Position numbers and translations under genes: made by a program. A stretch of 35,619 nucleotides of DNA. It comes from an uncultured Clostridia bacterium (lineage in GTDB: Bacteria; Bacillota; Clostridia; Oscillospirales; Acutalibacteraceae). The stretch is from contig CALJJF010000124.1 of the NCBI GenBank assembly GCA_937973935.1, forward strand, positions 1 through 35,619, given 5' to 3'. The notes under the pieces are model-generated. The model did no database searches. It had not been told where the DNA came from and saw nothing but the letters and a program-made list of their open reading frames with translations. Positions 1-35,619 of the stretch are shown piece after piece (positions within the stretch are counted from its first letter, which is position 1; each line of letters begins with the position of its first letter).

Positions 1-2007
1 CTCCATGCCGTGCGACACAGACACCTTCCCCGCATTCTTCCTTCATAATGGCCGCAATCTTCTTTAATATCGTATCCCCCACACGGTGTCCGAACACATC
101 GTTGGACAGCTTAAGCCCGTTTACGTCACCCATGATGATGGAAACCGGGTATTCACACATATCATTCAAACGGTTCAGGTTTTGCTCAAACATGCGGCGG
201 TTATACAGGCCCGTCAGTCCGTCGTGGTAGCTGATGTGCAGGATTTCATCCTGGGCGAGCCTGTTGTTGTTGATATCCTGTAAATTGCCATAAATCTGGA
301 TTTCTCCGGTGGTGCTGTCTCTGACAATTTTACTGCGATCGGCAAACCAGCGATAATTCCCGTTTTTGCACATCAAGCGATATTCAATCCTAAGCTCACT
401 GGCACGGCTGGTGAAGGTAGACTTGATGGAGGGCAGAATGCGCTGCAAATCATCGGGATGAACATAGTCAAGAAACTTCATATATTGCATTTTCAACAGT
501 TGGCCGGGCTGATATCCGGTGATTTTTTGAATCACCGGGCTAATGTATTCAAATTTCCCTGTATTGATGTTTCTAATATAAAAGGCATCGCTGGAATATT
601 CAATGATATTAGACAGTCTCTCTTCACTGGCTCTGATGGTGTCCTCTGCTTTCTTTCGTTGGGAAACATCGTGAACATGAAAAAGGATTCCCAAGATATA
701 CGGGTTATTGAGAAGATTGACGGCTCTTATCTCTACCATCGTATAGCTGTTGTTGCCACAAAGAAATCTGGTTTCCAGTGTCAATGTTCTTATTTCTTCA
801 TTGATAAACTGATAAAATTGCATCTCAAGCTCTGTTCTGTCGTCGGGATGGATAAACGCAAAGGACAGTTTCCCCATCAGTTCGTCAGGGTTCCAGCCAA
901 ACAGCCTGTCCGAATTGGGGCTTTGGTATTTGATCAGTCCCGTCTCATCCACTATGGCAATGCTGTCGGAAATGTTCGCAATCATTTCTCTGTGTTCCAT
1001 CTCACTGGCAATTAAGGCATCCTCTGCTTTTTTGCTCCGTGTGATGTCCATCACGGTGGAAATCATCAGATTTTGCTCAGGCAGCGGAATGTTCACCGCA
1101 TTGATGATACGTTTTTCTCCGCTTTTTGTTGTAGCGACTCCCAATGCATACGCTCCGGTTCACCGCTTTTAAAATCTGTCATCACACGCTTTACAATTTC
1201 ATTGCGGTAATTCTCATCCGGATAAACGTTTTTAAAAAACTGCGGCACATTCATAATCTCATCGTTGGGCCATCCATAGGTTTCGCCGAACTTTTTATTG
1301 TGATAGGAAGCCGTCATATTATCGATCTCATTGATTGCCAGACCGATGGGCAAATTGTCAAGGATGGTCTGTATGAAAACACTTTGCTTTTTTCTGGCAT
1401 CCTCGGCGCGGATACGATTTAAGGTAATGGTAGTCTGCTTTGCAATAATTTCAATGGTCTTTGCATACGGTGAAATATCCTTTGACGTTAAAATAGTCAA
1501 ACCGCCGAAGTAAGTTTCCTGATTGACCAGACCGAGACCGTATATGTAACGTATATTCAATAGTTTTTGAGCTTGATCGCATAGAAGCTTGGGTATTTTA
1601 TTGCATAACATGGTGTGTAAATCCGTTTTTATATTCTGAAACTTGCCGGAACGATATGTTTCTTCCACATAGCGATCCATATCACTGAACCGAAAGCCGG
1701 TTTCCAAAGGATTCCGGTTCAGGATACCTACTATTCTGTCAAAAAAGGATGCACCGCAGAATTTTGTGGTTTTCAACTGTTTTGACTTTTCGTCCACGGT
1801 TGCCATAACTGTGAACCCTTCCCCGATCAATTCATATACCTTATCTGCTAAGAAGCTGTGTATTTCTTCAATTGTGTTAAGCTCAAGGAGCTTACTTTGA
1901 AAATCAATGATAAACTGCATTTCTGTCACATAAGCAGCATCTGAAGGGGAATCAGCCGATTTGGTCAAATCAGCCTTATGCTCTTCGTCAACAATACGGG
2001 ATGCCAT
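1..2007 (-). pseudogene. PAS/PAS-domain sensor diguanylate cyclase (GGDEF) with one reading-frame break; C-terminus lies beyond the left window edge
   Basis: Minus-strand ORF 2007..1093 has RBS AAGGAGG 7 nt before its ATG and ends ...EPERMHWESLQQKAEKNVSSMR*. A second minus-strand frame is open from about 1165 down to base 1. It reads ...GVATTKSGEKRIINAVNIPLPEQN..., then RIEYRLMCKNGNYRWFADRSKIVRD (PAS), then HISYHDGLTGLYNRRMFEQ...IIMGDVNGLKLSNDVFGHRVGD (GGDEF). Restoring one base between about 1093 and 1165 joins the frames into one continuous PAS fold. Confidence 0.7.
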
Positions 2008-2126
2008 AACAGTACCCTCCTTTGTATACAGCCATTATAAACGAATATTTTACTGTTTACAACTTGTTTCTTGCGATTATTTAGCTAATTTCAACAATTA
2101 ATTCCATCATTAATATTATAAATTTA

Positions 2127-2155
2127 CAAAAAAATACACCCTAAGGTGTATTTTT
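2127..2155 (-). terminator. Rho-independent terminator downstream of the decarboxylase gene (hairpin flanked by A/T runs on both sides, so possibly bidirectional)
   Basis: The sequence is aaaaaAATACACCctaaGGTGTATTttttt: a perfect 8-bp stem with a 4-nt loop and a T-run on either strand. Confidence 0.7.
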
Positions 2156-2166
2156 ACTTTTTCACT

Positions 2167-3309
2167 TTATGATAGACGAGAACTGAAATCATAATACCCG
2201 AATTCTTTGATGATCTTGATTCCGTTCTGCTCGTTGAAAAGTGCAATTGACGGCAGATTTATCCCGTTGAAGGTGTTGTTTTTGACCATGGTATAATGTG
2301 CCATATCGCAGAAAATCAATTTATCCCCCACCTGTAAGGGACTTGGAAAAGAATAATCCCCGATGATATCCCCCGCCAGACATGTGTTTCCCCCGAACCG
2401 GTAGGTGTATGGATATTCGCCAGGCATACCGCTGCCTATGATATGGGGACGATAAGGCATTTCCAGCACATCCGGCATATGACAGGCTGCAGAAGCGTCT
2501 AAAATCCCGATTTCCATGTTGTTTTTCACAATATCAAGGACAGAAGCAACAAGATATCCGGTGTTGAGAGCAACGGCTTCCCCCGGCTCCAAATAAACCT
2601 GGATGCCGTATTTGTCTTTAAAGTACAAGATAGAGCGAGCCAGTGTGTCAATGTCATAATCGGGTCTGGTGATATGATGACCGCCGCCGAAGTTAATCCA
2701 TTTCATATGTTTGATATACTTGCCAAATTTTTCGTCTACCACCCGGATGGTCCGTTCCAATGTGTCGCTGTTTTGTTCGCACATGGTGTGAAAATGAAGC
2801 CCGTCAAGCCCTTCCAGCTGGTCCTCCTGAAAGTTTGACAGTGTTACACCAAGCCGTGACCCGGTAAAACAGGGATTATAGATATCTGTTTCGATCTCGG
2901 AATATTCCGGATTGATACGCAGCCCGCATTCAATTCTCTTCGGATTTACGCGAACCTTTTCCTTATATTTATTCCACTGTGCAAAGGAATTGAACACCAT
3001 ATGGTCACAATAGCTTAAGATTTCGTCAATCTCATCCTCTTCATAAGCAGGTGCGTAGATATGGACTTCCTTCCCCATTTTTTCATAACCCAGCCTGGCC
3101 TCATGCAGTGAGCTTGCGGTCATCCCGTTTAAATATTTCCCTACCAGCGGAAAAACGGCATGCATGGAAAAACCCTTCAAAGCCAGCAAAATCCGACAGC
3201 CCGTTCTGTCGATGACAGAGCGGAGTGTTTCCAAATTTTTAATAAGCAGCCGTTCATCCACCACATAACATGGTGTTTTTACCTTACTCAAATCAATGTT
3301 CAATTGCAT
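2167..3309 (-). CDS. nspC: Carboxynorspermidine/carboxyspermidine decarboxylase
   Basis: The 380-aa ORF starts MQLNIDLSKVKTPCYVVDERLL...LKGFSMHAVFPLV...GMTASSLHEARLG and carries GGGHHITRPDYD and EPGEAVA. These are typical of the NspC/CANSDC family. It lies 4 nt downstream of the dehydrogenase partner. Confidence 0.9.
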   Translation of the reverse strand: MQLNIDLSKVKTPCYVVDERLLIKNLETLRSVIDRTGCRILLALKGFSMHAVFPLVGKYLNGMTASSLHEARLGYEKMGKEVHIYAPAYEEDEIDEILSYCDHMVFNSFAQWNKYKEKVRVNPKRIECGLRINPEYSEIETDIYNPCFTGSRLGVTLSNFQEDQLEGLDGLHFHTMCEQNSDTLERTIRVVDEKFGKYIKHMKWINFGGGHHITRPDYDIDTLARSILYFKDKYGIQVYLEPGEAVALNTGYLVASVLDIVKNNMEIGILDASAACHMPDVLEMPYRPHIIGSGMPGEYPYTYRFGGNTCLAGDIIGDYSFPSPLQVGDKLIFCDMAHYTMVKNNTFNGINLPSIALFNEQNGIKIIKEFGYYDFSSRLS

Positions 3310-3313
3310 GCCC

Positions 3314-4513
3314 TCAATCTATCAATGTCGGGTTGAAGTTCTCTTTCCAAGGAAGGCCGCATTTGTTCAGCTCGTCCATAAACGGATCCGGGTCAAATTC
3401 TTCAATGTTATATACCCCGGGCTTTTTCCAAAGACCCTTTAAAATCATCATGGCACCGATCATAGCAGGCACACCGGTGGTATAAGAAATCGCTTGTGAG
3501 CCCACTTCCTTGTAGCATTCCTCGTGATCGCACACATTATATACGTAATATGTCTTTGGTTCACCGTTTTTGGTGCCTTTAAAAATACAACCGATGTTGG
3601 TTTTGCCCTTGGTGCGGGGACCCAGAGATGCCGGATCCGGCAGCAGCGCTTTCAGGAACTGAAGCGGAACAATCTCTTGTCCTTCGTATAGGATCGGTTC
3701 AATGGATGTGATTCCCACGTTTTGTAGCACCTGCAGATGGTTGAGATAATTATCGGAAAAAGTCATCCAGAACCTTATTTTTTTGATTCCCTTGATGTGA
3801 ACAGCAAGGGATTCCAGCTCTTCGTGATACAACAGGTAAATATTCTTCGGTCCGATTTCATCCAAATCATAAGTGCGCTTTTCTGACAGCGGTTCGGTTT
3901 CGATCCACTGTCCTTCCTTATAAAAACGACCCTTGGCCGTGATTTCACGGATGTTGATCTCCGGGTTAAAGTTCGTGGCAAAGGGATAGCCGTGATCGCC
4001 GGCGTTTGCATCCACAATATCGATTTCTTCAATCTCATCAAAATAGTGCTTCATGGCATAGGCACTGAACACCCCGGTCACACCCGGGTCAAAACCACTG
4101 CCAAGCAGTGCGGTAATTCCTGCTTTTTCAAACTTTTCTTTGTATGCCCACTGCCATTTGTATTCAAATTTAGGGATATCAATGGGTTCATAATTCGCTG
4201 TGTCCAGATAATCCACACCGGTGGCAAGGCAAGCGTCCATAATGGTCAAATCCTGATAAGGAAGCGCAACATTGATGACGATATCAGGCTGAAAGCTGTG
4301 GATCAGCGCAATTACCTCGTCTGTATTGTCCGCATCCACCTGTGCTGTGGTAATCACCGTTTTTGTGTTTTTTACGGATTCCTTTATGGCGTCACATTTA
4401 CTTTTTGTCCTGCTGGCAAGACAGATTTCCTCAAATATATCACTGTGCTGACAGCATTTGTGTACCACCACATTAGAAACACCGCCTGCTCCGATAATCA
4501 ACGCTTTTCCCAT
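3314..4513 (-). CDS. Carboxynorspermidine synthase/dehydrogenase (saccharopine dehydrogenase family)
   Basis: The 399-aa ORF has an N-terminal Rossmann motif, MGKALIIGAGGVSNVVVHKC. The remainder looks like the saccharopine-dehydrogenase-like CANSDH family. It is paired in an operon with nspC. Confidence 0.88.
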   Translation of the reverse strand: MGKALIIGAGGVSNVVVHKCCQHSDIFEEICLASRTKSKCDAIKESVKNTKTVITTAQVDADNTDEVIALIHSFQPDIVINVALPYQDLTIMDACLATGVDYLDTANYEPIDIPKFEYKWQWAYKEKFEKAGITALLGSGFDPGVTGVFSAYAMKHYFDEIEEIDIVDANAGDHGYPFATNFNPEINIREITAKGRFYKEGQWIETEPLSEKRTYDLDEIGPKNIYLLYHEELESLAVHIKGIKKIRFWMTFSDNYLNHLQVLQNVGITSIEPILYEGQEIVPLQFLKALLPDPASLGPRTKGKTNIGCIFKGTKNGEPKTYYVYNVCDHEECYKEVGSQAISYTTGVPAMIGAMMILKGLWKKPGVYNIEEFDPDPFMDELNKCGLPWKENFNPTLID

Positions 4514-4649
4514 GATAACATCCCCTTTTTTCTCTCAGTCATATCTGTATTGCAACAAATATTCATTGGTAATTATACAGATAATATTCCCAAAAATCAA
4601 GCAGAATTCCTTTACATTCTTGAAATACGGTAAATTAATCATTTTTGTA

Positions 4650-4677
4650 TTGAATATTTCGATTTTTGATGTATAAT
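4650..4677 (+). promoter_or_regulatory. Candidate sigma-A promoter of the first metal-uptake operon
   Basis: TTGAAT at 4650-4655, a 16-nt spacer and TATAAT at 4672-4677, about 40 nt upstream of the SBP start. It sits in the divergent intergenic region shared with the polyamine operon. Confidence 0.4.
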
Positions 4678-4718
4678 AATAGTAAATGCAAATGCAAATC
4701 ATTCTTACTTGGAGGAAT

Positions 4719-5624
4719 ATGATGAAATTCGGACGTTTATTATTGGTGATGTTATTGGCGATATCTTTGTTCACAGGATGCAGCAGGAAGATCGGTATCG
4801 GTGAAGGGACTAAAAACGACAGCTTAAAAATCGTCACATCCTTTTATCCCATGTATCTTTCTGCCATTAACATTACAGACGGAATTGAAAATGTTGAAGT
4901 CATCAACATGACCAAGCCTCAGACCGGCTGTCTCCATGATTACCAGCTGACACCTGCCGATTTGGTCACGCTTGAGGATGCCGATGCTTTTATCATCAAC
5001 GGAGCGGGCATGGAAAGCTTTCTCGACAAGGTGATATCTGCCCGAAAAAATCTACCCATCATAGAGGCCTCTAGGGGAATTGCAGCGATTAAGGATGACA
5101 GCGGCGAGGAAAACCCCCATATGTGGCTGAGTATCGCCAACTATATCAAACAGATTGAAAACATAACCGCACAGCTGTCACAGATTGATATAAAAAACGC
5201 CGCAAAATACCAAAGCAACGGTGCCGCTTATATAGATAAGCTGAAAACCCTCGGTAACACCATGCACGCCTCCATTGATACCATCAAAGACCGCAATATC
5301 ATACCCTTTCACGAAGCGTTTCCTTATTTCGCAAAGGAATTCAACCTGAATATTGCCGCCGTCATCGAACGGGAGCCGGGCACAGCACCCACACCTGCAG
5401 AGCTGACCGAAACCATTGATGTCATAAAAAAATCCGGTGCAAAGGCAATCTTCACTGAGCCCCAGTACTCATCAAAAGCCGCAGAAACCATCAAAGCGGA
5501 GACAGGCATATCCTTATACACCCTTGACCCTATTGTCACGGGACAAGCCGATAAAAAAGCCAAGGACGATTATATTACAAAAATGATGTCCAATCTGGAA
5601 AGTCTGAAAGAGGCACTGAAATAA
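4719..5624 (+). CDS. Metal (Zn/Mn family, cluster A-I) ABC transporter substrate-binding lipoprotein
   Basis: ZnuA/TroA-like sequence: FYPMYL..., LHDYQLTPAD, NPHMWLS, FHEAFPYFAKEF. Lipoprotein signal MMKFGRLLLVMLLAISLFTGC. GGAGG at 4711-4715 favours the ATG at 4719/4722 over the track start at 4686. Confidence 0.85.
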   Translation: MMKFGRLLLVMLLAISLFTGCSRKIGIGEGTKNDSLKIVTSFYPMYLSAINITDGIENVEVINMTKPQTGCLHDYQLTPADLVTLEDADAFIINGAGMESFLDKVISARKNLPIIEASRGIAAIKDDSGEENPHMWLSIANYIKQIENITAQLSQIDIKNAAKYQSNGAAYIDKLKTLGNTMHASIDTIKDRNIIPFHEAFPYFAKEFNLNIAAVIEREPGTAPTPAELTETIDVIKKSGAKAIFTEPQYSSKAAETIKAETGISLYTLDPIVTGQADKKAKDDYITKMMSNLESLKEALK

Positions 5625-6410
5625 ATGGAACATGAACACATCAAATGTGCCGGCAACTGCTGTGGCTTGTGCTGTACCAAGATTGAAGACTTTGGCGTAA
5701 TGCTGGGTCATGTCAAAATCATTGAAAATGTAAACATGCATATACACTGCGGCGAACTGACGGCAATCATCGGTCCCAACGGTGCGGGCAAAAGCACCCT
5801 CTTAAAGGCTATTTTGGGCGAATACAAGCATACCGGCAGCTTAACATACATGGACGCCAAGGGGGAACGGGAAGGCAGCCCTTTAATCGGTTATGTTCCC
5901 CAGCATCTTGACTTTGATAACGGCACGCCTGCCAGCGTGCTGGATCTTTTTTTGTCCTGCAATGCAAAAAGCCCCGCTTTTTTCCGGGGCAGCAAGAAGC
6001 AGAAAAATCGTGCAAAGGAAAGCCTGCAGCGGGTCAACGCGGAACATTTGCTACACAAACGGCTGGGTGTTTTGTCCGGTGGCGAGCTTCAGCGTGTGCT
6101 GCTTGCCCTGGCGCTGGACCCGATTCCCGATCTACTGCTGCTGGATGAGCCTGTCTCCGGCATTGACCAAAAAGGACTTGCACTTTTCTACAAAACCTTA
6201 TCCGATATCAAAACCCAATATGATTTGACGATTATTTTGGTGTCCCACGACCTTGCTTTGATCAAAAGTCATGCTGACCGTGTGATGCTGCTGAACAAAA
6301 CCGTGGTCTGTGCCGGAACACCCCAAGAGGTTTTTGACAATGCGAAAACCAGCGAGCTGTTCGGTTTGCCTGTCGGTCCGGGAAAGAAGGAGGACAGTGA
6401 AAATGCTTGA
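5625..6410 (+). CDS. Metal ABC transporter ATP-binding protein (ZnuC-like) with a Cys/His-rich N-terminal extension
   Basis: Walker A GPNGAGKST, signature LSGGELQRV and Walker B LLLLDEP are present. The N-terminus reads MEHEHIKCAGNCCGLCC. The ATG directly follows the SBP stop codon. Confidence 0.88.
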   Translation: MEHEHIKCAGNCCGLCCTKIEDFGVMLGHVKIIENVNMHIHCGELTAIIGPNGAGKSTLLKAILGEYKHTGSLTYMDAKGEREGSPLIGYVPQHLDFDNGTPASVLDLFLSCNAKSPAFFRGSKKQKNRAKESLQRVNAEHLLHKRLGVLSGGELQRVLLALALDPIPDLLLLDEPVSGIDQKGLALFYKTLSDIKTQYDLTIILVSHDLALIKSHADRVMLLNKTVVCAGTPQEVFDNAKTSELFGLPVGPGKKEDSENA

Positions 6411-7239
6411 TTTTTTTTATCAGCTGATCGGCTCCATCCCCTTTCAGTGGACAGAGCATACCTTTATGAAAAACGCCTTGCTGGCAATTGTGTTAATCAC
6501 TCCTCTTTTCGGGTTGTTGGGCACCATGATCGTAACCAACCGCATGGCATTTTTTTCTGATTCCCTGGGTCATGGCGCCTTTACCGGCATTGCCATCGGT
6601 TCCCTCTTGGGAATGGCGGCACCTATGGCGGCAGCGGTGATCTTCTCCATCATTTTCGCCATATCAATTACGCTGATCAAACACAAAAGCAGATCCTCCA
6701 CCGATACTGTCATTGGTGTGTTTTCCTCCCTTGCCATTGCCCTTGGTTTGGTCTTATTGTCGGCAGGCGGCAGCTTCAACAAATACTCCTCTTATTTGAT
6801 CGGAGATTTGCTTAATATTTATCCCTCCGAAATCGTTTCGCTTTTCTTCTTTTTTATCGGCGTTATTATTTTATGGGTGCTTGTTTTCAACAAGCTGCTT
6901 TTGGTCAGCATCAACGAATCCCTGGCACGCAGTCGTGGCGTCAAAACCCTGATCATCGAAATGATATTTACCGCCACCATTGCCATTATCGTTACCATCT
7001 CCATTCAGTGGGTGGGTATTCTCATCATCAATTCCTTGCTTGTCCTGCCCGCTGCAGCCGCCAAGAATGTTGCCGGAAATGTGCGGCAATACACCCTGTT
7101 CTCTGTACTGTTTGCTTTGGTTTCCGGCGTTTGCGGCCTTATCCTTTCTTATTATTGGGGAACGGCCACAGGCGCTACCATTGTCATTGTTGCGGGTATT
7201 ATTTTCTTGTTATCCGCTCTAATAAAACGAAGCCGGTAG
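6403..7239 (+). CDS. Metal ABC transporter permease (ABC-3 / ZnuB family)
   Basis: A polytopic hydrophobic protein starting MLDFFYQLIGSIPFQW...FMKNALLAIVLI. The ATG at 6403 overlaps the ATPase stop by 8 nt. The track start at 6310 would run through the 3' end of the ATPase gene. Confidence 0.85.
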   Translation: MLDFFYQLIGSIPFQWTEHTFMKNALLAIVLITPLFGLLGTMIVTNRMAFFSDSLGHGAFTGIAIGSLLGMAAPMAAAVIFSIIFAISITLIKHKSRSSTDTVIGVFSSLAIALGLVLLSAGGSFNKYSSYLIGDLLNIYPSEIVSLFFFFIGVIILWVLVFNKLLLVSINESLARSRGVKTLIIEMIFTATIAIIVTISIQWVGILIINSLLVLPAAAAKNVAGNVRQYTLFSVLFALVSGVCGLILSYYWGTATGATIVIVAGIIFLLSALIKRSR

Positions 7240-7253
7240 AAAAGGGGTTAGAT

Positions 7254-7655
7254 ATGAATACATTACAAAACAGCGGTCTCAAAAACACACGACATGCCAA
7301 TGAAATCCTGGGTTGTATCCGTCAGAGCCCACAGCCCCTGTCCGCCGAACAGATTTATCTGGCATTGTGCAAGAATAAAATCGAAATCAGCCTCTCTACG
7401 GTTTACCGTGTTTTAACAAAGCTGACGGAGAAAAATATCATTGAGAAAACAGGCTTTGTAAACAACAAAGCGGTATTTGAAATTCTTTCCCCAAAGCATA
7501 AGCATCATCTGGTTTGCACACAGTGCAACACCATGTTTCCGGTAGAGGGCTGCCCTCTTTCCGAATACGAAAAAAAACTCACAGACGAAACCGGCTTTGC
7601 CATTAGCGGTCATAAGCTGGAGATTTTCGGACTATGTATGAAATGTAGAAAGTAA
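7254..7655 (+). CDS. zur: Fur-family metalloregulator, Zur-like by context
   Basis: MNTLQNSGLKNTRHANEILGCIR...LSTVYRVLTKL is a winged-helix region. HKHHLVCTQCN and GLCMKCRK are the Fur-family Cys pairs. The gene lies between two zinc-type importers. The Zur, Fur or PerR subtype cannot be proven from sequence alone. Confidence 0.72.
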   Translation: MNTLQNSGLKNTRHANEILGCIRQSPQPLSAEQIYLALCKNKIEISLSTVYRVLTKLTEKNIIEKTGFVNNKAVFEILSPKHKHHLVCTQCNTMFPVEGCPLSEYEKKLTDETGFAISGHKLEIFGLCMKCRK

Positions 7656-7680
7656 TGCATCGTAGCATAGGGAGGAACCC

Positions 7681-7980
7681 ATGAACAAACAAATGCTGAA
7701 AAAAATATTGGCAGTCCTGATTTTCCTATCTTTTGTATGTGTCATGATTCTGTCAACAGGCTTTCTGATGACCCATCAAACTCATATTTGCACAGGGAGC
7801 GGCTGCCCAACCTGTCAATTCATTCAGGAAGCAGCCGGGCTGCTTTCTGCACTCTCAAAAACACCGATGGCGTTTTGCCTTGTTTTTTTCAGCATAGTTA
7901 CCGGCCTTGTCCTTTCCTTTTACCCCCTTCATATGCTGTTTTCTTCTTTGACCGGTTTGAAAATACGCATGAACAATTGA
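7681..7980 (+). CDS. Small membrane protein with an HxxHxCxxxxCxxC motif (unknown function)
   Basis: The 99-aa ORF follows RBS GGGAGG. It has two or three hydrophobic helices, and the motif THQTHICTGSGCPTCQF sits between them. Confidence 0.6.
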   Translation: MNKQMLKKILAVLIFLSFVCVMILSTGFLMTHQTHICTGSGCPTCQFIQEAAGLLSALSKTPMAFCLVFFSIVTGLVLSFYPLHMLFSSLTGLKIRMNN

Positions 7981-8026
7981 ACCCCTCTTACTCGCCGGAA
8001 CCAAATAATATTCGGAGGTAAGAGCG

Positions 8027-8983
8027 TTGAAAAAAATAGCATTCATTTTGTCGTTATTGTGTATGATAACGGCTTTTACAGGTTGTACAACGAGTACTAC
8101 ATCCGCAAAATCGGATAGAATCAGTGTGGTTGCCACCATTTTTCCGCAATATGATTTTGCCCGTGCCGTTGTGGGGAACAAGGCAGACTTGACCATGCTG
8201 ATTCCGCCGGGATCCGAAATCCATTCTTATGAACCCTCCCCATCCGATATCATTAAAATCCAAAACAGTGATGTTTTTATCTACATCGGAGGAGAATCCG
8301 ACACCTGGGTGGACAAGATTCTGTCTGCCATGGATATCAAAAACAAAAAAATAGTAAAAATGATGGATTGCGTTACAGCCGTAGAGGAGGCAACCGTGAA
8401 CAATGCGAATGACGAGCACGAAGACGGCGAAACCCACGAGGACGAAGAGGAGCCGGAATATGACGAACATGTGTGGACCTCTCCCAAAAATGCAGTCAAA
8501 ATCGTCAGTGCCATCAAAGATGCGGTAAGCAGTGTCGACACAAAAAATGCGAAGATCTACGAAAGCAATGCCACAGATTATAGGACCAAAATCACAGAGC
8601 TTGACACCAGCATCCAAGCAATCGTCAGCAAAGCGAAAACCAAAACTCTTGTGGTGGGTGACCGTTTTCCCTTCCGCTACTTTGCAGACGAATTCGGACT
8701 GTCCTACAAGGCTGCTTTTGCGGGCTGCAGCAAGGAAACCGAAGCCAGTGCCGCAACCATTGCGGAACTAATCAATTACATCAAACAAAACAATGTGAAA
8801 ACCGTTTATTCTATTGAACTGAGCAATCAGAATATCGCTAAAACATTGTCAGAGCAGACCGGCGCAAAAATACTGCTATTACACTCCTGTCACAATCTAG
8901 CTAAAAGTGATTTTGACAGCGGTGCTACTTATGTCAGCCTGATGAGAACCAACGCCCTCAATCTGGAAAAGGGGTTGAACTGA
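8027..8983 (+). CDS. znuA: Zinc ABC transporter substrate-binding lipoprotein (ZnuA/AdcA type) with an acidic His-rich loop
   Basis: TTG start 8 nt after GGAGG. Lipobox LLCMITAFTGC. ZnuA-type core: IHSYEPSPSD, DEHVWTSP. The His/Asp/Glu loop NDEHEDGETHEDEEEPEYDEH is characteristic of zinc-specific SBPs. Confidence 0.88.
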   Translation: MKKIAFILSLLCMITAFTGCTTSTTSAKSDRISVVATIFPQYDFARAVVGNKADLTMLIPPGSEIHSYEPSPSDIIKIQNSDVFIYIGGESDTWVDKILSAMDIKNKKIVKMMDCVTAVEEATVNNANDEHEDGETHEDEEEPEYDEHVWTSPKNAVKIVSAIKDAVSSVDTKNAKIYESNATDYRTKITELDTSIQAIVSKAKTKTLVVGDRFPFRYFADEFGLSYKAAFAGCSKETEASAATIAELINYIKQNNVKTVYSIELSNQNIAKTLSEQTGAKILLLHSCHNLAKSDFDSGATYVSLMRTNALNLEKGLN

Positions 8984-9691
8984 ATGACACTGCTGACTTG
9001 CGATAAGCTCTCTGTGAGCTATAACAGAATCACTGCCTTAAAAAACGTCAGTTTTCATGTAGATGATGGAGACTATCTCTGTATTGTGGGTGAAAACGGC
9101 TCTGGGAAAAGTACGCTCATTAAAGCAATTTTACAATTGATCGGCACAGAGAGCGGAACCATCACCCTCAACGGCATCCGACAAACCGAAATCGGTTATC
9201 TGCCCCAACAGACCGTGGTACAAAAAGACTTTCCCGCCTCGGTTTTCGAAGTGGTTTTGTCCGGCTGTCTCAACCGCAAAGGACGAAACCCGTTTTATGG
9301 CAAAGCAGAGAAAGCCCTTGCCCTCGAAAAGCTGGCGGAGCTGGGCATCGCAACGCTCAAAAACAAATCCTATCGGGATTTGTCGGGTGGTCAGCAGCAG
9401 CGGGTTTTGCTGGCCCGTGCCCTCTGTGCCACCCGCAAGCTGATTGTTTTAGACGAGCCTGTCACAGGGCTTGACCCATTGGTTACCACGGAGCTGTATG
9501 CGACCATCAAGGAGCTCAACGGCAAGCAAGGCATTGCTGTAATCATGGTTTCTCACGATATTCAGGGCGTTCTCGAAAGTGCAAATAAAATTCTGCATGT
9601 GAATGTGGAGCCGGTTTTTTTCGGTAGCCCCTCGGATTATCTGAACACATCGGTGGGCCAAAGGATGACAGGAGGTACCACTCATGCTTGA
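8984..9691 (+). CDS. znuC: Zinc ABC transporter ATP-binding protein
   Basis: Walker A GENGSGKST, signature LSGGQQQRV and Walker B LIVLDEP. The start abuts the znuA stop. Confidence 0.88.
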   Translation: MTLLTCDKLSVSYNRITALKNVSFHVDDGDYLCIVGENGSGKSTLIKAILQLIGTESGTITLNGIRQTEIGYLPQQTVVQKDFPASVFEVVLSGCLNRKGRNPFYGKAEKALALEKLAELGIATLKNKSYRDLSGGQQQRVLLARALCATRKLIVLDEPVTGLDPLVTTELYATIKELNGKQGIAVIMVSHDIQGVLESANKILHVNVEPVFFGSPSDYLNTSVGQRMTGGTTHA

Positions 9692-10529
9692 CTTTTTTCA
9701 GGAATTTTTCAGTTACACCTTTATCGTCCGGGCTGTTATTGTCGGCTCTTTGGTCGCTCTGTGCGCAGCACTATTGGGTGTCAGCCTTGTACTAAAACGT
9801 TTTTCCATGATCGGTGACGGACTTTCCCACGTGGGTTTCGGCACAATCACCCTGGGAATCGGGCTGAACGCTTTGGGACTAAATCTCGCCCCTCTATCGG
9901 TCTCTCTGCCCTTGGTTATCATTGCTGCTTTTCTCCTGCTTCGCATCAGTGAAAACAGCAAAATCAAAGGCGATGCCGCCATTGCCCTGATCTCCGGCAG
10001 CTCTCTTGCCATTGGCGTGATCATCGCAGCAAAAACCACCGGTATGAATACAGATGTATGCAATTATATGTTCGGCAGTATTTTAGCCATGAAAAAGGAC
10101 GATGTATATCTCAGCATTGCCTTGTCTGTGGTGGTTCTGATTTTATTCATCCTGTTTTATCATAAAATATTCGCAGTCACCTTTGACGAAGCCTTTGCCA
10201 GAGCAACGGGCACCAAAGCAGGAATCTATAACATGCTTGTGGCACTCTTAACGGCAGTCACTATTGTCATTGGCATGCGGATGATGGGCGCGCTGCTGAT
10301 TTCCAGCCTGATTATTTTCCCGGCGCTGACGGCCATGCGTGTGTGCAAGAGCTTTCGCCCGGTCACCATTCTTTCTGCAATCTTATCTGTCACTTGCTTT
10401 TTTACGGGAATGCTGTTATCCTTTTTGTATTCCACCCCTGCCGGCGCAAGTGTGGTAGTGGTGAACTTAATCGTTTTTTGCCTCTTCTCCCTACTGGGCA
10501 AAATCAGAAAGTCAGGTGCGACCATATGA
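9684..10529 (+). CDS. znuB: Zinc ABC transporter permease (ABC-3 family)
   Basis: A 281-aa polytopic membrane protein, paralogous in layout to 6403..7239. It overlaps the upstream ATPase gene by 8 nt. Confidence 0.86.
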   Translation: MLDFFQEFFSYTFIVRAVIVGSLVALCAALLGVSLVLKRFSMIGDGLSHVGFGTITLGIGLNALGLNLAPLSVSLPLVIIAAFLLLRISENSKIKGDAAIALISGSSLAIGVIIAAKTTGMNTDVCNYMFGSILAMKKDDVYLSIALSVVVLILFILFYHKIFAVTFDEAFARATGTKAGIYNMLVALLTAVTIVIGMRMMGALLISSLIIFPALTAMRVCKSFRPVTILSAILSVTCFFTGMLLSFLYSTPAGASVVVVNLIVFCLFSLLGKIRKSGATI

Positions 10530-11122
10530 AAAGAGCATTGTTCCTTTTGGTTATTTTTGTGCTTTTTCTGTCCGGCTGCAGTAGCACTTCTCAGAAGGTA
10601 AAGGGCCTGCCCATCAAGGCAACCAAGGTGGGAGACAACGCAAACGGCACAGTGCCGGAGGATGCTTCAGTCTATACCACTGCCGACCCGTCCGATACAG
10701 TCATCTGTACCTATCCGCCGGATACCACGAACCCCAACAGCGAAAAAATTACAGCGGATAGCAAGGGCATCATTGAAATCAAGGAAAAAATGTTTATTGC
10801 CCAGTGTAATGATATCTATATGAATCCGGGTGAATATAAGGGTAAAACAGTGAAGCTGGAAGGTTTTTGTGATAGATATACCGATCCCGACACCAAGAAA
10901 ACCGGCTACTATGTGATCCGGAACGGTCCCGGCTGTTGCGGAAATGACGGTGTCGCCGGTTTTGAGTTCACCTTTGCCGGCACTTATCCCGAAAAGGACG
11001 AATGGCTGGAGGTCATCGGAACAATCGAGCTGATTACTGTAGATGATTATACCACTGTTTTGATTAAGGCGGATTCTGTGAAGGTATTGACAAAACGGGG
11101 TGCCGAGTTCGTACAAAACTAA
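10526..11122 (+). CDS. Lipoprotein with a DUF1980/TIGR03943-like C-terminal CC-motif domain
   Basis: The ATG at 10526 overlaps the znuB stop. Lipobox LVIFVLFLSGC. The C-terminal GKTVKLEGFCDRY...YYVIRNGPGCCGNDGVAGFEF...WLEVIGTIE resembles the GK.V...GF...CCaaDA...W..V.G pattern of the DUF1980 family. The track start at 10343 is an out-of-context extension. Confidence 0.6.
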   Translation: MKRALFLLVIFVLFLSGCSSTSQKVKGLPIKATKVGDNANGTVPEDASVYTTADPSDTVICTYPPDTTNPNSEKITADSKGIIEIKEKMFIAQCNDIYMNPGEYKGKTVKLEGFCDRYTDPDTKKTGYYVIRNGPGCCGNDGVAGFEFTFAGTYPEKDEWLEVIGTIELITVDDYTTVLIKADSVKVLTKRGAEFVQN

Positions 11123-11222
11123 TTGGACCGGCGGCAAATGCTGTTATAGCGAACAAATAAATGCGCAATTTGAGCTGGTATTTTTGAAGAATGGCAGCTT
11201 TCCTCGCACAACAAACCAAAGA

Positions 11223-11651
11223 ATGGATGGTGGACTTTTGCATATCATTGTAATAGACGGTCAGGGAGGCGGGCTGGGCAAAGCCATTGTAGAAAAATTA
11301 CGCTGTGAGTTCCATGACAGCGTATCCATCACCGCGCTGGGCACAAACGCATTGGCGGCAAGTATCATGATCAAAGCAGGGGCTAATGAAGGTGCTTCCG
11401 GCGAGAATGCAATTGTTGTCAACGCAAAAAAAGCCGATTTCATCATCGGCGCAACGGGTATCATTTCTGCCAACTCCATGCTGGGCGAACTCTCTCCAAA
11501 AATGGCACGTGCCATATCGGAAAGCAATGCAGTAAAAATCCTGATCCCGCTGAATCGCTGTAACATTCAGGTAGCAGGAATAAAGCAGCAAGCCCTGCCG
11601 TCCTATTTGGATGATGCAATAGAGCTTCTCAAAGGTTTGCTGACACAATAA
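11223..11651 (+). CDS. DUF3842-family protein
   Basis: HIIVIDGQGGGLGKAIVEKLR...ITALGTNALAASIMIKAGA...IIGATGII matches my recollection of the DUF3842 family. The start is uncertain between ATG 11223 and TTG 11238, because neither has a good RBS. Confidence 0.6.
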   Translation: MDGGLLHIIVIDGQGGGLGKAIVEKLRCEFHDSVSITALGTNALAASIMIKAGANEGASGENAIVVNAKKADFIIGATGIISANSMLGELSPKMARAISESNAVKILIPLNRCNIQVAGIKQQALPSYLDDAIELLKGLLTQ

Positions 11652-11777
11652 GCCGTTTATAACAAAACAAGAATTTTTTTCTTATAATACCATTTTTTTT
11701 ATAAAATAATGTGTACATCCCATCACATACTATAATTGCAAACACATTTAAATTTTATAAAAAAGGAGTGTTATGAA

Positions 11778-11963
11778 ATGGCTAAAACATTAGTTCCTCA
11801 GGCTAGAGATGCTCTTAACAAGTTTAAGATGGAATCTGCATCTGAAGTTGGTGTTACTTTAAAAGCTGGTTACAACGGCGATATAACTTCTCGCCAAGCT
11901 GGTTCTATCGGCGGACAGATGGTTAAGAAAATGATCCAAGCTTATGAAAACGGCCTTAAATAA
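11778..11963 (+). CDS. Alpha/beta-type small acid-soluble spore protein
   Basis: MAKTLVPQARDALNKFKMESASEVGV...GDITSRQAGSIGGQMVKKMIQAYE is the canonical SASP signature. RBS AAGGAG lies 9 nt before the ATG. A forespore-type -10-like CATACTA is at 11726-11732. Confidence 0.92.
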   Translation: MAKTLVPQARDALNKFKMESASEVGVTLKAGYNGDITSRQAGSIGGQMVKKMIQAYENGLK

Positions 11964-11980
11964 CCTATCGGTTATAAAAT

Positions 11981-12016
11981 AAACTGTCTGGTGAAAACCG
12001 GGCAGTTTATTTTTTC
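11981..12016 (+). terminator. Rho-independent terminator of the SASP gene
   Basis: The sequence is ACTGTCTGGtgaaaaCCGGGCAGTttatttttt: a 9-bp stem with two G-U pairs, followed by a T-run. Confidence 0.75.
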
Positions 12017-12092
12017 ACCCGTAATATTCTTTATGACTCATACCAAACTTGATTAAAACTCATATAAATCAGTATAAATTTCTATTCTGCTT

Positions 12093-12239
12093 TCACCAAA
12101 TTGACAGCCAACAATAAAGCTTGGTAACTGTACTGCTATTCTCATAAGACCCAGCAATATCCGCTTTCCCGTCACCGTTAAAGTCGCCGCCGGTCGGCTT
12201 ACTTGTTATTTTATTTTCATTGTATCCGGCAAAAGCCAA
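12093..12239 (-). pseudogene. Remnant of an FG-GAP/VCBS-repeat protein gene (C-terminal fragment only)
   Basis: The minus-strand frame reads LAFAGYNENKITSKPTGGDFNGDGKADIAGSYENSSTVTKLYCWLSIW*. GDFNGDGKADI is the FG-GAP calcium-binding motif. The frame is bounded upstream by a stop, with no start codon or RBS. Confidence 0.4.
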
Positions 12240-12409
12240 TCAATCATGTCCATATAAATGTGTTATATAATCTGACACATAACCACACGCATTCCAGAAT
12301 TGTTACCCGTAACTGTGTCTGCGGAGAATTGTATGACCGACAATACAGCTCTGTCGATGATTAGTATAATGGATTCTGTGATTCCATTCATAAACATCAT
12401 CTGCAAGAA

Positions 12410-12437
12410 ATCAGGTTTCCCAGTGGGGAAACCTGAT
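12410..12437 (-). terminator. Strong hairpin downstream of the 12455..12922 gene
   Basis: The sequence is ATCAGGTTTCCCagtgGGGAAACCTGAT: a perfect 12-bp stem with a 4-nt loop. On the minus strand it is followed by TTTCTT. Confidence 0.6.
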
Positions 12438-12454
12438 GATCCTATTTTCCCATG

Positions 12455-12922
12455 CTAATAGTCGCCCTTAATTATAAAAAAAGAACCGCGGATGGTTCCG
12501 GCAAGTTTGGACTTCTGTCTTGCAAACTTAAACTTCTTCTCTTCCAATTCTTTGGGAACATCCATTCCTTCCGAAAGCTTAAATCCAACAGCTCTCTTTT
12601 TCGGGTCATCGACTGTGTACATGACATTGAGCCCAAGACCATCCTCATAAAAAACGTAAGCAAATTTGACGTTTTCCACTTGAAAACGCGATGTTTCAAG
12701 TGGTACTGCTGTAAATTCGATATCCCTCTGTTCTTTCAGAATCCTGTTTACATAATCCAGCGTCTCCTGACTTTCTCCGGCAGGAACAACTGTGAATTCA
12801 TGCTTATATTTATTCATGAAGTAACGGGCTTCATTCGCTCGCAAACCCGCAAGCGCTTTCGCTACCGGGGAAGACTCCAGACCAATCGCAGAAATATTTT
12901 CATAGTCAACTAAATAAGCCAT
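12455..12922 (-). CDS. Hypothetical protein (no recognisable family)
   Basis: The 155-aa protein-like ORF has RBS AAGGAG 8 nt before the ATG at 12922. The track start at 12928 is a GTG only 2 nt from the RBS. The antisense plus-strand ORF 12452..12913 is Cys/Phe-rich junk. Confidence 0.6.
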   Translation of the reverse strand: MAYLVDYENISAIGLESSPVAKALAGLRANEARYFMNKYKHEFTVVPAGESQETLDYVNRILKEQRDIEFTAVPLETSRFQVENVKFAYVFYEDGLGLNVMYTVDDPKKRAVGFKLSEGMDVPKELEEKKFKFARQKSKLAGTIRGSFFIIKGDY

Positions 12923-13142
12923 TTTCACTTCTCCTTCATTTCTTTCATTACACCAAGATCATTATGACTTTTATTATTTATCAAAAGGAGCAAATTATTA
13001 ACTCCTATTTTTCTTGGTGTCCAGCGTGAAAATTTATTGGAATCTATCGGCATCTGATTCATCAAAATGGCTTGGTCACTCTTTTGAACGGGATGGTAAA
13101 ATTATATGGATTATTCAGCGGTCTAAATTGCTCCGGGATAAA

Positions 13143-14132
13143 TTAATCAATAAGGTCATTTTGGAATCTTGAAAGATGCTCATACGGAAGAATGAGTCTT
13201 CCGCGAAAGAGACCGCAGCCATCGTTGATTAAGGAATTATCCATCGCCGAAAACATGTTTACATCCAGTTTTGATAATTCCAGCTGCTGCAGCATCATGC
13301 CTCTTTCATAAGCATCATCAAAATATATATTTTCTCCTTTGGGAATTGCATCCCGTTTGACTCGTTCCCCTTCCTGTCGCTTTTCGTAACCCAAATGATT
13401 GGCAGGACCGATTTCAGCAAAATCGTCCATTTCTTTGGTACGGAGCTGTACTTCCACATAGCAACGGGCAATGTTATCATAAAATGTGATATGCAGCGAA
13501 CGATAGCCGCTCGGTTCCGGATTTTCAACATAATCTTTATAGTAAGGGCTTACACCCTCTCTTAACAAGAGTGATTTTTTCTTGCCCGTAAAGGAAGCCA
13601 GTTCAGCCGTAAATCCGCGTTCCTCAAGGAAACCAAGCAGCTTGTTGGCAACATCATATAGATATTTATTCTCTTCATCTGCAAGAATCTCGTCTGTTTT
13701 CAGCTGACATTTGGGAAGAGAAATCACGATTCTGTATGCAATTAAATCCCGAAAACGGTTTAAATGGTTTTTCAGTTGAAGAAGAGACGGGTAATTGCCG
13801 TGCTCCATATAATACTCGTAAATATATTCTACAATGTTTCCGTTAAATTTTGCTTCTGCACGAATCAGGGATTTAATTCTTCCTTTAAAAGTAAAGGCAA
13901 GAAATGGATAGTCATTTGCCATCAGTTTATAAAATTCCCGAATACGCTGAGACTGTGAGGTCAGGAATTCATTGTGCTGTAAAAGTTCCGCAATTTGAAG
14001 CAGAAAATTACAGTGCAAAAGATCAATTTGATTGTCAGTTTCTTTCGCCGACTCTTTCAAATCCTCCGCATATCTCTGTAATATCTTAAGGACGGTATCC
14101 CCATTGTATAAATAATCATTTAATTTTTTCAT
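13143..14132 (-). CDS. RelA/SpoT-domain nucleotide pyrophosphokinase (long small-alarmone-synthetase-like protein)
   Basis: All synthetase motifs are present in order: FKGRIKSLIRAEAKF, RDLIAYRIVISL, SGYRSLHITF, VEVQLRTKEMDDFAEIGPANHLGYEKRQ. About 90 aa precede the catalytic core and about 80 aa follow it, and neither part is assigned. Confidence 0.82.
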   Translation of the reverse strand: MKKLNDYLYNGDTVLKILQRYAEDLKESAKETDNQIDLLHCNFLLQIAELLQHNEFLTSQSQRIREFYKLMANDYPFLAFTFKGRIKSLIRAEAKFNGNIVEYIYEYYMEHGNYPSLLQLKNHLNRFRDLIAYRIVISLPKCQLKTDEILADEENKYLYDVANKLLGFLEERGFTAELASFTGKKKSLLLREGVSPYYKDYVENPEPSGYRSLHITFYDNIARCYVEVQLRTKEMDDFAEIGPANHLGYEKRQEGERVKRDAIPKGENIYFDDAYERGMMLQQLELSKLDVNMFSAMDNSLINDGCGLFRGRLILPYEHLSRFQNDLID

Positions 14133-14365
14133 CTATCATTTTGTGCATCTGTATGGTTTTTTACAGACGCCGTTTCCTTTCTGGATGGTTATCACCAAAA
14201 CGATGTCAATCCGATTTTCTTTTCTTCCTGAACAGCCCTGAACTTGCTCTCTGTTATAATCGGCGAATGGCATTCTTTCATCTGATATTCGTATTCGCGG
14301 ATAGCAGATTCTAAAAGTGTAACAGCCCCCGCCCCACCAAGGGGACGGTCCACTTGATTACTATT

Positions 14366-15241
14366 TCAGCTTTTCTTTTTTACCGGAATCCAAATTTCGC
14401 TCCGGTAATTCGGGTTTCCAGTGTCGGGACTCTCATTCCATAAAATATCAGGTCCTTCCACTGCTTCGTATCCTGAAGATGGAAACCACTCCGAATAAAT
14501 ACTACCCCACACATTTTGAAGTGTTTCAGGAAATGGTCCAATCGATTCGAATACTGCCCAGGTATGAGCATCAATTTCTAATACATCAAATTCTGCCGTC
14601 TCATTCCTTGAAGTTGCTACCCCGATATAATGATCCAGCTCACCCTTTTCTTCCATTCTTCCTTCCGAAAAATTAGTAGATGCACTAATAATACCTGTTG
14701 GTTCTACATTTGAAATTAATTTTAATTGTTTAATCACATCCGGTGTTAATAGTCCGGTCATCTTTGCAATCTCCGGATTGACACCATTAAAAACAACTGG
14801 TACTCTCTTCTTAAATCCCACTAAATTAAATGATCTTTTTTCAACAATGCGATAGTTCATTTCGCATCCTCCTTTGATTGATAATTGAAAGGTCATTCGT
14901 GGATAAGCTTTTAATTGTTTATTTGCACTCCTTGCTTCAGAAGGGAGAATACCATGGACAAAATGAAAAGCACGGGAAAATGAATCCGCTGAATTATAGC
15001 CATATTTGACTGCTACGTCAATTATTCTCAAATTCCTATCCTTCAAATCAAGAGCAGCCAGAGTCAGTCTTCTTCTCCGAATATATTCTGATAAGCTTAC
15101 ACCTGATAAAAAAGAGAACATCCGCCTAAAATGATATTCTGAACAGTAAGCAATTTTAGAAATCTCACTATAATCGATTTCATCAGTTAAGTGCTCTTCA
15201 ATGTATGTCATTGCATTATTCATACTACTTAAAGAATCCAT
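14366..15241 (-). CDS. AraC-family transcriptional regulator with a GyrI-like effector-binding domain
   Basis: The N-terminal HTH_18 region reads [30 protein letters not shown]...[24 protein letters not shown]. The C-terminal half looks GyrI/SOUL-like: [14 protein letters not shown]...WAVFES...[18 protein letters not shown] precedes the ATG at 15241. Confidence 0.85.
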
Positions 15242-15396
15242 CAAACAACCTCCTTTCATCACTAATATTATCAAAGGATGCGTTTATTCATCCGACAATC
15301 TGTGCACAGTTTTATCAATAATCGGATATTTTGCTTTCTTTTATTGTGTGCCCACAGACAAGCTTGAGAACGAATGGTCACCTAATTTGAATACGC

Positions 15397-16146
15397 TTAA
15401 TTGATAATTTCGCTCTTGCTTTTTGCTAAATTTTCACGCCATTTGCTTAGTTCCGTTGTTGTCAGTTTCGTCCACTCTGTTTCCTCACCAATAATTTTTA
15501 AAGGTTCTTCTGAGCGATAAGAACGTGTTAAGTTACCTGGAAATTTTTTATCCGTAACATTAGGGTCGTTTTCAAATTCACCTGTTGGTTCTATTATATA
15601 AACGCGTTCAATTCCTTCTCCTTTTGCGAATGCCGCTGCTAGTCCTGCGGCATTGGTATTCGCAGTGAAATAAATGTGATTCATTTGAAGCTCAGGCTTA
15701 TAATTTGAGATTCCACCCGCTGTCAGTAAATCACCAACCTTTAAATCTGCCTTCGTCCCATGATAAAACGGTCCTTTATCAGAAGGCGGACCTTTATATA
15801 ATTCAGATAATTCATAATTTCTTTTGGCATTATCAAAGTCACACAATTTTTCATAGCATTCTGAAATATTTGCATATAGAGTTGAGTATGCACTCGTTAC
15901 GTTATCGTCATTTATATTTAGTGCACACTGTAAAGATGTTTCCATCCATTTCAATTTGTCTGAAATATTCTTTTGTTGACGGGCTAAATGGTAAGCTGCA
16001 ATAAATTTTCCATAGTCATCTGTTGCGTCATTCCATGCTTGATAAAACATGGTGCTTGCTTCTTCTAAATTGCCAATATCTTCAAAGCTCATCCCCATTA
16101 CGCATAGTTTAACAACAACGTTATTGGGATCGAATTTTATACTCAT
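15397..16146 (-). CDS. arr: Arr-family NAD+-dependent (rifamycin-type) ADP-ribosyltransferase fused to an approximately 120-aa helical N-terminal domain
   Basis: The C-terminal half reads GPFYHGTKADLKVGDLLTAGG...HIYFTAN...RVYIIEPTGEFENDPNVTDKKFPGNLTRSYRSEEPLKIIGE. It tracks the Arr signature (GPFYHGTKA..GDLL, HIYF, VEPTG.FEDDPN.T.K.FPGNPT.SYR..EPL.I.G) almost residue for residue. Confidence 0.85.
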   Translation of the reverse strand: MSIKFDPNNVVVKLCVMGMSFEDIGNLEEASTMFYQAWNDATDDYGKFIAAYHLARQQKNISDKLKWMETSLQCALNINDDNVTSAYSTLYANISECYEKLCDFDNAKRNYELSELYKGPPSDKGPFYHGTKADLKVGDLLTAGGISNYKPELQMNHIYFTANTNAAGLAAAFAKGEGIERVYIIEPTGEFENDPNVTDKKFPGNLTRSYRSEEPLKIIGEETEWTKLTTTELSKWRENLAKSKSEIIN

Positions 16147-16326
16147 CGAATCCTACCTCCAAACCAATGAAACTCATGATCATCTTATCTTTTATTGATC
16201 AGCAAATTATCGTCAAGGTTCTATTACTTATCCCATTATACTGGCATATACCAAGTATTATAAGGCTATAATTCCCATTATATTTATGTTATAATTAAAG
16301 TGAAAAGAGTAATTTGGTCAATATAA

Positions 16327-16677
16327 TTATTTCTCTCTGAGTATCTTATCCATTGGCTTGCCTTTTGCCAATTCGTCCACCAATTTATCCAGCCACCTAA
16401 TTTTCTGCATGAGCGGGTCTTTGATTTCCTCGACACGATACCCGCAAATCACACCTGAAATTTTGGTGGCATTCGGGTTTATCTGCGGGGCTTCGCTAAA
16501 GAAGGTTTCGCAATTGTTATTCTTCGCAATTTGCGCTTGCAAGCCAGAATCGTCATACCCAGTCAACCAATAAATCACAGCATCAACCTCGGATTTAGTG
16601 CGCCCTTTGCGCTCCGCTTTTTGGACGAGTAACGGGTAGACACTCGAAAACGCAGTTGTAAATATTCTTGGTTTCAT
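16327..16677 (-). CDS. DUF2200-family protein
   Basis: FSSVYPLLVQKAERKGRTKSEVDAVIYWLTGYD is the conserved DUF2200 core. Confidence 0.8.
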   Translation of the reverse strand: MKPRIFTTAFSSVYPLLVQKAERKGRTKSEVDAVIYWLTGYDDSGLQAQIAKNNNCETFFSEAPQINPNATKISGVICGYRVEEIKDPLMQKIRWLDKLVDELAKGKPMDKILREK

Positions 16678-16682
16678 AACAA

Positions 16683-16877
16683 TTATTCCCCCTGATCTTT
16701 TTTACTTTGTTCTTTCTCAATCAGTGCTAGTGCAACCTTCAGGGCGGAGATACGCCGTTCAAGAAGAGTCTGCTGTGACTTGACCAGCTTCGTGGCGTCC
16801 ATTTTTCCGCACTTTTGGAGCATGGACAGCAACGCACGATGCGCTTCGCTTAACTCTACTGTTGTAAACTTTTCCAT
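16683..16877 (-). CDS. Small helical hypothetical protein
   Basis: The 64-aa ORF ends 5 nt upstream of the DUF2200 start. RBS GGAGGGA is present. No family was recognised. Confidence 0.45.
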   Translation of the reverse strand: MEKFTTVELSEAHRALLSMLQKCGKMDATKLVKSQQTLLERRISALKVALALIEKEQSKKDQGE

Positions 16878-16896
16878 TCATATCCCTCCGTTTGTT

Positions 16897-17181
16897 TTAT
16901 CCTCCATCGTATGATGTCGGTGATGAGGTCATAGTCAATGCCGGGGTAAGCCCAATGTGTTTTTGGATCACTGCCGAAATGTCGGCATCCGCCATGATAT
17001 TTTTCGTGGCTTCCGGCGCAGCTACGTGGTTGGTTTCTCGTATACTTTGCAACAGAGGTCGTATGTCTTTCGATTGTGCAGTGATATATTCATCAATTCT
17101 GTTCGGTTCCACACAAAAGTGATCCTGTTTCGTGTTTTTGAACTCACGTCCGCATTTCGGGCATTTCCACATTTCACCCAT
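16897..17181 (-). pseudogene. Zinc-ribbon/DUF1801 (YdhG-like) gene, apparently truncated or frameshifted
   Basis: MWKCPKCGREFKNTKQDHFC...IDEYITAQ...KHIGL matches the zinc-ribbon plus DUF1801 architecture. The ORF then ends early in ...TPALTMTSSPTSYDGG*. A shifted frame continues AYPGIDYDLITDIIRWRIKQ, which resembles the family C-terminus. Confidence 0.4.
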
Positions 17182-17197
17182 TCCACTTCTAATGGTA

Positions 17198-17668
17198 TTA
17201 ATTCCCCAAGACCGTCTTTGTCATTTTGAAATTTGTCATAGAAACGCCTTTTCTGACTGTGATATTTTCAGCCTGCACGGTATACCCAAGTTTTTCAAAA
17301 AAGGGCTTGGCCGTAATAGAAGCGTGTGTTTCAAAGCAAACAGCATTATACTGTTCGACACGTCGCTCCAATTCTTTTACCAGCGCTGTTGCAATACCAA
17401 TCCCTTGATAATCCTTATGCACATAGAGCCTGTCAAGATAGCCGTTCCTGTCCATGTCAGCAAAACCTGTAATCACTCCATCTTGTGCTGCAACTAAAGT
17501 GGTGTGCTCCAGGAAGGAGTGATTCCATTCGTCTAAATTGACGTTCCCTGTACCCCAAGCATCAAGCTGCTCTTCTGTGTAGTCCTTCGCATTGACCGTA
17601 TGAACGGTATCGTAAAACAATTGAGCCAACAAAGGGCAATCGTCAGGTTTGTATTCTCTGATAAACAT
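17198..17668 (-). CDS. GNAT-family N-acetyltransferase
   Basis: RLYVHKDYQGIGIATALVKELE...FFEKLGY is the acetyl-CoA binding motif A/B region, in a 156-aa protein. Confidence 0.85.
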   Translation of the reverse strand: MFIREYKPDDCPLLAQLFYDTVHTVNAKDYTEEQLDAWGTGNVNLDEWNHSFLEHTTLVAAQDGVITGFADMDRNGYLDRLYVHKDYQGIGIATALVKELERRVEQYNAVCFETHASITAKPFFEKLGYTVQAENITVRKGVSMTNFKMTKTVLGN

Positions 17669-17755
17669 AATTATTCTCCGGAGTCAACATTATTTCCGGT
17701 GCTTATTCTACCATAACGGCAAACACCGAGCAAGGAAAAAGCGAGGTGAATTCAA

Positions 17756-18310
17756 TTATAAATCAGTCAGCATATGATATAAATGTCCGACAGTTTTCCA
17801 GTTTCGCACAGTTGCAGACTCAAATGTTTTGGATGTGTGAACCGCTAACTTTGATTTTCGTATGCTTTGATGGCAAAGAAGATATAACTCTCTTTTTCCA
17901 ACCCTTAACATGTCCGGGCTGCCATATTCCATGCGGATGGCATCAAGCCGCGATTGCTCCGGCGGATGATTCAAGAGATAAACATATAGGTGTTCCACTT
18001 GAGGGTCAGCAGTTTCGGCAACAGTTATCTCATCTGGCGAAAAAGGAAGCTGCGCGAGAAGACACTGCATTTCATCAATATTCCTGATTATCGTGCCGCT
18101 TTCAAACCCGAACCGTTTGGCAAAACCGTCGTGAATCTTATTTTGTAAAGCTGTTTCGGTAAAGTCGGATTCCAAAACCGCATTTCCACTTTGAATATAG
18201 GTTTGAACGTTTTTCAATTCCAGGTCAAGCAGCAATTGCTTCAAGTCGTTCCTCTTAACAATATTTTTACCGCCAACATTAATTCCCCGAAATAACACTA
18301 CATATTTCAT
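17756..18310 (-). CDS. DUF1697-family protein
   Basis: MKYVVLFRGINVGGKNIVKRNDLKQLL is the hallmark DUF1697 N-terminus. RBS AGAGGTG lies 6 nt before the ATG at 18310. The track start at 18319 is a GTG inside the RBS. Confidence 0.8.
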   Translation of the reverse strand: MKYVVLFRGINVGGKNIVKRNDLKQLLLDLELKNVQTYIQSGNAVLESDFTETALQNKIHDGFAKRFGFESGTIIRNIDEMQCLLAQLPFSPDEITVAETADPQVEHLYVYLLNHPPEQSRLDAIRMEYGSPDMLRVGKRELYLLCHQSIRKSKLAVHTSKTFESATVRNWKTVGHLYHMLTDL

Positions 18311-18409
18311 TTGCTTCACCTCTTTCTATCTCAATACAGACCTCGAAAAGAATCCAATCCCATGGACTGATTTCCTCTAACAAAAAAATCGCACTATATT
18401 TTGTATCAA

Positions 18410-18817
18410 CTAAATTGTCTTAAATTTATAATATCCCCACCACTCGGGAACAAGTTCGATTAACCTTACAGTCTTTCTTGTTTCATAGTCCAGTAAAAAC
18501 TCTATATCCTTGCTGTCTTTGTCCAACTGCATCATATATTCACGGCAAACACAGCAAGGAGGACCTACTTGACCATTGGGCATTATAGCGAGAACTTTAT
18601 CAATTTGACTTTCACCGTTGGTAATCATGTTTGCTATTGCGTTTCTCTCCGCACACATGCCCAAAGATGAATCGGTATCAATACAAACCCCGACATATAT
18701 GTTTCCTTTTTTCGTTAGTATAGCGGCAGAAACTCCGCCAGCATCTATAAACGGAGAAATCTCTCTGCTGTTATGCACTTTTTTTGCCTCATCAAATAAC
18801 TTCTCCCAGATATCCAT
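18410..18817 (-). CDS. Small cytidine-deaminase-fold zinc enzyme (CDA / blasticidin-S-deaminase-like)
   Basis: The zinc ligand motifs are MCAERNAI (C/H-A-E) and PPCCVCREYM (PCxxC). The 135-aa size fits the tetrameric CDA/BSD class. Confidence 0.78.
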   Translation of the reverse strand: MDIWEKLFDEAKKVHNSREISPFIDAGGVSAAILTKKGNIYVGVCIDTDSSLGMCAERNAIANMITNGESQIDKVLAIMPNGQVGPPCCVCREYMMQLDKDSKDIEFLLDYETRKTVRLIELVPEWWGYYKFKTI

Positions 18818-18926
18818 ACGTCTATATCCTTTCTATTTGCATTTATCATTCCTTGACATCAAGACAACCGTCTCAACATGGAACGATAGCATCAGATTGA
18901 TGTCTGGTATGTGTTTTTGGTTTTAT

Positions 18927-19030
18927 CCGTTCGTGGGAATATGTCCATAGCGATTTTTAGGGGCGTTCCCGTTCGTGGAAACATATCAACATTATATTGC
19001 ATCTCTTGTCCGTTCTCGGGAACATGTCGA
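18927..19030. repeat. Three phased direct repeats of about 21 bp
   Basis: CCGTTCGTGGGAATATGTCCA at 18927, CCGTTCGTGGAAACATATCAA at 18969 and CCGTTCTCGGGAACATGTCGA at 19010. The spacing is 42 and 41 bp. Each unit carries a GTTC-N4-GAA(C/T)-like core. Confidence 0.75.
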
Positions 19031-19083
19031 TAATTCGCACATTTATTGCTGCCATTCAATTATCCACCCAATTCTCGTATTGC

Positions 19084-20478
19084 TTAATCTTCATTATCTA
19101 CATCTGCCGTTTGCGGTTTCGGTAAATAGTAATACTTACCTTCCTTAATGATAAGTTCCACATCTTCAGCATAGACATCCCTCGGCTGTTCCGTTTTTCC
19201 AATTATGTGGTTGGCTTGAGAGGCTATCTCTTGGGCTATAGCTTTCTTGATAGCTTTATAATTGTGCTTTTCGTCTATCCAACCCAACGGAATCGAAATA
19301 ACAGCTTTAATACCTGTCTTTGCAACCCGTTCCTTACTCAAATCAATCCTTAACGCATCGACCTGCTTGCTGTGCCATTCGCTTAGAAGTGTTCGGGTTT
19401 GCTCCGACATCTCTGTGTATTTATTGTAAAGAGCGTAGCTTTGTTCAGTTGATATAGTGCATTTCCCCAATAAATACGTTAGCTTGCTGATTTCTTCAAG
19501 AACTGCCGCTAACACATTTTGAAACCCTACTAAGGTTTTTAACTCCTCAACTACGGACTCGTATTCTTTATAGTCGGGGTTGGGGTTCTTTTTCGTAATG
19601 TCAGTTATCGTAATATTCACTTGACCCAAGAGTTCGGTGGCGGTAGCCTTTATACCCTCTAAGGCAGAAAGTTTAAGTTTTCGCTGACTGTCGTCCTCCA
19701 ATATCTCTGTGCTAAACTGAGAAATCTCGCTGACGAGGGTTATCACGGACAGGATTCGGCTCTTAAACTCTCTATCTTGAAAGTCACTGATTTTACTGAT
19801 GCTTTTCGTCAATGCTTCTAACTTAGAATCGATTAAGGACATATAGTATTGACCGACAACCAGAGAGGCAACATTCATCACATTGGCCGCCACGTTTGCT
19901 ACCTTGGCTGTTTTCGCAATATTTGCTGGAACAACTTCACTCGCTTTCTGTGCCGTCACAGGGACAAGATTTGCTTGACCTTTTATTCCTTTTGCACCGT
20001 GAAAAATAGCCCGCTTTGCACCTTCCATTGCTTGGGAATCAGTAAGTTTGGCACCGGCAGGAATAACAGCCCTATAAATATTTCCAGATTGCAGTGCTTG
20101 GTTAGTCTTCTGTATCGCGACGTTTGCAGCTTTTGCGGTTTGTTGCAACGCAGCGTTCGTGGCATTGGAGGTCAGTGTTCTGTTTGCTATTTCGGCAACA
20201 GCAGGAAGCGTCTGTGATATGCGGGCAACTACCGAGCAGTCTTTGATTTCGACCAGACTGTTTTCATCAATCTGCGTTGTGGTAGGTAGGAGTTCAATTG
20301 GTATAGATAATTCTCCAACATGCTTTCCCGTAGCTGCCAACATATCGGTTGGCGTAGCTCGCTCTGTGCTTTCAGCATTGCAAAGAACAGAGCTTGTCCT
20401 TTTTCGCAAGAAAACAACCACAACCGCGATTGCGGTTATGGCAATTACCACTAATGCTATCGGCAATATGTATTCCAT
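19084..20478 (-). CDS. Membrane-anchored coiled-coil protein (unknown family); last gene of the defence-like operon
   Basis: The 464-aa ORF has RBS AGGAG 9 nt upstream. N-terminal TM helix YILPIALVVIAITAIAVVVVFL. An Ala/Asn/Val-rich segment includes a second hydrophobic stretch, VANVAANVMNVASLVVGQYYM. A long helical C-terminal region follows. Confidence 0.7.
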   Translation of the reverse strand: MEYILPIALVVIAITAIAVVVVFLRKRTSSVLCNAESTERATPTDMLAATGKHVGELSIPIELLPTTTQIDENSLVEIKDCSVVARISQTLPAVAEIANRTLTSNATNAALQQTAKAANVAIQKTNQALQSGNIYRAVIPAGAKLTDSQAMEGAKRAIFHGAKGIKGQANLVPVTAQKASEVVPANIAKTAKVANVAANVMNVASLVVGQYYMSLIDSKLEALTKSISKISDFQDREFKSRILSVITLVSEISQFSTEILEDDSQRKLKLSALEGIKATATELLGQVNITITDITKKNPNPDYKEYESVVEELKTLVGFQNVLAAVLEEISKLTYLLGKCTISTEQSYALYNKYTEMSEQTRTLLSEWHSKQVDALRIDLSKERVAKTGIKAVISIPLGWIDEKHNYKAIKKAIAQEIASQANHIIGKTEQPRDVYAEDVELIIKEGKYYYLPKPQTADVDNED

Positions 20479-20631
20479 CGCATATTACTCCTGTCTTTAG
20501 GTCTTAAATTTCGGCTTAATCAGGTCATAACTTCATAACCGTCCACGCACCTGCGTCCGCTATATCGTAAAATGGGTAATCCTCGTAAGCAGCGGGGATT
20601 GTAAGGCAGAGATCGATGAGGTCTTGTCGGG

Positions 20632-23600
20632 TCATACATTTTCGTCCTCCACTCCAATTTGACAACGTACTGTGTAGTTGTCTCCCGTGATGCTAAATTT
20701 CGAATTGCAAAAACGATCTTCGCCATCGGCATAATTAAACAAATCTGAGAGCCGATAGATTTTACGTTCGTCCTCGCTCATTACAGCGGTCACTAAAACG
20801 ACCTCATATTGTTGCGGATGTGCTTCTGCAAAGTTCAATTCATTTTCTGTAATTACAAATGTAATTCCCGTCCCCGCAGCGGACTTAATTTCAACATAAA
20901 TGGTTTCGCCGTTTTCGTTGGAATACTTGAGGTCGTAACCCAAACCGCCGATACCATCAGGATTGATTCCTTCTTTTTTTGCGTTTTCCGAAACCCATAC
21001 AACATTCTTGAAGGTTGATTTCATTTCTTCATATACGAGTTTTTCAGCAAAGGCTCCCCAATCTGAAATATTACGTTCTCGCTTCATTCCAGCCATGCGG
21101 CTTCCATTACGTGCTGTGTGACCTGTGTTATTGGCAGAGTTGTTTGGCGGAGCAACAACGTTAACCGATATTATCGGTACGGATGCTACGGAAGCTGTGT
21201 TTAAGATTCTTGCTTCTTGCGCTTGTGCATTGTCAATGTCAGTCTTTCTGGCATTATAGGCCTTGTTCAACTCTTCAAGATTACCAAAGTACAATAAACT
21301 CTCCAACTCTGAATCAACGAGCATATCATTTACAATTGACATTTCCTTATCTTGCACAAAGATTTCTTTATTCGCTTTCCATGCCATGTTTGCGTCCTCG
21401 TCAGACTCTGACGAAATCACGCTCCCAAACTGTTGTGTAAACTCAGCTTCCCAATCGTAATTGATGCTATTTGGAGGGTTGAAAGGGAATGCCTTGTATT
21501 TATCCAATTGCTTTAAGAATGTGCGCTGCACGCTAACAGGTTCGTTTTTAAGCATTGCAAACAATCCGTTTTTATATGAATTACTTTCGTCATTTGCCCG
21601 TTTTTGTAAACACTCAAGATAAAAAGGAGTCAAGTCTACGATGGCCTCGGATTTTTCATTGAAATCATCGACATCAACTTTTAAGCCGCGTAAGACATTA
21701 ATAAGTGACACTGCATTTGCCGTTGAGTTAAAATCAGCAAAATTTATAGAGTCAATGTCAGGTTCAATTGATGCAGTGCTGTCCTCACCGGCAATAAGGA
21801 TGCAAGCCGAAAGAAACATTTCTTTTTCGGATTGTGTACGATTGAGGATATCACGAGACCTTTCGAGAATGCTTAAATCATCATAATCGTGTATTATTAA
21901 AGCGTTCCGATTGTGCGGTTCCTTCTCATATAAGGAGCGTACATACCCAAAAAGAGTGTCGTCCTGAATATCAATAGCCGTCATAAAAAGTTCAGCAATT
22001 GCGGAACAGAAATCAACATTACTTTTTAGCTGTTTCAAACTTCCACCATTTCTTGGAGCCTGAACATAAACACAGTTTCTACCCCTGATATATGAACTGT
22101 CAGCTAGTACAACCTCGCCTTTGCCGTAGTCGGCTTTTATGTAGGTACACAAACGAACCTTCAACGCCTTCACGGTAGAGATTTCACTTTGCTTTGCAGT
22201 ATCGACACGCGAGCAAAAAGCATAACAAATGAAATCGTTAAAATCTTGTTCAAAGGCAATGCTCTCTGGGTGAATGCCTGGCTCTCCGATTACAGACCCC
22301 TTGACCTTTAATGGTGACACTCCAAAATATCTCTTGATATTTTCTTGGCTTTGCCTGCTTGGTATGGCAATCAAGTTAAAGTCCTTTAGTATTTCACGAC
22401 TTACCGTCTTTTCATTGAGATAGTGAACATCCTTTATTGCCAAATATGTTTTTGAGGATTTACAATACACATTTCCACTTTGTAAAAACTCGCGACATTT
22501 TGCGTTGTTAGGATCGAAGTTCCTCAGACCGCCTGACTTCAAAATAGATGTATAAAGAGCCTTGCTTATCTCGCCACCTTCATCAGCTACAGGCAATGCC
22601 AATAACAATGAATATAGCGTTCCTGTATCTAAGTCTGAATAGTCTGATGCAACACCTATCTGCTCCAAAATATCCTGAACGGCATTTGCTTCTGCGATTC
22701 TGCGGTTATAATTATCGATGAATAAGTCCAAATTAGGCGCGACAACTATAGGAGCAAATAATGTGCCAATTTTACTCACAAACAAACATTGCTTCGGAGA
22801 ATATCGGACACCCTCAACCTCTATCCAATTGCTTGTTGCAAAGGTAAAACGAAGGTGCGAAGCTAACTGCTCGCCGCTGATAGCTCTAAATTTTTGTTGA
22901 TACAAATTATCGACGTAAGCACGGCTTGTGCTTGGCTCATAATCAGATAGCAATTGTCGGAGATTCTCGTCATGTCGAATCCAATCAATTATGCTTTTGG
23001 TATTTGCTTTCTCAAGAATTTCATCAAGACGTTCAACCGTAGCAATTTCTACGTATCTGAGAGATGCACTGCGAAATTCCTGTTCGTTATGATAACGGTT
23101 GTCCTCTGCGAGCAGCGGGTATTTTTTTATACTTGTATATATGAGTTCTCTATAAGCTTCTGGAATTGGACGAATTGTCATTTTAGTTTTTCGCGGGAAC
23201 TGGGCAACGCCTAACGCCAACAAAAATTCTCTATACTGCTGTTTTGTCAATTCGGTTAAGGCTATTCGCTTGGGTATTGAAACAAAAAGGCTATCGTTGC
23301 TATCAAACAAATTTTCAGTTACTTCATTATCGAACTCTTGCCCGAAATATAATTCGTTTGCGTTTTTCGCTTCGCCTTTGCGATTTATCAATGGAATCGT
23401 CGTTAATGCAGACATTTCGTTTTTCAAAACGTTTGCTTTCCATAGCTTCCATAACCACTCGACAGTGTCTTCATAGCACCCTCTAGTTTTCTTGCTCGTT
23501 TGGTGTGCACGGCTTCTTAAGCGAGATATGACCGCGTTAATAATGTTTCCAAGGTTATATTCACGAACATTGAATTTCGAGAGCTCAATGGCAAGGCCTC

Positions 23601-25221
23601 TCAATGTGCTTTCTTTCCCCTGCAAGTCGCGCAAAGCACTCACGAGGTCTTTATTCATGAAAACGATTTTCGTAAAATCAGGTGGAGACGAAAAGTCAAC
23701 ATTTTCTGCTGGTAAGAATACTTGTTGACCATCGGTTACAGCATTGCCGCTACTATCTAATACAAAATGCGGCTTATTCTCTGAGGAAATCTCGTTACGG
23801 TACTCATTGATAAATGTAAGCCATAAAGCTGCCCTCTCTCGGATTTGAAGAGTCGGTAAAATAGAATTGATTCCCGTCGTTATATCACTGTATTGATACC
23901 GCATACCTACTTTTCTATGCTTTGCAATGGATTTAATCATGGTTCTTATCGCAGTATTATCCGTTGGAGGCATTAGTGACGAGAATGCATCTCCACTTAA
24001 AAAATCCGCAATATCACTATCATAGAATCGTGGTTTTTCAGCAAATTTAATATATTTGTTGCCCACCGTAGGAAAAACATTGCTCGCAGCAACTGCTTCC
24101 AGATAATAGTCTTTGATAACGAAGTCGTCCCAACTCAAGTCAATTGGGAAATCCCCTACCGTTGATAGCAAGGCGAGCGGGGCGTAATTAACGCTTTCAG
24201 TGGTTGTTATCAAGGCAAGATCAACAAGCGTATCACAAATAACTTTGAGTATGTGTTTATTAGCCTCTGTTTCATCGAGGTGGTTTCTGTCTGCATTTAA
24301 GTCAAACGTTGCATGAACGAGAGCATGGACAGGAAATTGTACCTTTGTCTTGAAATAGCTGTATAAAACGTCCGGAACAACAGACATATCCTCTTTGTAG
24401 GCGACCATCACGCCATATTTTTGTTTCTCAAAACTGCCCTCTCGGGATAGGATAGACCAATTGTCGGTTTCAACGGTTTCGCCATTTCTGTTTGTCGTAA
24501 TATGTATATCGATAATACCATTTTCACGTTCCGAAGGGGTCTTTTTATAAACAAAAAAATCTCCACTATATTCTATCGTCAGCTTCTCCAGCTTCTCTAA
24601 AAACAGAAGGGTTTTTGAATTGATTTGTTGTAGCTGACCAATAACTTTTTCAACAACATCAGATTTCAATTCGACCTCGATTACTGTGTCATATTCTTTA
24701 TTATTCAAGGGCGAAATTAATCGAGGAGCAACAAGTGTCGCAATCTGCACATCATCATGTGTTTTACAAAACTCAGCAACATCATCATTTTCAAGCAATT
24801 CAACCAGCGTTGCACGAGCATAGATTTCGGAAAATTCAACGGACAAATCACCACTATAAATGCGGACACGGTCTGCCCAGTTTAGTATGGAACGAAAACC
24901 AGTACCTTTGTTGCCGATATATTCATTTTTGTTATGCTTCGGGCTGAGATTTGAATACATCAATGAAATAAAACCTTCAAAAGAGAATACGCTTCCGTTA
25001 TTGCTTATTGTCAGTATATTACCTTTCAAAACAATAGAAACAGAGCGGTCATCTGTACCGCCGAGTTCGTCGACTGCGTTTTGAAGCAGTTCTAATAGTT
25101 CCCGACCATGATAACCGCGAATTTCAGCCGTTTCTTTTCTGTAATCCGATAATATAAGGTTAGGGTCAAGAATATAACCTTTTTTCCTAATCTCTATTTG
25201 ACGTGCCACTTTATCGTTCAT
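20632..25221 (-). CDS. Giant NO-VEIN-like protein: N-terminal GHKL (Bergerat-fold, sacsin/MORC-like) ATPase, long unassigned middle, C-terminal DUF3883/NOV_C nuclease-fold domain
   Basis: The 1529-aa ORF has RBS GGAGAA. The N-box is ELLELLQNAVDE at residues 41-52, and the G2-like box is IGNKGTGFRSIL. The C-terminus reads AEKLVYEEMKSTFKNVVWVSE...GLGYDLKYS...IYVEIKS...FVITENELNFAE...YEVVLV, which matches the DUF3883 pattern GYDI.S...IEVK...S.nE...A...Y.ly.V. Confidence 0.8.
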   Translation of the reverse strand: MNDKVARQIEIRKKGYILDPNLILSDYRKETAEIRGYHGRELLELLQNAVDELGGTDDRSVSIVLKGNILTISNNGSVFSFEGFISLMYSNLSPKHNKNEYIGNKGTGFRSILNWADRVRIYSGDLSVEFSEIYARATLVELLENDDVAEFCKTHDDVQIATLVAPRLISPLNNKEYDTVIEVELKSDVVEKVIGQLQQINSKTLLFLEKLEKLTIEYSGDFFVYKKTPSERENGIIDIHITTNRNGETVETDNWSILSREGSFEKQKYGVMVAYKEDMSVVPDVLYSYFKTKVQFPVHALVHATFDLNADRNHLDETEANKHILKVICDTLVDLALITTTESVNYAPLALLSTVGDFPIDLSWDDFVIKDYYLEAVAASNVFPTVGNKYIKFAEKPRFYDSDIADFLSGDAFSSLMPPTDNTAIRTMIKSIAKHRKVGMRYQYSDITTGINSILPTLQIRERAALWLTFINEYRNEISSENKPHFVLDSSGNAVTDGQQVFLPAENVDFSSPPDFTKIVFMNKDLVSALRDLQGKESTLRGLAIELSKFNVREYNLGNIINAVISRLRSRAHQTSKKTRGCYEDTVEWLWKLWKANVLKNEMSALTTIPLINRKGEAKNANELYFGQEFDNEVTENLFDSNDSLFVSIPKRIALTELTKQQYREFLLALGVAQFPRKTKMTIRPIPEAYRELIYTSIKKYPLLAEDNRYHNEQEFRSASLRYVEIATVERLDEILEKANTKSIIDWIRHDENLRQLLSDYEPSTSRAYVDNLYQQKFRAISGEQLASHLRFTFATSNWIEVEGVRYSPKQCLFVSKIGTLFAPIVVAPNLDLFIDNYNRRIAEANAVQDILEQIGVASDYSDLDTGTLYSLLLALPVADEGGEISKALYTSILKSGGLRNFDPNNAKCREFLQSGNVYCKSSKTYLAIKDVHYLNEKTVSREILKDFNLIAIPSRQSQENIKRYFGVSPLKVKGSVIGEPGIHPESIAFEQDFNDFICYAFCSRVDTAKQSEISTVKALKVRLCTYIKADYGKGEVVLADSSYIRGRNCVYVQAPRNGGSLKQLKSNVDFCSAIAELFMTAIDIQDDTLFGYVRSLYEKEPHNRNALIIHDYDDLSILERSRDILNRTQSEKEMFLSACILIAGEDSTASIEPDIDSINFADFNSTANAVSLINVLRGLKVDVDDFNEKSEAIVDLTPFYLECLQKRANDESNSYKNGLFAMLKNEPVSVQRTFLKQLDKYKAFPFNPPNSINYDWEAEFTQQFGSVISSESDEDANMAWKANKEIFVQDKEMSIVNDMLVDSELESLLYFGNLEELNKAYNARKTDIDNAQAQEARILNTASVASVPIISVNVVAPPNNSANNTGHTARNGSRMAGMKRERNISDWGAFAEKLVYEEMKSTFKNVVWVSENAKKEGINPDGIGGLGYDLKYSNENGETIYVEIKSAAGTGITFVITENELNFAEAHPQQYEVVLVTAVMSEDERKIYRLSDLFNYADGEDRFCNSKFSITGDNYTVRCQIGVEDENV

Positions 25222-25336
25222 TTATACGTTCTCCAAACCCCTTTTTTCCCTATAATGTGCTAAAAACTCATCACTCACAATAATTGAAGTTCATTCGTCG
25301 TTAGATGATTTCTCCTATAAAAATTATTTCGTATAC

Positions 25337-26284
25337 TTATTCCCCGGCAGGCAAGACAAAATATGAGGTAGGTTGCATAAGCCATCCATCCGACTCAATT
25401 ACAGACTTTGCCGGATTTCGGATTACAGTTGGGCTGTAGTCGGGTTGGTTAAGGCTGTCGGCATTAACCAAGTAAAGGTAGTATTTATCTCCATACAACG
25501 TAGCTACTTCAATTTCATTCTTAGACCAGTAAAAGTGTGGCTGCCCGGTATAGGATTTAACTTCGATGAACCGGTCGTACTCAGAGGATGCCTCTCCTTC
25601 AAACGAAACTATGTCGAAACCAGCCGAAACGTCAATATCAGATATCCTTTTTATCTTTTGGACTATCGGACTGCTCGCAAGACGTGTCGTTTCATATTTC
25701 AGCACATACTCCTCGGCGGCTTCACCTTGCTGTTCTTGCTGTTCCATTTGCTTTTTCAAGGCTTCGAGAGAAAGCTTTCGCTTTGTGCTTTTTCGTACCT
25801 TGGCGAAAAGAGACTCGTAATGTTCACTAAGCTCCAATGAACCGTCTTGTCGTTCTGATAGGGCGTGAAGTTGTATAAGAACATTTCTGAAAACAGCGGC
25901 GGCAATTGGAAAGCCGTGCTTCTGAATATGGTACCTTTCTTTTAAAACGTCAAACCGCAGAGCGTTAGTATCAAGGATTGTATCTGCTATGATTTTATTA
26001 AGGCAAGCCATACATAGCATTTCTTCAAATCCACCGCCAAGCAGGGAGTACAATTTTTTGCCCTCATCTGTTGGTATTAGTGAATTTTCAGAAACACTAA
26101 TAAAGCCCAAGTATTCAAAAAAGGTTACCGCACCGCTAAAGTTAATTCGCATATCGTTCACAAATGAACATATCTGCCGTGCCGATTCCCTCTTGATTTC
26201 GTCACCTTTGAGGATGGTACTGGCAAAGTGCAGAATTCCCTGCGAATCACCTATTGTATTAATCCGCCTTAGTTCTTCTTGCAT
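25337..26284 (-). CDS. DUF3883/NOV_C-domain protein with an unassigned N-terminal half
   Basis: The 315-aa ORF has the C-terminus GEAAEEYVLKYETTRL...SAGFDIVSFEG...RFIEVKSYTG...FYWSKNEIEVATLYGDKYYLYLV. Its start overlaps the 3' end of the SNF2 gene by 26 nt. Confidence 0.72.
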   Translation of the reverse strand: MQEELRRINTIGDSQGILHFASTILKGDEIKRESARQICSFVNDMRINFSGAVTFFEYLGFISVSENSLIPTDEGKKLYSLLGGGFEEMLCMACLNKIIADTILDTNALRFDVLKERYHIQKHGFPIAAAVFRNVLIQLHALSERQDGSLELSEHYESLFAKVRKSTKRKLSLEALKKQMEQQEQQGEAAEEYVLKYETTRLASSPIVQKIKRISDIDVSAGFDIVSFEGEASSEYDRFIEVKSYTGQPHFYWSKNEIEVATLYGDKYYLYLVNADSLNQPDYSPTVIRNPAKSVIESDGWLMQPTSYFVLPAGE

Positions 26285-28226
26285 AATCCCTTAGCACCGC
26301 CTTTATATCATCATCTCCACCATCATCAAGGTTGTTGTCAAAGAGTGGGATGGGCATACTCTCAATAATCTCCAGCAACCTACGCTCCTTTTCGGCAAGC
26401 CTCTCGTGAATGGTTAGGTCGACAGACTCAGCAGAAAGCAAATAGTAATAGTTAGTTACAACATCGTCGCTTAATCCATAACGGTGAATTCTGTCTTTGG
26501 ATTGTAAAAAATGCGCGGCATTAAAAGAACGCTCTAAGTAAATAGCGTTGTGACAAGCCTTATGAAGAGAAATCGACTCAGCCACGGCAAATGGGTTTGC
26601 GATTATCACCTTATAAGGGCAATCATCCTTATGGAACTCCTTGACTATGGCTTCTCGGGTAATTGAGTATTCATCGTCATCCTCGCTTATGCCATCACCC
26701 GCAACCGGCGTAGCTCCGTACAATATTCGAGAATCAATGTCATTTGAAGCAAGATAATCTCGAAGCATTTCTATGTTCTTTATATAGCACGCCCAGACAA
26801 TAGCCTTTTCGCCACGACCAATGATTTCGCGTAAGATATCCTTGACAGCTATATATTTTGCAGGAACTTCTGCCTCTGCATACCGTAATATCTCGTTAAG
26901 CATTTTCGTGTCGTCCTGAACCGTATCAAAGTCTACATCTTCAACATCAGCAAACTCAGATAATGGCTGACGAAGAAGCGCAGGATTAGTTGATGCCTGC
27001 ATAAGTCTAATCAGCCTTGCTCTAACCAGTTCGTTTTGAAAACGTTGGTCACGACTATTGGCAATGTCAAAAATATACTTCCTCTCAATATAATCGTATA
27101 TACGCCGTTGTGTTTCACCCATCTCCACTACCATTGGTGGGTTATTGACAGCGGGTGGAATGCCAAGGTCGCTCTTCCTAATCCTTATAAAAAACGGGGA
27201 TATGGAATTAAGCAATGAATCAACCCTTGGGTCATTTGGAGTCCTCGACATATCTTTCAACTGCCCAATATGAAAACGGACAATTTCTTTCGTCGGCCAG
27301 ATAAACTTAAACAAATTGTACAAGTCTTCATAACCGTTCGGTGCAGGTGTACCAGTGAGTACGACTCTCGCCTTACAATCCTGTGCCAATTCCATTATGC
27401 TCTGAGCAATGATACCCCCATTGGTATTCTTGATTTTGTGTGCTTCGTCAAGCACAACCATTACCTTATGCTTTTTGAGGAAGAATAGAAGTTCTTGTGT
27501 AAGGGACATAACCGAGGCATAGGAAATCAGCGTCAACTCGGCGGGATTATTCTCATAAAAATATTGTTTTTTATGATCTATTTGAAGTTTACCGGTTAAA
27601 CGCTTTGAAGTTGGTTTTACACCAAAGCACTCCTCATATTCCAGTTCCCAAGGACCAAAAGCGTTTATGGGGCCAATTATCAGCAGTCTGTCTACTTTTC
27701 GAGGATGATCATCCGGCAAATTCTTGAGGTATGTGTAAGCTCCAAAAACAATGCTGGTTTTTCCCGCACCCGGAACTGAAAAGTTGCAAGCATTTTGCGA
27801 GAACGCTAAATGATACGCTGAAAGCATCTGCAAATTGTAGAGGGTTCGAGTGGGCATATTTGCAACGAGCGCATCTTGAAATGCTTGAAATTCGCTAACA
27901 TTGCAATGGTTGTTGCGAATGTCCATAGCTTTAGACGAAAACTCAGCAAACTTGCTCTCTTCCTCGATGTAAGACTGGATACCCTCATTTGCTTCCCCAG
28001 AGATTTCAACATCGCATTTTGCATAACCAGCTGCCGTCCGCACCCTGTCGATACTTTTGTTCAAACTGTCGGTAATAGAAATATAAATCACACTGTCAGA
28101 GAGGATATAGTCGGTATTGTCCTTAAGGAAACGGGCAGCGCGGCGACTTTCTAAGATTTGTCCTACATCCCCAGTGACTATGAGCCGATTGTCGGCTGTA
28201 TTTGAATCAATGTGTAATATGCCCAT
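26259..28226 (-). CDS. SNF2-family (SF2) helicase/translocase with an approximately 130-aa unassigned N-terminal domain
   Basis: Motif I VPGAGKTS, motif II VVLDEAHKIKN, motif III LTGTPAPNGYEDLYNLFKFIWP, and helicase-C with motif VI FLQSKDRIHRYGL. Confidence 0.88.
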   Translation of the reverse strand: MGILHIDSNTADNRLIVTGDVGQILESRRAARFLKDNTDYILSDSVIYISITDSLNKSIDRVRTAAGYAKCDVEISGEANEGIQSYIEEESKFAEFSSKAMDIRNNHCNVSEFQAFQDALVANMPTRTLYNLQMLSAYHLAFSQNACNFSVPGAGKTSIVFGAYTYLKNLPDDHPRKVDRLLIIGPINAFGPWELEYEECFGVKPTSKRLTGKLQIDHKKQYFYENNPAELTLISYASVMSLTQELLFFLKKHKVMVVLDEAHKIKNTNGGIIAQSIMELAQDCKARVVLTGTPAPNGYEDLYNLFKFIWPTKEIVRFHIGQLKDMSRTPNDPRVDSLLNSISPFFIRIRKSDLGIPPAVNNPPMVVEMGETQRRIYDYIERKYIFDIANSRDQRFQNELVRARLIRLMQASTNPALLRQPLSEFADVEDVDFDTVQDDTKMLNEILRYAEAEVPAKYIAVKDILREIIGRGEKAIVWACYIKNIEMLRDYLASNDIDSRILYGATPVAGDGISEDDDEYSITREAIVKEFHKDDCPYKVIIANPFAVAESISLHKACHNAIYLERSFNAAHFLQSKDRIHRYGLSDDVVTNYYYLLSAESVDLTIHERLAEKERRLLEIIESMPIPLFDNNLDDGGDDDIKAVLRDYARRTKAD

Positions 28227-28241
28227 ACTTCACCCACCTAA

Positions 28242-29528
28242 CTATCGTAAAATTTCTCCATATTCCTTAACCTTCTTAGCGATTTCATCAAGGTATTCCT
28301 TTATTCCAGGATCATCTTTGAAAGAATCTTGGCTGGTATCAACCGCAGATATGGCCTCCCATGCTTTCTGAAGCAACTTGATTGGTTCTGCGGCTTGCTG
28401 CTTGTTATTCAATTTATCACGTGAGCGTAGAAAGTTCTCATTCAGTTTTTCACCGACAGCTTCCTTCCATGCGTTATCCCGTGCACGGAGCAGCCGTCCG
28501 ACATCCCCTCCGGGGTTATCGCGAATAATTTCATCAACGGACTTCTCACGAACACCCTCAACCGTCTCAAAATGAGCATCCGCAAATTGCCGCCAAATTT
28601 CTTCATTAGAGAAAAAGCTGGCATCTGTGTTGTTTTTGCTCGGTTTTCTGATGATATCACGAAAATCCTGCTGGTCTAAACCCAAACGAATATAGTCGAA
28701 TGCAATACTTTTTAGGTCAGAAACATCCGCTTCAATGTCATAACCCCACATCTTGGAAACCCCACCGGCGGCATAGCCACGCAAAGCACTGTCCAGCTTT
28801 TGAAAGGAGTCCTCTCTTGTGTCAAGAACTGTATATATTCCCGTGTAACCGTAGGTATCCAAGTATTCATCCATCATCTTAAGGACATCCAGATACATCT
28901 TAACATCTGCAAGTTTAACACCCATAAAGTTGGCAATTTCATTGTTAGAGAATCCCTCACCCGCTAAGTCACCCGCCTTGAGGTATTTTTCTATAGGACC
29001 ATAGTCTACCTTTGCATCCTCGCCCATCTGATATGTAGTCTCAAGGCGTAAAATTTCTTTCCTATCTGCATCTATAGGGAGGATGATAGCTTCGAAGAAC
29101 TGCGTGTGCTGTTTGAGATTGGCAGCAACGCTGTCATCACGCCAAATCCTATTTAATAGGCTGGCACGTCGGTTTCCATCAATTATCTTTCCGTCGGCAG
29201 TGACAATACCATACCGCTGTTGGTGGTCTTCAAGGAGGCTCTGTTTTGTTCGCTCGTTTGCTTCTACCTTAGATTCCCACAAAAATTTTTCAATAAGGGC
29301 AACATCCGCCGGACTATCAGGGTCAAGTGGATGATTCTGACGCTCGTATGATTTGACCACACTCCCTATGCGCCCATTGTACGGGTTGTATGTTAGTATG
29401 CTCAACGGAATTCGATAGGCGTTGAACGTCGTGCGTTCGCCGTGATATGTAAGCGTTATCCCTGTCATACAAGGCTGTGTTGAATCCTGAATCCTCTTGA
29501 GTTCAGCTTTTCTCTGTTCTGCATTCAT
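28242..29528 (-). CDS. ParB/sulfiredoxin-fold N-terminal domain protein with a long helical C-terminal region
   Basis: YRIPLSILTYNPYNGRIGS...YGIVTADGKIIDGNRRASLL matches the ParB N-domain pattern (I.l..l..np.N.R ... G.iiDG.rR). RBS AGGAGG is present. About 300 further residues are unassigned. Confidence 0.65.
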   Translation of the reverse strand: MNAEQRKAELKRIQDSTQPCMTGITLTYHGERTTFNAYRIPLSILTYNPYNGRIGSVVKSYERQNHPLDPDSPADVALIEKFLWESKVEANERTKQSLLEDHQQRYGIVTADGKIIDGNRRASLLNRIWRDDSVAANLKQHTQFFEAIILPIDADRKEILRLETTYQMGEDAKVDYGPIEKYLKAGDLAGEGFSNNEIANFMGVKLADVKMYLDVLKMMDEYLDTYGYTGIYTVLDTREDSFQKLDSALRGYAAGGVSKMWGYDIEADVSDLKSIAFDYIRLGLDQQDFRDIIRKPSKNNTDASFFSNEEIWRQFADAHFETVEGVREKSVDEIIRDNPGGDVGRLLRARDNAWKEAVGEKLNENFLRSRDKLNNKQQAAEPIKLLQKAWEAISAVDTSQDSFKDDPGIKEYLDEIAKKVKEYGEILR

Positions 29529-29543
29529 TGATTAATCCTCCTG

Positions 29544-30473
29544 TTAAAGATAGTATTTTACTATATCACTGATAGTATCAAGCGAGCGAAGATTAAGCAA
29601 ATAATCCGAACATCTATGGATTTTTTCCAAGTCAGCCCGCCGACTTACCCATCCCGCTCCATCAACAACATTAATAAACACAAGCTTTTGCTTGGTGGGC
29701 TTCCCGTTATTTAACTCTCGGATTTTGGAAGCTGTTGTTTCTGCAGTTTTTGCATAATCACTTTGACTGCTTGACGTTGTGATATTGCAAGTAATATCTA
29801 TCAAAAGGCGCGGGGTTTTCTCAGTTGGCACTGCAATCCCGATAGTTCTTCCTATTGATTGAACATTGCCTTTGATAACATATGTCAAACCAGTCTGGTC
29901 ACATATTTCTACAATTTTATCATGCACCGCTTTAAAAAAACTGTCACCTATTCGATTGCTATATTTACCCTCTAAGCCACGCTTAACTAACCGCCTTATA
30001 TCATCTGAGTTTCCTATTCTTCCAACCGTGGATACGTTTATCTGAAAATTTTCGCGATAATATGTTGGAATTAAATTTTTGTATTTTTCAAGAACTGCTC
30101 CATTCAAAAACAGTTCACACACTTCGTCCATAAATTCAGGGTGTTCTATCATTTCCCTTTGGATTTTTGATAGTGACCACTCACTCGTAGGCATATGCTT
30201 CTTTTGAATGCGCGACATTGTAATTATTCTCTTAAAACGCTCTTCCGAAATATTCAAGAGACTTGTGAGGTTATGGAGAGCTTTTTTATTGTCTCGCACA
30301 TATTTTCTAATCCCATCCATTGTTGCTATGCTTGGTGGTATTGATTGAAGTTCCTTAATGTCGGCTTCAGCCAAATTCTCGAATTCTTTTTCCAAATCCG
30401 AGTCAAGGTAGAACATAGTCGCAGTCTTTATAAATTCCTCAACTGTAAGTGCCTTTGGTTTTTGCTGGTTCAT
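29544..30473 (-). CDS. Hypothetical 309-aa protein translationally coupled to the methyltransferase (candidate endonuclease or specificity partner, unproven)
   Basis: The start overlaps the methyltransferase stop as TAATG, a 1-nt overlap. The sequence is protein-like, but I cannot place a catalytic motif by eye. Confidence 0.6.
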   Translation of the reverse strand: MNQQKPKALTVEEFIKTATMFYLDSDLEKEFENLAEADIKELQSIPPSIATMDGIRKYVRDNKKALHNLTSLLNISEERFKRIITMSRIQKKHMPTSEWSLSKIQREMIEHPEFMDEVCELFLNGAVLEKYKNLIPTYYRENFQINVSTVGRIGNSDDIRRLVKRGLEGKYSNRIGDSFFKAVHDKIVEICDQTGLTYVIKGNVQSIGRTIGIAVPTEKTPRLLIDITCNITTSSSQSDYAKTAETTASKIRELNNGKPTKQKLVFINVVDGAGWVSRRADLEKIHRCSDYLLNLRSLDTISDIVKYYL

Positions 30474-31828
30474 TATTTTTCGCCTCCATCTATTTCAGAA
30501 AGGTATTGTGCAGCCAACCGCTCACTAACCGCTTTTATCACAGGGACGCAGACAGTATTACCAAGTAAATCGAATCCCTGTTTCTTTCCTTTCTGAGTAT
30601 CTTCAAAATCACACAAGCTATAATCTTCCGGGTATCCAAATAGCCTAAGTCCCTCACGCAGAGTCAATTTTCTAATTCCACAATTATCGATAACTCCAAT
30701 AGTTGACATATCCATTGCTACTAACGTGGGTGTAACAGCTTCAGGATTCAGAATTCGACTAAATTCAAAACTCAGTTTTCCTGTTACTATATTATATCCC
30801 TTTGGCTTTGTCACATCTGGAATACGCTCATATAATGTTCTGTCAGATGTAGAATTTTCGCTTTCGACCCTCTTTTTAGGGTGTTCCAAAACTAAATACC
30901 CCTGTTCCACCAGTTTGTCTAACATTAACTGCAAGTCCTCAACATTATGGAACGTGCGTATTTGCTCGGCTGTCAAAGGCATGCCGTCCATCCAGTCAAT
31001 CCCAATTTTCTCAGCCCAATGTTTTTTCCTTCGTTCCAACAACAATGCATTCAGCAAGTTTTGCTCTTTTTGGGTTACGTGCCCTCTTATGCCAATGTCC
31101 CAACTGTGAATATTGTTTTCTCCACCACGCTTGTCCTTTATAGCCTTACCATAAAGTTCTTCTGGCTTAAACTTTTTGAATAGCTTCTTTGAAAATTCCC
31201 CATTCAAGGTTTTGCACCCCTTTTCCATAACATCAGAAAAGGTGGATTTTTTCTGTGGGAAATTCTTCAATGATACCTTTTCCTTTTTTGTACCTACAAT
31301 GTATATACGTCTCCTGGCTTGGGCTAATCCAAAATCCTGAGCGTCAAGTATATCCCAAGTAACAGTATAATCCAATTCTTTCTCTAATTTGTGAAGTATT
31401 GTTTTTAATGTTCTTCCTGGTTTAACAGTGTTGTTTTCCAAGTCATGAACAACCAACCCCTCCACGTTTTCAAGTAAAAAACCATACGGTTTCTTATCTC
31501 TGATAATTCTCTCAATTTCAAAAAATAACGTCCCACGAGTGTCGGCAAAACCGCGTTGTTTTCCTGCTACACTGAATGCTTGGCAAGGAAAACCGCCCAG
31601 TAGAAAATCAAAATCAGGTATATCTTCAGATTTTATTTGTGTAATATCACCTTTGATGTTCTGTTCATTAAAGTACTTTTTATAAGCCTTAACCGCTGAT
31701 TCTTTAATTTCGGATGTAAAAACACATTCCGTTTTAAAGCCTGCTTGCTTGAAAGCTTGCTCAAAACCAAGTCGAATTCCTCCCATCCCAGCAAACAGAT
31801 CTATGAATTTTATTGTTTTATTTGTCAT
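30473..31828 (-). CDS. dcm: DNA (cytosine-5)-methyltransferase
   Basis: Motif I FIDLFAGMGGIRLGF, motif IV GGFPCQAFSVAGKQRGF, motif VI LLENVEGL, motif VIII QARRRIYIVG, motifs IX/X REGLRLFGYPEDY...LGNTVCVPV. A long TRD lies between motifs VIII and IX. RBS GGAGG 9 nt before the ATG at 31828 favours that start over the track start at 31876. Confidence 0.93.
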   Translation of the reverse strand: MTNKTIKFIDLFAGMGGIRLGFEQAFKQAGFKTECVFTSEIKESAVKAYKKYFNEQNIKGDITQIKSEDIPDFDFLLGGFPCQAFSVAGKQRGFADTRGTLFFEIERIIRDKKPYGFLLENVEGLVVHDLENNTVKPGRTLKTILHKLEKELDYTVTWDILDAQDFGLAQARRRIYIVGTKKEKVSLKNFPQKKSTFSDVMEKGCKTLNGEFSKKLFKKFKPEELYGKAIKDKRGGENNIHSWDIGIRGHVTQKEQNLLNALLLERRKKHWAEKIGIDWMDGMPLTAEQIRTFHNVEDLQLMLDKLVEQGYLVLEHPKKRVESENSTSDRTLYERIPDVTKPKGYNIVTGKLSFEFSRILNPEAVTPTLVAMDMSTIGVIDNCGIRKLTLREGLRLFGYPEDYSLCDFEDTQKGKKQGFDLLGNTVCVPVIKAVSERLAAQYLSEIDGGEK

Positions 31829-32066
31829 GCAAGAATTCCTCCGTTTTTGAAGTGTCTTGAACATCCTCGCCAGCAATGTCCATTATATCTCCAACGTTAC
31901 AATTCAGTGCCGTACATATTTTAGCGAGAATTGCCGTGGTGACGTTTTCGTTGCGACCGAGTTTAGCAATGGTAACAGCACTTATATTGGCTGCACTTTG
32001 AAGATCTTGCTTCTTCATATCCATATCTATCAACAGTTTCCACAATTTTTTGTAATTGACTTCCAT
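31818..32066 (-). CDS. XRE-family helix-turn-helix protein (controller-like first gene of the operon)
   Basis: MEVNYKKLWKLLIDMDMKKQDLQSAANISAVTIAKLGRNENVTTAILAKICTALNCNVGDIM is a typical short Cro/C1-type HTH. RBS AAAGGAG lies 8 nt before the ATG at 32066. The 3' end overlaps the methyltransferase start by 11 nt. Confidence 0.85.
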   Translation of the reverse strand: MEVNYKKLWKLLIDMDMKKQDLQSAANISAVTIAKLGRNENVTTAILAKICTALNCNVGDIMDIAGEDVQDTSKTEEFLHDK

Positions 32067-32111
32067 ACACAAATCTCCTTTGCATAGTTATAAGAACAGC
32101 CACACCTCTGT

Positions 32112-32140
32112 AGTATAGCACTTTTCAAAGAATAAATCAA
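32112..32140 (-). promoter_or_regulatory. Candidate sigma-A promoter of the defence-like operon
   Basis: On the minus strand, TTGATT at 32140-32135, a 17-nt spacer and TATACT at 32117-32112, about 45 nt upstream of the HTH start. Confidence 0.5.
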
Positions 32141-32289
32141 TATTTAGCAAGCGGAAGTAAATAATATTTAAGCAATGCTTTAGTTTTATTATACTGGTAA
32201 TAATTTTTCAACTTCTTTAAGTTTAGGGATTGATTTTTTGAATAAGCTATGTTAATATGTATATGAACACATTAACAGGAGGTGCAATT

Positions 32290-32667
32290 ATGAATAAACA
32301 ATCTTTCGGAAGTTTCGTAAGAGCAAGACGTGAATTGCTTGGCAAATCGCTTAGAAGTGTTGCCGGCGAAATTGATATGGCTCCAGCATACCTGAGTGAT
32401 ATAGAAAAAGGAAATAGATGGCCACCAGTCAAATACCTTGAAAAGTTAGCCGAAGTCCTCTGCATTACACAGGAGGAGCAACTCAGCCACTTTTATGATT
32501 TGGCAGGTGAAATTCGCGAGGGGAGCTATCCAGACCTAACCGAGTATATTGGGAAAACCGACATTGCTCGAGTAGCATTACGAAAAGCTAGAGACCACAA
32601 TATCTCAGAAGAAAAGTGGCAACAGTTTATCGACAAGATAATTACCCCCGAAAAGAAGGGGGATTGA
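32290..32667 (+). CDS. XRE-family HTH repressor (ImmR-like)
   Basis: MNKQSFGSFVRARRELLGKSLRSVAGEIDMAPAYLSDIEKGNR is an HTH_3-type domain. GGAGG lies 7 nt before the ATG at 32290. An ImmA-type peptidase gene follows directly. Confidence 0.85.
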   Translation: MNKQSFGSFVRARRELLGKSLRSVAGEIDMAPAYLSDIEKGNRWPPVKYLEKLAEVLCITQEEQLSHFYDLAGEIREGSYPDLTEYIGKTDIARVALRKARDHNISEEKWQQFIDKIITPEKKGD

Positions 32668-32670
32668 CTA

Positions 32671-33396
32671 TTGAAACTAAGTTACGAACAAGAACCAAAC
32701 GGCATGTATAAACTTCACAAAACTGATTTCGACGACATCGCCTTGATGTTGTTACGGGAATATCTCGCTTCAGTGGTTGACAGTCCGGGAGAGGTTGACA
32801 TCAACTATCTTATCAAGGACTGTCTATACCTTGATGTATACTGCAAGAACTTGTCTGCGAACAAATCCATTCTTGGGTTAGTTGCTTTCGAAGATACAAC
32901 TATACCCTGTTATAATCTTCATTTTGAACCCACAACGTTCGATTTAGTTGCAGGAAATATTGTCCTCGATATGTCTTTAAGTGGTCAACGCCAGTTGCCC
33001 AGACGCAGATTCACACTCGCTCATGAACTTTCCCACTGGATTCTTCACCGCAGCTATCATTCGCCTTCTAATCAAGTGTTCGCACTTAAGAAAGTAGGCT
33101 ATTTGCCATGTGGCGAATCTGAGATTTCTATTAAAAAGAAGGCTTTGGTCACTGAGTCTGATAAAGAGGAGTGGCAAGCGAATTCACTTGCGGCTGCAAT
33201 ACTTATGCCGAAATTTGCTTTCTTGCACTGTGCCTATCAGGAACTTCGCCAGCATTTCGGAACAGGTGCGGCGGTTTTTAGCGAGACTGTTGACCATGAT
33301 AAATACAAAGCTGCTGTCGGGAACATTGCTGCTGTCTTTAATGTTTCGTTTCAAGCCACAGAGATTCGCCTTGATCAGTTTAACCTTATAGCATAA
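32671..33396 (+). CDS. ImmA/IrrE-family zinc metallopeptidase
   Basis: HEXXH motif in FTLAHELSHWILH, plus the downstream EEWQANSLAAAILMP typical of the COG2856/ImmA family. TTG start 3 nt after the XRE stop; an alternative ATG is at 32704. Confidence 0.82.
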   Translation: MKLSYEQEPNGMYKLHKTDFDDIALMLLREYLASVVDSPGEVDINYLIKDCLYLDVYCKNLSANKSILGLVAFEDTTIPCYNLHFEPTTFDLVAGNIVLDMSLSGQRQLPRRRFTLAHELSHWILHRSYHSPSNQVFALKKVGYLPCGESEISIKKKALVTESDKEEWQANSLAAAILMPKFAFLHCAYQELRQHFGTGAAVFSETVDHDKYKAAVGNIAAVFNVSFQATEIRLDQFNLIA

Positions 33397-33549
33397 GCTG
33401 AAACATACGGCTTCACATTAGTGTTGTCGTTTTTTTAGACCGTAGTGTTCATATGGATATATACAAATTAACACCATGAAAGGAATGCCAACACGAATGC
33501 CGCAGTTAATCGTGGCAATACATTAAAAATCACAAAGTGAGGATAAAAA

Positions 33550-33783
33550 ATGACTACACAAGAATTCTTAATTGAATTTATCTGCCCACACTGTCGGCGA
33601 GGCAAGACAATGGCTGACCAAACAGCTGAAGCTATTATTTCATGTAAATGTAGCGAGTGCGGTAAAGTCTATGTTTGTGACTTAAAGACCAAACGTGTTG
33701 AGAAAGCAAGGGCACGGGCTTCACCAAATATGCCGCGAAAACCCACACTTATGCCAAATGCACGACAACTGAATATCAATTGA
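33550..33783 (+). CDS. Small zinc-ribbon protein
   Basis: The 77-aa ORF has CPHC...CKCSEC Cys pairs, a basic tail and RBS GAGGA. Confidence 0.55.
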   Translation: MTTQEFLIEFICPHCRRGKTMADQTAEAIISCKCSECGKVYVCDLKTKRVEKARARASPNMPRKPTLMPNARQLNIN

Positions 33784-33898
33784 GTAGTTTTACTAACTGA
33801 GCAAATCGGGGTACATGTCACCGATATAAGGGATGCCATACAAGCGACGTCAACTCACGTCTGCTCCTATGGATTCCGTGGCATGGTAACCACCACTT

Positions 33899-33946
33899 AA
33901 GGCCGGGGTAACGCTGGAAACAGCGTATACCTGCGGCCTTTTTTTA
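33899..33946 (+). terminator. Rho-independent terminator or attenuator upstream of the sigma-like gene
   Basis: AAGGCCG...CGGCCTT is a 7-bp outer stem enclosing ACGCTGgaaaCAGCGT, followed by TTTTTTT. Confidence 0.65.
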
Positions 33947-34002
33947 TTGCGTCGATTGGTTCTCCTGTTTCCAGCACCCCAAGGAAAAGGAGATGTCAAA
34001 TA

Positions 34003-34488
34003 ATGAAAACCAATCACAGTTCAGAAGCAAATCATCAAAGGTACATTGAAATCGAGGGTCAGCAAATCCCAGTTACAGAAGAGGTCTACCGCGCTTACAA
34101 GCGCCCGGCGTGGGCGGAACACAAACGCAAAGAACGGGAAAAACGCTGCATCAGCGAAAACGGAAGCCGTTGCAACAAAGACTGCAGTAAGTGTGACAAA
34201 CAGCGGACAGGCAGTGTCCTCTCACTGGACAAATTCACAGAGGATGGGTTTGAAATTGCCGAACCCATTGACCTTGCTGAATTGGTAGCGGACAAGCTGC
34301 TCCTCAAAGAGCTGTATGCCGCTTTGGATGAACTCGACCCGGACAACCGCAGAATTATGGAGCTATTCAGTATCGGTAAGTCTGAGCGTGAAATCGCAGC
34401 GGATATCGGGCTTTCGCAAAAAGCCATTAATAAAAGGAAAACAAAGTTATTTTCACAGCTTCGAGAACACCTTAAAGATTTTATTTGA
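34003..34488 (+). CDS. Sigma-70 region-4-type DNA-binding protein (mobile-element sigma-like factor)
   Basis: The C-terminus LDPDNRRIMELFSIGKSEREIAADIGLSQKAINKRKTKLFSQLREHL is a sigma-70 r4/LuxR-like HTH. The N-terminal region is Cys-rich. RBS AAGGAG lies 10 nt upstream. Confidence 0.75.
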   Translation: MKTNHSSEANHQRYIEIEGQQIPVTEEVYRAYKRPAWAEHKRKEREKRCISENGSRCNKDCSKCDKQRTGSVLSLDKFTEDGFEIAEPIDLAELVADKLLLKELYAALDELDPDNRRIMELFSIGKSEREIAADIGLSQKAINKRKTKLFSQLREHLKDFI

Positions 34489-34490
34489 TT

Positions 34491-34601
34491 TTGGTACTCA
34501 AAATGCCCTCTGGTGTCCTGTGGATATCAGAGGGCAACACCAAAAAAGAATTTTAAACTTGGTACTCAAACTTCCATCTTCTGTCCTGTGGATGGTGAGG
34601 G
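34491..34601 (+). repeat. Two tandem copies (68-bp period) of a TTGGTACTCAAA...GTCCTGTGGAT..GAGGG element, each containing a hairpin
   Basis: Unit 1 is at 34491-34534 and includes CCCTCTGgtgtcctgtggatatCAGAGGG. Unit 2 is at 34559-34601 and includes CCATCttctgtcctgtGGATGG. Confidence 0.7.
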
Positions 34602-34633
34602 AGATAAACGGCCCTCAGAACGGAGGTTCAAAA

Positions 34634-34807
34634 ATGCAGACACAGAAAAAACAAAACGACACTGAAATTCGTGATTGCGGGATAGACGAGGAACTGGCAG
34701 ATGTCCTCACTGCAATCAGTGTGGTGTCAAAACGACTCGCCCGAAAGCTGACGATGCTTTCACGGCAGGAGAAAGCAAAAAAGGAAGGAGGAAAAACGGA
34801 TGAGTAA
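34634..34807 (+). CDS. Small hypothetical protein (57 aa)
   Basis: GGAGG lies 8 nt before the ATG at 34634. The protein is MQTQKKQNDTEIRDCGIDEELADVLTAISVVSKRLARKL.... The longer track ORF from 34316 runs through the sigma gene 3' end and the repeat region. Confidence 0.5.
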   Translation: MQTQKKQNDTEIRDCGIDEELADVLTAISVVSKRLARKLTMLSRQEKAKKEGGKTDE

Positions 34808-35132
34808 GATAAGTGAACTTTCCCTTGCGGTATCGGAACTGAAGCGTTGTGGTGAAGCACTAATTGGAATATCAGAATCACTGTCTGACTTTTTTAGTGG
34901 CAGTGGTGGATTCGAAGTAGCTGAACAACCACAGCAGCAAGTTTCAGCCCCGGAAGAAAAGCCAATCACCCTTGAAGCAGTCAGAGCCGTTCTTGCGGAA
35001 AAGAGCCGCGCCGGTCATACCGCAGAGGTTCGTGTGCTGCTTGAGAAGCACGGTGCCGGAAAGCTGTCGGAAATCGACCCTTCAAAATATTCGGCATTGC
35101 TGGCTGAAGCCGAGGTGCTGGGAAATGGGTAA
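34800..35132 (+). CDS. Hypothetical protein of the mobile-element early region
   Basis: The 110-aa ORF has RBS AAGGAAGGAGG. It overlaps both neighbouring genes by 8 nt, which indicates coupling. Confidence 0.6.
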   Translation: MSKISELSLAVSELKRCGEALIGISESLSDFFSGSGGFEVAEQPQQQVSAPEEKPITLEAVRAVLAEKSRAGHTAEVRVLLEKHGAGKLSEIDPSKYSALLAEAEVLGNG

Positions 35133-35619
35133 ACACGCTCTCCTCTCGGCTTCCGCGTCACACAGGTGGCTGAATTGTCCTCCTTCCGTAAGGCTCTGCG
35201 AGAGTTACGAGGACAAAGGCAGTGACTATGCCGCTGAAGGAACGGACGCACACACTCTCTGTGAGTATAAGCTGAAAACTGCTCTCGGCATTGATGCAAA
35301 AGACCCCACCATCAGCCTCACCTACTACAACGAGGAAATGGAGGATTGTGCAAATGGTTATGCCGCCTACATCCTTGAACTGGTTGAATCGGCAAAGCAG
35401 AATTGCGCCGACCCAGTTATCCTCATCGAGCAAAGGCTGGACTTCTCAAGGTATGTTGAGGGCGGTTTCGGCACCGGCGACTGCGTGGTCATCTCAGACG
35501 GTACGCTCCACATCGTGGATTATAAACATGGGCAGGGTGTTCTGGTGGAAGCAGAGAACAATCCGCAGATGAAACTGTATGCGCTGGGCGCCTTGGAAAT
35601 CTTTGATGGTATCTACGAC
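35125..35619 (+). CDS. DUF2800-family PD-(D/E)XK nuclease (partial, continues past the right edge)
   Basis: My own translation: MGKHALLSASASHRWLNCPPSVRLCE...AAEGTDAHTLCEY...GTGDCVVISDGTLHIVDYKHGQGVLVEAENNPQMKLYALGA. SASxxxRWxxCP and D...DYK.G are the DUF2800 hallmarks. The ORF is absent from the track because it has no stop within the window. Confidence 0.8.
   Translation, partial: MGKHALLSASASHRWLNCPPSVRLCESYEDKGSDYAAEGTDAHTLCEYKLKTALGIDAKDPTISLTYYNEEMEDCANGYAAYILELVESAKQNCADPVILIEQRLDFSRYVEGGFGTGDCVVISDGTLHIVDYKHGQGVLVEAENNPQMKLYALGALEIFDGIYD

Follow-up and report, generated by a model that had tools for sequence, protein, structure and literature searches.

Do eight adjacent, co-directional genes of an uncultured Clostridia bacterium encode a single defence system? 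The first-pass annotation of the window (the whole 35,619-nucleotide stretch of DNA that was analysed) had proposed that they form one 13-kb methylation-linked system with two motors (SNF2 and GHKL) and two DUF3883 nucleases. We addressed this question by comparing the gene organization and the predicted products of the block with those of related loci in other genomes.

Organization of the eight-gene block

The eight proposed ORFs were confirmed in the ORF listing, all on the minus strand between positions 19084 and 32066. The features of the region are given below from the promoter side onwards, with the evidence in brackets.

32112..32140, minus strand: sigma-70-like promoter candidate TTGATT-17-TATACT, with a TG extension before the -10 element (consensus match)
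31818..32066, minus strand: 82-aa XRE/HTH_26 regulator, C-protein-like (Pfam HTH_26, 6.6e-18)
30473..31828, minus strand: C5 cytosine DNA methyltransferase (MTase), 451 aa from the ATG at 31828 (Pfam DNA_methylase, 2.6e-78; TIGR00675, 4.4e-101)
29544..30473, minus strand: RE309, a 309-aa BanI/DpnII-family restriction-endonuclease-fold protein (Pfam DpnII, 5.5e-8, above cutoff)
28242..29528, minus strand: 428-aa ParB/KorB-like protein (AF2 and Foldseek)
26259..28226, minus strand: 655-aa SNF2-family ATPase/translocase (Pfam SNF2-rel_dom, 6.6e-20)
25337..26284, minus strand: 315-aa effector with an N-terminal adaptor domain and a C-terminal NOV_C/DUF3883 PD-(D/E)XK nuclease domain (Pfam NOV_C, 1.1e-14)
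25250..25336, minus strand: module boundary in the 115-nt gap, between the end of the cassette and the start of the TmtA block (similarity breakpoints)
20632..25221, minus strand: TmtA (Tiamat), 1529 aa (PADLOC TmtA PDLC03964, E=0)
20525..20635, minus strand: YjbR-family gene remnant of 36 codons in the 153-nt gap (comparison with locus L089)
19084..20478, minus strand: TM464, a 464-aa protein with one N-terminal transmembrane helix and a long helical region (hydropathy)

Every junction reported in the first-pass annotation agrees with the sequence. The HTH and MTase genes overlap by 11 nt, given an MTase start at ATG 31828, and the MTase and RE309 genes overlap as TAATG. Gaps of 15 nt apiece precede the ParB-like and SNF2 genes, the SNF2 and DUF3883 genes overlap by 26 nt, and gaps of 115 and 153 nt precede the tmtA and TM464 genes, respectively. 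The claim that the block has no internal intrinsic terminator was borne out, as no terminator-like hairpin was found in any of its intergenic gaps; two minus-strand hairpin matches (20442-20417 and 25062-25044) both lie within coding sequence. The proposed promoter is present at 32140-32112, within the 190 nt between the HTH gene and its divergent upstream neighbour, and is a candidate by consensus match (score 9/12). The region shows no enrichment of promoter-like matches, with 42 seen vs 37 expected from shuffles, so that position is the sole support for this candidate.

The block is indeed more AT-rich than the zinc-uptake genes at 4.7-11.6 kb (GC 0.41 vs 0.47). Low GC starts already near 12 kb, left of the block. 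Genes coding for an ImmR-like HTH protein and an ImmA/M78 peptidase lie divergently at 32257-33396, which supports the mobile-element setting suggested earlier. The domain calls for the C5 MTase, SNF2, the two NOV_C/DUF3883 domains, the GHKL/sacsin-like N-terminus and the XRE HTH protein all stand.

A cassette of methyltransferase, ParB-like protein, SNF2 ATPase and effector

Loci were sampled via the ParB-like protein, which gave 60 other loci with enough flank, and three were sampled via RE309; with this sampling, free-standing MTase-RE309 pairs may have been missed. A C5 MTase gene adjoins the ParB-like gene in 60/60 loci, an SNF2 gene comes after the latter in 59, and an effector gene is found in 59. 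The association of ParB-like, SNF2 and DUF3883 genes with the methyltransferase, for which a cross-genome comparison had been suggested, is thus strongly supported. Gene order and spacing are constant across loci, and identities to the window covary among the cassette genes (r = 0.78-0.96; 0.96 for SNF2 and the ParB-like protein). The reverse search from RE309 returns the same cassette.

The ParB-like protein has no match in sequence searches of Pfam, PADLOC, NCBIfam and the PDB, and its assignment was verified by structure prediction. The AF2 model (mean pLDDT 85) matches KorB, Noc, Spo0J and ParB in Foldseek, with probabilities of about 1.0, E values of about 3e-3 and target-relative TM scores of 0.5-0.57. 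From N- to C-terminus, the protein has a ParB N-domain, an HTH region and a helical domain without known fold, and its box II motif, D117-G-N-R120-R121, is invariant. There are more than 1,600 clusters of homologues, every named one of which is a 'hypothetical protein'. Relatives occur in 313 GTDB species of many phyla, including Bacillota, Bacteroidota, Proteobacteria, Spirochaetota and Saccharibacteria, and also in one Methanolobus archaeon.

The MTase has intact motifs (FAGMGG, FPC82Q, ENV, QARRR and GNTV), as does SNF2 (GAGK156T, D260EAH, TGTP and QxxxRxxR), whose N-terminal domain of about 145 residues is uncharacterized. The effector harbours a conserved N-terminal adaptor domain (residues about 1-180) and an intact NOV_C catalytic motif (D224, E241-V-K243). 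At the SNF2-following position, 62 of 67 effectors are of the NOV_C type and 5 have a ThsB-like TIR domain; both types share a homologous N-terminal domain (E values of 1e-10 to 1e-23). A remote plasmid variant has SNF2 fused to a PLD nuclease. The effector and SNF2 genes overlap by 20-65 nt in 70/71 loci, and the effector is thus predicted to be translationally coupled to SNF2. In YenY4I, DUF3883 serves as the catalytic nuclease (PMC6765204), and HmaA, an Snf2-NOV_C fusion, provides anti-T4 defence via nickase activity (PMC11232893). ParB-fold sensors drive the effectors of Menshen, SspE and GmrSD (PMC12065111).

The 309-aa protein, previously considered unknown, is a BanI/DpnII-family restriction-endonuclease homologue. 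Within its family (n=33), 32 proteins match RE_BanI and 30 match DpnII, in the C-terminal half only; the AF2 model is poor in this nuclease-like half. NCBI labels its homologues 'DpnII family type II restriction endonuclease'. RE309 is present in 33/60 loci, all of the close clade to which the window belongs. It is therefore a clade-specific component of the cassette, with a predicted nuclease fold.

No name for the cassette was found in PADLOC 2023, NCBIfam 2026, Pfam or literature searches, although closed-access or very recent work might have one. The claim that no named system is present fails for the 1529-aa gene, which codes for TmtA of Tiamat. The four-component cassette is widespread and apparently undescribed.

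Alternative readings of the cassette

The cassette might consist of two independent neighbours, a type II restriction-modification (R-M) system (HTH, MTase and BanI/DpnII-like protein) and a methylation-independent ParB-like/SNF2/NOV_C triad, brought together only by defence-gene clustering. The TAATG-coupled order of HTH, C5 MTase and endonuclease homologue is the classic type II layout, as is echoed by the NCBI name of the RE309 homologues, and standard tools would label this trio as type II R-M. RE309 may simply be a conventional type II endonuclease, in which case the MTase of this clade belongs to classical R-M. Furthermore, in a remote relative (27% identity) from an Enterococcus plasmid, a ParB-like gene is paired with SNF2 and the flanking 7 kb on each side have no annotated methyltransferase, and thus the methylation link is not universal at deep divergence. 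Nevertheless, RE309 identity to the window tracks that of the ParB-like protein (r=0.96), and all loci seeded on RE309 (n=3) harbour the triad. Beside the triad, C5 MTases of two non-orthologous subfamilies have been retained, in two orientations, and none of the 60 loci lacks a C5 MTase. In the distant clade, RE309 is absent, the MTase is longer and Vsr is encoded upstream (6/6 distant loci tested), and still a C5 MTase gene always directly precedes the ParB-like gene, often overlapping it (by 8 nt in locus L059). We regard the separation into two neighbours as unlikely, and we infer that the MTase is the self-marking component of the cassette.

A role in the establishment of mobile elements is very improbable. 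In phages and conjugative elements, DNA methylases are repeatedly found together with SWI2/SNF2 ATPases and ParB-superfamily domains (PMC5512222), and self-methylation of element DNA has been proposed for DarB-like dyads of a methylase and SNF2 as well as for the ParB domains found in polyvalent proteins. By analogy, the MTase would act with the ParB-like protein and SNF2 as an anti-restriction module that methylates the incoming DNA of the element, rather than in host defence. Several cassettes are indeed cargo of ICEs or prophages, and some lie beside other defence genes. However, many others are on large chromosomal contigs with no transfer genes nearby, and the dyads of PMC5512222 comprise adenine methylases fused in giant proteins, whereas the enzymes here are always C5 MTases encoded by separate genes. 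The cassette retains a dedicated, SNF2-coupled effector (nuclease, TIR or PLD), the association with Vsr suggests that the resident genome is constitutively methylated, and the slot of the cassette can alternatively be occupied by type I R-M.

Equally doubtful is that the triad is an ATP-dependent, type IV-like enzyme directed against foreign modified cytosines and merely neighbouring a C5 R-M system. YenY4I, with its DUF3883 nuclease, is 5mC/5hmC-dependent, and DUF3427-DUF3883 genes sometimes adjoin C5 MTase/Sau3AI-like R-M genes (PMC6765204); in GmrSD, the ParB-fold domain senses modified DNA (PMC12065111). Yet no component of the cassette has a recognizable modified-base reader (PUA, SRA or DUF3427). 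With an operonic or overlapping C5 MTase in every locus, a 5mC-dependent nuclease would be self-toxic unless the specificities were disjoint.

TmtA, TM464 and the composition of the island

Residues 2-1521 of TmtA align to positions 10-1535 of the 1538 positions of PDLC03964 (1124 bits), and the protein also matches NF047352 (59.7 bits, cutoff 50). It is composed of an N-terminal GHKL/sacsin-like ATPase domain (N48, D51) and a C-terminal NOV_C nuclease domain at residues 1393-1488. No named system model covers all eight genes. In loci L089 and L090, a TmtA-YjbR-TM block with 97% nucleotide identity to the window follows type I R-M genes (HsdMSR), which fill the cassette slot behind an HTH gene whose product is 66% identical to the window's regulator; these loci are flanked by ImmR/ImmA genes of the same kind. 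The regulator heads the operon but is not cassette-specific, as other cassette loci have HTH_17 or divergent XRE HTH proteins instead. Similarity to L009, which has the cassette without TmtA, stops at 25350, 13 nt past the NOV_C stop codon, and similarity to L089, which has TmtA without the cassette, begins at 25249, a nucleotide-identity breakpoint 28 nt before tmtA starts. No terminator-like hairpin was found at this boundary, and read-through into tmtA is thus possible. TmtA is an independent, named defence system, and its block is a DNA segment that was exchanged separately.

TM464 has a single predicted transmembrane segment (residues about 1-29) and no family match in Pfam, PADLOC or NCBIfam. 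Genes for its homologues follow either BREX, GmrSD or no defence gene, and tmtA is a neighbour only in the near-identical element. Where the window has the YjbR remnant, L089 has an intact gene coding for 116 residues; the window is shorter there by about 212 nt. TM464 is a predicted membrane-anchored protein that belongs to neither system.

That the eight genes form one system is extremely unlikely: they are co-directional with short junctions, and the absence of terminator-like hairpins from the 115- and 153-nt gaps makes co-transcription possible, but TmtA and TM464, the two of the eight that do not co-occur with the rest, are encoded in 0/60 other cassette loci, TmtA is a full-length member of a named family with breakpoints in the 115-nt gap, and TM464 homologues occur in other contexts. 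The eight genes as a conserved unit were thus refuted by the co-occurrence test, although all of them may be co-transcribed here by accident of insertion.

We consider it probable that the block represents a defence island of three parts on an ImmR/ImmA-type integrated mobile element, made of the cassette (25337-32140), Tiamat (20632-25221) and the unrelated TM464 (19084-20478), in which the cassette would be an undescribed, R-M-like defence system linked to C5 methylation. The exchange of effector C-termini between NOV_C and TIR, the PLD-SNF2 fusion, the cargo position and the replacement by type I R-M are all suggestive hallmarks of defence. The core of the system would comprise the C5 MTase, a ParB/KorB-like NTPase-fold DNA-binding protein, the SNF2 translocase and its coupled effector, with RE309 and the small HTH regulator as additions in the window's clade. 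In the mechanism that we propose, the MTase would mark target sites on host DNA, with Vsr coping with the resulting 5mC deamination in the distant clade. The ParB-like protein would bind DNA, perhaps by clamping it in an NTP-gated manner, and site reading might fall to RE309 or, in the distant clade, to the C-terminal extension of the MTase. Engaged by the ParB-like protein, SNF2 would translocate on unmethylated DNA and deliver or activate the effector, leading to cleavage of the foreign DNA or, in the TIR variants, to a TIR response.

Conservation and limits of the gene block

The first-pass annotation, made from the sequence alone, had joined the eight minus-strand genes at 19084-32140 into one methylation-linked defence system. 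The coordinates of the eight ORFs and all seven junctions agree exactly with our ORF map. In order, the junctions are an 11-nt overlap, TAATG, two gaps of 15 nt, a 26-nt overlap and gaps of 115 and 153 nt, with the C5 methyltransferase (MTase) gene taken from ATG 31828 and the HTH gene from ATG 32066. The promoter placed before them is indeed present, within the 190-nt divergent intergenic region:

32140-32112, minus strand: promoter candidate TTGATT-17-TATACT with a TG extension, matching the consensus at 9/12 positions

However, such matches are not enriched in the region relative to shuffled sequences (42 versus 37), and what supports this candidate is its position. Since neither the promoter scan nor the terminator scan exceeded shuffled expectation, both were used as positional hints only. 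The view that no terminator lies inside the block held: no terminator-like hairpin was detected in its intergenic gaps, and two minus-strand matches fall within coding sequence. The strongest such hairpin of the block (11 pairs, 6 G-C; 20417-20442, minus strand) is in the 5' coding region of the gene for TM464, a 464-aa TM-helix protein. It is probably coincidental; the same sequence encodes the TM helix.

The block is also AT-richer than the zinc-uptake genes, as had been noted (GC of 0.41 versus 0.47 for ZnuA, ABC, ABC-3 and Fur/Zur at 4.7-11.6 kb), but the low-GC stretch begins already near 12 kb, to the left of the block. The region 12000-18850 has a GC of 0.39 and contains accessory genes left unexplained by comparing the cassettes, including DUF2200, GNAT and DUF1697 genes and the following:

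13143-14132: RelA_SpoT small alarmone synthetase-like gene
14366-15274: AraC/GyrI-like regulator gene
15397-16146: Arr-ms rifampin ADP-ribosyltransferase-like gene
18410-18817: cytidine/dCMP deaminase-like gene

The association of the eight genes was analysed with tblastn and HMM searches using the proteins of the window, on loci sampled via the 428-aa ParB-like protein (28242-29528). Its homologues form >1,600 clusters, and the named ones are all called 'hypothetical protein'. A scan of one genome per GTDB species, in which relatives were retrieved with the peptide pattern DGNRR, found them in 313 species of Bacillota, Bacteroidota, Proteobacteria, Spirochaetota, Saccharibacteria, Omnitrophota and Anaerolineae and in a Methanolobus archaeon. 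We fetched 80 loci with 10-kb flanks, of which 60 were non-redundant and had enough flank.

Genes adjoining the ParB-like gene in the 60 loci
C5 methyltransferase: 60/60
SNF2 protein: 59/60
Effector (315 aa in the window, 25337-26284): 59/60
RE309 (309-aa BanI/DpnII-like protein, 29544-30473): 33/60
TmtA (1529 aa, 20632-25221): 0/60
TM464: 0/60

The cross-genome check proposed in the first-pass annotation thus bears out the linkage of the MTase, SNF2 and effector genes, but not that of TmtA or TM464. RE309 homologues whose context was read are followed by ParB-like, SNF2 and effector genes in 33/33 cases, and three look-ups seeded with RE309 instead of the ParB-like protein all returned the full cassette.

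Two sets of related loci locate the boundary. In L089 and L090, from a related mobile element, window 18851-25249 recurs with 97% nucleotide identity as TmtA, YjbR and TM472 genes; upstream of TmtA they have a type I R-M system (HsdM-HsdS-HsdR) where the window has the cassette. Identity breaks off at 25249, which is 28 nt ahead of the start codon of TmtA. The opposite case is L009, the closest relative of the cassette: it is 76% identical at the nucleotide level over 25350-33468 and lacks TmtA, and its similarity to the window stops 13 nt past the NOV_C stop codon. The 115-nt 'gap' is thus a module boundary. That all eight genes form one system is hardly credible, and as a conserved unit it is refuted by these breakpoints and by the absence of TmtA and TM464 from the other cassette loci. 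In spirit the proposal survives for six genes, and it fails for TmtA, whose block occurs behind a type I R-M system independently of the cassette, and for TM464. The object of interest, the segment at 25.3-32.1 kb, is smaller than proposed but has much more support than a guess from one locus would. In a defence island, adjacent genes can pass for an operon-sized 'system'.

The cassette slot can hold a type I R-M system instead: L089 3135-9833 and window 25250-32072 occupy the equivalent slot in two related mobile elements. In L089 the type I R-M genes follow an HTH_26 gene 66% identical to that of the window and lie beside an ImmR/ImmA pair; the two ImmR/ImmA pairs have diverged (43% and 29% identity). 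Judging from these sequences, the slot behind HTH_26 looks like a cargo-exchange hotspot. Similarity to L089 stops at 18851, perhaps where the mobile element ends.

Proteins, variants and settings of the cassette

The first gene of the cassette (25337-32140) codes for an XRE/HTH_26 regulator according to family searches. The MTase has all the catalytic motifs (FAGMGG, FPC82Q, ENV, QARRR and GNTV, for motifs I, IV (PC82), VI, VIII and X) and matches TIGR00675 with 338.8 bits for a cutoff of 100.65, as expected of an active-looking C5 methyltransferase. RE309 shows homology to DpnII and BanI restriction endonucleases in its C-terminal half (Pfam DpnII 5.5e-8, above cutoff). The RE_BanI profile recognizes 32 of the 33 family members and the DpnII profile 30, and in NCBI records the homologues go under 'DpnII family type II restriction endonuclease'. 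Positions 168 (E/D) and 271 (D/E) have retained an acidic residue, and a clear (D/E)xK is not evident. The AlphaFold2 model of RE309 (mean pLDDT 67) is unreliable across the nuclease-like half, where pLDDT is <50, and its Foldseek matches to BstEII and BsoBI, at E about 0.1, are too weak to count as evidence.

The ParB-like protein has no match in Pfam, PADLOC, NCBIfam or PDB sequences. Sequence searches against solved structures likewise yielded nothing usable for it, for RE309 (single sequence and profile), for the effector profile or for TmtA. The AlphaFold2 model of the ParB-like protein (mean pLDDT 85) confirms the original ParB-like call: in Foldseek, residues ~1-250 resemble KorB, Noc, Spo0J and ParB with a probability of about 1.0, an E of about 3e-3 and a TM, relative to the target, of 0.5-0.57. 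These residues form a ParB N-domain followed by an HTH region, and the fold is nearer to the ParB/KorB/Noc group than to DUF262; CTP-dependent ParB clamps belong to that group. The motif D117-G-N-R-R121 is invariant in an alignment of 15 sequences, at the position of ParB box II. The protein thus combines the N-domain fold and the box II arginine motif of ParB-CTPase-fold proteins, which bind CTP, ATP or GTP (bioRxiv 10.1101/2025.10.10.680097). The SNF2 protein has intact ATPase motifs (GAGK156T, D260EAH, TGTP and QxxxRxxR), and the effector ends in a NOV_C/DUF3883 domain of the PD-(D/E)XK type, with D224 and E241-V-K243.

Gene order and spacing are constant among the loci, and two clades were distinguished by ParB-like identity to the window: at least 47% for clade A and less for clade B (tblastn best segment 39-47%). 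Clade A loci are organized as [HTH]-MTase (about 450 aa)-RE309-ParB-like-SNF2-effector, or as RE309-ParB-like-SNF2-effector with a convergent MTase gene (about 485 aa) and a divergent XRE HTH gene. Clade B loci lack RE309 and read Vsr-long MTase (535-600 aa)-ParB-like-SNF2-effector, Vsr being present in 6/6 of those tested. The long MTase comes from another C5 subfamily and carries a conserved extension of about 200 aa at its C-terminus. This extension lacks invariant acidic or lysine residues, on which ground we rejected a fused nuclease. As to whether it replaces RE309, hhalign detected no similarity between RE309 and the long MTases (probability 0.1).

The N-terminal ~180 residues of the effector are homologous throughout the loci, and its C-terminus is NOV_C in 62/67 and a ThsB-like TIR domain in 5/67; the Pedobacter planticolens locus L065 is a TIR variant. 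In 70 of 71 loci the SNF2 gene shares 20-65 nt with the effector gene, the overlap being 26 nt in 40 of them. Identities to the window covary, with r=0.96 for ParB-like/SNF2, 0.96 for ParB-like/RE309, 0.88 for ParB-like/effector and 0.78 for ParB-like/MTase. In two Prevotella loci (L045 13198-14694 and L046 13186-14670) the effector at the conserved position has about 495 aa, versus the usual about 311 aa; these proteins may have an additional C-terminal domain or be merged ORFs. One member of the effector alignment has a Peptidase_S24 match (1.5e-13).

More remote arrangements occur on plasmids. The Priestia megaterium p1 plasmid (26% identity) carries dcm, a ParB-like gene and a gene for an 851-aa PLD-SNF2 fusion, its PLD domain resembling PbeA (2e-65). 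In the Enterococcus casseliflavus plasmid NZ_CP141641 (L096 4329-10024), a ParB-like gene (27% identity) and a gene for a 621-aa SNF2 protein come after that of an 869-aa HTH/sigma70_r4-like protein. The annotation shows no methyltransferase within 7 kb to the left or right of this pair and no gene directly after SNF2; the pair may represent an older or different use of ParB-like and SNF2.

The cassette is found inside a Tn916-like ICE, between relaxase/ArdC genes and Xis/Int, and also with SIR2, Fic and STAND-like genes as neighbours. It further occurs at the edge of Streptococcus phage Javan191 (MK448700), in 23 IMG/VR contigs and beside serine recombinases. Defence cargo typically has such surroundings. 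The version with the convergent MTase lies, in several gut metagenome contigs, just 3' of a TRAM/tRNA-U5-methyltransferase-like gene (L125/L126 and L129/L130, about 250-5300 and 6001-12900), which points to a recurrent site of integration. L129/L130 have a serine recombinase gene and an AAA_21/DUF4435 ATPase gene between the TRAM-like gene and the cassette.

The Tiamat gene and its neighbour

The first-pass annotation had recognized no named system in the block, which does not hold for the 1529-aa gene. The protein matches PADLOC model PDLC03964 end to end (E=0, 1124 bits, residues 2-1521 to model positions 10-1535 of 1538). Like Tiamat, it joins a GHKL/sacsin-like ATPase (NF047352, 59.7 bits for a cutoff of 50, residues 40-122), whose N-box ELLQNAVDE holds N48 and D51, to a C-terminal NOV_C/DUF3883 domain (residues 1393-1488) in a single protein. 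From its sequence it is an ordinary TmtA member, with nothing setting this copy apart, and it accounts for one of the eight genes. Tiamat was reportedly defined as a one-gene system by Millman et al. in 2022. It is included in DefenseFinder and PADLOC and is routinely listed in current defence surveys, often in island hotspots.

TM464 has a single N-terminal TM helix and belongs to no known family. Its diverged homologues are found downstream of PglZ-BrxL-Macro (BREX), downstream of GmrSD or beside no defence gene; these three contexts rule it out as a partner of Tiamat. The homologues form 388 clusters, mostly from Clostridia, and are mislabelled 'topoisomerase IV' or 'YoxC' in the sources. 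Members include:

19084-20478, minus strand: the gene of the window
L120 7001-8296
L122 7001-8419
L124 7001-8287

Such genes recur directly 3' of unrelated defence genes (PglZ-BrxL-Macro, GmrSD and TmtA) and near serine recombinases, and the family itself may be island-borne or defence-associated. The 153-nt gap before the gene contains a 36-codon YjbR-family remnant (20525-20635, minus strand), whose ATG overlaps the tmtA stop codon (ATGA). Its counterpart in L089 is an intact gene for 116 aa, about 212 nt having been deleted in the window.

Relation to named systems and possible mode of action

The cassette of the window starts like a type II R-M system with a controller protein, with HTH, C5 MTase and REase homologue genes, TAATG coupling and complete MTase motifs. 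Nevertheless, only the C-terminal half of RE309 is shared with the BanI and DpnII families, next to a helical N-terminal domain of its own. The ParB-like, SNF2 and effector genes come after it in every locus examined, and the sister clade without RE309 retains the MTase. No free-standing two-gene M+R unit was found among the RE309 homologues whose context was read, a limited sample in which all 33 and the three look-ups are in cassettes.

A Snf2 motor, a NOV_C/DUF3883 nuclease and a DNA methylase are also found in Hma, which consists of the Snf2 helicase-NOV_C nuclease HmaA, the DUF1156 methylase HmaB and the DUF499 ATPase HmaC (PMC11232893). In the cassette, however, motor and nuclease are encoded by overlapping separate genes, the methylase is of the C5 type (PF00145) rather than DUF1156, and there is an additional ParB/KorB-like protein. 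Pfam searches detected no DUF499 or DUF1156 in the eight proteins, and the Hma model is not among the PADLOC matches listed. DISARM, too, is a multi-gene system associated with methylation that includes an SF2/SNF2 ATPase and a nuclease; class 2 comprises the C5 methylase DrmMII and DrmA/B/C/E, and class 1 includes the SNF2 protein DrmD. The MTase and SNF2 proteins of the window match the DrmMII and DrmD models partially (DrmD with 52 bits for a curated cutoff of 950), and the SNF2 C-lobe has a weak partial DrmA match (7.5e-6). No DUF1998 (DrmB), full DrmA or DrmC match was found in the block proteins, nor any PglZ or BrxC match for BREX.

Menshen has a comparable modularity, with a DNA-binding NTPase of the ParB superfamily, an ATPase as transducer and an effector whose N-terminal domain is constant while toxic C-terminal domains are shuffled: the ParB-DUF262 sensor NsnA (motifs QRxxxW and DGxQR), the ABC ATPase NsnB and the polymorphic effector NsnC (PMC12065111). 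The cassette differs in its ParB domain, of the classical ParB/KorB/Noc type with an HTH rather than DUF262, in its SNF2 rather than ABC ATPase and in its obligatorily linked methyltransferase; the block has no PADLOC Nsn match and the ParB-like protein no DUF262 match. In type III and type ISP R-M and in DndCDEA-PbeABCD, an SF2 motor and a nuclease act on unmodified DNA, with a linked modification enzyme. PbeA also resembles the PLD domain of the remote PLD-SNF2 variant, while the SNF2 protein of the window has no PLD domain. Unlike these systems, the cassette has no Mod/Res or HsdS-type specificity subunit, and its modification is 5mC, not phosphorothioate. Apart from partial DpdE matches on the SNF2 core, no Dnd, Ssp or Dpd component (DndACDE, SspABCD or the TGT DpdA) was detected.

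The earlier exclusion of BREX, DISARM, Dnd/Ssp and Dpd is therefore confirmed by Pfam, PADLOC and NCBIfam. On composition and HMM evidence we also rejected ARMADA, BREX-related, Dnd-associated (Aravind-lab) and Druantia II systems, together with Menshen and Hma. Neither the ParB-like protein nor its distant versions match PADLOC-DB 2.0.0, and the window copy has no match in NCBIfam 20.0. Public records call these cassette proteins hypothetical, and we found no paper describing the gene set in the open literature. By analogy, the cassette resembles an R-M-type or Hma/DISARM-type modification-linked system with the sensor-transducer-effector modularity of Menshen, and is a member of none of them.

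A C5 MTase is present in every one of the 60 loci, its role being filled by two non-orthologous subfamilies, and the ParB/KorB-fold protein, SNF2 motor and modular effector are inherited as a unit. Vsr beside the clade B MTase is expected if the resident genome contains 5mC. DUF3883 is the catalytic nuclease of YenY4I (PMC6765204), and both the Snf2 helicase of HmaA and its fused NOV_C nickase are required for defence against T4 (PMC11232893). ParB-fold domains are NTP-dependent sensors in SspE and GmrSD, and predicted ones in Menshen (PMC12065111).

The cassette is probably an R-M-like defence system linked to C5 methylation, for which we propose the following mode of action. Methylation would label self DNA. 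On unmethylated DNA, the ParB-like protein would engage SNF2, perhaps assisted by a site reader, RE309 in clade A or the MTase C-extension in clade B. SNF2 would then translocate and deliver or activate the effector, the outcome being DNA cleavage for the cassette of the window and a TIR response for the TIR variants. A more far-reaching version, methylation-gated immunity, is a possible reading rather than the probable one: a ParB/KorB-type, NTP-dependent clamp would load on DNA without the cognate 5-methylcytosine and license SNF2, and SNF2 would, through the conserved adaptor domain, set off swappable effectors (PD-(D/E)XK, ThsB-like TIR or PLD). With one sensor, either direct restriction or an abortive/signalling outcome could then follow.

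We regard as unlikely a plain type II R-M system beside a methylation-independent ParB-like/SNF2/effector triad. The organization of clade A is compatible with such a pair, and sampling via the ParB-like protein could miss free-standing MTase-RE309 pairs; nevertheless, clade B keeps the MTase without RE309, the MTase linkage has no exception, and the look-ups seeded with RE309 returned whole cassettes. It is quite improbable that the cassette is an element-borne establishment or anti-restriction module, modelled on the methylase-SNF2 dyads and ParB domains of polyvalent proteins (PMC5512222), given its conserved toxic effectors, its linkage to Vsr and its MTases, which are C5 only and encoded by separate genes. 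Just as improbable is a modification-dependent, type IV-like restriction by the triad, which would pose a self-toxicity problem and for which the components searched contain no modified-base reader domain.

If the cassette works as we propose, it would be a widespread addition to the few defences based on modification that go beyond classical R-M (BREX, DISARM, Dnd/Ssp, Dpd, Hma and MADS), with relatives across phyla, often on ICEs or prophages. Its ParB/KorB-like and SNF2 sensor-motor pair would be unusual, as would C5-only methylation with Vsr. With methylation-gated clamp loading, it would also be, to our knowledge, the first R-M-like system to tell self from non-self by a ParB-CTPase-fold switch of the ParB/KorB type. 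The exchange of NOV_C, TIR and PLD on one chassis would represent a natural experiment in wiring a DNA-state sensor to outputs. As the cassette is annotated as 'hypothetical protein' and type II R-M, it is undercounted in surveys; carried by ICEs of gut Firmicutes and streptococci, it may influence gene flow and the outcomes of phage therapy.

What the first reader, a model, noticed from the sequence alone, without database searches (positions are those of the whole stretch)
20632..25221. 1529-aa bacterial NO-VEIN-like giant: GHKL ATPase head with an atypical G1 box, about 1,100 unassigned residues, DUF3883 tail
- **N-terminus.** It carries a clear Bergerat N-box (ELLELLQNAVDE) and a G2-type loop (GNKGTGFRSIL). 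The position where DxGxG normally sits reads ISNNGSVFS, so the adenine-contacting Asp appears replaced.
- **C-terminus.** The last 125 or so residues are a textbook DUF3883/NOV_C module (GYDLKYS...YVEIKS...ENELNFAE...YEVVLV).
- **Middle.** I recognise nothing in about 1,100 residues between the two ends.
- **Interpretation.** An ATP-gated clamp fused to a nuclease-fold domain resembles MORC/paraMORC and sacsin/NOV proteins. It is a plausible sensor-effector core for the operon.
Basis: partly seen in the sequence, partly recalled or inferred. Interest (0 to 1): 0.7.

Follow-up and report, generated by a model that had tools for sequence, protein, structure and literature searches.

The report
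Tiamat anti-phage protein TmtA
This 1529-residue gene encodes TmtA, the single protein of the already catalogued "Tiamat" anti-phage defence system: an Hsp90/sacsin-type ATPase joined, through about 1,000 residues of unknown fold, to a DNA-cutting domain. It is an ordinary member of a known family whose mechanism nobody has yet worked out.

Summary
The ORF is real: window 20632-25221, minus strand, 1529 aa. The protein matches the PADLOC TmtA model end to end (E=0, 1124 bits). It is co-linear with the experimentally verified Bacillus cereus Tiamat protein (33% identity, E 7e-62), which Millman et al. annotated "Hsp90, DUF3684, DUF3883".

The "atypical G1 box" is not a defect. Asn74 and Phe79 are invariant in 115 homologues. 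They align with sacsin Asn160/Phe164, which are invariant in 110 sacsin sequences and replace Hsp90 Asp79/Met84. The other catalytic landmarks are also invariant or nearly so: E44, N48, D51, G103/G106/G108, R312, and the nuclease set D1430, E1444 (99%), K1446.

Residues 1-340 fold like Hsp90 N-terminal plus middle domains (Foldseek E 1e-9). Residues 341-1357 model confidently but have no structural neighbour in PDB or BFVD. They contain at least three degenerate repeats of about 95 aa.

The gene is not the core of the local operon. In about 85 loci its neighbours differ. The upstream R-M/SNF2/NOV_C cassette is replaced by a type I R-M system in a 96.8%-identical relative.

Most likely mechanism (inferred): an ATP-gated dimeric sensor that licenses a tethered PD-(D/E)xK nuclease. 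Known family; low to moderate interest.

The parts
20632..25221 (-). tmtA coding sequence, 1529 aa plus stop codon
   Evidence: ORF list and translation. PADLOC TmtA model PDLC03964: E=0, 1124.4 bits, aa 2-1521 against profile 10-1535/1538.
25114..25221 (-). N-terminal two-helix extension (aa 1-36), a candidate dimerisation 'strap'
   Evidence: AF2 places helices at aa 2-18 and 21-36. Y16 is nearly invariant and E30 is invariant. The strap role is an inference from other GHKL proteins.
24562..25113 (-). Bergerat-fold ATP-binding domain of the Hsp90/sacsin type (aa 37-220)
   Evidence: NF047352 scores 59.7 bits against a cut-off of 50. AF2 pLDDT is 89.9. Foldseek matches Hsp90/GRP94 at E 1e-9. 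hhalign to a sacsin SR1 profile gives probability 96%, E 3e-9.
25066..25101 (-). Motif I / N-box ELLELLQNAVDE (aa 41-52)
   Evidence: E44, Q47, N48, A49 and D51 are invariant in 115 sequences. They align with Hsp82 E33, N37 and D40.
24982..25008 (-). G1-equivalent ISNNGSVFS (aa 72-80), with Asn74 in place of the adenine-contacting Asp
   Evidence: N74, G76 and F79 are invariant. N74 aligns with sacsin N160 and F79 with sacsin F164. These correspond to Hsp90 D79 and M84 (PMC9880540).
24883..24915 (-). G2 / motif III GNKGTGFRSIL (aa 103-113), preceded by a short flexible ATP lid (aa ~89-102)
   Evidence: G103, K105, G106, G108, F109 and R110 are invariant. pLDDT dips to 55-67 over aa 91-110.
24202..24561 (-). 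Hsp90-middle-like beta-sheet domain (aa 221-340) with a candidate catalytic loop DLNADRNHL containing R312
   Evidence: Foldseek alignments of about 400 columns span Hsp90 N+M. R312 and N321 are invariant. The loop lies between strand 301-304 and helix 319-339. R312 aligns with Hsp82 R380, at low statistical weight.
22297..24201 (-). Middle region part 1 (aa 341-975): alpha/beta region with degenerate repeats of about 95 aa (R1 aa 362-455, R2 466-558, R3 586-678, R4 768-862)
   Evidence: AF2 pLDDT is about 86. No neighbour was found in PDB or BFVD. Profile-profile scores: R2-R3 21.6, R3-R4 23.2, R1-R4 18.5, against control maxima of 11.3 and 15.1.
21151..22296 (-). Middle region part 2 (aa 976-1357): a small beta-rich segment followed by a strongly acidic all-alpha domain
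   Evidence: AF2 secondary structure. Family mean net charge is -20. No fold neighbour was found.
21082..21150 (-). Disordered basic linker (aa 1358-1380) that tethers the nuclease
   Evidence: It is the only segment with pLDDT below 50 (model residues 1018-1040). Conservation is low and gaps are frequent. Distant relatives also have a low-complexity linker there.
20635..21081 (-). C-terminal NOV_C/DUF3883 PD-(D/E)xK nuclease domain (aa 1381-1529)
   Evidence: Pfam PF13020 gives E 5e-12, and E 2.7e-13 when the tail is scanned alone. E1393, D1430, K1446 and E1461 are invariant and E1444 is 99% conserved.

Best explanation
The gene encodes TmtA, the single-protein 'Tiamat' anti-phage defence system. 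Identity is shown. It is a stand-alone, horizontally mobile defence gene parked in a chromosomal defence island.

Anatomy, as shown here:
- an Hsp90/sacsin-type Bergerat ATPase plus an Hsp90-middle-like domain carrying a candidate catalytic arginine (aa 1-340);
- a module of about 1,000 residues with no known fold relative, which includes at least three degenerate repeats (aa 341-1357);
- a disordered linker (aa 1358-1380);
- a PD-(D/E)xK nuclease of the NOV_C/DUF3883 family (aa 1381-1529).

Mechanism, as inferred: like other GHKL proteins, TmtA dimerises through its ATP-bound heads. The large middle module is the sensor platform that recognises a phage-derived cue, either a nucleic acid structure or a phage protein. 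The ATP binding and hydrolysis cycle converts that recognition into licensing of the flexibly tethered nuclease, which then cuts DNA. The target could be phage DNA or, in abortive fashion, any DNA.

My confidence is about 0.95 for the identity and about 0.45 for this mechanism.
For: Identity:
- PADLOC TmtA model PDLC03964: E=0, 1124 bits, full length.
- 33% identity, E 7e-62, co-linear from residue 1 with the first 399 aa held of the verified B. cereus FORC_005 TmtA, listed as 'Tiamat, v, Hsp90, DUF3684, DUF3883' in Millman et al. Table S2.
- 114 full-length homologues align without domain loss.

Autonomy:
- Neighbours differ among homologues.
- No neighbour cluster occurs in more than 12 of 80 loci.
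- The upstream cassette is swapped in a relative with 96.8% DNA identity.

Head looks catalytically competent:
- E44, N48, D51, N74, G76, F79, G103, G106, G108, F109, T179 and R312 are invariant.
- The fold matches Hsp90 N+M at E 1e-9.
- The verified defence protein also carries Asn at G1.
- Asn replaces Asp in all three sacsin ATPase domains, where modelling keeps the adenine contact (PMC9880540).

Nuclease looks competent: D1430, E1444 (99%), K1446, E1393 and E1461 are conserved.

Tether: the linker at aa 1358-1380 is disordered.

Precedent: VcSduA has a GHKL head and a PD-(D/E)xK tail, and it loses defence with either an ATPase or a nuclease point mutation (PMC12137116).
Against: - There is no experiment on this protein. 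It is only 33% identical to the verified Tiamat over the ~400 residues I could compare.
- I found no published test of whether Tiamat needs its ATPase or its nuclease. Reviews up to 2026 list the mechanism as unknown.
- ATP binding by Asn-type sacsin domains is itself debated (PMC9880540).
- No segment is net basic, and the all-alpha segment is strongly acidic. This does not favour a simple DNA-clamp middle.
- The R312 = Hsp90 R380 assignment rests on an alignment of low statistical weight.
- Dimerisation was not modelled.
- Pfam SACS is below its gathering score: 22-28 bits against 32.8.
Confidence: 0.7

Rival explanations
1. TmtA here is one component of a larger multi-gene system: the first reader's 'core of the operon'. 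In this view it works obligatorily with the upstream Dcm methyltransferase, DpnII-like endonuclease, 428-aa protein, SNF2 helicase and small NOV_C protein.
For: All these genes are co-directional. No terminator-like site was found in the 115-nt gap upstream of tmtA, and no strong promoter-like site was found there either. DNA shared with relatives begins only 18-28 bp upstream of the start codon. tmtA may therefore be transcribed from upstream here. The small upstream protein carries the same NOV_C nuclease fold.
Against: None of the five upstream proteins is found beside any of about 85 other family loci. The relative with 96.8% DNA identity has a type I R-M cassette in that position. The five upstream genes are packed tightly (overlaps or 15-nt gaps), whereas tmtA is set apart by 115 nt. 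The verified Tiamat works as a single gene.
Confidence: 0.06
2. The head and middle act as a chaperone-like protein sensor (Hsp90/sacsin style). TmtA binds a phage protein, for example a folding or assembling structural protein, not DNA. That binding releases the nuclease. This is the same effector logic with a different trigger.
For: The closest structural relatives are the protein chaperones Hsp90, GRP94 and TRAP1, and the closest sequence relative is sacsin. The middle region has no basic segment and no recognisable DNA-binding fold. Millman et al. refer to 'chaperon-associated domains' among their systems.
Against: There is no direct evidence. The GHKL members that carry nucleases (MutL, VcSduA/paraMORC, topo VI) act on DNA (and established knowledge of those families). 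No client-binding motif was identified.
Confidence: 0.2
3. TmtA is a type IV-like, modification-dependent or DNA-structure-dependent restriction enzyme, with the middle repeats reading modified or unusual phage DNA.
For: The family often sits beside R-M systems: type I R-M-like neighbours occur in 12 of 80 loci. In Pseudomonas it shares a hotspot with type IV R-M (PMC12629846). The effector is a restriction-endonuclease-fold domain.
Against: No known modification-reader domain (SRA, PUA, YTH, DUF262-type) was detected by Pfam, PADLOC or fold search. The middle region is not basic.
Confidence: 0.12
4. The Asn-for-Asp head is a pseudo-ATPase. It is a purely structural or nucleotide-binding-only dimerisation module, and the protein is a constitutively regulated nuclease or scaffold.
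For: The canonical DxGxG Asp is absent. Nucleotide binding by the crystallised sacsin domain has been questioned (PMC9880540).
Against: The catalytic base E44, the Mg ligand N48, the glycine-rich G2 and the candidate arginine finger R312 are all invariant over sequences down to 27% identity. That pattern is hard to explain without catalysis. A disease mutation in sacsin abolishes its activity (D169Y, cited in PMC9880540).
Confidence: 0.08

Closest known systems
Tiamat defence system protein TmtA (Millman et al. 2022; verified example from Bacillus cereus FORC_005, 1590 aa)
   Same: Same length class and same order of modules (Hsp90-like head, long middle, DUF3883 tail). Full-length match to the PADLOC TmtA model. 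33% identity, co-linear over the 399 residues available, including the NNG, SPK and GxKGTGFRS motifs. Both are single genes in defence islands.
   Different: It is a divergent member from a Clostridia-type metagenome bin and has never been tested. Millman's 'DUF3684' label for the middle could not be reproduced with hmmscan against current Pfam.
Sacsin (human SACS) Hsp90-like SR1 domain; PDB 5V44-5V47
   Same: Same sub-clade of Bergerat ATPase. It has the N-box, Asn in place of Hsp90 Asp79, an invariant Phe in place of Met84, a short lid, GxxGxGF, and a beta-sheet continuing into a middle-like domain with a candidate catalytic Arg.
   Different: Sacsin is a eukaryotic 4,579-aa protein with three such units plus Ubl, DnaJ and HEPN domains, and it has no PD-(D/E)xK tail. 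Homology of the TmtA middle to sacsin SR2/SR3 could not be tested, because only exon-sized sacsin fragments were retrievable.
VcSduA / paraMORC3-type Shedu (GHKL ATPase + DUF4263 nuclease), Vibrio cholerae
   Same: Single-protein defence with a GHKL head, a clamp-like middle and a C-terminal PD-(D/E)xK nuclease. Both activities are required for defence (PMC12137116). It is the best functional analogue for how TmtA probably works.
   Different: Different GHKL sub-family (MORC/MutL-like with canonical motifs I-IV), a different nuclease family (DUF4263 versus NOV_C), and a much shorter protein (its nuclease Lys is K557, against K1446 here). There is no sequence match to TmtA models.
Plant NO VEIN (NOV) and Pfam NOV_C / DUF3883
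   Same: The tail matches Pfam NOV_C above threshold.
   Different: NOV is a eukaryotic nuclear protein involved in development. No NOV sequence was available here, so head and middle homology to NOV was not tested.
MutL (GHKL ATPase plus C-terminal endonuclease joined by a disordered linker)
   Same: The general logic is the same: ATP-driven N-terminal dimerisation controls an endonuclease held on a flexible linker (established knowledge of the MutL family).
   Different: MutL has a different nuclease fold and canonical DxGxG, is licensed by MutS and the beta clamp, and is a repair protein, not a defence protein. Top structural hits for TmtA are Hsp90-type, not MutL.

Membership tests
Tiamat (TmtA) | Full-length match to a TmtA profile | tested here: met
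   PADLOC PDLC03964: E=0, 1124.4 bits, aa 2-1521 against profile 10-1535/1538. Six further TmtA models match the N-terminal 300-800 residues, and one more (PDLC03969) matches only the C-terminal tail weakly.
Tiamat (TmtA) | Homology to the experimentally verified TmtA (B. cereus FORC_005) | tested here: met
   BLASTP gives 33% identity, E 7e-62, co-linear aa 1-397 against 1-398 of the fragment held in Millman Table S2. The rest of the verified sequence was cut in the stored file.
Tiamat (TmtA) | Domain order Hsp90-like, then DUF3684, then DUF3883, as annotated by the discoverers | tested here: inconclusive
   The Hsp90-like head is met and DUF3883 is met. DUF3684 was not detected by hmmscan in the query or in six diverse members, even at E up to 10.
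Tiamat (TmtA) | Stand-alone single-gene system located in defence islands | tested here: met
   Neighbours vary and are rich in defence genes: type I/III R-M, Gabija-like, dynamin-like, SIR2-pAgo, GmrSD. No conserved neighbour was found in 80 loci. The 464-aa downstream gene is an independent family.
Tiamat (TmtA) | Protects cells against phage infection | not testable with these tools
   Needs plaque or efficiency-of-plating assays.
GHKL / Bergerat ATPase superfamily | Motif I (N-box) ExxxNxxD | tested here: met
   E44-x3-N48-x2-D51, invariant in 115 sequences.
GHKL / Bergerat ATPase superfamily | Motif II (G1) DxGxG with the adenine-contacting Asp | tested here: not met
   The sequence reads N74-N-G76-S-V78-F79. 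The Asp is replaced by an invariant Asn and the second Gly by Val/Pro. The same replacement is seen in sacsin.
GHKL / Bergerat ATPase superfamily | Motif III (G2) GxxGxG | tested here: met
   G103-N-K-G106-T-G108-F109, invariant.
GHKL / Bergerat ATPase superfamily | Bergerat fold followed by a transducer or middle domain | tested here: met
   AF2 model pLDDT 89.9, pTM 0.86. Foldseek matches Hsp90/GRP94/TRAP1 N+M over about 400 columns, E 1e-9 to 1e-6, probability 1.0.
GHKL / Bergerat ATPase superfamily | ATP binding and hydrolysis | not testable with these tools
   Needs biochemistry.
Sacsin-type Hsp90-like (SR1) clade | Curated profile match | tested here: met
   NCBIfam NF047352 scores 59.7 bits against a cut-off of 50. 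hhalign to a profile built from 109 sacsin fragments plus the human reference gives probability 96.1%, E 3.2e-9. Pfam SACS is only 22-28 bits, below its cut-off of 32.8.
Sacsin-type Hsp90-like (SR1) clade | Asn at the Hsp90 Asp79 position and Phe at the Met84 position | tested here: met
   N74 and F79 are invariant in TmtA. They align with sacsin N160 and F164, each 110/110 in sacsin sequences. Table 1 of PMC9880540 agrees.
Sacsin-type Hsp90-like (SR1) clade | Catalytic Arg on a loop between a strand and a long helix of the following domain (sacsin R474 / Hsp90 R380) | tested here: inconclusive
   Invariant R312 lies in the loop at aa 305-318, between strand 301-304 and helix 319-339. It aligns with Hsp82 R380, but the alignment E is only 0.014.
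MORC / paraMORC | MORC/MutL-type GHKL with canonical motifs and best similarity to MORC/MutL structures | tested here: not met
   G1 is non-canonical. All 50 listed best structural matches are Hsp90-family chains and none is MORC or MutL. No MORC or HATPase_c_3 profile hit was found.
PD-(D/E)xK nuclease, NOV_C/DUF3883 family | Profile match above threshold | tested here: met
   PF13020 scores 46.1 bits against a cut-off of 22.1, E 5e-12, at aa 1393-1488.
PD-(D/E)xK nuclease, NOV_C/DUF3883 family | Catalytic D...(D/E)xK triad conserved | tested here: met
   D1430 is 115/115, E1444 is 114/115 (one Asp) and K1446 is 115/115. E1393 and E1461 are also invariant.
PD-(D/E)xK nuclease, NOV_C/DUF3883 family | Metal-dependent nuclease activity | not testable with these tools
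   Needs biochemistry.
NO VEIN (plant NOV) orthology | Homology beyond the C-terminal domain (head and middle) | not tested
Only the Pfam NOV_C match links the two.

The most novel reading that the evidence does not exclude
The roughly 1,000-residue middle of TmtA (aa 341-1357) would be a new fold class: an array of degenerate hairpin-plus-helix repeats followed by an acidic helical domain, serving as the phage-sensing platform of Tiamat. The whole head-plus-middle unit would be the bacterial ancestor of the sacsin 'SIRPT' repeat unit. The human ataxia protein sacsin and plant NO VEIN would then descend from a bacterial immune nuclease scaffold. The evidence does not exclude this. The region is confidently modelled, has no neighbour in PDB or BFVD and shows calibrated internal repeats. 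Comparison with sacsin SR2/SR3 or with AlphaFold DB could not be run.
Probability: 0.3. Interest if true: 0.6.

Novelty: already known. Interest (0 to 1): 0.3.

Why it matters
As an annotation, it matters little. Standard defence-system finders label this gene Tiamat/TmtA, so the window adds one more untested member of a catalogued family.

What remains worthwhile is the family itself. Tiamat is widespread: at least 334 species genomes across many phyla and one archaeon. Its mechanism is unknown. It is also the prokaryotic protein most similar in its ATPase head to human sacsin, whose ATPase competence is disputed.

The invariant residue list derived here gives a ready mutagenesis plan: E44, N48, N74, F79, R312, D1430, E1444 and K1446. 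Showing that an Asn-type head hydrolyses ATP in TmtA would bear directly on the sacsin debate.

The analysis also shows that the neighbouring R-M/SNF2/NOV_C cassette is a separate, swappable unit, which prevents a wrong multi-gene system call.

Tried and rejected
1. **Sequence searches against the PDB.** I searched with the whole protein, the N-terminal 340 aa and the family profile. There were no meaningful hits. The LEKTI and reaction-centre matches are short and spurious.
2. **Pfam on the middle region in 330-360-aa pieces at E up to 10.** Nothing was found.
3. **DUF3684**, the discoverers' label for the middle. It was not recovered in the query or in six diverse members, and no paper in the library mentions it.
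4. **Foldseek of the 1052-aa middle model.** Best E was 1.3 against the PDB and 0.47 against BFVD, so there are no neighbours.
5. **Fetching full-length sacsin to test SR2/SR3 homology.** The search returned only fragments of 184 aa or less. They were used instead to build an SR1 profile.
6. **Hypothesis that the conserved 464-aa downstream gene is a TmtA partner.** Rejected. It accompanies only two close relatives. Its large family sits after BREX/Macro or GmrSD, or with no defence gene at all.
7. **Hypothesis that distant relatives swap the effector domain.** Rejected. Relatives matching only aa 1 to about 1,100 still end in a NOV_C-type nuclease.
8. **Five-repeat model of the middle.** Trimmed to three supported repeats and one partial. 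R5 scores fall within control range.
9. **Search for a basic, DNA-binding-like segment.** None was found.
10. **Literature search for a Tiamat mechanism.** None was found. Reviews list it as unknown.

Full report
**1. Observation**

The ORF list shows one intact reading frame of 1529 codons at window 20632-25221. It lies on the minus strand, which the finding did not state.

| String | Residues |
|---|---|
| ELLELLQNAVDE | 41-52 |
| ISNNGSVFS | 72-80 |
| GNKGTGFRSIL | 103-113 |
| GYDLKYS | 1428-1434 |
| YVEIKS | 1442-1447 |
| ENELNFAE | 1459-1466 |
| YEVVLV | 1472-1477 |

Curated profiles confirm both ends. NCBIfam NF047352 ('sacsin N-terminal ATP-binding-like domain') scores 59.7 bits against a cut-off of 50 at aa 40-122. 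Pfam NOV_C/DUF3883 gives E 5e-12 at aa 1393-1488. Pfam SACS is detected only below its gathering score. Nothing in Pfam matches aa 341-1390, even at E up to 10.

**2. Identity**

Against PADLOC-DB the protein matches the TmtA model PDLC03964 from end to end: E=0, 1124.4 bits, aa 2-1521 against profile positions 10-1535 of 1538. Six other TmtA models match its N-terminal 300-800 residues, and one more (PDLC03969) matches only the C-terminal tail weakly.

TmtA is the single protein of the 'Tiamat' anti-phage system of Millman et al. 2022. Their Table S2 lists 'SG165, Tiamat, v[erified], Bacillus cereus FORC_005', with TmtA (1590 aa) annotated 'Hsp90, DUF3684, DUF3883'. The 399 residues of that verified protein held in the supplement align co-linearly with the window protein from residue 1, at 33% identity and E 7e-62. 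The alignment includes '…GRQLLEMLQNADDE…', 'LIANNGNPFS', 'SNVSPK' and 'IGHKGTGFRSIL'.

[quoted passage not shown] A 2024 preprint groups Tiamat among single-gene PD-(D/E)xK systems, and a 2026 review lists its mechanism as unknown. I found no mechanistic paper.

**3. The head, and the 'atypical G1 box'**

I aligned 115 full-length family members, down to 27% identity. The following positions are invariant:
- E44, Q47, N48, A49 and D51 (motif I);
- N74, G76, F79 and G83 (the G1 position);
- S93 and K95 (the lid);
- G103, K105, G106, G108, F109 and R110 (G2);
- T179;
- R312 and N321.

The Asn at the place of the canonical adenine-contacting Asp is thus a fixed family character and not decay.

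To see where it comes from, I verified a recalled fragment of human sacsin as identical to PDB 5V44-46. I then aligned the TmtA profile to it. Against the single sequence, probability was 86.6% and E 4.5e-6. Against a profile of 109 sacsin fragments plus the human reference, probability was 96.1% and E 3.2e-9. TmtA N74, V78 and F79 align with sacsin N160, V163 and F164. N160 and F164 are each present in 110 of 110 sacsin sequences.

PMC9880540 (Table 1 and text) states that all three sacsin Hsp90-like domains have Asn for Hsp90 Asp79 and Phe for Met84. It also reports a shorter lid and a putative catalytic Arg (R474) equivalent to Hsp90 R380. The paper notes that ATP binding by these domains has been debated.

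An AlphaFold2 model of aa 1-340 is confident (pLDDT 89.9, pTM 0.86), with a flexible lid at aa ~91-110. Foldseek aligns it over about 400 columns to full-length Hsp90, GRP94 and TRAP1 (E 1e-9 to 1e-6, probability 1.0). The match covers both the N-terminal and the middle domain. No MORC or MutL chain is among the 50 best matches listed.

An hhalign of the TmtA head profile to yeast Hsp82 was also run, with the Hsp82 sequence verified as identical to 2CG9_A. It is statistically weak (E 0.014) but co-linear over aa 35-340, and it places the landmarks as follows:

| TmtA | Hsp82 |
|---|---|
| E44 | E33 |
| N48 | N37 |
| D51 | D40 |
| N74 | D79 |
| G103 / G106 / G108 / F109 | G118 / G121 / G123 / F124 |
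| R312 | R380 |

R312 lies on a loop between a strand (301-304) and a long helix (319-339), as described for the Hsp90 and sacsin catalytic loop.

Conclusion: the head is a sacsin-type Hsp90-like ATPase module with every residue expected for catalysis in that clade. Hydrolysis itself is untested.

**4. The tail**

The last ~150 residues are a NOV_C/DUF3883 PD-(D/E)xK domain. D1430 is 115/115, E1444 is 114/115, K1446 is 115/115, and E1393 and E1461 are invariant. The domain is preceded by the only disordered stretch of the protein, aa 1358-1380. That stretch is basic, poorly conserved and rich in gaps.

More distant relatives that match only the first ~1,000-1,200 residues still end with a low-complexity linker and a NOV_C-type module ('GCDILSF…RFIEVKG…YYLYRV'). 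The architecture is therefore constant, and no effector swapping was seen.

**5. The middle**

An AlphaFold2 model of aa 341-1392 is locally confident (mean pLDDT 86.1). Its pTM of 0.56 is as expected for several domains. It has no significant neighbour in the PDB (best E 1.3) or in BFVD (best E 0.47). The family profile finds no PDB sequence either.

Self-comparison of the family profile suggested a repeat of about 95-120 aa: a beta-hairpin followed by a helix ending in an 'LGV'-like turn. I calibrated this with pairwise profile comparisons against two kinds of control:

| Comparison | Score | E-value | Aligned columns |
|---|---|---|---|
| R2 (466-558) vs R3 (586-678) | 21.6 | 8e-4 | 66 |
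| R3 vs R4 (768-862) | 23.2 | 5e-4 | 66 |
| R1 (362-455) vs R4 | 18.5 | 5e-3 | 36 |
| Reversed-sequence controls, maximum | 11.3 | – | – |
| Other segments of the protein, maximum | 15.1 | – | – |

A fifth proposed unit is not supported. After the repeats come a small beta-rich piece and an all-alpha domain (aa ~1060-1357) that is strongly acidic, with a family mean net charge of -20. No segment is net basic.

Millman's 'DUF3684' label could not be reproduced with hmmscan. I also could not test homology to sacsin SR2/SR3, because only exon-sized sacsin fragments were retrievable.

**6. Context: is it the core of the operon?**

In the window, tmtA follows a tightly packed five-gene block on the same strand:
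- Dcm-type methyltransferase;
- DpnII-like endonuclease;
- a 428-aa protein without any hit;
- SNF2 helicase;
- a 315-aa NOV_C protein resembling PD-T4-1.

These genes overlap or are 15 nt apart. tmtA is 115 nt further on.

Homologues at 96%, 82%, 67%, 58%, 47% and 28% identity sit in quite different neighbourhoods. These include type I R-M; type III R-M with Gabija-like genes and GmrSD; SIR2-pAgo; an integrase; dynamin-like GTPases; and smpB with type I R-M.

In 80 further genomic loci, no neighbour cluster is present in more than 12 loci. Going by protein sizes only, the two most frequent clusters look like type I R-M subunits. None of the window's five upstream proteins is found next to any other family member.

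At the DNA level, the closest relative shares window 18851-25249 (96.8%) and 34003-35267 (91%). It carries a type I R-M cassette in place of window 25250-34002. Shared sequence begins only 28 bp upstream of the tmtA start codon.

tmtA is therefore a stand-alone mobile defence gene next to a swappable cassette slot, and it is not the sensor-effector core of this operon. Whether it is co-transcribed with the cassette here cannot be decided. No convincing promoter or terminator was found in the 115-nt gap.

The 464-aa gene downstream looked like a partner at first: it is 46% identical in the 82%-identical relative's locus and 96.5% identical in the 96%-identical relative's locus. It belongs, however, to a large Clostridia family found after BREX/Macro genes or GmrSD, or with no defence gene nearby. 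It is an independent gene.

**7. How it most likely works**

Shown:
- a conserved, apparently competent Hsp90/sacsin-type ATPase module;
- a conserved, apparently competent PD-(D/E)xK nuclease on a flexible tether;
- a large conserved middle of unknown fold;
- autonomy of the gene;
- family membership in a system shown by others to protect against phage.

Inferred:
- ATP-driven head dimerisation, the general GHKL mechanism;
- sensing of a phage cue by the middle module;
- coupling of the nucleotide cycle to nuclease licensing.

The nearest experimentally supported analogy is VcSduA, which has a GHKL head and a DUF4263 PD-(D/E)xK tail. Mutation of either the ATPase or the nuclease abolishes its defence (PMC12137116). 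MutL offers the same logic in DNA repair (established knowledge of that family).

Whether the cue is DNA or a phage protein is open. The Hsp90/sacsin kinship and the lack of any basic domain keep a chaperone-like protein sensor alive as a rival.

**8. Comparison, novelty and verdict**

The protein is a member of Tiamat/TmtA: the profile, the homology to the verified member, the architecture and the autonomy were all tested and met, and phage protection is not testable here. Its head belongs to the sacsin-type clade of GHKL ATPases. It fails the canonical DxGxG motif for a clade-specific reason and is not MORC-like. Its tail is a bona fide NOV_C nuclease domain.

The 'operon core' interpretation is not, and the 'atypical' G1 is typical for the clade. 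Because standard defence-finder models already label this gene, I rate it as already known, with low to moderate interest (0.3).

The residual interest lies in the family's unknown mechanism, in the fold-orphan middle with its internal repeats, and in the link to the sacsin ATPase question.

Noticed in passing
window 19084-20478 (-): A 464-aa protein with an N-terminal transmembrane helix and no Pfam, PADLOC or NCBIfam hit. It belongs to a large Clostridia family of about 430 aa (at least 388 clusters; some sources call members 'topoisomerase IV' or 'YoxC'). Members lie directly downstream of different defence genes: TmtA here and in L001/L007, GmrSD in L089, and BREX PglZ/BrxL plus a Macro-domain gene in L088. 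It may be an uncharacterised defence-island gene.
   Followed up: partly
window ~20524-20634 (-), overlapping the tmtA stop codon: A 36-codon remnant (MTRQDLIDLCLTIPAAYEDYPFYDIADAGAWTVMKL*) of a YjbR-family gene. The locus L007, with 96.8% DNA identity, has the intact 116-aa gene. The window carries a 211-bp deletion inside it.
   Followed up: yes
window 25250-34002: A swappable defence cassette. It holds a divergent HTH_3 + M78 peptidase pair (32257-33396, +) and an 82-aa HTH_26 gene (31818-32066, -). These are followed by a tight operon of Dcm methyltransferase, DpnII-like endonuclease, a 428-aa protein, an SNF2 helicase (26259-28226) and a 315-aa NOV_C protein (25337-26284; PADLOC PD-T4-1, E 6.5e-18). 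The closest relative has a type I R-M system in the same slot. The SNF2 + NOV_C pair recalls the SNF2-DUF3883 fusions in R-M operons noted in PMC3710099.
   Followed up: partly
window 28242-29528 (-): A 428-aa protein inside the cassette operon with no hit in Pfam, PADLOC or NCBIfam. It contains 'IIDGNRRASLL', which resembles the DGxxR motif of ParB/sulfiredoxin-fold (DndB-like) proteins. That resemblance is from reading the sequence and was not tested.
   Followed up: no
window 22636-24138 (-), TmtA aa 362-862: Degenerate internal repeats of about 95 aa (a beta-hairpin plus a helix ending in an LGV-like turn) in the fold-orphan middle of TmtA. Three units are supported above reversed-sequence and other-segment controls, and a fourth is partly supported.
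   Followed up: yes
window 21151-22296 (-), TmtA aa 976-1357: The segment just before the nuclease linker, mostly an all-alpha domain, is strongly acidic (net charge -23 here, family mean -20), while the linker itself is basic. An auto-inhibitory or DNA-mimicking role is conceivable but untested.
   Followed up: no
Millman et al. 2022 Table S2 (supplement file 11), not in the window: The second Tiamat candidate they tested (Enterobacter sp. ku-bf2, 1429 aa, marked 'x' where the verified B. cereus candidate is marked 'v') keeps a canonical Asp at G1 ('LLLVHDGAPV'), whereas the verified B. cereus protein has Asn ('LIANNGNPFS'). Tiamat sub-families therefore differ at this position.
   Followed up: no
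window 13143-14132 (-) and 15397-16146 (-): A 329-aa protein with a RelA_SpoT nucleotidyltransferase region (small alarmone synthetase-like) lies a few kb beyond the island. Nearby are a gene with an Arr-ms (rifampin ADP-ribosyltransferase) hit and an AraC/GyrI-like regulator. Whether the RelA_SpoT protein is a toxSAS/CapRel-type defence gene was not examined.
   Followed up: no
L063 (Halorubrum amylolyticum) and L053 (Entomospira plasmid p22): Family members occur in a haloarchaeon and on a small spirochaete plasmid. Sixteen PLSDB plasmids carry relatives, annotated only as 'DUF3883 domain-containing protein' or hypothetical. This is consistent with wide horizontal spread.
   Followed up: no
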